From: Phallusia mammillata
Taxonomy: Eukaryota
NCBI GenBank assembly: GCA_965637545.1
Contig: OZ281497.1
Location: 9,362,001-9,426,000, forward strand
Direction of reading: 5' to 3'
DNA: 64,000 nt
Below are positions 1-64,000 of this stretch, one piece after another; within the stretch, counting starts at the first letter, position 1; every line of letters starts with the position of its first letter. Under the pieces are notes generated by a model. It did no database searches. It was given only the letters and a program-made list of their open reading frames with translations, and was not told the origin of the DNA. The position numbers and the translations under genes are program-made.

Positions 1-1286
1 ATTTGGTGAGTGAAATATTTTCTCCCAACTACCCTCAACCTTACCCGAACTCTGCTGACACCGCGTGGTTGGTTCGTGTGTCAGACAATAATGTTGTTCT
101 ACTCAATTTGGTCGATATCGACATCGAGGAATGCTGCGATCGACTCACCATCTACGACGGTAACTCCTTACACGGTCCAGTTATTGCCATTTTATCTGGT
201 ACATTAACCAATCAAAACAATTTGACCATGTACCAGTCCACCGGTAGTAGCATGTCGTTGCATTTGACTTTTGATTGTTCTGAATCAAAAACTGGTTTTA
301 GGGCAAGTGTAAGTAGTTCGGTTGGTGTAATTAGCTCGACAACCGAAACTATTCCCGTTGTAACAACAAATGCTGGGGTTATTACTGATACAACCGGTTC
401 TGGAGATATTGAAACCTGAGGCTATGAAGCTTTGTATTCACAAATAGGTGACTACTATCACTTATCCTCACCAAACTATCCTAACATGTATTACAACAAC
501 ATATATTGTTGGTGGTATATATATCCTGCCGATCAGTCGTTTGATCATTTGATCACATTGCAAGTACTTGATTTCGATTTGGAAGCCAACCATGACAATG
601 TTTATCTGTACAACAAAACTAATCTCCTTGAAACACTAACTAGATCAAATCATAACAACGAACAATTTTATGCAATTGGTTACATGCAAATTAACTTTGT
701 AACTGATGGTTCCGTGACAAGCCGTGGTTTTAACTTTACATATCACCTAGATTCGACTAGCACTGAAGTGTGTAATAATGAATATTTGTATCCACAAATG
801 GGTAACGCTTATTACTTGGCTTCACCAAACTACCCCGACCAGTACTATGATAATGTTGACTGTTGGTGGTATATCTATTCTTATTCTTCCGATCAAGTAA
901 TCACATTGGAAATTATTGATTTTGATATAGAACACGAGTTTGATAACGTTTATCTATACAACCAAAGCGACCTTATTGCAACTTTAACTGGGTCAGATGT
1001 CACAAATGGGCAATTTTTTGCATCGGGGTACATGTTGATTCACTTTGAAAGTGACGGTTCCGTAACGCGAAAGGGTTTTAACTTTACATATAATCTCCAG
1101 TCGACCAACAATGAAACTTGTAGTTCGGAGTGGTTTTATCCACAAGCGGGTCAATACTATTCCTTGTCATCTCCAAACTATCCTGTGCAGTATTATAACA
1201 ATATTTATTGCTTGTGGTATATTTATCCTGATAACAATTATTACAAATTTTTCATTTCACTGGAAATTGTCGATCTCGATTTAGAG

Positions 1287-1503
1287 CAGTGGTCGGCAAC
1301 CGCCGGTCCGCGAGGAGTTCGTTACCGGGCCGCATAATTTTCCAGGATAAATGCTATAAAGCATTTTGCCCATGTATCCCGGGGATGGTAAACTAATTTA
1401 GGCGTTTTCCTTGCTAAATATTTGTAATTTTTTGAAGACTGGTCCGCGATAAAATTTTACTTTCAAAACCGGTCCGCAGTTCAAAAAAGGTTGCCGACCC
1501 CTG
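1287..1503. mobile_element. hAT (Charlie/Buster-type) MITE inserted in a CUB coding exon
   Basis: TIRs CAGTGGTCGGCAACC / GGTTGCCGACCCCTG; perfect 8-bp TSD ATTTAGAG (1279-1286, 1504-1511); removal restores DLDLEYNYDYV. Confidence 0.93.
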
Positions 1504-2028
1504 ATTTAGAGTACAACTATGATTATGTTACCATATTGACGGATAGCGGTGTACTTAACTTTACTGGAAGTAGCTAATCTACAGATCCTATTGTTTCTCA
1601 ACGCATACAAATTAATTTAGTGACTGATTCAATAGAAACAAGGAGGGGCTTTAATTTTGGCTACCAACTTACTCTCCCGCCAGATTGTAACGACACTCAA
1701 TACCTCAGTGCGTTTTCGTCATATGAAAACTTTACATCGATAAACTACCCTTACAGTTATTCAAATAATCTTTGTTCCACTTGGAGCATTCATTCTCCTT
1801 ATGAACATATTATTGAACTGTGCGTTGCTGATATGGATATAGAAGTGTGTTGCGACCATTTGATGGTTTTTGACGGTTCGTCTTTGAGTTATCCACAAAT
1901 TTCGTATGACCACAAGACAGGCTCTTATGTTTATTTTTTGTCAACTAACATGTTTATCGTGTTTACAACAGATTCATCCGTAACTACTACAGGGTTTCAA
2001 ATGTCGTATAGAAGCGTGTATTACCCTC

Positions 2029-2522
2029 CAGGGGTCACCAAACTCCGGCCCGCGAGGTCATTTCGTCCGGCCCGCGACCACATTTTTTAGGTTGCCAAAT
2101 TGTATTAATAACTTTGTAACATTAAAATTTAATCTACTTCTTACAATTTTTTTTCTGTGGGGATATTCAGAATTGATGTTACCGAGTTTCATAGGATTAT
2201 AACACCCAGGATTGATCCAAAGCCACTTTGTTACGTCACAGACAAGACTACAAGTATTAATTGTGCGCAAATAAGTGCCTTCTTTTGTCACTTGTGGCGT
2301 TATATACAAGCATTGCTCGTAAGATGAGACTAATTATACAGTTTAACAGTCGCATGACTACTTTTTGAATGGGATTGTAGAAAGACCATATCTTGGCGCA
2401 CCTAAAAACGCCTCGCGAGCTAAGTTTGGAAAGACGGCGCTAGGGCATGTAAACTATGCGGCCCGCGCGAATCATTATTAGCACTCATCCGGCCCGCAGT
2501 GAAAAAAGTTTGGTGACCCCTG
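2029..2522. mobile_element. hAT MITE
   Basis: TIRs CAGGGGTCACCAAACT / AGTTTGGTGACCCCTG, subterminal GGCCCGC motifs; TSD degenerate; inverted homologue at ~33616-34064. Confidence 0.88.
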
Positions 2523-3258
2523 CCCTACACGAAAGAACTAAGTGAAAAACATCAGTAGAAAGTATCGACTGGTAATTTTGTGGTTGTTGTTACTGTGTGT
2601 TGGTTTTTGGTGATTTATAAGATTTGTATGGAATGAATAAATAATAAAAAATGGTTTTAACTTTGCTTGTTTGCCAAATAAACGAAGCGCAACTATGAGT
2701 TGTTTCTATTATTTGTTTTTTCTTAAATTAGTAGAAGGAATATTTCTGGTATGTCATATCATAAACAATTAAATAAATATTAAAAAAGATAAACTAAACA
2801 AAAACATGTTGCAGTCACTGTTTTAATTGGTGTATCTATTTTCAACCCAAATTGAGGCCAAGTACGGATTTTACTTGTCCTAATTCGGTCCAAAAGGGAA
2901 AAAAATAGGAATATAATCTAAGATTCGCGGGACTTACATCTATTGCTCAACACTGCTAAGTAGCACCTCTTGTGATGACGTGTTTGTCCGTGAACTTGCC
3001 TGTCGATCACACAGAAAATACTTCATCCAAGCTACAACCTTTATCAAATCAAGAAATGTCAATAATCCGGTTTAAGCTTACGGTATATCAATGTGCGAAT
3101 GTCTCTATACAGGTCCATTAAACGCATTTGTTAGGGCACATATAACTGATATATTTTGTGAAATTTAAAAACTATTGTCAGCATGTGTCTCCAAGTCATT
3201 TAATTAAAGTGTGTTGTGCCTTACGTGAAGCGAAAACTACCTTTTTGATCACTGTAAC

Positions 3259-3768
3259 CATAGGCGCCGAGTTTTACAAAAATGCAAGGTGGCGGACGTA
3301 AATTATGACGTCACCAATGCGTACAACCACACGAGCTCCAACTAGAAAATAGAATGCAACGTTCGTCAAATTTTTTTTAAATAAAATTCATTTGAAATAC
3401 TTTGCTTTAGCGTTATTATTGGTTTAGCAACGTTTAGGAAACGTTTCGTCAAGTTGTTGCTCTCGTATCACCAAAATAACTATTTATTACAGTACAATCG
3501 AACTGTCCACAATAATGGCCATACATTCAATGCCAACAATTGTGTGTTTGTCGTATAAACAAGACACTAACCGAAACAGGTTGCAGTTTCGGCACGTTTT
3601 GTTGCTTTTTCGCTAGAACGCTTGTTTAAAAGCAAAAATGTTTCCAGATTTTATGATTTTTCGTACGATACCGCTACAAACAAATCTAAATATCCACGGT
3701 GGCCGCCACCGTGCTTTTCAAACCGAAGGTGGCGGCGCCACCCCGCCACCGCCCACTCGGCGCCTATG
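3259..3768. mobile_element. hAT-like MITE (CATAGGCGCC family)
   Basis: TIRs CATAGGCGCCGAG / CTCGGCGCCTATG; 8-bp TSD ACTGTAAC; second copy at 56044-57140. Confidence 0.9.
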
Positions 3769-6700
3769 ACTGTAACCCTTGTTTATTGACGTGTACATGT
3801 CTATCATATTGTGCGCTGGGGGTGCGACGACCACCCTTGTTTATTGTTCCATATCGATTTTGTGTTTTGTATTAAAACCATGTGGCGTAAAATAAATAAA
3901 AATCTTGGGAATTTGGTATGGGTTTGTTCAGTAAACAACGTCTGAAAGGTAATTTATTTTAAAATTTATACAGTCCGAATTTGCACCGACCATTACACTA
4001 CTAGGGTTACCTAATTTGATTTAAACTCAGTACTGTTTACCTGACGAGTCCATTCCTCCGTTCTGTACAACAGCATTGGTTCACTGCAAAAGAGAAAACA
4101 AAAGCGTCACAATCGGCTGGTAATATACACACAAAATGGCCGGTCAACTCGCGCAAAGACACACGTGACAGTAACAAGTCATTATCCCTTAATTCACACA
4201 CAAACCCGACATTAATCTTATAGAATAAAAAACAAACAAATTATGCGCCAATTTGTTAGAAGTCCAGGTCTAAATTACAGACACTTTGAAAAACTAAGAC
4301 GTTTCATCACTTTAAAAGTTTCTTTTAGCATTAATGCTATATTAGCTGCACATAATACACTGTAATGTTAGCACATAAATATTTCCAAACTAAATTATTT
4401 CAACCACAAATCCCAACTACAAAACATTCTGCTCCCAGCACAGAAACAAACTGTAAAACGTGGTCCGCAGTGAAGATTTCATTACCAATGATCATAAGCA
4501 TTGTTACGATAAAGATTTCCCCACTCGTCACGGCAGGCGCCTTGTTACGTCACAGTAAATTAAGTTAGATCACTGGCGTCAACCAAATACAAGGAAAGGA
4601 AGCACATACAAGCAAATTATCACTGTAACAGTCACCAATATTATTCTTTGTTTGTTTCAGAGAGCAATAGTTGTTTTTGCATAAACACTGTGTTAGAAAA
4701 CATACTTACTAGACACAGAATCAGTCAACATAGACAAGAGAGAATCTCAGGTTAGCCTAAATTCCCGGTTGCGTACACTTTACTGCAGTGGTCTTCAACC
4801 TGTGGGTCGCGACCCCAAGTGGGGTCGCCTAAACTTTCTCTGGGGTCGCTATAAATTCAATTTATTGGCGTTTTAATTTATTACCAAAAAACGATATGTT
4901 TTTGTTCTAGTTCGCAACCTTTGCTCATGTTTTGCAGTACAGTTTGGTACCTCTTTTCACAATCTACGTCTATTTGGGCCGTTATTTTCACCATTAAACT
5001 TATGAACAGATCCGTATATAGTGCTCCAAAGTAACGATGTGTTTGTCGTAAAAATGGACAGTGTCGTTTAACGGAACGCCTTGTTATACCGAAACGAAAT
5101 AAAACTATTTTTCGGCTGAAGTACCGGAACGAAAAATGGGAAAAATTGTCTAAAGTTTAGTAATTCTAAGGGACTATGCGTGTACAAAAAAACAAGTCAA
5201 AATAAATCGATTCAAATATCTATACTGTTTTCAAAATACAAAACTTTTGACCGTCTTCTTCTTCTTGTCGAAAAGGATAAACGTATGTTTTTTTGCAGGT
5301 TTGTCGGCATCGTCATATCTTGAGCCCTTTCGCCAAAATGACCTGAATAACTTAGTCCTTATAAACCACTATTGTGACACATGGCAGTGGAACATCATTT
5401 ACAACAAACCAATTGCAACTGGTGTTTTTGCTGAATTTATTTCCGGTGGGTTAGCTGAAAACGACTACTGCAAGGTAATAATGTTTATGCTTTTGTGTTA
5501 ACCAAAAAAGATGTGTTCTAAAATAATGTTATTTAAAAAAAACCGTTTCTACATCTTTACACTTACTTTGTAGCACAATTAATGTTGATCGGAAAATTGT
5601 CAGCAGTTGCGTCTTATAATTATAAGAGAATGTGCACATCATTCGGAAACCGTGTGTCCCGCCGAACTGTGCAGCAGAAAAAACTTGCTCGCAGTATTTT
5701 TTGTGCCATTAATTTTTTTCAGGCATGAGCATCTAAATATGAGAGCTGCTCAAAAATGTGCACATTTCATGTTTTTGACTTTAAATGGACGAGGTAAGAA
5801 TTTTTATTTGCTGGTATAACGCACAAAATGTTCGTCGTGTGGAAAATAAGTTGTTTCGATCTTTTTGGCTGGGTTCTGGCTCGGGTTTTGTTCGGGTTCG
5901 AGCCGGGTCCGGGTTTTGCTTTAAATAAGGTGTAGCTGTAGTGCGTTTAGCCATCATATCCACCAATTGTACCTCTTAACTGTTTTGCGCTCTATACCGT
6001 TTTATAGTTGCGCAGCTATTTCCGGCTTGGTAATTGTTTTAGTGCTGTTGTGCCAACAAGCGAAATAAACTCAACTCAACTCAATTTGAAACACTTTTGA
6101 TTTGGGCCTGACCAGAGACTAAGTCTTTATTTGATGATGACTGATTTTAAAATTTTGTGCCATTACTTTGAGAACATATGCTGTTTCCAGTTTCATCCTG
6201 AATCATCAAAATAATATATCTGGAATCAACACCTATGAGGTTGGTTAGTTTGAGCTGCTTGAATTGATATTTAAAAAAAAGTAACTGAACAAAAGGCGAT
6301 GTGATAAAATTAATTGCAGTTTAAATGTGTTGGGCATAGCATAGTCTTTATTTATACATGACAGATTTAAAAATTTAGTTACATTCTTTTGAGAACATTT
6401 GTAACTCCCAGCAATTCGTATTACATCTCTTTTCGCAAATATAATCTATAGATGTTGGCAATGGTTCATTTTTTGTCATACATGCACATCCAATAATTTG
6501 TTAGCAAATTTCGTACATTCAATCGCCACCTGTGTCGTTTTTTTTCCGCCTTCGGAAAGTTTCTTTCTTCAATATGTTTTCAGAAGTAGTCAAGTTGATG
6601 TACCAATCAATAAAATTTATTTCAAAAGCCTACGCTTCACGTAAACACGAAAAAACAGAAGACAACACAACTTTTTCCTATCCTTTTTGCATTGTAAACG

Positions 6701-7805
6701 CCGCAATCTTACTGGTCGCGTTCAAGCGGAACGGATCTTAATAAAAATCACAGTGTGCAGTCTCTGCTTGGTAGTCTCTGACCTGACTTTACACTTGTTC
6801 GTCTTTCTGTCATAAATTTACCTAATTTTGAAACCTTGTACGTCGAAACAGTGTGCACGCCTACAGCTTATCATTTGTGGGCTTGATTTATGAATTTTTG
6901 TTGATCGGTACGCGATTCAAACCACCCAGATTTTTGCGGGACCACTAGCACAACCTAGTGTCCTAATCATACACAATTAACCGTGTATCGTCGACAACAC
7001 AACATCGTGCATTAGAGTGAAGGTAATTGTTAATTAAATGACGCCAGTATATAGTTGTCATCACAACCATTTTGAAGGTTTTCTCTAACAGCCACTTGCA
7101 CTCGATTGTTTCAAAATTAGCAGTTTGAAAACCCGGTTGTATTTTATCTCCTTGTGACGAAAGTACAGATTAATGTCCAAGTGTATTCACAAGCTCAACT
7201 GGAATTCTTGTCGATTGTTCTTAAGTGTTTATGACAGCAGCATCTACATTGTTGGATAAGTTATATAGTTTGCCACATATTGAGCACACAAAACGTCTAA
7301 CAGCCGGACGCATATATTTACTGGGAATATAATAAACATTTAGGCAACCCCCATAAAAACCTTTAAATCTGTATTAAAGATATGTTTACTCAATTTACTG
7401 ACGTCAATTGATTCATTTTCACATACAATCCGCATTTACGCATAAATTAATATCCGCAAACGCCATTTGTGCACCTCTGCTCAAGCGTTCATTTAATGCA
7501 CAGCAGTGTCTGTTGTCAAGTAGCCAAACCATTGTCCATATATTGGGATATCCGTGAGTATACAACGTGTGGTGTAAACATCACTCAGGCATCCGCATAT
7601 CCAAATTTAATTTACTTTAGTGAGCTATAATTTGGACGTGGGTCCTTTATTTGCCTTTTTTGTACTCATTTTCTGTCTTCTATTTTATACAGCAGCAGCA
7701 AATTTATTGCAAAAGCTTAAAAAAGCAGAACAAAAATGATGTGCAATGAATTGAGGTTGATTACTGCCAAAACAGCCTGGGTGCCATTTACTAAACTGGA
7801 CTGCA

Positions 7806-10800
7806 TCAACACATCAAATTGGACCCAGTTTCATGTCGTTGATTTTTTTTTCTTTGTTTCAATTTGTATCGGAGGATAACTGTTAAAACATAGTAAAGAG
7901 TTAATTTCAGAAAGGTTTTTCTTTTAAAAAGGTGTTAATTGAAATTGTTTTTAATAATGTGTCCGCAGCTAACTTTTACATCTGCCAACGCAGTTATATA
8001 GCTAAAAGTAAAATTCCTAAACGTTTATTTTGCAGTTTTTCTTACTATTTATTTCAAAAAATAACAATCAAATTGAAAACAGCCTGTGTATTCTGCAGAC
8101 TTCGTAAAGTTGAAAAAACTAACTTACAAAGGCACACAGCCCCAAGTATCAAGATTGGAATCTGTATGTAGATTTTTTCACGCACGCACAGTGCAGTGCT
8201 CCATCCATACTGAATCGCAAAACCAGCTGAAAACCAACAGCACAACATGGTGAAGCAGAGTTCATGTTTGTCAGCAAACGACTCGGCGTAAAAGTCTGCA
8301 ATTTTAACATTCTTAATTGAAAGGATGTATTCTACTCGCTAAATTCTATTTGTAAAGCAGCAAATTATACATATGATTAACACAATTGGGTTCACACGGC
8401 CTAGAGCTACGTCACAGAGAACAAAAATAAATAAAGGGGTGTAAAGTAAAAAAGATTTTTTTAGCGATGTAGTTCATTGGCCTTTTACTTATATTGTCTC
8501 CTTTATATGTCTTAAAACGCTTTGTGCGGCTTGTCATGTGGAATATTTTACTGATGATGTCACTAGTTTTGTTCGAAACGTTTGAATAAAAAGATGACTC
8601 AGTTGTTTTTGAATAATAATTGACACAACTCCGTTTTTGATTAAATAATAAGATAATTGTTTTGAAACATTTATAACTTACTTGTAACTAGTAGGTTCCA
8701 AAGTGCTTGGTCCAAACCAAGCCACACAAAAATCAAATGCACAATCCAAGAGGTTTCTTTGGTTGGAATCCACAATAGACACAGTACATACATGAGAAGG
8801 TCAAGTAGGACAGCGAAACACAACACAGGTCTCATACCGTACTTGCCCATTACTCGACTCCCAACAAAATTCCCTATAGAGCTGTTAAGTGCTGCGATTA
8901 TGGCACAAATTCCGACCTATATACAAATCAATGGGGTCGAAATTGGGTGGTTTTATGCCGTTGTTCACTAGAATGGTTGCATGAGAATTACATAGTAAAT
9001 AATCAAGATATTGTAAGTTGTGTGATACCGATTGCTTGTTTAGACTTTGTCTACTCTAGAGAGAACAAAGTAAATAGAACATTATCAAACCTGGCTCACA
9101 CCCTTTACACAAGAAGCATAAGCCCTTGTTGCCTCAGAGTATAAAAATCCAATAATAAAACCGTTGTAAAGATTGGCTGGATACATCAGAATTTGCCTCC
9201 AATCCTTTGCTTGCTTTAAAATATCCTTTAGAGCGATTGCTGTGTCAGTACAAATCTAAAACGTAAATATATAAGAAACACTGGAGGGACTTGAAATGTA
9301 GCTGGATCAAAATCAAATGTTTAAGTGAGCTTGTGTGCAGAGAATATTTGTTTTATAAATCACTCTTGTCATCATGAAGGCAAAGTGTAAAAAACACGGT
9401 ATTTTTACACTTCATACTGCTAGAAGCAATACATATTGGTGCTTTTACTGTGTGTGTGTGTTATTTGTGATATAGCCTACATTGAGATTTGGTTTTGTGA
9501 CTGTTTCATCACAATCTGTGTTTTTATCATTATTCCTCGAATTTTCATGACTGTGTAATATATCCTCGACATCCAAATTTTCATCAATTTTCTTCGTCTT
9601 AGAATTTTCATGCAGTGAGAATTCAGGAAAAAAACAAATATGAATCGTCATACCTATAAAAATATGCACAATAAAATAATAATACTAGTGTGCAGGCCTA
9701 CCATATTTCCATTCCCAAAAAGGATGACACGTTGTTTAAAAGAACATGAAAAAATACTTTAAGCCCCGCCAAAAATAGAAGCTTCAGAAATTAGTCGATA
9801 GTTAGGATAAAGTTCAACGTTTATCACATCAGAACACTAAAATAAGCTTGCATTTTCAAAAATGTAAAACCTGTATTCGTTAAATAATAAGCTGAAGATG
9901 TATTTGGCTGAAAAGGTGGACGTAAGGTAGGCCTACTAATGCATGTGCAGGTTTTAATGGGGCCTATGTAAATGTCTGATAACAACATGTTGTCTGAGAT
10001 AATCGTGTATATAAAAGTTCACAAGACTTCTGACCAACAACAAAATATTTTTGTAAACACTAATACCTGTTGTTTATGTGCATGTCTATTTGCAAACTAA
10101 CGCAAATTTCGTATCTGCAAATATACGTCGTTGGGACCCGGGCCCTGGAGAGAAAAGCAATATGCTGGTGCGAGACATTCCCCGGGCCTCTTTCAAGCCT
10201 TTAGCAATGTCTAGATGCCCCTTTCCCGACCTATCTCCTATTTGCACTGATACAGAGAAGCTAAGCCCTATATACTAAGCATCAGTATGTACATGTGTTG
10301 TTTCGAACTGTTATGGTCAACTGTTATGGGCACGAGCTGCACCCTCTCTCGTGCACGGGGCCTGGTCGGGACGCACAATGGCGACATATACGCTATATTT
10401 AATAACCGTAGTCTTTAACTCCTGTTTTACCTGATATCATAATCACTGCAAACGTTGCCAACATCACATACACAGCAATAAAGGTTGATGGAACATATTG
10501 TTCAATGTTATCAAGGGTCGTCGCGGCATCTTGACAGTCATTAGCTCCGCAGTGTCCGTAAGACTTTACTGTTATTTCATGTGTGAAAGGTACCATAACA
10601 GTGGTCATCTCCACAGAGGTTGTAGCGCCTGCTACTGACATTGTGGTCATATTTGCTGGTAAATTGTTAGGAGGAGCGTCTCCCATAGGGAATTTGAAAA
10701 AGTGAAGAATGATAAAACCTAAAATGTTTCCAAAGACCTAAAAATAATAACTTTACAATTTGTTTAACTGCAAACCACTTAAAAGTAGCCGTTTATTTAC

Positions 10801-12683
10801 GTTTATGACGAAGTTTTTAAACAACTTTATCATTTAATACCTGGTTTAAAATGTGAAGTCCAAACAGTGTTCCACTGAACTCACGAACACAGGTTTCCAC
10901 GCTTTTCTTAGAATACTTTTGATACTTTTGTCCGTAGTAGATAAAAAGCAGGCCCAGCGCAACCCAAAAAGTTGCCTCTGCCCAAGCGACTACAACCGCA
11001 GCAATCATAAGGCTCCATTCCTCTGCAAGAAAAGCAATGATATTGCATCCAACTTTAGGCACTTGCATTTCAGTTAAATTTATTTTACGTTATTTTACAA
11101 CAACAACAATGAGTCACGCATCATGCAGCTGCTTTCAGGCCCACAAGACTTTGAGCGAAGAAAGCAAGTGTTAAACTGAAAATTGTTTTTTTTTTTGCAT
11201 TTTTGAATTTAAATAAGGCGATGCAGTATAAAATGGATGGAAACATTTGTCGTATATACTGCATAAAACATCACTGAACTTTTGACTATGAAAAGCTTTT
11301 GTGGTGCCCACTTCCCTTGCCACCAGGACGTACTTATTCTTTGTCTATGAATGGGATATATTATTCCAGCATGCGCTACATCCTGTATTTAAGCGTAAAG
11401 GGTTAAACTTCCTAGACCAGTGGTTCCCAACCTTTCGTGGACCATGGCCCCCTCAAAGTAACTTTTTGGCCTCGTGGCCCCCTTCAAGTTACCATGTAGG
11501 ACCTGTGGCCCCCTTAAAATGTAGATAACAATATCGCGTTGGAATGCGGTATTGTTTATGGCCTTAAACAGGCCTAATATAGTAAATGAGAGTGATAAAC
11601 CTCACTATAAACAAATAGTATGTGAAATAGTCGATTAAATTCGGGAATAAAGTTAAAGTGAAAATGACTTTTAGTGGGTGTTTCTTGTGAATATACGTCC
11701 GTGGCCCCCTGGAACACAGCTCGTGGCCCCCCTGGTTGGGAACCACTGTCCTAGACCTTTCAAAATGGTGTTTATGTTCTTTATACTGCGGTACCTTGTT
11801 TAGCACATTGCACAGACCGAATGCTTTGCGTTACACGTTAGCGAAATAACGTGTTTTACATCCAATTGTTGATAATTATTAAACGTTTTCTAAAAGCTGC
11901 ACTTTTACGTTTTAAGTTTGAACAAATAAGAAATTGTCAAATATGTTTTAAATGTTAACCATTCGTTGTCATTTCTTTCTTTACTGTTATGTTTTATCAA
12001 GCTAAAAAAGCAAGGCCTATACTCCCAAACAAACATTAGCCCAATATCGTAGTTTTATAGTTATAAGAAAGGGAAAATATTTTTGCAAGATTTGTACTGC
12101 ATAATAACGATTTTTAGATCAAAATCAAAGTTTTATTTTATACCTAATTACTTCTTAACACAAATACCAATGTGCACAAAAAATACCAACTTGGGTACAT
12201 GTTCAAAAGAACATAGAAGACATAAGCAGCTTCGCTTGTAATAAGGGATTTCTTGGGCCCAAGAAGTCGAATGCAAATTGGGACGGCAAACAAGCTGAAG
12301 AAGATCGAAAATCCATAACTTACAGCTGTAATTTTTGATCCTGAAATGGAAAAAGCGATTGTTTTGTTGTAGAAGATTATATTGCATAACTTATTAATAA
12401 TGAAAAGCATTCATTAATAATAGTTATTTACCAAAAAACATAAAATTCATTTGTTTGAATAAGATTGACTGGAGTGAACTGCACCTTAATAAACATTCAA
12501 AGCAATTGCCTTGGGATACTTACCCAATCCACCAACAATATTCAAACTGGACTGCAGCATAAGCATTGCACTGTAACCGCTAAATACCAACACAACTCCA
12601 AAACATAACAACAAGTAAGTTCTCTTGATGCGTCTTTTCTCCAGCCTAGATTTCTTCTTTGCGATGACGTCTGTCTTTTGCAT
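7806..12683 (-). CDS. UNC93-like MFS membrane protein (UNC93A family), 9 exons
   Basis: GT-AG exons with consistent phases: 12683-12524, 12340-12191, 11022-10841, 10737-10431, 9653-9481, 9255-9091, 8916-8682, 8295-8128, 7879-7806 (last exon least certain). Motifs LQSSLN..GLG, LGPK, NQVFGN, CGANDC, EATRAYASC, GFAIQYGWST.LC...K are typical of UNC93 proteins. Confidence 0.88.
11418..11748. mobile_element. hAT MITE in UNC93-like intron 2
   Basis: TIRs CAGTGGTTCCCAACC / GGTTGGGAACCACTG; TSD TCCTAGAC. Confidence 0.93.
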
Positions 12684-13246
12684 GTCGTGGGTTACAGTGT
12701 AAGATTGTAACTAAAAAAACAATTCGTTCCGCTGCAAACAGGAAGAGATAAAAATAAGTTATATTCGTCCGAGTTGAAAAATATTGCGCGTGCTCTATGT
12801 ATAAAATATTCAGATCAATTTAAAGCATGCGGTCGCGATTCCAGTGGGATGCATGGTCACCTTTTACCAGTTTTGTGAGGCACGGTATCAAATAAGATTA
12901 AAAAGCACAGCACTAAACAATCGACTGGACAAAAACAACATAATGTGCGCGCGCGACTTTTGAAACTAGATATATATATATATATATATTATTTTCTAAT
13001 CTACTTAGTATAATATCCACCGTTTTTGCAACGCAACCCAAGCCAAACTAACTAAACAACTTTGCCAAAAAGTCACAAGTATGTTTAATTATTGAGCGGG
13101 CTCTGGTACATACAGTATTTCCTTTCAAATCAGATACAATGTCGCTCTTTGAACTTTATGCTTGCCGTTATCGTACAATATGTTGATTGGTTAACTGCTT
13201 TTCGAGCGACTGATACATGAATCAATCACAATAATGAGCAACAGTT

Positions 13247-13897
13247 CAGACGTGGAAAACTAAATAATTCTAGTTGACTGTAATTCGGCAAATTAGATGG
13301 CGGTAATGCTAATTCTAATCTAATTTACAGTTTTACCTAAAACCCTAGTCTGACCAAGAGCATTTTTGGGCATGTGATACTAATATGCGTTCGTATCCAG
13401 AGCGCACAAACCATGCGCCCAAGACCAAACGCATCACTGATAAATGTTTTTCAAATATATTTGGCACAGTGACAAACAGCTGTTAAGCACTGCCTCGTGG
13501 GCTGTTGCCCCATTTTCCAGTCTGGTTGTAAAAGGAAATACTAACTTAGTATCATTGAATTATGTAAACCAGTATTCTATGAAAATACAGAGATGCGAAA
13601 AACGAAAGTATACTAGCTGTGTAAATGGCGAAAGGTGAGTACGATTGCTCCCCGACAACCACATCAGGTCCGTATGTATAACGCGTTTTAGCGATGTCGA
13701 ATTGCAAAGCTCGGAGTTCAAATTTGAAATAAAGTTGGTTGCTTATAGCTTGCTTTAATCTAATTCTAGTTAAATTTCTAGCTTTTGAGAAAATGGTTAT
13801 TCTAATTCTTATCTAATTTGTTAAAACTGTGTGGTTCTAACTTTAATTCTAATCTAATTTAAAAACAAACGAAAAAAAATCTAGTTGTCCAAGTCTG
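13247..13897. mobile_element. hAT-like non-autonomous element
   Basis: TIRs CAGACGTGGAAAACTA / TAGTTGTCCAAGTCTG; 8-bp TSD CAACAGTT; internal TAATTCTA repeats. Confidence 0.8.
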
Positions 13898-14072
13898 CAA
13901 CAGTTATAACGCCTAATATTTTGCAGTCTGTACAAAACACACATTCGTTGTGTTACCAGAAGTCATTCTTACATTCCGTTTCGGTTGCTCACTTACTTAA
14001 GAGAGAACAGATAAACGAACTAAAATGACAAGACACCTGTGCAAATATTTTCTGACTCGGATTGGTGTAGTC

Positions 14073-14359
14073 CAGGGGTGTACAAGCTTTGCGTTATGAC
14101 GGCTGCATCGTAGATATTTTTTTCACCAACGGCAGCCAAGTGTCTTCTTGTTTTTGTTTACAAAAAACACTGAAGTAAAAATGGGTTTATCTCGTAGATA
14201 TATTACCCCATGGCGTCTAAAACGCCAAAATTAAATTCTAACTTAATGCACAGATTGAGCTGAATTAGCGATTAGTCACGGCCGCCGGGAAATATGTTGT
14301 AGCATACATGTTAACGGCCGCATAAACACGTCCCTGCGGCCGCAGGTTGTGCACCTCTG
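14073..14359. mobile_element. hAT MITE
   Basis: CAGGGGTGTACAA / TTGTGCACCTCTG; TSD GTGTAGTC / GTTTAGTC. Confidence 0.8.
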
Positions 14360-14707
14360 GTTTAGTCTGCCAGCATAAACGAGACTCATTAGCGAATGTA
14401 ACATCGGTTCGGCACAACTTTTAAAAGGCTGTGGTTTGGACTGCGAATTATGAAATTATCAGTCTTTAAAACAAGTGGCACACACTTAGGTTGCCATTAC
14501 ATTAGCTAACTTTTTTTCTAAGCGTTGCAATAATACGAAAATTTAATTTTTGAAACATTGCAAACAGATGGATAAGATTTCTATTTTAGGGGTAATTGCA
14601 TCCAAAATATAATAAGATTTCAAAAAATGCAACATCTTTTCTTTCTGCAGAAACAAGTAACCCAAAAGATATCGATTGCTATACCCAAACTTTTTGCGAT
14701 TCATAAT

Positions 14708-15433
14708 CAGTGCCGGATTAAGGGTCTGCTGGCCTGTAGGCACATTTTGTAAGTGGCCCGAAAATCAGGGTTGCCAACTAAAAAATTAGACTGATATAAC
14801 ATAAAAATATTCACCACAGCAAATTTAATGCATACACCACAGACTTAGATACTGCTGAAACACTAACTAGGCTACACGTGTGGAAACAAAGGAAACCGTG
14901 AAAGCAGGCCATACATGGTTGGCAGTTATGTCGTAACAGAGGACGTATGGTGCAATGGCAACAACGGCGGGAAAGTTTTTTGCTATTGGGGAGCGTCACT
15001 GTCCGTTATTTATAACTATAATTTGACGCAGTAAGCAAGTAATGGGGTCTTGCGGCAGACTGTGGCCGCGGGCCACATTATCATATAAGACCTGAAACTG
15101 TCTGCGGGCCGTATGTTGCCCGCCCCTGCTCTAAGTCATACCCAGTTAACAAAATCATCCATGTTTAGATTGATTTGTTTCGTTGCGTCACTCAACAGAA
15201 ATGCGAATTTTTAAAAACATCAAAAAGGTGGCAACATGTTTCAATTCGTATTTTTTTAACGATTTTTGCAACGTTTAATTCATCTGGAAAAAACTATTAT
15301 AGTAAATACATATTAGTTTAACAAGTAATTATTGTGAAAACATGATTAAGTTTCTACAGATTTTGAAGTGGCCTGGATTTTTGACTGGGCTGTAGGCACG
15401 TGCCTACTTTGCCTAATGGTTAATCCGGCACTG
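14708..15433. mobile_element. hAT-like MITE with a nested MITE fragment (~14790-15129)
   Basis: TIRs CAGTGCCGGATTAA / TTAATCCGGCACTG; flanks do not form a TSD; the inner piece is an inverted homologue of 32408-32964. Confidence 0.75.
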
Positions 15434-15434
15434 A

Positions 15435-17190
15435 TTAGAAGTGAAATCGCTCGGGAGGTTTACGCGATCCCTTCGTTCGTCGTGGATTGTCGGGGCCGAA
15501 TGAAGGAGAGCTACGATTCAGTGGCATGTCTGAATCTGCAATAGCAGTAGGAGCCTGCGGAATACTTTCTTCCGCTCCAGGTTCCAAATCCTCGTCGGAC
15601 GCGTATCGAACGCGTAGGTGGTCGATATGGCGTCTCCAAATTGGACCACGTGGAAGAACTTTAACATGAAAGGTACGACTGCCACACCGTTTGATAATGG
15701 TGGCAGGAACCCAGCGAGCATCCTCGGTACGTCTTAGACCAAGATACAAAGCGTAACATGGGTCTTCAATGTTGAAAGAAGTTAGTGATGTTCACGGGTT
15801 TTCGTGTTCCTTGTACCTGCTTACGTTGCATCAGGTGTGCTGGCGAAGGCAACAGAGTATCTATTTTCGCCCGAATTTGTCTGCCGTTAAGTAGTTCACT
15901 TGGGGAAAATCCACTGGCGTTTGGAATACGCCTGTATTGCAGTAGAAACTCTTGTAACGCTTCTTTAGGAGGTTTAGAAGACTTCTTAAGTGCCTTTTTG
16001 AAAGTTTGCACTAATCGTTCTGCAGCGCCATTTGTAGCAGGAAAGGTAGGGACCTCCGGTCAGATGAACGATGCCCCTTTGTTTACAGAAGTCTTGAAAT
16101 TCGGCAGACATAAAAAGCTTGCGCATTATCGGAAACAATAGTATGAGGGTAACCGAAATGGGCAAAATCTTGTTCCAACAACTCCATAGTTGTTCTCGAT
16201 GACATAGATTGCGTTTGATGTATACAGGGGTATTTTGAGTGAGCATCTATGATCACAAGCCAGTTACTTCCCAGAAAGTTAACTGCGTGATCGATGTGTA
16301 AGCGACTCCATGGCTTTTCCGGCATCATCCACGGATGTACAGGTGCCTTTGGTGGAGCGTTTTGATGTTCAGCACAAGTCTGGCACTTGTGGCAAAGAAC
16401 AGTAATGTCGTCATCGACATTTGGCCAATAGACTGCAGTTCTTGCCAGTTTCTTCATTCGTTGAATCCCAAAATGTCCTTGATGAAGGATCTGGAGAACA
16501 GCAGAACGAAGTGATTCTGGTATAACCAACCGTGAACCATACAGTAGACACCCATAACTGGTACTCAACGAATCCACAACCTTGCAAAACTTTGCAACTG
16601 GATCGTTGTATGCAATAGTAGATGGCCAACCTTCTCTCGTAAAACGCATGACTTTGGATAAGGTTGGATCTTTTCCACTTTCCTTTCGGAGTAACGCCGA
16701 ATCGGTGGGTTGCTAATTGCACAAACAGTGTCGGTGTCATGTGCCCTTTCCTCCCTGTCGAATTCATCCTCCTCACCAATTGGTTTGCAAGCATGTTGTA
16801 ATGGTGCGTCTGCTTGGTTGCTGGCGTTAGATACTACGTTTACTCTATCGTCGGTACGATAAAGTAACTTGTCCAACGATATGCACAACGCCTCGATTCC
16901 GCATCGACCAAGTAGGTTTAAATGCGGCATTTCGAAGACAAACATCGTAAGACTACATGTGGTTATCCTGTATTTGACTTCGAATGCGCCCAGTATCGGC
17001 ACAAGATGTTCCGTTGCAGAGTTGAAACGCTGATTGGTTTCCTTCAAACTCGGTTTCCCAATTTTCTTCCATAAATTTACAGAAATAAAATTTCCGCTTG
17101 TTGCTGTGTCAATCTCTAACAGACAAGCTTTGCCGTTTATGCTGACGGTTACCTCGAGTTTCGGACTGAAATCTGCTTCTGGCTTCATCG
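15435..17190 (-). mobile_element. Ty3/gypsy pol relic: aspartic protease + integrase, frameshifted, RT/RNase H deleted, no LTRs seen
   Basis: LEIDTAT protease motif; H-H-C-C (LHQGHFG..CHKCQTC); PWSRLHIDHA, IVSDNA, NGAAERLVQTFK integrase triad; SPSELLNGR; WRRHIDHLR C-terminus. Confidence 0.92.
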
Positions 17191-18219
17191 AAAGTAGCGA
17201 ATTTACTATTCAAACTTGCTACAGGGTAGTTTATCGATGTAAAGTTGTTATATGACGAATATGCATACACTACCCTTACTATTCAAACTTTAACTATTCA
17301 AACTTGCTACAACAAGGATTTAAGCAACCCATTTTTCCGTACAGTGCCTATTTAAAGGGATTTGTTTGTTCTGTGTGAATGGTTCAACGTCAAATTCCTT
17401 TAGCGCATTTTGGTTGCTTATAAAACTGTGTTTGCAGTTTTGTTTATGTCCTAAATGTTTTCCACTGCAAAGTAATGTTGACACTTGACATAGTGCACAA
17501 TTTTAGAAATTATAATGTCAAGTATGAATCAGAATCTAGCTTGAAGGTGTGTATGGTTTGTAAAGTTTTACCCAAATGAACATTTCCATATTTAAGAAGG
17601 AAAATATTCCATATCCTGGAACATATATATACATTTTGCCTAAATGGCATTTTAGTTTCTATAAAAATCACAAAACAAAACAACAATGAAAGATACAGAA
17701 AATAAAACACAACAAAGTGAAATATAATTACTATTTTTATGAGTCGAACTTGTTAGACTTGAGGATTGTCAAATACACAATATGTTTTGTCGCAGCGATA
17801 GCAAATAAATAGTGTGGTTCAACAGCTGCAGCTGCTGCTTCTGTCAGTTCGTTGAAACCAAACAAACCAAGCATCCAGTGGGTAGTTTTGACAAGGTGAA
17901 TTAGCCTTGTTTTGCACATTGTTTTTGCACTAATGGTTACAATAACAGTTTTGCTGAAGTTCAATTATTACTGGGCAAGGAGATTTAAGCAGACATTGTA
18001 TGGAAAGGCTTTGATGCTATAGCTGTATAAGCTTATATACAGCGGCACAGCTAAAAAAGAACAGTCAGTGAAATGAGACGATAACAGCTTTTAATTGCTA
18101 AACATTTTTACTTTGACTTTGAGGAAAACAAACAGTATACAATCTCCAAGAAAATTTACAGCAGTTTTATTAGTAAATATCTAAAATCTTGGTTGCGTAA
18201 CAGATTTTAGTTTACAACA

Positions 18220-20250
18220 AATACTTGATGAAACGGTTTTAGTAAACGAGCTAAAGAAACAAACACCAATGAAATAGAAATCGATCCCAAGGAATCAGCG
18301 TTGCAGCAGCTGGGACTAGTGTACAAAGAAAAGAGTCCAGACAAGATAAGTCTCATTCAAAGTGTTGCTTTAATGACATTCACTGCATTTCGTCTACCCG
18401 ACAATGTCATTGACATTAGAAAATATCTTGACCCACTGTGTCTGCACTTTTAAATCTCGCAAACGCCTTTAAACAAGATAAAACAACGCAATGTAAAATC
18501 GTAAAGTTAAAGCCAATTAACGATAATCTTAAGGGACCAAAATTGACAAGAATAAGAAAAGTCCAACACAGGGGTGGGGAACCTGCGGCCTAGAGGCCGC
18601 ATGCGGCCTTTTAGTTCAGTAGGTGCGGCCTTCGATGTCAAAATACAATTTAGGATGTTTATAATACACACTGCACCAGGCACAAAAAACTAGACAGAAA
18701 CGTATTTTTTTACCTTTATTCCACATTACTATTTGATTGGTTCTAGGGCAGCTGTTTTTTGCGTACTGGTACACAAAGGTTGCGTACTGGTACACAAAGC
18801 GATTTCCGTAGGTCTGCCAAGAGACCCAGGTTCTACAATCTTACATGTGTCGCAAAGAACAATTGTTTGCGTATAATCGAATGTCTTAAACTCGTCTGTG
18901 ATGTCACAAGCTGCTCGTATAGATTAATATTGGTAAACAAGCGAGTTTCTACATTAATAAAATCCCGAATGTTGTAGTGAGGGTGGAAATGTAGTGAAGA
19001 ATTTTATTTAGCTTGGACCGTTAGTTCAATAGCACATCGACCAGTCTGTAAGTCAAAAAGTTTGAACACACTGTCTTTGGCCTGGCCAATAGTCTGTGCG
19101 GCCTAAACGAGTGTCGATAAATCTTCCCCACCCCTGGTCTGACATATCAGGAAAATGCAGGATTACATTAGTAAAACGTATACCAAAATTATGCAACACA
19201 TTGCAAAGAATACAATTGATATTTAGGAAAACCACCTTGCAGGTTTGCTATAGTAGGAATGGGCTCATTAGCCAAAAAAGAAAGAACATATTCTGACTTT
19301 GAAAGCATTGTCTTTTAAGAAGGCATTGGAACTTCCAACAAGTAATAACCTACTTTAAAATCAAATAATCTTTTCAGGTTAGAGGAGACAATATTACGAT
19401 TTTTAGCTATTCCATGCCTTAACAATCTATTGGTACCAGAAGAAGATTGATTTTATGATCCCTAGACTCCATGTGGAGTATCTCCCGATGGGCTTGCTCC
19501 TCAAGCTAGTAAGAATCCTTAAGGAAGACAAACAATGACAGAGAAAAAACTTTGGATCACCGAACTTATCAACCAGGCTCAGAATCTTTAAAACGGTTAT
19601 CACTTTAAAATAAAAAAATAAATTAACGAAACATACTAATGTTGTTTGGTGGATTCAAGGAAAAAAACCCTGAAATATCACAAAGCAGTGGATTTTTATC
19701 AGTTTTTTTTAACTTGCAAATTCTGTTACAAAACTGCAGATTAACATCGGTATTGGCGACTGTTATAAAAAAAACTATGGCGCCATAAGAGAGCCTTGAA
19801 ATATATGAAACTGGCTTACAATGAAGTCAAAGGTAATTCTTAAAACGATGCAGTTGGTGATGAGTATTATGAGTTAATGATACATTATGGTCTAAGTTTT
19901 TGTCGTGTAAGAAAGTTTATTGAAGGAAAAAGAGTACCTGATGATCTATTGAAAGCCAGACGAAGCCTTCACGTTGATTGATCAGTTTTGCATGTCTTGG
20001 AATAGGTTCTTGTTTAACTGGCCTGGAAAAGTATGAAGAAGCTCTTGTGTATCTAAATCGATCTTGGTGGTGCAAGTGTATAAGAGAAGACCTCTGTCAG
20101 GATACAAGTGACATCTCCGTGTAGTTAACATCAGAATGCTTGACAAACTTAGGACGATCTTTTAAAGCTCATCAACGCCACCACCTGTTGCATAAACTGC
20201 ACATAGAAACGTCAGTATTCTATATTCGATAAACAATGGAAGAGTCAAAG
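18220..20250 (+). pseudogene. Decayed nucleotidyltransferase (PII-uridylyltransferase/DUF294-like) + TPR gene
   Basis: Manual translation: 18271 EIEIDPKESALQQLGLVYKEKSPDKISLIQSVAL; after the MITE IRKMQDYISKTYTKIM; 19223 LGKPPCRFAIVGMGSLAKKERTYSDFESIV; LEETILRFLAIPCLNN..D*FYD..TPCGVSPDG..PQASKNP*GRQ..WITELI; NGYHF; then TPR-like fragments. Multiple stops and frameshifts; ends approximate. Confidence 0.8.
18569..19136. mobile_element. hAT MITE interrupting the NTase pseudogene
   Basis: CAGGGGTGGGGAA / TTCCCCACCCCTG; degenerate TSD GTCCAACA / GTCTGACA. Confidence 0.88.
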
Positions 20251-20406
20251 TTGCTGAATATTTTCTTGTCTTTACTAAATTAGTTCATGTTTGCAGAGAC
20301 CGCTTTGTCCTCATCTTGCTGCCGTACCTCGAGCGCCACCATCTGTCTATATTCTCTCAATAAAAGAGTCATTTTCGCTCTTGGTTCCTTGGAGTTTGAG
20401 CACAAA

Positions 20407-20510
20407 GTAAAGCCGAATGGTCCGGCGCGACTCACCTATATACAGACATAAAAACCCTGATTGGGATTCGTCCTCTGGATTGTCCTGGGTCGAACCCCGT
20501 GAAAAAAGCG
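20407..20510 (+). mobile_element. tRNA-derived SINE head (diverged)
   Basis: A-box-like AGCCGAATGG, B-box-like GGGTCGAACCC; homologous to 56811-56964. Confidence 0.6.
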
Positions 20511-20529
20511 CGTTAAGGACCGTTTAAGG

Positions 20530-21481
20530 CAGTGGTTCTTAACCTTTTTATAACAGCCGAACCCCTACGATATTCTTCGGCCTTTGGTCGAACCCCAAAG
20601 TTACATCCTAGGTTTTAATTGTTTGGTGGGTCGTAATTAGTTTTTGTTCAAATGTAGTGCCAACAGCTCGTTAGTTATTTTGTTGAATTTGACATAATAA
20701 TACAAGCAACTTGTTTCAGGATTGCTTTAATTCCAGGAATTTTTAGTTTTTACCAAAATAAAGAATTGCATTTTAGCATCTGGACACAAACATGAAAAAG
20801 ATGAAGTAATAAGTTTTCGCATAAAAAGAAAATAAAACATTAGTGCAGGAATTCCCAGATTCTTGTTTCACCAACGACCGACATGTACCTGCTTTTTCGT
20901 TTTGAAATACTTGGTTTATATCATATATATACCATCTAATAGCGCCCGAAAAGCCCAGATTAATTTTTAGCTCGGTGCACAGATTGAGCGTGGAGATCAG
21001 TCGTATGTGTTTATGATGTCATAATCTATATTGTTATGCTTGTGGTATCTGTTTTGTTCGTATTGTTTGCACACAATAGGCCTGAAGTATGAAGCATATG
21101 ATTATTAGGCTGGTAATACTCTTTTTAGCACCACAAAAACTATTTAGAGCAGTTTAAAAAACTTTATTTAGCAAAAAAGTTTTATTTACGTCACTGCCGC
21201 CAGTACATATATATTTTAATAAACATGTTCACGGCCGCACAAACTCGACACTGCGCGGGTTGCGACCGTACGGCCGCACGTTATTGTGCACCCCTGTGTT
21301 AGTGCAACCTTCCAGCGTTTTGATATTCGGCAAATAGAAATGCCATTTTTTAGCGACTATAGACCCTAAAGTTTGACGAAAACGAGTATTTGTATTTTAC
21401 TTCAAAAAGACCTTCGTCGAACCCCTGTTTCGGCGTTGCCGAACCCCTGGGGTTCGATCGAACACCGGTTAAGAACCACTG
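20530..21481. mobile_element. hAT MITE
   Basis: TIRs CAGTGGTTCTTAACC / GGTTAAGAACCACTG; TSD GTTTAAGG. Confidence 0.92.
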
Positions 21482-21617
21482 GTTTAAGGAGCTCAAATGA
21501 TCGAAAAAAATTCAGGGTTTAAAGCACTTTGGAATTGATTACGGTTTATTTAGTCTTTTATTGATTATCGGTTGAAATCCATACATTTGGGGCAAATATA
21601 TTTTACTTATGTTTTAG

Positions 21618-22140
21618 GCAAATGTAACGTGGCCTATTCCACCACCTGCATTCAATGACGTTCAAAATCTGAAAGTTACTATCATGAACAATGGTGACAC
21701 AGCTGATGACGTTCCCGACTACGCAGAGAGGACGTCATTTACAATGCACACCGAAGAAGTTGCGCACAAGGGAAGAAAAACAACCACAAGGAGGCGCAAA
21801 AGTTGCTCGTCAAGAAAACAACGGTGATCACGTTGCTGCCATGCATTCGGAAAAAACGTTTAGGTCAGCAATTAACTATATATTTTTATCGTTCGATCAT
21901 TTCATCACATTGCAAGTACTTGATTTCGATTTAGAAACCAACTTTGACAAAGTTTATCTGTACAACCAAACTAATCTCATTGACACTCTAACTGGATCAA
22001 ATTTTACCAACAAACAATTTTTAGCAATTGGTTACATGCGAATTAACTTTGTAACTGATGGTTTCGTGACAAGCTGTGTTTTCAACTTTACTTATCACCT
22101 AGATTCGACTAGCACTAAAATGTAATGAATACAAATGGGT
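21618..22140 (+). pseudogene. CUB cluster member B: VIT-exon relic joined to a CUB fragment nearly identical to gene A
   Basis: Acceptor TTTTAG|GCAAATGTAACGTGGCCT (ANVTWPIPPPAFNDVQNLKVTI) with internal deletion and frameshift; 21889-22140 aligns to A 537-802. Confidence 0.85.
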
Positions 22141-22239
22141 CACAATGAGGTTGACTTTACTTTATGTCCAGCTTGTATTTAAAGCGTTTAAAAATTTCAC
22201 TCGCTATTTGTCAATGATGCACAACTCCTGTATCTAAGG

Positions 22240-22556
22240 CAGTGGTTCTTAACCTTTTTTCTGTTGTTACCCAGAAAATGTTTTGATGGATATCAATTAC
22301 CCCTTATTAGAAACGATTGCCATAGAAGTTACTTCTTTTTTATTTTGAAAATGTGGCAGGACGCCGATAAATCTATTAAGATTGAATTTTTATTGAATTA
22401 TTTTGAATACATTTTACCCTCATTACAAAATGTTTGCTGGTTGCAATAATGATAACCAAGAATCTAATGATAACTATAACAGAAAATCTATGTTACCCCT
22501 TTTAAAATGCCAAATTACCCCTTTGGGGGTAATTACCCACAGGTTAAGAACCACTG
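22240..22556. mobile_element. hAT MITE
   Basis: CAGTGGTTCTTAACCT / AGGTTAAGAACCACTG; TSD ATCTAAGG. Confidence 0.93.
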
Positions 22557-23164
22557 ATCTAAGGTATCTAAAAATGCATGTCATTAAACCGGTTTTATAC
22601 AAAATAAGGATGGTTTTAAACGTTTAAAACATAAATTAGAGGCGATTACGGTTCAAAGAACAAATCTTTTAGGGGTTTCCCAATTTCAGACCCACTTACC
22701 ACTCTGCTACAAATATTTTAGTATGGGTGCATTTACAATTATGAAAATTTCGGTAGCTTTTGGTTCCGTGTAACAAATTCATGCGCCGGTACCAAACGGT
22801 TAAAATTAAACAATGGTACAAGGTGTTAATAGTGTACAATTACGGTTTCAAGTGGTTGTGAGCTTTTTATCACCCATGGTTCAGGAATTTTACCAAAATC
22901 ATGTTAGAGTCTTACATAAGATACATGTTTTGCTTAGATTGCGCTTGCTCTTTTCGCTCTTTGAGGCATTAAAACAAAACACCAGGATTTATTTTATTTT
23001 ATTTTTTTGACGCCTTTTGTATGCAGCACCGTTAAAAAATACGTGGTCATTGAGAAATAGCAAACCGGAAAACTGTGAAACAACTGACACCAAGCACCAA
23101 GACAATTAGCAAACACAGTTACAATTACCACCGTACAATTGTATAGCACCCGAACCCATTAGGC

Positions 23165-23487
23165 CAGGGGTGGGCAACCTTTTCAACAGGGGCCAGTTAG
23201 GAAAATGTAATGAATACATGAGGGCCGCACATAAAAAAAACACTAATTCAAATTTTCAGCTCTTACTAGAAAATCACAAGTAAGCTGCAAGCCGACATGA
23301 AATATCCGCATTAGTGTAGTGGTGTACCCTATGGTTTACATCGCACTTTAAACAGGGAAATTAAAGTGCAAAAGTTCCAACATGATGAACACTCAAATAG
23401 CCTTAATTGGCGAAAATAGCTGGAAGTAAATGAAGGGGCGCACAAAAAATGGGAAAGGGCCTCATGCGGCCCGCGGGCTCTCCTCTG
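23165..23487. mobile_element. hAT MITE immediately downstream of the gene C stop codon
   Basis: CAGGGGTGGGCAACCT start; right TIR eroded; TSD CATTAGGC / CAATAGGC. Confidence 0.75.
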
Positions 23488-23506
23488 CAATAGGCATTTG
23501 CAGTTA

Positions 23507-26500
23507 TTATGGGAAAGGACTTCCATGCACCGATACACTCAAATAATAGTTCGCATTGAAACCTTTATCAGTAATACCACTACTGGTTGAAAATCTTAAC
23601 CAAAGGTCGTAACCAACACGCTGAAAATAACGACCCGATGGAAAAGTACCAGAGAATTCTTCCTTAACTTTGTCACCCGAATATAAAGTCAAAATGTCGG
23701 AACTCTGTTGAGTAGAAAAGTCATTAAAATCTAGCACTATGTCATTGTAATCCCCATCAAAGAACCAACATTCGTTAAAGTTATTCGAATAATCTTCGGG
23801 ATAATTGTGTGACGTAATAGTGCCGTTTGCAGTGATGTTTATGTTATGGATCAGTGAACAGTTATGGTCGTAAGGCGGCGTAGGGTAATCTTCAGTTGCA
23901 GAATACTGAAATTGAAAACCTATGTTGGGAAAGTTACTGTGAGCGTGAAAGTTTATAAACATAGAATAACGTGAGTACAGTGGCGATTCATAATCGTCAT
24001 TGGTAAATCTTGAAAGGAAAGGATAGTAGTTGTTGGGTCCTGCGTACACGTCAATGTAATCATCATCTGACAACTCTAAGTCAAGTACCACAAGCATGAC
24101 ATGGTAGCCGTTATGGCTGTTAATGGTCCAGCTGCAGACAATATTGCTATAGTAGCGCTGTGGGTAGTTTGGCGAAGTAAAATTGGCAGAACCCGAATAT
24201 ATGTCAAGCGTTTTACCATCAGTGTCAGTGCAGGCTTGGTGGGTTGGAGCCGCTTTTAGGAGGAACAGAAAACCATTGCTAACTTCAGAATAGTCCGAAC
24301 GGAATTCCAGTTGCATTTGTGATGTGCTGCTTATATATTTACTCGGGTAGTTTACACTTCGCTCTATAAAACCCAAGATTTCAGACGAATCCCATCCGTC
24401 ATAGAAATACACATTATCGTATTTGGCAAGTCTGGCATCATTCACTTGCAGCTCTACGCCATAACCTGGTAACGTAGTCGACACATACCAATTGCATTGC
24501 ATCTGATTCTCGTAGAAACTTGGATAATTAGGCGAGGATATGTAGGTATAGTTATAAGCATCGACTGTGAGATACAATCCAGAAGTACATGCTGCAGTGG
24601 AGTTGTTATTAATATGGTCTTCGTAACTGGGAACAGTTTGGTTGGTGCTGTTCACACTTCTGTATATAAGCTGGAATCCACGATATGTATGTGATAAATC
24701 TGATGTAAACCGTATCAGCATGTCAGATCCCGTGGAGTACACATGAGAGCCAATTTCCAATGCATAAGGTATTTGTTTTTGATAAAAGGAAGGACCGTCG
24801 AAAAAGACCAGGAAGTCGCAGCATATGTCAACACTGAAATCAGCAAGGTATACCTCTATTACTTGTCCAACATATGATGAATGAATGGTCCAAGTGCAGT
24901 ACATATTGTTTACGTAGTGGTAAGGGTAATCAAAGGAAGTTATATTGTTGTAAAAAGTTTTGGCATCCAAGTATTTAGTCCCGTTGCAGCTCGGGTTTAA
25001 AACAGGTTCGTATTGGATATTAAAGCCACGTCGGGCAACAGAACTGTCACTAACAAAGTATATCGATAAATAAGTGAAATATATAATTTCTTTAGGATAA
25101 GTATTGCCCGTAATGTTTGCTACGAGATCTGAATTGTCGTAGAATAGAATATAATCATAGCCGTTTTCCAAATCTAGGTCCAAAATTTTTAAGGAAAGGG
25201 ACTGTACTCGAGTATCAGGCACCCATATATTCCACGAACAGTTTGCGTTATTGTAGTAGTCATTAGGATAATTAGGCGATGTGAGATAGTAAACTGTGCC
25301 CAGTTCGGTTGTCACTCTTTCATTGTAGCTGCAAGTTGAATTGACAATAGGTGTTGTAACGATATTTTGGGTTGTGGTTTTAAAAGTAACGTTAACAAAT
25401 TCGGTTGTGCTTGCAATTACACCAGCAGTTGTTTCACTCGGTAGAGGTTTTGCTGTTGTCGAGGCAATCACACCAACTGTTGTAGTTGCTCTAAATCCAG
25501 TTTTTGATTCTGAACAATCAGAAGTCAGATGCAAAGACATACTACTTCCGGTGGACTGGTACATGGTCAAATTGTTCTGATTGGTTAATGTACCAGATAA
25601 AATGGCAATCACTTGACCGTCAAACGAATTACCGTCATAGATGGTGAGTCGGTCGCAGCATTCCTCGATGTCGATATCGACGATATTGAGTTGAACCACT
25701 TTATCTTCAGGCACACGAACCAGCCACGCGATGTCAGCAGAGTTCGGGTAGGGTTGAGGATAGTTGGGAGAAAATATTTCACCCACCAAATTCTGAACAG
25801 TGGAACCATAAAGATCGAAAAGCACCTGGGCTTTGTTTTGTATCTTCACACCTGAGTCGATCATGTCTTGCACGGTTTCCTTGTACTCGATGTTGAAGGT
25901 GACCTCTTTGTTGCCTTTAATGTGGGCCGTGTTCTTTGCAGTTTGAAGATGCAAATCGTACATATCTGCAAAATATTATAGATAATGGTTGTTTTGTTTT
26001 GTTTTTTTGTAAAAGGGGAAAATTTTGGTTTGTGCTTCAATTGAAAGACAGGTATAACTGTATGCAGTAGGCCTGCATTGTTTAATCAAGAGTCACCAGA
26101 TATATACTTAGGACAACAGTTGCGTACAATAAAAGACACTTTGGTAAGTCTCAAGTGATCCACTATTTGTTTATGATAAGTTATACATATTCGAACCACG
26201 TATATTTTTTCTAAACCGTTTGTTTACGCCAGTGATTCTGAAACTTTTTAAGCTGAAACTTTTTAAGCATGCAGCGCATTAAAAAAAACTAAAAACGTGG
26301 CACACTTCGCAGGTAAACATAACAAAAGTTGTTCAAAAATGGCACTTTTCAACTTTATTGTGATGGCAAAAGATGCTGATGGCAAAAGATGCATTACCAA
26401 TAACCAAAATATGAGCTTTGTAATGTGCAACAGTATTTTTTCATAAAGTCCTAAAACACCAGGTATGTTTGCAATTTAAAATAGGGAGTATTTTGCGGCG

Positions 26501-27905
26501 CATACTTGGAAATCTCTCACGGCACACAGCTTGATTACTGCTTTAGTTTTAACGTTGTGTACTATTCTTAAGCGGTGTTTGTTACTAAATACCGAACGTG
26601 CAAAAAATGTAGGCGAAACATAGTTAGCCTATATATATCATGAATAAAATGGTGAAAGACTTTAGACTTGTGAATGTTTTTATTATGGGTGGCGAGTGAG
26701 TGTATTACAATTTTACATTAAAGAGCTGAGCTTGAAACGAAAGTAATATTTACCTTGCAAAGGTTCTGGTGAATGAACAGCAGCCACATGATCTCCATTT
26801 CTAGCTTTATCAAGCACCTTTTGAGCCTCCTTGTGGTCGGTTTTTCTTCCCTCGTACGCGACTCCTTGCGTGTGCATAATAAATGACGTCATTTCAGCGT
26901 AATCGGGGAGAAAGGTTTGAAATCTTACATCATCAGCAGTGTCGCCGAAGTTTTTGATGGTGACCTTCAAATTCTGAAGGTCGTTGAATTTTGGAGGAGG
27001 TAATGGCCACATGACGTTCGCCTGGTAATGCAAATCACTTGCGTTACTATTTTATATGCTTTTGCTCTATTACAAAAAATATTTCCCTATACTAGAGCTG
27101 GGCTACTCTACCTGTGTATGCGCTATAGGCAGAGTTGCCATCGACATGGACCCCAAAACAAGGACAACCAATTAAGAGATGAAATTTTCTTACGAAACGA
27201 AACAAACGCTTTTGAACAAATCATTGCATTTTTACGAACCATGACATATCACATGCTATATTTTTTGCCAGAAACAATCTGTTCCCGCAACTCCTTGTTT
27301 GAAACAAATACCCCGTGTCCGTGCCTCTCACAGCACCTCAAGTCTAGGTTTACTTTCACTTGTAGCAGGAATTTGACAGGTAATTGTTTGAAATGAAACA
27401 AAATAAGGACTCAAGTCAAAAAACAAGGTCATTTCTTAGAAATTAGGTATGTTAAACGTGGACATAGGCCAATATTAGATTATTTTGGGGAACATTTTCT
27501 TCTACTGATGGAAAAAGTTTAAGCCTTTAATTAAACTTAGATTCATAGCGGTATTAAGAAATGTTTTAAATGTCTATTTAATAATGCCACCACCCAATGC
27601 TCAGTCATTCCTCAAAGAGTCCTGTCTAGGTTTTTATATTTTTTATTTTCTACACGGAACTGCATTTATAGTATACTGTTGATTTTAATTTACATTTAAA
27701 TTGTTATTTTTTTATAAGAATAAAAAAGTCACGTGCCGAAAATTAGAAATAAAAACAGAATATAGGCTATAGATTGCCCAACCTTTTTGTACACTGGAGA
27801 GGGAAGAAGGCCAATAACGAAAGCTTCATCTTGGTTTGCTCCATCGCCAAATTTTAATAAAACTAAAAGCAGTAGCACTATAAAGGAATATTTTAAACAA
27901 AACAT
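23507..27905 (-). CDS. CUB cluster member C: secreted signal peptide-VIT-6xCUB protein (~949 aa)
   Basis: Exons 27905-27783 (41 codons, hydrophobic signal), 27021-26754 (268 nt, VIT core), 25965-23507 (VIT end, CUB1, Thr-rich linker, CUB2-6); GT-AG, phases 0 and 1 splice in frame; no TM segment. Confidence 0.88.
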
Positions 27906-29622
27906 TGTTGTCTTGTTCACTAAAAAAATCACAAACAAATATAATGTAGCATTTTAATAGTTTTTGTAACAAACCCAACTTGAACTGAAAATAAACGAAT
28001 ACCAGCTACAAATGTCGCTGTTCCTTCACGTAAAGAATAGTTTTGACAATGTTATAAGTTTCAGCAAAAATTCTTATTTTGTCACAACGTCTTTGCGCGT
28101 CTGCGGCCTTGAATTACGTATGTGGATACCACAACAGACCTAAAAAGCAACCCTAATATACAGCACAGACCGCTTGACGTTTTTATCAAAGGTAAATATT
28201 TTGATGGCGTGAGAACGAACATTTGGCTTAAAGGACCAGTGCTTTAGCATGATCATCTGAGATAAAAATATTTAGTTTAGCGATGGCCTAGTTTCGGGGT
28301 GTAAGTTTTCGAAGATAGGGGCTGTTTTTTTACATTTAGCCACATGTTTTGCACAAATCAGATTTAAATTTTGCATTTCAAATTTTGTGTTTCAATATTT
28401 TTTTTTCAAATTTTAAACATCTTTTGTGTTTTTGGAGTTACCGAAGCTTCTTAAAGCATTCCATGGACCGTTATAACATCCAATTGGATGTCCGCAAAAG
28501 TAAAAATATTTTTTAAAACCTAAAAGTGAAAATGCGGAAATGTCAACTAAAGAAGCAAATTTTCCTTCATTTTGTGTTGAAATGTCCAAGCTAAGCACGT
28601 AGGCTACACCCTATATAGTTTGCCTAAAGCGTATATGTGACCCTGCATTAATCTCAAGAGAAGTACAGCGTGTATTTCTGTACTGTTGTCAAGAAGCAGG
28701 ATGTTATTCTGTACAGGGTAAATATTTACCACTCCCAACCATCCAAAAGGGGAAGAAGTTGCTTACCTGTTCCAACAGTGCGAATGCTGTTGGTAATATG
28801 TTATTTTTAGATACACTGTCCTTACGACAGCTACACGCTGGTGTCCATCGATCATATGTCTTAAATCCTAGTAGACCAAAACGTTTGGTTCCAATTTTGT
28901 TTCACTATTATCCACTAACTTTACATAAATTCTGACAGTCCGTTGCATCTACCAAGTTGTGCTTGCGAAACTGGGCACAGGATGCTAATTCCAAGACATT
29001 TGTGTTTGAGATTGTTTTTATGCTTACCAAATCGTTTGTGCGAACTTATGTTTATGAATGTGAGTTATCGATTTAAAAGCTTTTTAACCTCTGTGTCACA
29101 TCTACGCTATTATGAAAGATTTCTAAAAATACGTTTTACCATCCGTCGTTGGATTGGGAGAAATTGACAAACGTTCAGGTCGTCAAGATGTCTTGTTCCC
29201 ACGACATTATGTCTGCTTGTTGGGTGTAGGCTATAGCCTATCTTTATCACCTCGAGGCAAAGTCAGCACTTAGCAAATGATGGGAAAGAAAAGACTAATT
29301 AACTAACCGCACTAAACCTTTAAGACAATCTGTTAAAAAAATAATCGAAGCAAAAAGTACAATGAAAAGCGACTGATTGACAATGGGGGTTCAACCTTAA
29401 CAACATATAGAAACTAGGTTGAAATAATAACGTACAGCAGGACAATGTCTAACTTAATGTGCAAGCACAAGGAAAGAAAAAATCCCTGTGCAAGCACAAG
29501 GAAAGGAAATTACAACGTAAATGTTGCGAATGTATATTTGGGCTAAAACTATATTTTTAAACCTATGATTTACTCGGCTTAGACTCAAATTTTAAATCTG
29601 CTGTTATCAACGACAATCCAGA

Positions 29623-30804
29623 ATGCTCCATTTCAACATTCTTGCTTCAATGCTTTTGCTTTGGACCATTGTCAACTTAGGAAATGCAGTTCCCTACCAC
29701 GGAGCTTTAGTTGTTAAATCAGTCAGTCCCAATCCAATTACGGACACAACTTCTTTGACTGACAATCAAGTATGTGGTTATCAAACTTTGGAAGCGCAAA
29801 AAGGTCATCATTATTACTTGACTTCTCCAAACTACCCTGAGCAATATAGCAACGATCTTAGTTGTTTGTGGTTTATTTATTCTTCTTCACCCCAAGAACT
29901 GATTACTTTACAAGTTGTTGATTTTGAAACGGAAAATAAATGGGATAGTGTTTCACTGTATAACGATACTGGTGAAATTACCACTCTGTCTGGGTCAGTT
30001 TCAACAAACAAACAATTCATTGGAACAGGTTACATTTCTGTTAACTTTGTCACTGACGAGTCTGGGACAGCTAGAGGATTTAACCTCACCTATCAAGTTG
30101 GACCAGTTGAAACGTGCGATTTTGAACATTTGTATCCAGACATGGGAAGTCATTATTTTTTGTCCTCTCCCAATTATCCATACCAGTATTACAATAATAT
30201 TGATTGCTGGTGGCATATATACGCAGTTTCTTTAACCCAACAGTTTATTGCTTTGCATATTCTTGATTTCGAACTACAGTACTATGACTCAGTTTACCTG
30301 TATAACCAAAATGAACGTATTGCAACCCTTTACGGAAATACTCTCGAAACCAAAGAATTTTCTGCAATGGGATACATGGGTGTTAACTTCAAAACTGACA
30401 ATTCTGTAACGAATAAAGGCTTCAACTTTACGTATGAAGTATTTTTGTCCCCAGTATGCAATCAAACTGAATATTTGTATTCATATTATGCAAACTATAA
30501 CAACCTAACATCGATAAATTACCCCAACAACTATCCAAATGCCCTATGTACCACATGGAGCATTCACTCTGTATTTTATGGTTATATAATTGAACTTTAT
30601 GTTGCTGATTTTGATATTGAAAAATGTTGTGACTACCTCGAATTTTTCGACGGCCCAACTTCAAATTACCCGAAAATTCAATTTCAACCCCAAACAAGTT
30701 CGTACGTTAGTTCGACATCAACTGACATGTTTATTGTATTTTTTACCGATGATTCCGTATCTCACAAAGGCTTTCAGTTAATGTATCGCAGTGTACAGCC
30801 ATGA
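29623..30804 (+). CDS. CUB cluster member D: secreted signal peptide-3xCUB protein, single coding exon
   Basis: 393-aa ORF; signal MLHFNILASMLLLWTIVNLGNA; three CUBs (two type 2, one type 3); AATAAA right after the stop. Confidence 0.92.
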   Translation: MLHFNILASMLLLWTIVNLGNAVPYHGALVVKSVSPNPITDTTSLTDNQVCGYQTLEAQKGHHYYLTSPNYPEQYSNDLSCLWFIYSSSPQELITLQVVDFETENKWDSVSLYNDTGEITTLSGSVSTNKQFIGTGYISVNFVTDESGTARGFNLTYQVGPVETCDFEHLYPDMGSHYFLSSPNYPYQYYNNIDCWWHIYAVSLTQQFIALHILDFELQYYDSVYLYNQNERIATLYGNTLETKEFSAMGYMGVNFKTDNSVTNKGFNFTYEVFLSPVCNQTEYLYSYYANYNNLTSINYPNNYPNALCTTWSIHSVFYGYIIELYVADFDIEKCCDYLEFFDGPTSNYPKIQFQPQTSSYVSSTSTDMFIVFFTDDSVSHKGFQLMYRSVQP

Positions 30805-31454
30805 AATAAATTTACTTGTAAACATTTTAATTGATCCATTTTCATTATTTTAACAGTGTGTGCAATTATTTGGTGTTGTTGGTTAAATTAGGGGTTTGTG
30901 TGTGAATTACCATAAACATGTCAATCTTTACTTAAAATTTTGCGTTTGGTTATAAGTTGGTGTAACAATAGTGGTATTTAATAAAATTAACGTTGAAATA
31001 TGCATTCTGTTTTGTTTGATTCTAAAATAGTTGATTTCCTAAAAAAGAACGGTTCTGATTTTGTTGTTCTGTATTTAATACTGCAATTTGCACTTGTCTT
31101 TCTTACTGAGGTAGGAATATTTAACATACTCACGAAACAAAATTAATTCTCCTAGCTGAGCCAACTTAACCCTATTGAAACTGTTCTGACATCACATAGG
31201 GATTGTTTGGCCACGATAAAGTTAAACTAAATATTTTCTCCACTTACTTGTATAACGTTAATTTACTTTATGTTCGTCATTTATTTTGTACATTTAGGAA
31301 AATCTTCTAACACCATACCTCACGGCAGTCGCACATTGAGCTAATTTTCGATAGGTGGCGTACGCAGCGAGGCCAAATGCCCCATTATAATATACAAAAA
31401 CTGGCGGCTAGGGTTATTTGGGTTTGGGGTTAGCTTAAGGTTATAAGTAGGGCA

Positions 31455-32036
31455 AGTTTTTGCAACTTTTGCAACTTTTTTTTACAGCTTCCGGCAGCTT
31501 CCTAAATACTCAGAATTTATGTAGTATGATGTTATAAGCTGTTTGTAGGAATTTTATGTTGCAACTTTTTGCAACTTTTTCTATTTTTCGTGCAACTTTT
31601 TACTGCAACTTTTATCAAGTATTGCGCAAAATGTAAAGGAGTGATTTGAGTGATTTAAAAAACATGCTATAAAACTATTTCTAGTATGCTTCTATTCTCT
31701 TTGATTTGCATAACAAAGAGCTATGTGATGGATTAGCTGCATCTCAATGTTATCTATGACGCAACAGTTGGCTTGCAAGCTAGAAGTTCAACAACCCCAG
31801 CCAAGCATAAAGCGTTATATAAAAGTGCATTCGTTATTTTGCAAGTAAGAAGCGATAACCTTGATATCTGGTAAGATGACAGTCTAAGGCAGGGATTGTC
31901 CAACCTGCGGCCCGCTAGTCATTTTAACTCCAAGAAGTATGCATAAAAGCAACTTGTGCATAAATGCAACTTTTTACTGCAACTTTTGTTGAAATTAAGT
32001 GCAACTTTCTCACGTTTTTAGTGCAACAAAAACTTG
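31455..32036. repeat. Cluster of TGCAACTTT(T) motifs, probably transposon subterminal repeats
   Basis: Motif repeated at 31460-31480, 31560-31615 and 31965-32010. Confidence 0.5.
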
Positions 32037-32407
32037 CCCTAGTTATAAGACGTCCGGAATTTACCGGACATGTCCGGAATTTTGACGTAAAATCCGTGTC
32101 CGGAAATAATTTGAAAACAACAAACACTGGGAATGTCCGAAATTAGCGTCAAGTAGCCTAAACTAAAGTAGTTCTCACAATTCTGTTTCTGGGGGACTCA
32201 AAGCTTTACGTTTTAACTGTTATCTGTGTTGTTTTGATGTGCGATATGCCACTTACATGCAAAACAACTATTCAGCATACATTGAAAGATAATTTGGTGA
32301 TTTTTGCATCTCGAAAGATAAGCTTAAAATAATTGACCGGATTCGTTTATTAACTTATAAGAAAACGAAACTGCGTTCCCTGACAAACTAAACAAAACGA
32401 ATTAGAT

Positions 32408-32964
32408 CAGGGACGGGCAACAAACGGCCCGCGGGCAGATCCGGCCCGCGACGGGATTTTGAGCGGCCCGCAGACAGTTTCAGGTCTTACATGATAATGT
32501 GGCCCGCGGCCACAGTCTGCCGCAATTCCCCCTATATGCTTACTGCGTCAAATTGTAGTTGTAACGGACAGTAACGCTCCCCAATAGTAAAAAAACTTTC
32601 CCGCCGTTGTTGCCATTGGACCATAAGTCCATTGTTACGGCATAACTGCCAACCATGCGTGTGGCCTGCTTTCACGGTTTCCTTTGTTTCAACACATGTA
32701 GCCGTGTAGCTAGTTAGTGTTTCAGCAAGTCTGTGGTGTATGCATTAAATTTACTGTGGTGGATAATTTTATATTATATCAGTTAGATTGTTTGGACTGT
32801 ATTGTATTTGTGATGTTCTTGAATGTATTTGGTTTAGGTGGTCAAAAATCCGTTTTAAATCACTGGATAAATACACGATTAATGTATCGATTCAGGAATC
32901 CGGCCCGCCAAGTACTTCATTTTGCCATATCAGGCCCGCCGACTGGAGAAGTTGCCCGCCCCTG
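32408..32964. mobile_element. hAT MITE
   Basis: CAGGGACGGGCAAC / GTTGCCCGCCCCTG; TSD AATTAGAT / AAATAGAT. Confidence 0.88.
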
Positions 32965-33115
32965 AAATAGATGATTATGGTTATATTGCGTATATTAAAC
33001 AGTAAATTGACTCCATGTATACTGCTAGATAGCGCCGTGTTATCAGATGCTAAATAAATCTCTTTTTGGTGGTGGTATACTAACCGTGCACATATAAACA
33101 CGTTTAGATTTAAAG

Positions 33116-34752
33116 CAGGGGTGGGGAACCTGCGGCCCGCTTGCCTTTTTAATGCGGCCCCCGTCATAATTTTGTTATAGTACAGTATACAACATAGCAT
33201 AAAATAAACAATAAAATGTTTATGTACAAATATTTCCTTGAAATGACTTCGACACTTCTGGTAATCTCCCCATTCACATTATGACGCCAAACTTATAAAA
33301 ATTGCCACACTTTCAACCACTTGCCTTATTTGTGACGTAACAGTCACTCGATTGCCTCTCCTTGCAGTAACAAATCATTTGCCATGTGGTGTTTTTTTAA
33401 ATTGAGTTTAGAGCAGGGGTTCTTAAACTGGGGGGCGCGCCCCCCTAGGGGGGCGTGAAGGGTTCGCAAGGGGGGCGCAGCACAATCTGGCATCAAAGTT
33501 TTCACTTGCAAACAATTGTAAATTAATGCATTGGAATTATGTCGGCGCTGATTTCGAACTTATTGTTTAAAGTATAAACGCTTCAATACTCTGACATGGA
33601 TGTCCAGTTGTATTAACCAAACTTTTTCCACTGCGGGCCGCCGCATAGTTTACATGCCCTTGTGCCGTCTTCTCAAACTTAGCCCATGAGGCGATTTTTA
33701 TATGGGCGCCAAGATATGGTCTTTTTAAAACCCCATTTAAAATCTGTTAAATTGTATAGTTAGTCTCATCTTACAAGGAATGCTTGTATATTACGTCATA
33801 AGTGACACAATAAGGCAATTGTTTGCGCACAATTAACACTTTTTGTTTTGTCTGTGACGTAATAAACTGGGTTTGGATCAATCCTGGGCGTTGCAATCCT
33901 TTTGAGAGTCGGTAATATTAATTTTACATGTCGTAACAGTAAACTTTCGTAAGGAGTAGATTAAGTTTTGACAGTAACAAAGCTATCAATACGATTTGGC
34001 AAACCAAAAATTGGGTCGCGAGCCGGATGAAATGACCTCGCGGGCCGTAGTTTGGTGACCCCTGTACTATATAGTCGGCTGTACATTCTTTATTTGTTCG
34101 CAATTTCGCATTAGAGATTGCCCTGACTTTGAGTGAATCAACAATTTCTGGGCAACATATGCGTAGTTTAAAAGAATACTGGCAACGTGTCTCTGTGTTC
34201 GCAAAAGCCTACTTTTTCGCAACTTATCAGTGTTGAAGTGGCTTTTTCCAACGTTCGGAACTAACTTGACAGTAGCTTAAAGCGGACCTACCATGTATGT
34301 TGTTTCCGAAAAACAAGACAAGCATCATTAGTGCTAACGTTTTTTAGGGGGGGGCGTGAGAATAAATAAATAATTAGTGTAAAGTGGGGCGCGACCGAAA
34401 AAGTTTAAGAACCCCTGGTTTAGAGCTATTAGCGTGGATCCTTATATTGTTATTTTAAATATATTCTTGGAAAAAAGACAGATTGGTATAATGGAGCTAG
34501 GTTATTCCAGAAAGAATGGACAAACTCTTATTTTTAGTCGAAATAAGTGATAAACCTGTATATATATATACCTTGTTTGTTGCGAACATGTAACAGCAAA
34601 GAAAAAATCAAATCTGGAGGATGAAATATAAAACCACTTGTGTGCTTATTAGGGTATTATAACACGGAATTTGAAAATAAAAATATATTTGGCCCGCCCG
34701 AAAATTGTGCAATTCATGCGGCCCGCAGTAGTAAGTAGGTTCCCCACCCCTG
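33116..34752. mobile_element. Triple-nested hAT MITEs (outer 33116-34752, middle 33414-34417, inner ~33616-34064)
   Basis: Outer CAGGGGTGGGGAACCT with TSD ATTTAAAG; middle CAGGGGTTCTTAAACT with TSD GTTTAGAG; inner ends AGTTTGGTGACCCCTG, left end truncated. Confidence 0.92.
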
Positions 34753-35504
34753 ATTTAAAGACTACTGGTGCACATATTTCTTAATAACGACAATCAGTTT
34801 TGTGTTGTCTTATTGACAAATATTTATTTATTTTTACAAGAAAGTACTGTGAAGGCACAAGAAACTACTGTAGTGTTCGTGAACGGCAACATGCTGATAT
34901 CATACAACATAGAAAATACTGAACAAGCTTTTTGTCCACCAGGTTGCATATTTAGCACATTTGTCCTTCAACTGGTGTAATGCTAAACAAAATACTAGTT
35001 GTTTTTATCAAGAACTTGTATTTTTGCTAACGTTTCGCCCACCAGATCAGTAGAGCTTCATCCGAGCAATGAATGATGTACTGCGAGCAACAAGCGAAAA
35101 AGCGCAAGAACAGCGGGATACGATGAAAAATAATTACACAATAACAAAGGACATCCTTACACCAGTTGAACGACAAATTTGTTAAATCATACAACATGTT
35201 ATTCATTAAAAAACATTTCATTTTGTTTTGTGCCATATTGTTGTGGCACATATTTAAAAACTACAAAACTGTTTGAGTTTTATATTTTATTCAAACATTG
35301 ATTCATTTTTAAAAGAAACGACAACAATGTTTGTATGAAGTAGCGGTCTGAAATCATCGTTTTACTATTTATTGGAAAGTACGTAATTAAAGTTGTTTTT
35401 GTGGCATATTACCTAGCCACCTGTGCTTGTTTTTAAGTCAACATGAAGAAAATATTTCCCCCAATTGTTGTCTCATTGTGGTAACTTGCCACGTGTTATA
35501 GAAT

Positions 35505-35640
35505 GCAGCATGCCCATTATCACGTATACCTGTTTACCCATGTGTATAAGTAGTGTGTGTTCATATCGTGGTTGGGATCGAAACTGTTTGCGAAGCAGTT
35601 ACTTAAAGTTTGATAAGGAAGTGATTATCACCGGCTAGCT
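35505..35640 (+). promoter_or_regulatory. Upstream block conserved between E and F with a TATA-like TATAAGTA
   Basis: ATGCAGCATGCCCAT.ATCACGTATACCTGTTTACC.ATGTGTATAAGTAGTGTGTGTTCA.ATCGTGGTTGGG recurs at ~41387-41460. Confidence 0.55.
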
Positions 35641-35970
35641 CGCTTTTACGATGTTGAAGGTATAAAGAGTTCAATTAGGTATAGCCTATATTATTGCCGA
35701 GAAAGTTAAGAATATTAAAAAAAATATTTGCTTGTAGCTAACCAAATAATAACGTGTGAAAAGAAACGGAATAATGCTGGCTAAGGACATGACTGAGGAC
35801 AGTATCAAAGATAAACTTTTAAGACCCTTTGCCTTATCGACTTAGAAGTATTGACTATAGTTTAAAAAAAATGTAAGAAAAAATAACTGTAGAGCGTTCT
35901 TCGTCCTTAGAAATTTGGATTTTTTGCAGACAATTTTAATTGCAAAACTGCTTTTTACTATCGACATACG

Positions 35971-38900
35971 ATGGCTTGTAACAAAACTGATACTTTGCTC
36001 ATTTTTCTGACAATTCTTGCACCGTTGGGATATGCTGTGAATAAAGACCAATCATTTGTAGTTGGACTTCTTCCTAGACCAGTATACGAAAAGGTAAATT
36101 CAATAAAATATTTTGGGAAATGGCCTTTCACAGATTTTGTTTCTTATTTGGATCTAGGCAAATGTCACTTGGCCAATTCCCGCACCAGCATTCAATGGCC
36201 TTCAAAATCTGAAGGTCACTATTAAAAACTTCGGTGACATAGCTGATGACGTCGGATTTCACACTTACCTTCCTGACTACGCAGAGATGACGTCGTTTAC
36301 AATGCACACAGACGGAGTTGCGTACACAGGAAGAAAAACTGATCGCATGGAAGCGCAGGAGATAATCGACAAAGCGAAAAAGGGCGACCATGTGGTGCAA
36401 TGCTTTTTCCTAAACGTTTAACAGGTAAATTGAACATTGGGAATCGTGCTTAAGTTTTTAAATACAACGACCAAGTACTTGTATTAATATACGTTGTTTT
36501 TCCAAAACCTGTTTCTGCACAATATATTTTTTGAGTTTGTACTGTTTATTTTAAAAGGAACCATGGGCATCATAAACGAATTTAGAAAAATTGGTAAAAA
36601 AAACATTCTTTGAGGCTTAGCTGAAATAATGGTTTCGACCTTTTAGGGTGGGTTGGATGCTATCACTAGACATAAAAGTGCGTCATACTCATACAGGAAC
36701 ATGGGTGGCCATGGGTGTAGGTAGTAGCCGGACTGATATTTATTCGAGCCGGGTTGATATTTGAGTTTAAACAAACATTGTGTTTTGCCACATAACCTTC
36801 TTTCGAGTTGTAACTTCATGCGTTTTTAGACCTAAATGACTTGCAACTCCCAACTGAAAAAAATATCCACATCAAGGGCAACAAAGAAGTCATCTTTAAC
36901 ATCGAGTACAAAGAAACCGTGAAAGACAGGATCGACTCCGGTGTGAAGATACAGAACAGAGCTTATGTGCTTCTTGATCTTTATGGTTCCACTGTTAAGA
37001 ATTTGGTGGGTGAGATATTTTCTCCCAAGTATCCTCAACCCTACCCGAACTCTGCTGACATCGCTTGGTTGGTTCGTGTGCCTTACGATAAAGTGGTTCA
37101 ACTCAATATCGTCGATATCGACATCGAGGAATGCTGCGACCGACTCACCATCTATGACGGCAACTCTATGACCGATCCAGCAATTGTTATTTTATCTGGT
37201 TCTTTGGCCAATCAGAACATGTTGACGTACCAGTCCACCAGCAGTAGTATGATGTTGCATTTTACTTCTGATTGTTCCGAATCGAATACTGGATTTAGGG
37301 TAATAACTTCAGTGGGTGTAACTGGTTATAAAGCAGAAAACCCACATGTGGCAACAACAACTTCTGGTGTAGTTACTGATGAGTCAACTCCTTATCCAGT
37401 AAACAATGGAAACTGTTCTGAATATGGCAAATCTTTGGACCCATTGCCAGGAAAGTACTACTATCTTTCATCACCAAACTACCCTGGCCAGTATTATAAC
37501 GATATTTCTTGCTGGTGGTATATATATCTCAGTTACCCACGCTTTTTTGTATCAATTGAAGTTCTTGATCTCGATTTAGAAAGCGGCCATGATTATGTGT
37601 CAATATCGAATAGAAGTGGTTTGATGGCCAACTTGACTGGTTCAAAGTTTTCAAAGAAACCAATCAATGCGACTTACTATGTTGATATCCGCTTACATAC
37701 AGATTCATCAGTGACGAAAAGAGGTTTTAATTTTCGGTACAAACTTATTCCGTTTCCAAGATGCAACGGGACTCAACATTTGGATGCTGATTCAAACTAT
37801 CAAAGCATTACATCGCTGAACTATCCAGGAAGTTACTACGACGCTCTTTATTGCACCTGGAGCATTACTTCCGTGTACTCAGATTCTGTGGTGGAAGTTT
37901 TCATTGCTGATTATGCCATCGAGCCAAACTACGACTTCTTATTATTCTATGATGGTCCTTCCCAATATTACGCACAAATTGACTACAAACACCAAACCGG
38001 ATCATTTATTTACTCAACAACATCAAATATGTTTGTTACTTTTGTTACTGATTACAGTAAAACTCATAAAGGGTTTCGAATCATGTATAGGGGAGTACAG
38101 AGTTCAAACCAGACTTCTCCCAGTTATAACGATCCGTCTGCCAACAACCCCGATATTGCATGCCCTTCAGGGCTATATCTCTCTGTCGACCCTTATACCT
38201 ACAATTATATAACCTCGCCTAACTATCCAAGCTTGTATGACAACAACTCAACCTGCACATGGTATATTGAGACAAAATATGCTGGATACAGTATTGAGAT
38301 AGACGTTAACGATGCACGTTTTAACCAATTTGATCGGGTCATTTTTTACTCCGATTGGAACACCCCCTACTACTGGGGTTATTTCGATGGGTATAACTCC
38401 TTTTATGGCAAACTTTTTATTAATTCCGGACAAGCAAAAGTGACGTTTATCTCCGATAAATCTCTCAGAGAAAAGGGATTTTTGTTTCTTGTGAAAGCGG
38501 TTCCTCAACTTCCTGCCTGTCCATATGGTGAAACTCTGGACATACATTCTGGTTCATCTATTCTTACTTCACCCAACTACCCTTACCCTTACTACAGCAA
38601 TATGGACTGTAGTTGGACAGTACAAAGCCCCAGCGATCTATACATTATGGTAAACATACTTTACTTCGATTTAAACCAGGCTTATCTTTATATATACGAC
38701 GGGCCTACTATTAAATACCCATGGATCGCCAATTTCTATGAAACTTTATATCACACTCCGATTTATTCTAGCGGTTCTATAATGTTGTTTAAATTTAAAT
38801 CATGGAATACCGGAATCGGTTTTAAACTTCAGTACTCAACGATAAATAATCGCACAAATGACGAACATGAATCACAGAACAACTGTACTCTGATACACCA

Positions 38901-39213
38901 CCTTTCCAACACCAACGGCACAATTACTTCAAGTAATTATCCTGACTATTACCCCAACAACATGATTGAATGTTGGATTTTCGGTCTAAAGCACAACGCA
39001 TTGGAGCTTATATTTAAAGATTTTGACACCGAATATTATTCGGATCGCTTGAAACTTTACAACAGCAAGCAAGAAACTGAAGTCTTCTTCGGTTGGGTGC
39101 GTCCCAGTTACCCGTATACGTACTATGGGTACAACTTGTGGCTTCAATTCACCACTGACAACCAAACTTCGTACAACAAAGGTTTTGAGATCAACTATGT
39201 TTTGTTGACATAA
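35971..39213 (+). pseudogene. CUB cluster member E: signal peptide-VIT-6xCUB gene with a 1-nt deletion in exon 2 (null allele or sequence error)
   Basis: Exons 35971-36093, 36158-36424, 36830-39213. Exon 2 is 267 nt vs 268 in C; CATGTGG-TGCAATG lacks the C of GCT, giving in-frame TAA at 36419-36421. Exon 3 is fully open. Confidence 0.8.
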
Positions 39214-41955
39214 ATTCGACCAAAGCACAACCGAATAAGCTTGAAGGTTGTTAATTTTGTGCGCAATATGTTAATTTGAATTGTATGCATTACTGCCAAA
39301 TTCATTAGCTTTGTCTGTTTTTAAACAATTGTCGCTTTCTTCTCGCAATGAGAGCAATTACGATTTGTGATCCCAATTTATTTGAGAATTTTTCGTCAGT
39401 CATTGTTTATGTCAGAGGTTTTTAACCAGAGGGCTACATTAAGACTTGTGGGGTAACTTATTCCCTTTGAGGAATACATCAGTAACAAAAAGTTTCATAT
39501 ATTGCTTAAGAAAGAATGATGATTTATAGGCTTGATTTTGATAATGTTGATTTGGAACTAGAGTACAACTATGACACGGTTAATTGCATAGCCAACGTTA
39601 ACGTAGCAGGGATTGATAAGGGAAACAATGCAATGGTGCGAAGCATTTTTAAGACCCTTTCTAACAATAGTCACATCTTTCCCAACACAAAAGAAACCAA
39701 ACTGCTCTTTTCACCAATTAACTGCAATTTATTTTAGCTTTAAAGCAACAATAATAAGTTGCTGGTTTTAATTTTTAACTTTAATATTCTTGAAACTCTA
39801 ATCAGCGTTGCTGCAACACAACAAAAAAAACGATGCAATTTGTCCAGTAAGCGGTAATCATCGGATGTGACCTTCCTTAAAGGTTGTAAAACAACGTTTG
39901 TTTCAAATGAGAAAAAACACTGAAATGTGCTTTCAGTTGTTTTGTGTGTGTAATTATACTCTAGAGCGCAAATTTTATTTATCGTTGCTGCATTGCTAAG
40001 TTTACAACAAAATACAAAACTCTATCAGTAAAAATGTATTTTCTCCATAATGTAGCTTCACTTATGCGAAATCTGCTGACATCGCATATTGATTTGTTTG
40101 CCCACGATTAAACTTAATATCGTAGATATACTTACCGGGGAATGCTGTGTACCATGTATGGCGTTAAGTGTGAACACGTTCGCATTTGTCTGGTAAATTG
40201 ACCAATCGAAATAAATAACTGTATATTTATAAACTCAACTCGCATAAGGTTACCAGACGTATAGATTTTTGGCATAAAATCTGTGTCCGAAATAAATTTT
40301 TAGAAACACTCTTAACGTCCAGAATTTTCTAATCTACGATTGTTCTCACAATTATTTTTCTGAGCGACTGAAAGGTTTACGTTTGAACTGTTGTCTGTGC
40401 TGTTTTTTTAATGCATTGTGCCTACATTCATGCAAAACAACTTATCAATATGAATTAAAGGCTAGTTGGTGAAATTAAGGCTATTTTTTACGTCTAGAAA
40501 GCTATCAATACGCTATGAAAAGGACCTGATCCTGTGAAAGTTTTTGTTATGTAACTTATTAGGACACGAAATCAGGGAACAGATCAGATGTACAACGAAA
40601 GGAAACGGTTTCTACAAAAAGGCATTGCGTTTCATACTCCATTCTAAATAAAAATATGCAACACAAATCTTACCAACCGGAGTGGTAAACGGAAAAAAAT
40701 AAACAACACGGGTACTCGACTCGAAGCAATTACTGTCACACACCTGAACGTGTAATGAAGTATAAGACAACAATACGCTATTATGACGTCAACACACAGT
40801 CCTTACCTTTCCCAAAGCTATGTTGGGCGACAGTATACGAAAAATCTACTAACTCCATTTAGCTAAATGTGCGGCTGATGTAAGTAAGTAGCGCCACAGT
40901 AAAGTGCATAATTAAGTCACGCTTTACGCAGGATACAACATACGGACACTGCGTGAACAAAACGCAACCTGAACAGCTTGGTCAAAAGTTAAGGTTATTG
41001 CAGTTGAATCCAAATCTATTATATTCCACTTTTTAAGTAATTAACTTTTAGGAGTCGTAAATACATATTTACAAATCGACTCACCAATAACCATCGTTTT
41101 CACGATAATATACGGCTTTTGAAACAATTAACCGACGTAGTACCGTGCTCCACGGAAGTTAATAACTTAAAGAACTAAACCATGTTGCGTTATCGCAAAA
41201 AACTGGCTGTCAATTGTTATGTCACACAGTGCAATAGATTGCAGAACAAGTTGTAATTTAAGGGCAAAAAGATGTAACAAGCAAGGTGTTATTGCGAGTT
41301 ATTATCTTGCAAGACTTTGCACTTGTTTTTCACTTGCCGGCGTCCCCCATTGTTGTCGGATGTGGTAGCTTGACACGTGCTACGGAATGCAGCATGCCCA
41401 TAATCACGTATACCTGTTTACCGATGTGTATAAGTAGTGTGTGTTCACATCGTGGTTGGGCATCAGACGAAAACTGTTTGTCAAGTAGTTACTCAAGGTT
41501 TGATAATGAAGTGATTATTGTCGGCCAGTTCTCTTGAAGCTACTGACCGTATTTAGGGTTAACGCAGGTATAAAATTCTACAGCTAACGTCAAGCACATT
41601 TAAACATTGTCTGGTGGTTGTGAAAAACTGCGCAAAAATTGTATCGGACCAAAATCCGTGTCGAAAAAACGAAATATTATTAGCTACTCAACGGCGAGAA
41701 CAGTATGTAGTTCCAGGGAAATTCTTGCTCCACGAAAAAGCAAAAAAATTTTTAAGAATAGGTTTTTAAAATGAGAAATTTACGACTCACCAGAATGAAA
41801 GCAGTAAAAGAGAGACCAATTGCTTTCGCCGAGCAAATCTTTACCTAAATTCGAGCAAACTTAGATAAACAACAAAAATAACTTCAGTATGTTTTGTTTG
41901 GAATATTTGCAGACAATATTTTAATCGGAAAACTGCTTTTTGCTATCAATTGACG

Positions 41956-43476
41956 ATGGCTTGTGTCAAAGTTGTTACTGTACTTATTCTACTGACAACT
42001 CTTGCAACGTTGGGAAATGCCAGATGCAACGGGACTCAATATTTGGATGCTGATTCAAACTATCAAAGTATTACATCGATGAACTATCCAGAGAACTACT
42101 ACGACGCCCTTTATTGCACCTGGAGCATTACTTCAGTTTATCCGGGTTCTGTGGTGGAAATTTACATTGCTGATTTTGGCGTTGAGCCAACCTTTGACTT
42201 TTTAGTTTTCTATGATGGTCCTTCCCAATATTTTGCTCAAATTGACTACAAACACGAATCCGGTTCCTTTATTTACTCAACAACACCAAATATGTTTGTT
42301 ACGTTTGTTACTGATTATTACATGACTTCCAGAGGATTTCGAATTGTATACAGGGCTGTACAAAGTTCAAACCAGACTTCTCCCAGTTATAACGACCCAT
42401 CTGCGAACAACCCCGATATTACATGCACTTCAGGACTATATCTCTCTGTCGACCCATATACATACAGTTATATAACCTCGCCTAACTATCCAAGCCTGTA
42501 TAACAACAATTCAACCTGCACATGGTATATTGACACGAAATATGCTGGATATGGTATTGAGATACAAATTAACGATGCACATTTTAACAACTATGATAGC
42601 GTCAGTTTTTACGACGGCTGGAATGCAACCTACTTTTGGAACTATATTGATGGTCATAGCCCCTTTTATGGCAAAGTATTTCTTCGCTCGGGACAAGCAA
42701 AAGTGAAGTTTATCACAGATAAAACTCTCGTAGAAAGAGGATTTTTGTTTCTTGTGAAAGCCGTTCCACAACTGCCGGCCTGTCCCTTTGGCGAAACTCT
42801 TGACATACATTCTGGATCAGCTATTCTTACTTCACCCAACTACCCCTACCCTTACTACAGTAATATGGAGTGCAGTTGGATAATACAAAGCCCCGACGAC
42901 CAATACATTATGCTCAATATAATTTACTTTAACTTGAAAAATGCCAACCTTAATATCTATGATGGACCGTCTTTGAGATATCCGAGGATCGCAAGTTTTC
43001 AGGAAACTATATATGAGTCTCCGATTTATTCTAGTGGTCCTAAAATGTTGGTCTTGTTTAACGCATGGAAAACCGGTATTGGTTTTGAACTTGAGTATTC
43101 AGCGACAAGCAACCGTATCATTGTGGAATCCGAATTGCAAAACAACTGTACTCTGACACATTACCTTTCCAGTGTCAATGGCACAATCACTTCCAATAAT
43201 TATCCTGACTATTACCCCAACAACATGATTGAATGCTGGATTTTTGATCAAACGTATAGTGCAATGAATCTTAAATTTAATGATTTTGACACCGATTATT
43301 ATTCGGATAGTTTGAAACTTTATAACAGCAAGGAAGTAGTTCAAGTCTTTTTCGGTAATGCGAATTCTGGTTACTCATATACGTACTATGGGTACAACTT
43401 GTGGTTTCAGTTCACCACCGATAGCCAGGCTTCTAACAAAAAAGGCTTTGAGACAAACTACATTTTGTTGACATAA
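41956..43476 (+). CDS. CUB cluster member F: secreted signal peptide-4xCUB (types 3-6), deletion derivative of E
   Basis: ATG 41956 (MACVKVV..LGNA) joined directly to RCNGTQYLDADSNYQSITS; colinear and highly similar to E 37758-39213 through the stop. Confidence 0.92.
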   Translation: MACVKVVTVLILLTTLATLGNARCNGTQYLDADSNYQSITSMNYPENYYDALYCTWSITSVYPGSVVEIYIADFGVEPTFDFLVFYDGPSQYFAQIDYKHESGSFIYSTTPNMFVTFVTDYYMTSRGFRIVYRAVQSSNQTSPSYNDPSANNPDITCTSGLYLSVDPYTYSYITSPNYPSLYNNNSTCTWYIDTKYAGYGIEIQINDAHFNNYDSVSFYDGWNATYFWNYIDGHSPFYGKVFLRSGQAKVKFITDKTLVERGFLFLVKAVPQLPACPFGETLDIHSGSAILTSPNYPYPYYSNMECSWIIQSPDDQYIMLNIIYFNLKNANLNIYDGPSLRYPRIASFQETIYESPIYSSGPKMLVLFNAWKTGIGFELEYSATSNRIIVESELQNNCTLTHYLSSVNGTITSNNYPDYYPNNMIECWIFDQTYSAMNLKFNDFDTDYYSDSLKLYNSKEVVQVFFGNANSGYSYTYYGYNLWFQFTTDSQASNKKGFETNYILLT

Positions 43477-44992
43477 ATTCGGCTAAACAAACAATAATGT
43501 GTGAGTTAATTTCCTGTATAAAATGTTTGTTTTAATTGTAGCGTAAGCATCACTGCCATATTGTTGTAGTCTGTGTTTCGTTGAGAATTTTTGTTGCCAC
43601 TTTTCTTTACATAAAGTGTGTAATTACGATGTGTAATCGAAATTTATTTGAGATGTTTTGATCATTTCTCTTAGCGGTTTTATTCAGTTTCAAATTTAAC
43701 CAAAAAGGGTAAATTTAAATTGTTTTAATGTAAACATCGATAAGTGAAAGATTCACATTTATTTGGGAGAATAAATTCGATTTACCCCATTTGATTTACA
43801 TTGTTGTCACAATGTCACACGTGCCCGTTAAACCATACTGTTGAAAAGCTCACTAACCAAAAACTTTGTTTTGCGCGATGGTTTTATCAACAAAACGTTG
43901 TAAACTTTTTTTCCCTTTAACAAGCTGCCGAAACAGAAATGGTTGAATTTTTTTACTGTTGTTATGTGATTATCGCTATCGACAAAATCACTGCATCGAT
44001 AATAAAAAGTCGATTAATCTCACCGCCTTGTTTGCTGAGGCTCTTTACTGATAAAACACCGTGAGAAGGTGATGTGTAGTGTTAGTATTTGTAAGACGGC
44101 TACATCGCGACAATAAAGTTTAAGCTGATTTATCTGCAAAGTTATGTTCCTGAGTAAGATGTTGCAAACTACGCTGAAATAGCGCCTTTGTTCACGCATC
44201 TATAAATTCATTAACTGGGTTTACAAATGCTCGAAAGGAATTCGCATACAGCGTGTTTACAAACGGTATGAAGGATGCGTCGTTCGATACGATTTCTGCA
44301 CGTGTACATGATCAATCCCATGCTTGGAAAATATTTTGGCGCCAAATTTATTACCGGAACAGCCGATATTTTTACGAGAAAGGGTCGCAGTAGATACGGC
44401 TCTGTGTTGACTCTGCACGACTTAACGATGTCTTGACAAACACGACCCGCATGAACTTTCTGCAAACAACGACTTCTGCAAAACAATGTCGTACAAGGTG
44501 GCAAATATTTTGCAACCAAAGCATCGACCATGGGGTACAAAAAGAAAGTTTTGCCCGCTAAGAGACATCAAAGTTTTGCTTTTTACGACAATTTATCACA
44601 TTGAGGGTCGATACACAATTTTGTTTCGCTTTTAATGAGCCTGCTTTGTCATCGCAAAATCATTTATCCATTAATATACTATACATTGCAATACCCAACA
44701 CAAACGCGTTTGTTTGTCCCACGAAAGGCACCGATTACAAACATGTTCAATGAAGTCACATCGCGATTCATAAATTTAATTAGCTTAATTATCATCAACA
44801 TATTATACTTTTTCATATGGTGCAAAAAGGGTGCGGGTCAGAAGAAACACTAATTTTACATGGTGTTTAGGGGGCGGTAAAAATCGTTTTGTTTCTTTCT
44901 TCCGCAAGTAATGTTTAGTGTCCTAAAATGATTAGCTAATTTTAACTACAAAAAGGTTATAAATCACTTAAAATCGGGTTTTCGTCTTAAGA

Positions 44993-45313
44993 CAGGGGTG
45001 TCCGAACTTTTTTTTAATGGGGACCAATTTTCATCAGGTGAAGACGGGCCAACGTTGTTTTTGCGAAGTTTTTACCCGATGAATTGAAACACAAAAAAAT
45101 TTACGGAAATTTATGAATTTTGTTGTGTTAACAGCATGTATACTTTTTTTGCGGACAAATAACGTTTTATAGAAAGCTTTTGCGTAAAGTCGCAAGTCGC
45201 CACAACCCAAAAACTTAATCCAAACTACGGCGGGCCATCATACGCTAAACAATTTGGACCAACAACCGCGGGCCACGAGAAATGCCGCCACGGGCCGCAC
45301 TTTGGACCCCCTG
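44993..45313. mobile_element. hAT MITE
   Basis: CAGGGGTGTCCGAA / TTTGGACCCCCTG; TSD TCTTAAGA. Confidence 0.9.
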
Positions 45314-46304
45314 TCTTAAGACCTAAAATCGTCTTCAAAGGTATCTGAATCGTTCAACACGTCAATGATTGATTAAATTAATCAAGTAAACTTATTGTCG
45401 GAACTTACATCAAGTAAACTTAATTATAACTTTTCACCACACCGCTACCTTTAGCAAACAAAACTGCGAATTTCACATCATCCGACCCGAACCGTAAATC
45501 AAAAAGGCGGTTTTGGGTCACATTGACTACCTGGAGGTGCATTTTTTGTCTGTCTACATTCGTGCCTAAAAACCTTTATGACAAAAAATGTCCTGAGAAT
45601 TAAAGGTTGGGTTTTGCCACCGTTACTGCCCCATGGGTTAATTGGTATTTTGTAAGGCGAAATAGTTCACCACTGCACAACATTAGACGTTTATCCGCCT
45701 ACCTCCTCACTATACCCACATTTTCATTTGCAAATCGTTTGCATTTTTACAATTAAATTTTTTTTTGTAACACAAAATTCATCCGGTTGCCTACGTTTCT
45801 TTTTTTCCACTGACGCAGGCCGAAACAAATTTGGCCGCCATATCAACCATATAATCGGACTACGAAGCAAGAAATAAGTTAATAAAAAGGGACTGGTAAT
45901 GCTTCAATGCGATGTTTCACAAATCCTATACTAAATGCATTTAAGGAATTAGTTGTGTACACTATACATAGCCTCTAACACATTTTAGGACATTTTCGGT
46001 TGTTGACCAATCAGAAAGCTATGGGGGGCGTGATCACCGCGTGTAAAGTGCGCGCTGTTTTAGTACAATATGTTTACTACTGTCTGTTTATTTGATTACA
46101 GCATCAACCTTTATACGTATGATCGACGCACAATGTACTTTTCTAAATCATCAATACAATTGGCACGCATATGCAAAGGAAAACAATGTAAAGAAACAGC
46201 ATGGTAACCAAATTACGTTTCTGCCTACGACAACTACTACTATATAAAGGGAATTATACAGCCAAAGTTACATGTGCAAACAACTGATTAGTTCTGCTCC
46301 AAAT

Positions 46305-47537
46305 TCAAGATGCCCCATTTGTTTGGTTTTCAATGGCTGAGAATTGAAATTTGAAACCAGTGCCGGGGTTCTTGCTCCATGAGAAGAACTTGATGAACAT
46401 GTAGTCGCCAGTAGAATACAAAGGAGACTGAAATGCATTGCCACCGAAGCCAGCAAGCAGTGGGTAATTTTCTCCAGCCCCGTCATATATATACACGTTG
46501 TCTTCATTCAAATCTAAGTCCTCTACGGCAAGCTTTATCTTATAGCCGTTTTGGCAATGTATTGTCCACATGCAGATTTCATTGCTGTAGTAAGTATGTG
46601 GGTAGTTTGGGGTAGTAAGTGTAGCAGAACCAGAACCAATATCAAGACTTTCACCTGCTGCGCAAGCTGGAAGTTTTGGAACAGCTTTTACAAGAAGCAA
46701 GAAACCTGTATCACTAGTAGCAGCATCAGAAACAAACCTTATTTTTGTTTCACCAGTGTTGTCGTGGATTTTACCGTAAACCAAAAAATCTTGTGTTAAT
46801 CTGATTGGATAATTGTTCCAGCCTTCGTGTATGTACAAGGTATCGTCATTTGGTCCAATGCGTAAATCGTTAATTTGTATCTCAATACCATAACCTGTAT
46901 AGCCCGTCTTAATAAACCATGTACAGGATAAGCCGTTGCCATAATTGTTAGCGTAATTTGGTGAAGATATATAAGTGTAGCTATTTGGGTCGACTGTAAG
47001 ATATAACCCTGAAGCACAAGCGACGGTTGAGTTGTTGGCTAAAGGATCTTCGTAAATGGGAAGGGGTTTGTTTGATTTTAACATACTTCGGTATTTAAGC
47101 CTGAATCCTTGACTGGTTCCCGACCCGTCAGTGACGAACATAATAAACATGTCCGAGGATTTTGAAAAAATATAAGAACCAGTTTCTGGATCCACGGGAA
47201 TTTGTTCGTAATATTGTGAAGGTCCGTCAAAGAAAACCAAAAAGTCACAGCAGAGTTGGTAGTTTAAATCTTCAATGGAAACTTCAATTACATGGCCCTC
47301 ATCCACAGAATGGATGCTCCAGGTGCAGAAAAGATTATTAGTGTACGCGTTGGGATAGTTGATAGATGTGAAGCTGTTATACGATGATTCAGCATTCAAA
47401 TGTTGAGTTCCTTCGCAACTTTGTGGCGAAGTTTGTTGACTTCCAGCAGCATCAGTTTCGTCGCCTTGCGCGTGCACATTCGCTACAAGAGTTGTTTGCA
47501 ATAAAAGCATCAAAGCAACGAACTTTAAACAAGCCAT
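46305..47537 (-). CDS. CUB cluster member G: secreted signal peptide-3xCUB (types 3-5)
   Basis: Likely ATG 47537 (MACLKFVALMLLLQTTLVANVHA; same ACGATGGCTTGT context as E/F); three CUBs. Confidence 0.92.
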   Translation of the reverse strand: MACLKFVALMLLLQTTLVANVHAQGDETDAAGSQQTSPQSCEGTQHLNAESSYNSFTSINYPNAYTNNLFCTWSIHSVDEGHVIEVSIEDLNYQLCCDFLVFFDGPSQYYEQIPVDPETGSYIFSKSSDMFIMFVTDGSGTSQGFRLKYRSMLKSNKPLPIYEDPLANNSTVACASGLYLTVDPNSYTYISSPNYANNYGNGLSCTWFIKTGYTGYGIEIQINDLRIGPNDDTLYIHEGWNNYPIRLTQDFLVYGKIHDNTGETKIRFVSDAATSDTGFLLLVKAVPKLPACAAGESLDIGSGSATLTTPNYPHTYYSNEICMWTIHCQNGYKIKLAVEDLDLNEDNVYIYDGAGENYPLLAGFGGNAFQSPLYSTGDYMFIKFFSWSKNPGTGFKFQFSAIENQTNGAS

Positions 47538-47813
47538 CGTAGATTGCATAGCAGAAGCGATTTACAGTTTATATATTGTCTGCAACAAAACATTGAAAAA
47601 TAATCTTAGGTAATGCTATCTATTTATGCAACATTACACCGGATGGCCTGGTTTTATCGTATATAAACCTTTGTCACTACAAAGTAATAATTCTGGTTTA
47701 TTCTTAACAGACCGAATCTCAAATTTACTGTGCCTGTACAGTGCCTCAGGTGTCAATGTGTTCTGTGTTCAAAAAGCCGCATTATATAGACTTGAGACAC
47801 TATACCCACTTAC

Positions 47814-47868
47814 AGTATCACATATTCTGTTGAATGACCGCCCACAACGCAAAGAACGGGTATTTATA
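47814..47868 (-). promoter_or_regulatory. Candidate TATA + initiator + short non-coding first exon of G
   Basis: TATAAATA (47868-47861), TCATTC ~30 nt downstream, donor GTAAGT at 47813, acceptor TTGCAG before 47579. Confidence 0.5.
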
Positions 47869-49194
47869 TAAGCCGGTAAACAAGTCTACGTGATAACCAA
47901 AGTTACAATATAAACACGCATATTCTGCTTTGGCGGCAAAGGGCAAGGAGCGATCGGTTTCGAAAATTCGTCTTTAGGAGAAAGTTTAGGTGATTTCTGT
48001 TTCAAGTATTAAGATAGAATTAGGCACATAAATCACGATTCTAAAATTTTCGAAAATAAACAGACAAGCATTAGTAATGCCAACAAGGGCCCGATGTGGG
48101 AAGCACGGATGTATATGCCCCAGCAGTAATAAACAACAGCCATAAGACACGTGCAAACCTTCAATTAGTTAAAGCATTCATCTTGACCTTTCTATTGCGA
48201 TGAACATAAATTCATAACTGGGATCGGCCCTAAAGCGTGCATGCAGACCAGCGATCACGGCGCTGATTCGGTATGGCGCCTATAATGGGCCTGGCGTACT
48301 GTGCTTGACCATTCTACATATTGATGTTATTTACTATCGTTTGTGAAACACCTTTTCTCCTTCTCAATGTACAGAATTCTACATTTTTAATTGTGAGCAG
48401 AAGGCTACGGGTTTTGAAGGTTGAGTTAAGGGGGTCAATATCCAAAAAAGAGCCACTGAATTTGAGTAAAGGATAACCTTTAAAAGTAACCAATAGCTTT
48501 ACAAGACGCAATATGCTTTACACAACTATATTGAATTGCCTCTTTTTTCAAGATAATACAGCATTACATTGCATTGGTAAATGAAGAAAATATGTCACAA
48601 ATCTGTTAACTTATTCTTAACTGAAAACAGTTCTTGATCAAGTTGCTTTTCAATTTGTCAACTACCTAAATTAAATTGTCATGGCAATTACTTTTATTTA
48701 CTAATTGTTAAAGCAATAATTTTACGATTAACAAAAATAAATGATTATTACAAATGTTTTTGGTTTATTTCCTGCGTTGTTTGTTTTATATTGAGGTTTT
48801 ATGCATCCAAACGACGAGACAAAAATATTATTTATTAGCACAATACACATGCGGGGCTTTTATACATGCATAAAATCAAAACACAAATAACTAATATAAA
48901 TAAATGAGAAAAGGAGATTGGGTTTGACGCATATGACTTACTGTAAACAGTAAGGAGAATGAATTCTCTTACATGAACCCGTTTGATGGTTGCTTTCGAG
49001 CAAGGGGAGAAAAGCAGACCTTTATACACTTTGAACGAAGTTTGTACTTGGTAAACATGTTGATCGCAGAAGGTGATTTTCCTCAATGGAGCAATCATGG
49101 AAAAGTTTTTGCGTTACGTCACAAAGTGTCAATCCTCGTCGTGTATTTATGCCTATACGTGGGCTCCCGACTATGTTGCAAAAATAAGATATTC

Positions 49195-49285
49195 TTCTCG
49201 GGGTTAGAACCTATGAACCCCCGAGCATGAATTGTGGTCGATCAGACTTTTTGTGGTTTGGCGCTTGAGACCATTAGACCAACCA
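49195..49285 (-). mobile_element. Degenerate tRNA-derived SINE head
   Basis: Minus strand TGGTCTAATGG (A box) ... GGTTCTAACCC (B box). Confidence 0.4.
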
Positions 49286-49363
49286 ATTTAAATGCAAAAC
49301 TATTAAGCTTATGCGGGTAGTTCGCCACCGTTTGCTAATTTTCGTTATGTTTACCAAAGCGGC

Positions 49364-49428
49364 CCCCTACGAAGGGACTCGACACCTTGTCGTTGGTGTA
49401 GGGGCTTACAATCACTAAGATCGAGTCC
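49364..49428 (+). ncRNA. HDV-like self-cleaving ribozyme fold at the LINE 5' end
   Basis: P1 CCCCTAC/GTAGGGG (49364-70/49398-404), P2 GGACTCGA/TCGAGTCC (49375-82/49421-28), P3 ACC/GGT around loop TTGTCGTT, J4/2 CTAAG. Confidence 0.72.
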
Positions 49429-49491
49429 AACCCGGTACCCAAACGGCAACGCGCCATCCTGGGTACACGTCTCTCTACTACCTTACTTACT

Positions 49492-52400
49492 ATGATGCTT
49501 TACAAAGAAATGAAACAAAATGCTGGATCGAACGTGGCCCAGAATAAAAACGTTCGCGTTCCTGCTGACAACCTACAGAGCCCAGCAGGTTCGAAAAATA
49601 AGTTAGGCTCCATTGAATTCCGTAACCAGACAAAGATCCTTTCACTTAACATCGAGGGAAGTTCAATGCCCAAATGCGAATATCTTGGGAAAATCCTCCA
49701 ACAACACAGAGTCGACATCGCATTACTCCAAGAAACCCACGCTACAGCAACATCACCGGAATCAAAGACCCGAATACCAGGATACACTCTTATTTCAAAA
49801 GTCTGCCATGACAAATACGGGATATGCACTTATGCCAGAAACCCTTCTGAAGTAACAGAATTGCAATCAGTTCTAACATCCAACAACACTCACAGATCAG
49901 CAGTAAAAATCAAAGAACTAACGGTTGTTAACTTATACAAACCACCAAACAAAGAATGGCCGAATCCTCCTCTCCCATCCTTTCCTCACCCCACTGTTTA
50001 CATTGGGGACTTTAACAGCCACAACACCGACTGGGGATATAATGAAAACGACAAAGCAGGCGAACAATTAGGACAATGGATAAATGACACGAATCTTCAT
50101 CTACTATACGACCCCAAAACCCATGGTACCTTTCATTCCTCAAGATGGAACAAAGATTATTCAACAGATCTATGCCTCGTATCAAAAAACGATAACCTCG
50201 ATCCATTGCCAGCATCTACGGAAATTCTGCCCTCCTTTCCACATAGCCAACATCGGCCCATAATAACTACAGTTGGATTAAAAATTCCTATCATCAACTC
50301 CCTTCCAAAAAACAGATGGAACTTCGAACAAGCTAATTGGGAAAACTTTGCCAAAGCCGTGGACCAGACATGCATCCATATTCCTCCATCAGCTCAAACA
50401 ATACCCAGATTTCACAAACTAGTTTTAAAAAGTGCAAGACGCTACATTCCAAGAGGTAGACGAAAAAAGTATGTTCCCTGCTGGTCAAAAGAAAGTGAGG
50501 CCTTGTTCAAAGCCTACGAAGAAACAAATGACAATAATACAGCAGACCAACTATTATCATCGCTTAATAAAGACAGGAGAAACAGATGGATCAGTACAGT
50601 TGAAAATCTCGACTTCAAACACTCAAGCCGTAAAGCATGGGCACTTCTACATAAACTGGACCTTAATTCAACATCAAAGCCCAAAACTGCAGCTCCGATA
50701 AGTGCAAACCAAATCGCAAAGGAAATTAAACAACGAGGACACCATAAACCAAACCACACTTTTGAAAAATCTGTAAGAAAAGAATATCAACAACTATACC
50801 GCACATACACGGAAGATTCCAACCTGTCATCACATATACTAATGTCAGAATTAAAAGAGTCGCTAAAGCAAACAAAAGCGAGCAAAGCTGCTGGAATAGA
50901 TGGAATTTACCCTGAAATGCTGAAACATTTAGGAAATAACAGTCTTCAATGGCTGAGGACCGCATTGACAGACATTATTCAAACCGGAAAACTTCCCAAA
51001 GATTGGAAAATAGCAAAGGTGATAGCAATTTTGAAACCAGGAAAAGATCCAACCAATCCAAGCAGTTACAGGCCAATTTCTCTTCTATGCTGCACCTACA
51101 AAGTTCTGGAAAGAATCATACTTGCCAGAATAACGCCACTGGTCGAACCATTCTTACCCTCTGAACAATCTGGGTTTAGAAAACATCGTTGCACCAGTGA
51201 ACAAGTCCTTGCTTTAACATCACACATTGAAACAGGATATGAACTAAAAAACACAACTGGAGCCATATTCGTAGATTTATCAGCTGCCTACGATACAGTA
51301 TGGCATGATGGTCTTCTACTAAAACTAGCAAAAATAATAAAATGCAGAACCATGCTGCGAATCATATCAAAAATGACAGGTACTCGTCGCTTCTACACAT
51401 GTGTAGGTTCCGACACCAGCAAAACTTTTAAAATAAAAAACGGGGTACCTCAGGGCTCCGTACTGGCCCCTACACTATTCAACGTATACATCAGAGACAT
51501 GCCTAAAACCAAATGTCTTAAATTCGGCTATGCGGATGACTGGGCACTAACTTATCAAGGAAATTGTCTAACAACGATTCAAAACCAACTCACAGCTGAT
51601 CTCACCACTCTCCAGGAATACTTCACGACATGGTATCTACAAATGAACACCACTAAAACAGTGACAACTCTTTTCCATCTGGACAATCACCGCGCAAACC
51701 AACAACTGAATATTACAATTGATGGAAAGCAACTGCCAACGGACCCCAATCCGAAGTATCTTGGAATAACATTAGACAGAACTTTAAATTATAGACAACA
51801 TTTGGAGAAACTATCAAACAAGATAAAAACTAGAAACTCACTGATCAACAAACTAGCAGCCACCAGATGGGGAGCAAGTCAATCAGTCCTGAGAACATCT
51901 GCCTTAGCTTTGTGTTACAGCGCCGCAGAATACTGTGCTTCGACATGGGAGCGTAGTACTCACACTAAAAAATTGGACATCCAACTGAACAGAACAATGC
52001 GAATAATATCAGGAACTCTAAAATCCACCCCTATTACATGGCTACCAACAATGAGTGCAATACCTCCCCCACACTTACGACGCAGAGCATCAGCTATGAA
52101 GATGATACAGAATCTTCAAACACTTCCCGAGGAAATTCCCCTCACCAAAATTATAAGACAAGCACCAAAAACACGTAGACTAAAATCCAGGCATCCAATC
52201 TACAACTTAGAGACTGACAACACTTTCGATATGACTGAAAAATGGAAACAATATTGGTTTAATAACATGCCCGCTGGAGGAGAGCTAGTAGACGACCCAA
52301 CAACTCCACTGCCAGGTTTCGACTTAGCACATAGACGTAACTGGGTAGCAGCGAACCGACTGCGATCAAAACACGCTCGCACTGCCCACATGCTTCAACG

Positions 52401-52572
52401 CTGGGGCGAAAGAACGAGTTCGGAATGCCCTCACTGTGGGGCAGATAAGCAAGACACCGACCATCTTGTCCTAAAATGCCCCACAACCAAGTTACAAGGT
52501 GGATATCGGACCGTACATGAATGCGATACAGCATTTAGCGACTGGTTTCAAAATATATCCGATCACATCTAA
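49492..52572 (+). CDS. LINE ORF: APE endonuclease + reverse transcriptase + C-terminal CCHC finger, no RNase H
   Basis: LNIEG, LQETH, GDFNSH, SQHRP; YRPISLL, QSGFR, DLSAAYDTV, GVPQGSVLAP, YADD, KYLG; CPHCG..QDTDHLVLKCP; 1026 aa uninterrupted. Confidence 0.96.
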   Translation: MMLYKEMKQNAGSNVAQNKNVRVPADNLQSPAGSKNKLGSIEFRNQTKILSLNIEGSSMPKCEYLGKILQQHRVDIALLQETHATATSPESKTRIPGYTLISKVCHDKYGICTYARNPSEVTELQSVLTSNNTHRSAVKIKELTVVNLYKPPNKEWPNPPLPSFPHPTVYIGDFNSHNTDWGYNENDKAGEQLGQWINDTNLHLLYDPKTHGTFHSSRWNKDYSTDLCLVSKNDNLDPLPASTEILPSFPHSQHRPIITTVGLKIPIINSLPKNRWNFEQANWENFAKAVDQTCIHIPPSAQTIPRFHKLVLKSARRYIPRGRRKKYVPCWSKESEALFKAYEETNDNNTADQLLSSLNKDRRNRWISTVENLDFKHSSRKAWALLHKLDLNSTSKPKTAAPISANQIAKEIKQRGHHKPNHTFEKSVRKEYQQLYRTYTEDSNLSSHILMSELKESLKQTKASKAAGIDGIYPEMLKHLGNNSLQWLRTALTDIIQTGKLPKDWKIAKVIAILKPGKDPTNPSSYRPISLLCCTYKVLERIILARITPLVEPFLPSEQSGFRKHRCTSEQVLALTSHIETGYELKNTTGAIFVDLSAAYDTVWHDGLLLKLAKIIKCRTMLRIISKMTGTRRFYTCVGSDTSKTFKIKNGVPQGSVLAPTLFNVYIRDMPKTKCLKFGYADDWALTYQGNCLTTIQNQLTADLTTLQEYFTTWYLQMNTTKTVTTLFHLDNHRANQQLNITIDGKQLPTDPNPKYLGITLDRTLNYRQHLEKLSNKIKTRNSLINKLAATRWGASQSVLRTSALALCYSAAEYCASTWERSTHTKKLDIQLNRTMRIISGTLKSTPITWLPTMSAIPPPHLRRRASAMKMIQNLQTLPEEIPLTKIIRQAPKTRRLKSRHPIYNLETDNTFDMTEKWKQYWFNNMPAGGELVDDPTTPLPGFDLAHRRNWVAANRLRSKHARTAHMLQRWGERTSSECPHCGADKQDTDHLVLKCPTTKLQGGYRTVHECDTAFSDWFQNISDHI

Positions 52573-53064
52573 GTTTTTTTTGAGACGTGGAAACCATACG
52601 ACAATATATATACCAAAGCGGCAATAAGAATATTTGCTTAATTTTTGTTTTAGGAAAACACTTTATGCGTAACAACAAAAACCGTCAGTGGTTTATTCTG
52701 TAATTTCTTCATTCTATAAAAATCCACTTTAAACAGATATCATACAAGTTAAATCAGTTGTGGAACCAGGTATTTTGGAACATTCAAATAATTTGTACTA
52801 AATACTTTCTTATCATAAGATAACGGCACTCTGCGTTTTGTTTATTATTCGAAAACGCAAACCACGCCAAATAAAGTAGCCTGCAAAAATTCACCAAAAA
52901 GCATCTTTCAAATCACCCTTGACAAACAAGCATATAATACCCAACTCGGGGACTTCAAAGAACAACAAAACCACCAGGACAAGTCAAACATTCTCAAAAC
53001 ACCCTCGACAAAAACTACACCCACAATGGAGTAATGAAATTGATGCATTCATGAAAAAAAGTTT

Positions 53065-55600
53065 TCACAATACGCTTCTATACATTAACCAAAAACCTTG
53101 GAAGACTTTCATTCCATCACTTGTAAAAACTATAAACATGTCAGCCCATGTGGACTTAACAGAAGTCCCTTCTATGGGAATGAATGAAATAGGTGGAAAG
53201 TTCGACGATGGGCCGTCGTAAATAGTCAAAAAGTCTAAATAATCCACAAAGTAATCAGCAACGTACACTTCAACTACGTAACCAAAATACATAGAATGGA
53301 TGCTCCAAGTACAGTAAAGATTATCGAAATAATAGTAAGGGTAGTTTAAAGATGTTAAGTTGTTGTAATTCAGATCAGCTTCTAAAAACTCAGTTTCGCC
53401 GCAGCTCGGTGACAGAATCGTGGTGTAAGTAAACTTAAAACCTCTGCCAGTTCCTGAGCTACCAGTTACAAAGTTGATGTCAAGATACCCGGCTACTGTA
53501 ACGTATGTTTGGTCAGTAAAATCAATTCCACTAAATCTTATTGATAATCTTCCGCTACTTATTGTCACAGAATCGGTCTCTAAATCAAGATCTACTACCT
53601 GCAAGGCAATCGACTCGCCTGTAGTAGTAGCCCGTATATACCACCAACAAAACAAATTATTGTCATACTGATTGGGATAATTTGGTGAAGTTAAATAATA
53701 TTGTTCACCTAGCACTGGATAGAAAGTTTCATAGTTACATGCGTTTTTAACTGCGTAATCGCTTTGATCAGGGATATTTTTTGCTGTTAAACCACTTACA
53801 ACAACCGAAGTTATTGCTCTAAATCCAGTTTTTGATACGGAACAATCAGAAGTCAAATGTATCAACAAACTACTTTTGGTCGACTGGAACATGGTCAAAT
53901 TGTTCTGATTGGTTAATGTACCAGATAAAATGGCAATTACTGGGACGTTGATAGAGTTGCCGTCGTAGATGGTGAGTCGGTCGCAGCATTCCTCGATGTC
54001 GATATCGACGATATTGAGTTGAACTACTTTATCGTCAGGCACACGAAGCAACCACGCGATGTCAGCAGAGTTAGGATAGGGTTGAGGATAGTTGGGAGAA
54101 AATATCTCACCCACCAAATCCTGAACAGTGGTGCCGGAAAGATCAAGTAGCACCTGAGCTCTGTTTTGTATCTTCACATCGGAGTCGATCATGTCTTGCA
54201 CGGTTTCTTTGTACTCGATGTTGAAGGTGACTTCTTTTTTGCCTTTAATGTGGACTGTGTTTTTCGATGATTGAATATCCTGATAAAAATTTTCTGAAAA
54301 AAAAGTAAACTAACTTTACTCCTACTTTTTAGCATTATGATAACCATCCATTGAAATCACCAAGTTATTATCAAGTCATTTTATTTGTTCTTTGAAACAG
54401 TCGAAACAGATTTTGTGCAGCCACATTAAACTAACTTATATAAACAACGAAAAAGTTTTTGGCCATTTGCTATCAATTTACCGTTTTTCTCGCCTACAAA
54501 TTCTTGAAGATGCATAGCAGCCAAGAAATCGCCCCTTCTTGCCTTTTCATACACTTGTAGTGCTTTTTTGTAGTTGGTTTTTATCCCTTCGTACGCTACC
54601 CCATCTAAGTGCATTACAAACGACGTAATAGCTGCATTGTCGGAAAAGTAAGTGTGAAATCCAATGTCAGCTGGGGTTGCTTTGGTGTTCTTAATAGTGA
54701 CCTTCAAAGTTTGAAGATCGTCGGACGCGTGAATGGGCCAGGGGATATTTGCCTGTTACGAAAAAAGTTTGATTTTTAACTTTTTAAACTATTCTACTAA
54801 ACCAGGAATATCATAAACATAACACAGTTAAGAGCTAAAAAATTCATCACCGATCTGCACGGTATGAAAAGACGCCGTACTGTTGGGTTTTATTTGATTG
54901 GCGGGCATTGGTTCGCACAATTCTGAAACAATTGTACTGGTTGTAACCAAATCGCCGGTAAAAGCCGATGAGTTACACCAAATGTAGTTGCTAACTTTTA
55001 AGGAGCAATTAAATCAGCCAGAAGTTCAAGTCACGTTAATCTTATTGAGAGAAATCAATTCGTGACTGAAAGGGAAACCAAAACGATCACATCTGAGCAA
55101 ATAATATGATAAGGAAAAAATGGTCTGTTACGAGACATCTTCGAAAACTGGTGTTTTGCCATTGGTTGCATACATTAAAAAAACGAGAATGGAAAATTAA
55201 AGAAGGTTTTCATATAAAGATCCAAATCGCCATACGCGGCAAATATCAGCATCAATATTTTTCATTTTGAAACAACAGTAACAAAATACTTCAAATTTGC
55301 CTTTCATTTTAAAACTTTGATATATTCATAGGCCCCTTAGAATTTTATAGGCTATAGTGTGGTGTATGGGTTTCACACCCTTCTCTTTAGCTTAAAGTAA
55401 AAAGAAATTTCAAACAAACCCACGCAAAAAACTAACTTTTCGATAGGAACCTTAAAGTATAACTTATAGCTTACTTTTTCATAAATTGGTTGGGGTAAAA
55501 GTCCAACGATAAAAGCTTCGTTTTCGTCAAATGCATTGCCCATCCTGACAAAAGTCAAGAAAAGAAACATAAAGCCAATCAAAAGCTGGTAACAAATCAT
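53065..55600 (-). CDS. CUB cluster member H: secreted signal peptide-VIT-3xCUB protein (~541 aa)
   Basis: Exons 55600-55475 (42 codons), 54752-54482 (271 nt), 54293-53065; GT-AG, same phases as C; reading frame open. Confidence 0.88.
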
Positions 55601-56043
55601 CTTGGGCAAAAAGCAACTTAAATATATGTCAAAGTTATAGTTCTAAACTTAGACCTAAACCTGAATGTATTGCATTTTGAGAATTCGTATTCGGTTATAC
55701 ACACAACAGCAGAAAGAGTTTCATACAATGAGTTGAAAAGTTAGGACCCTTCTGTTTAACACCGTTTGTTAACAGAAAATCAACATGCAAAGGCGTGGGA
55801 ATTGACATCTTGAACGCTTAAGTCAAGTATTTACCTCGTAATAATATGGTTAAAAATCAAATATTTTATCATCTTGTAATTCCTACGCAGGTGCTAGAGT
55901 TCTCACACGAGACATAAAATGAGAACATATGTGTTCATCACCGCTTATTGTGTACAAACTGCTTACTGTGTACAAGGTTTACAGACAAAGTTATAACAGA
56001 CAAAAACGTGTTGTTAACTCAAGACAACCACAATACCAGTACT

Positions 56044-57140
56044 CATAGGCGCCTTTTTACAAAAATGCAAGGTGGCGGACGTAAAGTATGACGTCATTTC
56101 ATGTGACGTCATAAATGCGTGAAACCGCAAGAACTCAAACTCAAAGCCCCCAAAAACTTCCCATAGACCAGGGGTGGCCAAACTGCGGCTTTCGAGCCGC
56201 ATGCGGTTCTTTGAGCCTTTGATTGCTGCTCTTTAATATTGCACATATATTCCCCATATGGCCCAGTTGTGAAAACAATGCATTCTATCACGTATTAACA
56301 ATAGATTGACTGTTTGTAAAAACCAAGGCACGTTCCGAAAAACGAAAAAAAATATTATTGTATAAGCGTGTTGGCCTTGCATTTTAGTCAAAAATATTTA
56401 GACTCACAGTATCACCTCACAACAATAATCATTATTTTATAGAGCGTACACTTCATTGTGTGTGAATAAATTCGTTTTGATTTTTGGCGACTCTTTTAAA
56501 ACTAAGTTTTGTGATATGCGGCTCCAGCAAGAAGCTGGTCTGACCACCCCTGCCATAGACTGTTCGTCAAAATTTGAAAAAATAATGTTATTTATTTTGG
56601 AACACAATGTTGTACCGTTTAAAATTGGTTTGGCAGTATTTAAAAGTGTTTAGTCACGTTGTTATTGCTTTGTGTCACCTAAAATAACCATTTATTACAG
56701 CACAATTGAATTGTACACAACAATAGCCAAACATTCACTGGCAACAATTGTGTGTTTGACGTCATAAAAAAGGCACTAACCAAAACAGGTTACAGTTTTC
56801 AGCCACGTTTTTTTTTTGTTTGTTTTTTTTTAATTGTATTTTTCGACAATCAGGCGGCCGAGAACTGAAATTTGCCCTTTGTCGTTCACGGGGTTCGAAC
56901 CCAGGATACTTCCGGGGACGAATTCCGATCTGGAGTATATGGGTCAGGCGCGCCAGGCCATTCGGCCACGTTTGTTGCTTTTTTCGCCCACACATTAATT
57001 TAAAAGCTAAATTGTTTTAGTTTTACGATATTTCGTGCTAAACCGCTACAAGGAATCAAAAATATCCACGGTGGCCGCCATCGTGCTTTGCAAACCCAAG
57101 GTGGCGGCGCCACCCCGCCACCGCCCACTCGGCGCCAATG
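56044..57140. mobile_element. CATAGGCGCC-family MITE carrying a nested hAT MITE (56169-56552) and a SINE
   Basis: Outer TSD CCAGTACT; inner CAGGGGTGGCCAAAC / GTCTGACCACCCCTG with TSD CCATAGAC; empty version at 3259-3768. Confidence 0.9.
56811..56964 (-). mobile_element. tRNA-derived SINE with A-rich tail
   Basis: TGGCCGAATGG A box, GGTTCGAACCC B box, A-rich tail, direct repeat GCCACGTTT (56802-10, 56965-73); absent from the 3259 copy of the host MITE. Confidence 0.8.
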
Positions 57141-57968
57141 CCAGTACTGCTCTCACTAACGGAGACGCCATCCTAAACCTGCTGGCGGCGCATTGCGAAT
57201 AAATGTTGTTCATTAAACCTTCTTGCAGGAGCTTTGTAAGTCCGGCCGGGCTTTTCGGGTTGGTTTGAGATTAAGTTTAACAAAAATGGGCTTGGTTCGG
57301 ACCTGACTTCACACTTTGTCTGTCGAAATTATACCAATTAACACTCAGGGCTAATTCGGGCCAATTTTTAACTTTAGTTTTCCCATGTTTTGCAGACCTG
57401 CTTACAACTGTCGTGTACAAACAGTGTACACCAGTGTAAAGGACACACAATGTTTTTCTGTTCCATCTGCACCACGTTTGTGAAAGTCAATTTTGATAAA
57501 AACAAAAATTCGGAGAACTTTTTCTTGAACGGGACATATTGCATACCTCAACCAAGTCAAAAAGGATTCATTTAATGTTTCGTATTGTTTGCTTTATTGC
57601 AATTTTTGTTTGTTTGTTTAAACATTTTAAAGAAAAAAAAACTTATTTCTGAACTTCCTGTTTGAAATAAATGCTTTTATTGTTGTTAGTCTGTCACTTT
57701 TTTATAACGTTGTTGCGCTCCAAGCACGTTTCTGTCAATTTTATTTTGCATTATTTTATTTCCGATGCTTGCATTGACACAAAAACAAACCCACATAAAA
57801 TCAGATAATAATCCACCTTCAGCCAAATGATTACCGTTTCCTAAAAAGCCACCAACCACCATATTACCTTTAACCAAGAAATAATTCCCATTGTATATAT
57901 TGATTTAATTAAAATAACACAGGAATATCGGCTAACACTTCAAACAATTTGCATTTGAATACGACCTT

Positions 57969-59570
57969 TTACGGCTTTGCAGAGTACTGAAATTGAAAGC
58001 CAATCCCTGCATAACTACTGCCATGTGTTTGTGTATCGAACACAATGTACATGTAATAAGCAGTAGAATACAAGGGCGAAACGTAAGTGTTTCCCCGAAA
58101 ACTGGCAAGTTGTGAGTAGCTGCTTGAATCTCCGTCATATATGTACACATAGTCGTAATTTATATCTAAATCTAGCACAGTCAACATAATCAAAGAGCCC
58201 CAGAAACTACGAATGGTCCATGTGCATTCTATATTACTGTAGTAACCGTTAGGGTAGTTTGGCGATGCAAAAGAGACTGGGTCGCCGTAAAGGGATAGAT
58301 ATTCACCTGTGTTAGCGCACGCAGGTTCTATCGGCACTGCCCTTACAAGAAACAAAAACCCACGGTCTGTAGATGCATTATCGCTGAGAAAAGTTATTCG
58401 AGTTTGCTCAGGGTTCACAAACAAACGCCCAAAATAATCGGTATCATAATCAATCGTTGCGACGGGGGAAGTTGAGTTGGATCCTCCATACAAAGAAACT
58501 ACATCACCTTGGCCCAGACGGACGTCGTTAACTTGTATTTCATAACCAAACCCACTATAGGAAATATCGATGTACCATGTACAAGATAAATCATTGAAGT
58601 ACGATGTTGGATAGTTAGGCGAAGACACCTCGGTGTAAGTGTAAGGATCGACGTTTATTGTTATACCTGATGTACATGGGTCTTCAGAACTTCCCAAAGA
58701 AGGATCATTGTAGATAGGCGACAAAACACTCTTGTACAAAAGCTGAAACCCTCTTCCTGTACCAGTATGTCCAGGATCAGAAGTAAATTGTATGAACATG
58801 TTAGAAGCCGTTGAATGAACGTATGTACCTGATTCCATTGAATATGGTATTTGTTTATAATTCCAAGAATTGCCATCATAGAATACAAGGAAGTCACCAC
58901 CAGATGGTAGTTCCATATCATCAATGAAGATTTCAACTACATATGCAGAATAAGAAGACTGAATGCTCCAGGTACAGTAGAGATCGAAATAGTATTGATC
59001 AGGATAATTCAAAGACGTGATGCTGTTATAAGACGAATGGGCTACAAGATATTCAGTATCGCCACATTGCGGTGTAGGTATCATTTGGTATTGGAACTTA
59101 AACCCACGACCGGCTTTGGACGAATCAGTTATGAAGTTAATATAGAGGTACACTAACCCAATAATCGGCTTTTCAGAGAAGGTTGATCCAGTCAATTCGG
59201 TATGGCGACCCATTTCATCGTAGATCTCAACAAAATCATAACCCACTTCTAGATCGAGGTCCACAACTTGCAACGTAACAATATTTTCGGGATATTCTGA
59301 GAAAATCCACCATCGGCAGTTAATGTTGTTGTAATACTGTTCTGGATAGTTCGGAGATGAAAGATAATAATATTTTTCTGCAGATGGATATATTAATTCG
59401 GAATCACTGCAGTTTCCATCGCTGAGCGGAAAAGGCATGTCATTAAAAAGAGCTGTGAATTCTTTTGAACCCATTCCTGTATTCTTTAGACTTTCTTCAT
59501 TCGCCGCTGCCTTAAGGTCAAAGAAGGCCAGCAGCAATGCAAGTGAAGTTAGAATTCTAAAACAAGACAT
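57969..59570 (-). CDS. CUB cluster member I: secreted signal peptide-4xCUB (types 2-5)
   Basis: ATG 59570 (MSCFRILTSLALLLAFFDLKAAA); four CUBs; single coding exon; TATAAATA at 59744-59737. Confidence 0.92.
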   Translation of the reverse strand: MSCFRILTSLALLLAFFDLKAAANEESLKNTGMGSKEFTALFNDMPFPLSDGNCSDSELIYPSAEKYYYLSSPNYPEQYYNNINCRWWIFSEYPENIVTLQVVDLDLEVGYDFVEIYDEMGRHTELTGSTFSEKPIIGLVYLYINFITDSSKAGRGFKFQYQMIPTPQCGDTEYLVAHSSYNSITSLNYPDQYYFDLYCTWSIQSSYSAYVVEIFIDDMELPSGGDFLVFYDGNSWNYKQIPYSMESGTYVHSTASNMFIQFTSDPGHTGTGRGFQLLYKSVLSPIYNDPSLGSSEDPCTSGITINVDPYTYTEVSSPNYPTSYFNDLSCTWYIDISYSGFGYEIQVNDVRLGQGDVVSLYGGSNSTSPVATIDYDTDYFGRLFVNPEQTRITFLSDNASTDRGFLFLVRAVPIEPACANTGEYLSLYGDPVSFASPNYPNGYYSNIECTWTIRSFWGSLIMLTVLDLDINYDYVYIYDGDSSSYSQLASFRGNTYVSPLYSTAYYMYIVFDTQTHGSSYAGIGFQFQYSAKP

Positions 59571-60864
59571 CGTGAACAAACGCAAGTAGACTAGTACTGT
59601 TTCTAAATGAAAAGTAAAAAAACAGCTTTAAACCATTAAAAACGCTGACATAGGCATTGATAATTTAATGTATTAACTATAATCGCTAAAAATTTCGCTC
59701 TTCTAATTGCAACCTAAACTGATTGTCATAGTTCAGTATTTATACTGACGAGTAAACATGTTGTTTTGAGTTTAACAGTGCAACACCTACAGGCAGGTGT
59801 TCACATCCCACAACCTACTAATGTTTAACCTGTACCTAGTGTTAAATAAACCCAAAACAGCTGTCTGAAGTCGCAAAAGCGGTGTGCAAAAGTTCATCTA
59901 GTTTATTGTTTCAGTGATGTCATAAGAAAAAGTGTTAGCTTATATCTAATTGGCCAGATAGGCAATTGGTTGACATTTTCCAAACTCTAATGTCAAATCA
60001 ATCTTTCTGACAAATTAATAATTGTATTGTATTAATAACTATAATTATTAAACACAAAACATTATACAATGCGTCGCAAGGGCAGAAATTGGATGTAATG
60101 TGTATGAAGTATGTTGATTATTTTTGTAAAGATTACAAAAGATTGTACTAAAAACAAACGCTTGTTGATTCAGGCAAATCACACTATTTACATTGAAATT
60201 ATATACGGTAAGTGTTTAAACTTCTTTTCATCGGTAGCCTACTGTTTATGGCTGACAAGACATAAAACCAATTTGAGTTCCGGAACAGAAGTCAGTGTGC
60301 CACTGCGTGCTTGACTATGACACTGAATTGCGTCACATTACACACAAAACCTGAGAAACGATTCACCTGCTTTTTGTTTTACCTGTAAGCCTAAACTAAC
60401 AAAATTTGCCTCCTGTCTTTATTTGAGCAATATGTTGGTTCCCATTAGCGTCTGCCAAGCATAAACTTTGTACACAGTAGTACAGATACACCTACTTTTT
60501 CCAAAACGTAGTTAATAACATTCAAATTTTTAATGACGTTTTTCATAAGATTTACAATTATTTTTAAACTGTGTTTGCAATCCCAAACCTATTTTGAGTA
60601 TCTTGAATAATCTAGTAAAAATAGCTAGAAACAAAAAAATTAGTAACGTAAATAATATTTTTATGTTCAAGAATTTATGCAGATTGGGGGAATTCCCTTC
60701 AAGTATTGCAGATATTGCCTTCGGCTCTGAGTTAGCGTGATGTAACAGTTGATTTAAAATAGAAATAGTTTTGAAACGCTGTTAAAAAGGCGGTGTTAAC
60801 CAGAACAAATCTTTGGATTTAGGCGCAACCAATCCACAGTAGCTCCGTTTGTGAAGACGGGACA

Positions 60865-61332
60865 ATGAGTGAATATGCCAAAGCATCTGACTACGACAAA
60901 GTGGAGAAGCAGTTCGAATACCTGGACCATACAGCCGATGTTCAAATCCATTCTTGGGGCAAGACGGTCGAGGAAGCCTTTGAGCATGCCTGTTTAGGAA
61001 TGTTTAACTACATGACTGATGTAGACGGTGTGCTGCCACGAAAAACTGTGGAAATTACAGCTGAAGGAACCGATTACTTGTCGCTTTTGTATCACTTTAT
61101 GGACGAGTTTCTCTTTCTCTCGTGCACAGATGATTATTTCATGGCAAGGCAAATAGAAATTTTAGAATTCGACAAAGAAAAGTGGAAAATTAGAGCTAGA
61201 GGGTACGGGGAAGATTTTGAACGTGCAAGGCATGGAGGCAAAGGAACTGAAGTTAAAGCAATAACTTACAGCGCCATGAAGGTTTTACCTGAAGCAGACA
61301 AGACCGACATATTTGTAATCATTGACATTTGA
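60865..61332 (+). CDS. ZBTB8OS: Archease (RTCB tRNA-ligase cofactor), intronless CDS
   Basis: FEYLDHTADVQIHSWG ... LLYHFMDEFLF ... GTEVKAITYSAM ... FVIIDI. Confidence 0.96.
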   Translation: MSEYAKASDYDKVEKQFEYLDHTADVQIHSWGKTVEEAFEHACLGMFNYMTDVDGVLPRKTVEITAEGTDYLSLLYHFMDEFLFLSCTDDYFMARQIEILEFDKEKWKIRARGYGEDFERARHGGKGTEVKAITYSAMKVLPEADKTDIFVIIDI

Positions 61333-62377
61333 TTATATATTTTACGCAACAAATTTCAAAAAAATACCTGTTTATTCTGGTTTATGAATATTCTTTTTCA
61401 ATCCTGAACTCAGGTTTTTATCAGTGTGTTGATGTCAGTCTTTTTATTGTACTATCATCATGTTTATAAGAATGAATGTGTTGCATAGTTTATCACCTTG
61501 AAAGAGGTCATGTAAAGAGAAGGTAAACAATTGTTAACTCATTGTGCCTGGCAAGAATCAATCATTATTCAGTCAGTTTTATCAAATTATGGGAAAAGCG
61601 AAATTTTTAGCACTGTTGTTATCGACAACTAAAATTACTTTTGTAGTTTCATTTATTTGGTACGCACCTTGTACTGACTACCTGGTTTCATCATGATATG
61701 CTGTGACACAACAAATAACACTGCCATAAAACCCTTTTGTGGGCATCACTTTTGTTGTATTGTTGTGTGAAAACAAATCATTTCAGTGATTGTTGACCCT
61801 TACAGCATTCTAAAGTTTGAACCCATTTTTCTGGGCCAAGTTCTGCACCTAAAATAGTTTTACTATTCATTGCACCAAATTATCTGTACTTTCATAAGAA
61901 ATGTATTTTCATCTTGTGCTGCCAATATGAAAACATCATTGTAATACCCATTTACAGGGTTTATATTTGAGGAATATAGAAATCATCTCAGCAACATTTG
62001 CTTATATCCAACAACAAACAGTAGTGGTATTCTGACAAACGTTTAATGGCAATTGTGTGTTTGTTTTATATTTATCCTCAAACTTGTTCATCATAGAAAC
62101 TGGAGTTGTTCATGTAGGAAGTTTTAAACTAAACCCAGAATTGGGCCTAAAACTTAGATGTATTAAAATAAAATTATGACACAAATGTTGCAGAGTGTAG
62201 AGTCAGGCCCAAATCCAGCCTGGACTTTACCCCACTTTGAATGAAACTTTATTTCACTTTTATCCACAATGTGTGGAACATCTATATGCCTTACACACAC
62301 TATAAGCTTAGTGCGGATTTGGCCAGTGTGTGCCTAAAAAGTAATAAACCACAAATGAAAGAAAAAAGGTTTCAACA

Positions 62378-63431
62378 TCAAGTTGTACTTTGCGGATTTA
62401 TCCAAGTTCCCACAGCCAGTAATAAATTTCTTCTTGTAAAGTGCAAATGATAAATAGGTGTTGATTTAGTCGGGTAATCAGACAGCAAATAGTTTCTGTC
62501 TGAAATGGTTGCATGGCCTCTGTGCATGCCAACATCATCTGCATCAATATCCCATATTGCTTGCTGAAAGTCCCATACTTTGACCGTATTGTCTAAACTC
62601 CCTAGGCAGAAATTAAATAACATTAGAAAATGTGTTGATACATTACACATGTCAGATTGAAAGCAAGACATTTTAAATACAGAATTTGCATGAATGGGGT
62701 AACTGTGTAACTAACAATGTAGAAGGTTAGTAAATATATTTTTGCTTCTATAGAACATAGGTTATGGTATCTTTAAAGAACACTAGGAGACTGGCCAACC
62801 TGGAAGTTTTTTGTTTGCCTAAATTGCAAGTATTTCATGTGCCACATTTTAATGGTGTGAAACTGTAACTTTTCTGTATAAAAGTTTCGGTCACCAAGTA
62901 TTCATCACGTGGCAACTCAGAGGGTAGATAAATCTAGCCTGCAGTGGTTATCAAACCCATGAAAGGAGTCTTTCTGGGACTTGTGCTCTACCAACTAGCT
63001 ACACAGGCTCAGTGTAGAACCCACTGAAAGTTAAATCACAAGTAGCGTTGCCTGCTTCATATGCTGCATATGTCAGCTTTGTAATAGGGGGCAGATCCCA
63101 GCCATTCATCTTTGGCTTAAGTTTCAGCAGTAAACATTAAAAATGGTATGTTTGGACTAAGGTACTTTGCTAGGTGGTAAGTCAGTTATTGTGTTTAAAA
63201 CCAAAAATTAAGACAAATAAGCACCTTTTGAAAGGCAGAATGCTGTACATTACCTGATGCTAGCACTTCCCCATCTCTGCTGAACACTAGAGTGTGTACA
63301 GTTCCTGTGTGGCCTGTAAACTGTCCAACCATCACTTTTGTGGCAATGTCCCATATCAGAACCTGACTATCGACTCCAGCTGATGCCAAGTATCGGCCAT
63401 CAGGGGACCAAGCAAGGCACATTATTGGTTT
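62378..63431 (-). CDS. TAF5: TFIID subunit 5, last two exons (63431-63254, 62601-62378); the rest lies beyond the window
   Basis: WD40 repeats LAWSPDGRYLASAG, GHTGTVHTLVFSRDGEVLASG|SLDNTVKVWDF and the TAF5 tail TKSTPIYHLHFTRRNLLLA. Confidence 0.9.
62937..63008 (-). other. tRNA-like relic (pseudo-tRNA or SINE head) in the TAF5 last intron
   Basis: GCCTGTG..TGCAGGC acceptor-like stem, TAGCTAGTTGGTAGAGC D arm, degenerate T arm GGTTTGATAACC. Confidence 0.45.
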
Positions 63432-64000
63432 CTGCACAAAATTTATCAAAAAACTAGTTTTATAAGACATTTGGAAGTATTTTTTGTACAACAAACAGTA
63501 ACAGTTTCTTGTAAATATTTGTGCTTGCAAATTGTGCTACATTTGTGAAACAGTTCGCCAAAATTTTCAAAAAAATATTGCTCGTTACTGAAAAACGTTA
63601 TGTATGTTTTTGAAAACACTGTTTACATTTTTTGGAAATTCAACAATTCAATTTTATCACCTTGTGTCCAGTAAAAATTCTCACACAATTTCCAGTAAGA
63701 AGATCCCAAACTCTAACACTATTATCACTTGAGCCAGTTGCAATGTAATTGGAATTGTGGTGAAAAACAACACAATCAACATCAGAAAAATGACCTAGCG
63801 AAATAATTACAAAAATGTATTAACATTAAATATGTAAGAGCTATTACAGTGTTATTTCACAAAATCTATCTAAAAGGACAGAAATACCTTTAAAGTCTAA
63901 AAACAACAACAGAATAAAAATGTGTTAAAATAAACAAGATACTGCAGCGTCAAAAATACCAATTCAAGATAGAAACTACAAACACCTCTTCTAAAAAATG

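Follow-up and report, generated by a model that had tools for sequence, protein, structure and literature searches.

A VIT domain uncoupled from vWA and joined to an atypical CUB domain in an ascidian family of multi-CUB proteins

The VIT domain is found in ITIH heavy chains, PARP4 and VWA5, and to our knowledge no function has been assigned to it to date. In PARP4, in VWA5A/B and in bacterial VIT-vWA proteins, a vWA domain comes after the VIT domain, and CUB domains are absent. Some bacterial VIT proteins do without a vWA, so a VIT domain that lacks this partner is not in itself unprecedented. For CUB domains, the first of the two disulfides is not a fixed feature, as CUB1 of C1s lacks it. 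In ITIH1 (HC1), the VIT residues do not stand alone, but belong to the 16-stranded Hybrid2 sandwich, which is made of residues 45-265 and 601-652 (PMC7170535). The calcium site of the TSG-6 CUB domain consists of Glu183, Asp191 and Asp232, together with carbonyls of a D-x-S motif (PMC4661386).

The window that we analyzed, a stretch of 64 kb from Phallusia mammillata, contains an intact gene (gene D, positions 23507-27905, minus strand) of an ascidian family with the architecture signal peptide, VIT, atypical CUB1, Ser/Thr-rich linker and one to seven ordinary CUB domains. Exon 1 (27783-27905, minus strand; 123 nt, phase 0) encodes a hydrophobic signal peptide of about 23 residues, judged by eye, and the motif EAFVIGLLPSPVY. 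Exon 2 (26754-27021, minus strand; 268 nt, entered in phase 0 and left in phase 1) encodes the VIT core. Exon 3 (25965-23507, minus strand) opens with the final VIT strands (HIKGNKEVTFNIEYKETV) and a short linker (25844-25965), continues with the atypical CUB1 (25469-25843) and a Ser/Thr-rich linker (25340-25468; delimited from the translation, little conserved between paralogs and likely O-glycosylated), and ends with CUB2 to CUB6 and the stop codon (23507-25339). A sequence-only reading had spliced three exons into a signal peptide, a VIT domain and six CUB domains, in this order, and the gene model bears this out: the introns are all GT-AG and in phases 0 and 1, and the 41 + 89 + 1 + 818 codons add up to 949 amino acids without any internal stop.

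Pfam and sequence searches of gene D were run exon by exon, and natural full-length orthologs (P0013 and P0002) were used for folding and for whole-protein searches. The Pfam VIT profile (PF08487) matches exon 2 alone with an E-value of 9.4e-6 and 26.2 bits (the cut-off is 26.5, and the exon holds a partial domain). The match covers profile positions 19-83 of 111, and the remainder of the VIT domain is encoded in exon 3. The Pfam CUB profile (PF00431) finds six domains in exon 3 (E 1e-83). There is no Pfam match to a vWA domain in gene D or in any family member examined, and the sole DxSxS motif of gene D lies in the calcium loop of CUB1, in agreement with the earlier claim that neither vWA nor MIDAS follows the VIT domain. 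Likewise, gene D has no match to a Link module, and no EGF, SRCR, ZP, astacin or NTR domains were found in gene D, its paralogs or the full-length homologs. The gene D protein has no recognized catalytic domain and no membrane anchor; its highest hydropathy over 19 residues, 1.56, falls within a CUB domain, no membrane helix is found, including in the CUB2-CUB6 part, and the C-terminus is polar. All family members share a hydrophobic N-terminus, and the proteins are predicted to be secreted.

The splice model of gene D is supported by the intron positions and phases, which are identical in the Ciona and Clavelina gene models. Of the runs that contain gene D, none is recorded as RNA. Two RNA-labelled P. 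mammillata runs (X3 and X8) match nothing here but repeats, which lie in the introns and the 3' flank, and leave the gene D exons uncovered; this is no evidence that the gene is silent. Runs X1 and X2 cover the gene D introns and are thus DNA-like.

The family reaches well beyond this locus. Ciona intestinalis has a full-length VIT-CUB protein (XP_026689840) with 52% identity over exon 2, and further full-length proteins come from C. savignyi (H2YDJ1) and from Clavelina lepadiformis (XP_076808192/94/95, XP_076809594 and XP_076803384). In Clavelina, four copies lie within 25 kb of each other, a second locus has three and a third has one, and one metagenome host has at least five VIT-CUB paralogs, some of them broken (the metagenome loci were found with P0011 as query). 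Both intron positions, with their phases, are kept in Ciona, Clavelina and two metagenome hosts, and a counterpart of the motif EAFVIGLLPSPVY is present in Ciona, Clavelina and the metagenome loci. The databases call these orthologs "DMBT1-like", "cubilin-like" or "tolloid-like". Their content is VIT and CUB only, and the automatic names are wrong because the EGF, SRCR, ZP, astacin and NTR domains are absent.

A more divergent exon 2 with an equal phase-1 end is present on short contigs of marine metagenomes, including one Tara contig, and its sequence may be that of a pelagic tunicate. All named true matches are from ascidians, in a search of modest sensitivity. As it recovered no ITIH at E 1e-3, more distant VIT-CUB cases may still exist. 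A search of the ESM Atlas gave no VIT-CUB cluster, at a resolution at which small clusters would not show. Three candidate members (P0018, P0020 and P0022) were rejected as Ig-like or other repeat proteins without a VIT or CUB match. A literature search for VIT with CUB, ascidian and Ciona, and for six ortholog accessions, with few subscription papers covered, returned no paper on the family. The sequence-only reading had taken the family for a lineage-specific one. It is indeed restricted, and no paper on it was found, but it extends beyond a single genome to Ciona and Clavelina, and it is already in RefSeq and UniProt. In the data reached, VIT-CUB proteins form an ascidian-wide multigene family that is not confined to P. 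mammillata, and they combine two known domains in a new way; the databases already list them under incorrect names.

The conserved unit of this family is the VIT domain together with the atypical CUB1. The CUB1 sequences of the window group with those of Ciona, Clavelina and two metagenome hosts in one clade (100/94), separate from all tail CUB domains. Every VIT gene with a readable exon 3 has a CUB1, and four of four VIT-less neighbors lack it. The first CUB disulfide (Cys1/Cys2) is always missing from CUB1, and the pattern E-x-CC-D...D is kept (IEECCD...SDCS in gene D). Besides the vicinal CC, CUB1 of most members has one more cysteine, located in the D-C-S calcium loop; the exceptions include two Clavelina proteins, P0017, which lacks all three CUB1 cysteines, and P0030, which lacks the third. 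As the vicinal CC is found in tail CUB domains without a third cysteine, the third cysteine of CUB1 may be unpaired. By sequence, the Glu/Asp/Asp calcium triad is intact in CUB1 and CUB2, has Asp in place of Glu in CUB3, and is eroded in CUB4 to CUB6. The triad of CUB1 aligns with the calcium sites of cubilin and C1s, and by their ligands CUB1 and CUB2 are both predicted to belong to the calcium-binding subclass of CUB domains.

A model of Ciona CUB1 matches PCPE-1, TSG-6, neuropilin and cubilin with Z around 13 and rmsd 1.7-2.2. For the Ciona VIT domain and CUB1 together, AlphaFold reports pLDDT 85.6 and pTM 0.84. The model is consistent with a rigid VIT-CUB1 head, in which the interface between the two domains is deduced from the pTM and from co-inheritance only.

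Several relatives of gene D lie in the same window. Paralog H (53065-55600, minus strand) is an intact three-exon VIT-CUB gene with three CUB domains and a Pfam VIT score of 28.8 bits; its exons are 55600-55475 (126 nt, phase 0), 54752-54482 (271 nt, phase 1) and 54293-53065 (open). Paralog E (35971-39213, plus strand; exons 35971-36093, 36158-36424 and 36830-39213) encodes a VIT domain and six CUB domains. Its exon 2 measures 267 nt up to the homologous donor at 36424 and has an in-frame TAA before this donor, while the exon 3 acceptor is in phase 1, so that the gene is frameshifted in the assembly near the end of exon 2. Relic B (21618-22131, plus strand) consists of a disrupted VIT exon and, after it, a fragment of the CUB2 type, and the 3' part of paralog A (1-2090, plus strand) has the atypical CUB1 and further CUB domains in broken frames, with any VIT exons located upstream of the window. 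The claim that exon layout and phases recur in E and H, and the VIT exon in B, can thus be kept for H and B, but not for the frameshifted E.

Four other genes of the window are intact, have three or four CUB domains each, and lack a VIT domain. One of them, F (41956-43476, plus strand), is a one-exon derivative of E that has the signal peptide in frame with CUB3-6: positions 35914-36035 of E match 41897-42020 (signal peptide), and positions 37759-39393 match 42022-43659 (CUB3-6). The other three are one-exon genes without VIT and CUB1. They encode a signal peptide with three CUB domains (29623-30804, plus strand, and G, 46305-47537, minus strand) or with four (I, 57969-59570, minus strand). 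These intact genes show that the VIT-CUB1 head can be lost, a point against the preferred reading given below.

The VIT exons of D and E are 76% identical in amino acids and 42% at four-fold sites, which indicates purifying selection. Among D, E and H, 76-82% of four-fold sites are identical in CUB1, compared with 0-46% in the tail CUB domains and 37-42% in exon 2. This homogenization of the segment formed by the VIT end and CUB1 indicates gene conversion. In the CUB tree, where the row E_c6 is a pattern artefact, paralogs group mostly by species, with weak support.

The reading that we prefer, and in which we place about half of our confidence, is that the family proteins are secreted, non-enzymatic, calcium-dependent adaptors of the matrix, the mucus or the haemolymph, in which the VIT-CUB1 head is constant and the CUB tail is variable and multivalent. 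The VIT domain and CUB1 would pack as one constant head, which would bind a conserved self ligand, be it matrix, mucus or a further molecule of the protein, via the calcium site of CUB1, and this binding would possibly be locked by the spare cysteine beside the calcium site. The fast-diverging tail, with its variable number of CUB domains, would bind varied ligands multivalently. The probable source of the VIT domain is an ITIH-type gene of an ancestral ascidian, and the strand from exon 1 would have made the domain self-folding. The family itself would evolve as genes duplicate in tandem, exchange the segment of VIT end and CUB1 by gene conversion, and lose the head as a whole on several occasions.

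It is also conceivable, if rather unlikely, that the VIT domain acts as an inert, structural cap, or as an aid in folding, which stands in for the lost N-terminal disulfide of CUB1. The CUB domains would then do all the binding, and in function the protein would be no different from other secreted multi-CUB proteins. CUB1 lacks Cys1 and Cys2 wherever a VIT domain is attached, and conservation between species is lower for the VIT domain (30-55% identity) than for CUB1, both of which speak for a cap. So do the four intact VIT-less genes in one cluster with VIT genes, and the paper on the ITIH1 structure, which describes no VIT-specific activity (PMC7170535). However, Ciona, Clavelina and other hosts have all kept the VIT domain, on which purifying selection acts, and CUB1 of C1s, which starts at an equal point, folds uncapped.

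The identity of the VIT domain, as proposed from the letters alone, is confirmed by the Pfam match of exon 2 and by a family profile. Among solved structures, this profile matches ITIH4 at residues 52-151 (E 5.5e-9) and ITIH1 at residues 59-159 (E 4.5e-6), and no others. Pfam VIT matches 17 of the 25 members of the alignment and scores 26.6-47.2 bits for full-length homologs, with its first strand (positions 1-15) unmatched in the VIT-CUB family. A Clavelina member matches TIGR03788 weakly (E 0.003). EphA2 and the poliovirus receptor, which came up in single-sequence PDB searches, were discarded as chance matches. From a shallow input alignment (25-30 rows, many of them fragments), AlphaFold models the Ciona VIT domain alone with pLDDT 86.6 and pTM 0.80. 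The family VIT is thus a compact domain in the models, although it is only part of a sandwich in ITIH1, and the models predict a beta-strand of the VIT module (E5-10) at the Ciona equivalent of the exon 1 motif. Foldseek places ITIH1 on top for the Ciona VIT model (ranks 1-3, prob 0.99, E 0.036, TM 0.40). The VIA score (Z 3.1-3.2, at an rmsd of 4.1 over 91-95 residues) does not exceed background. Structural identity is below 20%, and the model differs from ITIH1 in shape. As this fold match is weak, the homology to ITIH rests on sequence; the VIT domain may have been repacked relative to ITIH1, or the model may be imperfect.

We consider it unlikely that the ascidian VIT domain was carved out of the ITIH Hybrid2 domain and rebuilt, with the new strand from exon 1 and a disulfide-remodelled CUB domain, into a rigid two-domain effector or oligomerization head, perhaps covalently linked by the spare cysteine, homogenized by gene conversion and mounted on variable CUB arrays. 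If true, this would amount to a secreted constant-plus-variable recognition system, and the stand-alone VIT domain would reveal the role of VIT domains.

That the VIT domain preserves the MIDAS-independent matrix binding of ITIH heavy chains (to fibronectin, vitronectin and latent TGF-beta complexes), and that the protein either bridges these ligands and partners of the CUB domains or acts as a competitor of the animal's endogenous ITIH, seems improbable to us. HC1 without its whole vWA domain still binds vitronectin and fibronectin (PMC7170535), and the VIT domain belongs to the Hybrid2 domain that remains. But the binding site of HC1 is not mapped to the VIT domain, only about 110 of about 330 Hybrid2 residues have a counterpart in the family, and the low structural identity and deviating shape argue in the same direction.

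Another explanation is that of a gamete-coat or allorecognition protein (a ligand of the egg coat, the follicle cells or the sperm surface) in which the variable CUB tail gives specificity. The ascidian orthologs differ in the number of tail CUB domains (about two to seven) and in their sequences, and the family shows birth-and-death turnover. CUB arrays are present in echinoderm EBR1 and in ascidian ovochymase and acrosin (PMC9265791). The same review, however, mentions neither VIT nor a VIT-CUB family, and the allele differences listed from the DNA runs (15 synonymous codons, 10 non-synonymous codons and no stops, with 149 differences beyond those listed) look purifying rather than hypervariable. 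We give this explanation little credence. The remaining one, a one-chain equivalent of the ITIH-TSG-6 partnership, of which the sequence-only reading was reminded, that would transfer itself onto glycosaminoglycan, is almost certainly wrong: an ITIH-derived domain and TSG-6-like calcium-binding CUB domains do coexist in one protein, but the contact needs the heavy-chain MIDAS (PMC4661386, PMC7170535), the reaction also needs Ser28 and the Link module of TSG-6 and an ester of the C-terminal Asp of the heavy chain (PMC4661386), and with vWA, MIDAS and Link module all absent, the domain content contradicts it.

At present, the VIT-CUB family is one among many lineage-specific mosaic proteins of ascidians that are predicted to be secreted. 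It nevertheless adds a clear example of shuffled domains from the sister group of vertebrates, and it corrects several wrong database names. As a natural and conserved VIT domain without a vWA, it also offers a small, expressible handle on the role of VIT domains, in the tractable model Ciona.

Judging by the defining domains that are missing, the family of gene D is neither ITIH, nor cubilin, DMBT1, tolloid or TSG-6. With the ITIH heavy chains (ITIH1, PDB 6FPY; ITIH4, PDB 9C4F) it has in common an N-terminal VIT domain and, by prediction, secretion. Unlike them, it has no vWA/MIDAS, no Hybrid1, no rest of Hybrid2 and no ITI C-terminal region; homology stops near ITIH1 residue 159, and CUB1 follows directly. 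PARP4, VWA5A/B and bacterial VIT-vWA proteins (e.g. TIGR03788) share the VIT domain. TSG-6, with its Link-CUB architecture, resembles the family in having a calcium-binding CUB domain with an E/D/D site, but the family lacks both the Link module and the ITIH MIDAS that TSG-6 contacts. Cubilin, DMBT1, tolloid/BMP1 and PCPE-1 have tandem CUB domains, several of them with the calcium triad, and they provide top structural matches (Z around 13), whereas the N-terminal VIT domain and the atypical CUB1 are specific to the VIT-CUB family. It is the ascidian orthologs that resemble gene D in architecture, exon layout and atypical CUB1 alike.

A tract of 400-500 nt that covers the end of the VIT domain and CUB1 is present in four paralogs (window positions 25448-25957, 36838-37340, 53777-54278 and 1-396). 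Its 84-87% identity across these copies, set against only about 55% for the tail CUBs of the same paralogs, suggests gene conversion of the tract among the four. Birth and death inside a single tandem pair is seen in paralogs E and F: E (35971-39213, + strand) carries a frameshift close to the end of exon 2, and its VIT-less derivative F (41897-43659, + strand) is intact.

Both introns of the gene under study hold high-copy repeats (27072-27450 and 26252-26580), whose depth in DNA runs is hundreds of times the single-copy level. Immediately downstream of paralog H lies an intact 1026-aa ORF (49492-52572, + strand), the translation of which reads like a LINE endonuclease and reverse transcriptase; broken ORFs at 15435-17188 (- strand) similarly read like a Gypsy-type integrase/protease relic. 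The neighbouring genes are an intronless archease (60865-61332, + strand; Pfam match, E 9e-43) and, judged by eye, a TAF5-like WD40 gene (62378-63530, - strand) and UNC-93-like exons (10399-12410, - strand).

In Clavelina, an LBP/BPI gene adjoins the three-gene VIT-CUB cluster (L026:1-3265), a proximity that may be due to chance, since other VIT-CUB loci have different neighbours. The RefSeq models XP_076808194/95 (L001:1-23228) take exon 1 from one tandem copy and exons 2-3 from a copy 21 kb off, and the protein model P0031 merges two copies; these are probably mis-models. Marine metagenome contigs, one of them from Tara, carry a divergent VIT exon that shares the phase-1 donor (L022:163-420), the source of which is possibly a pelagic tunicate.
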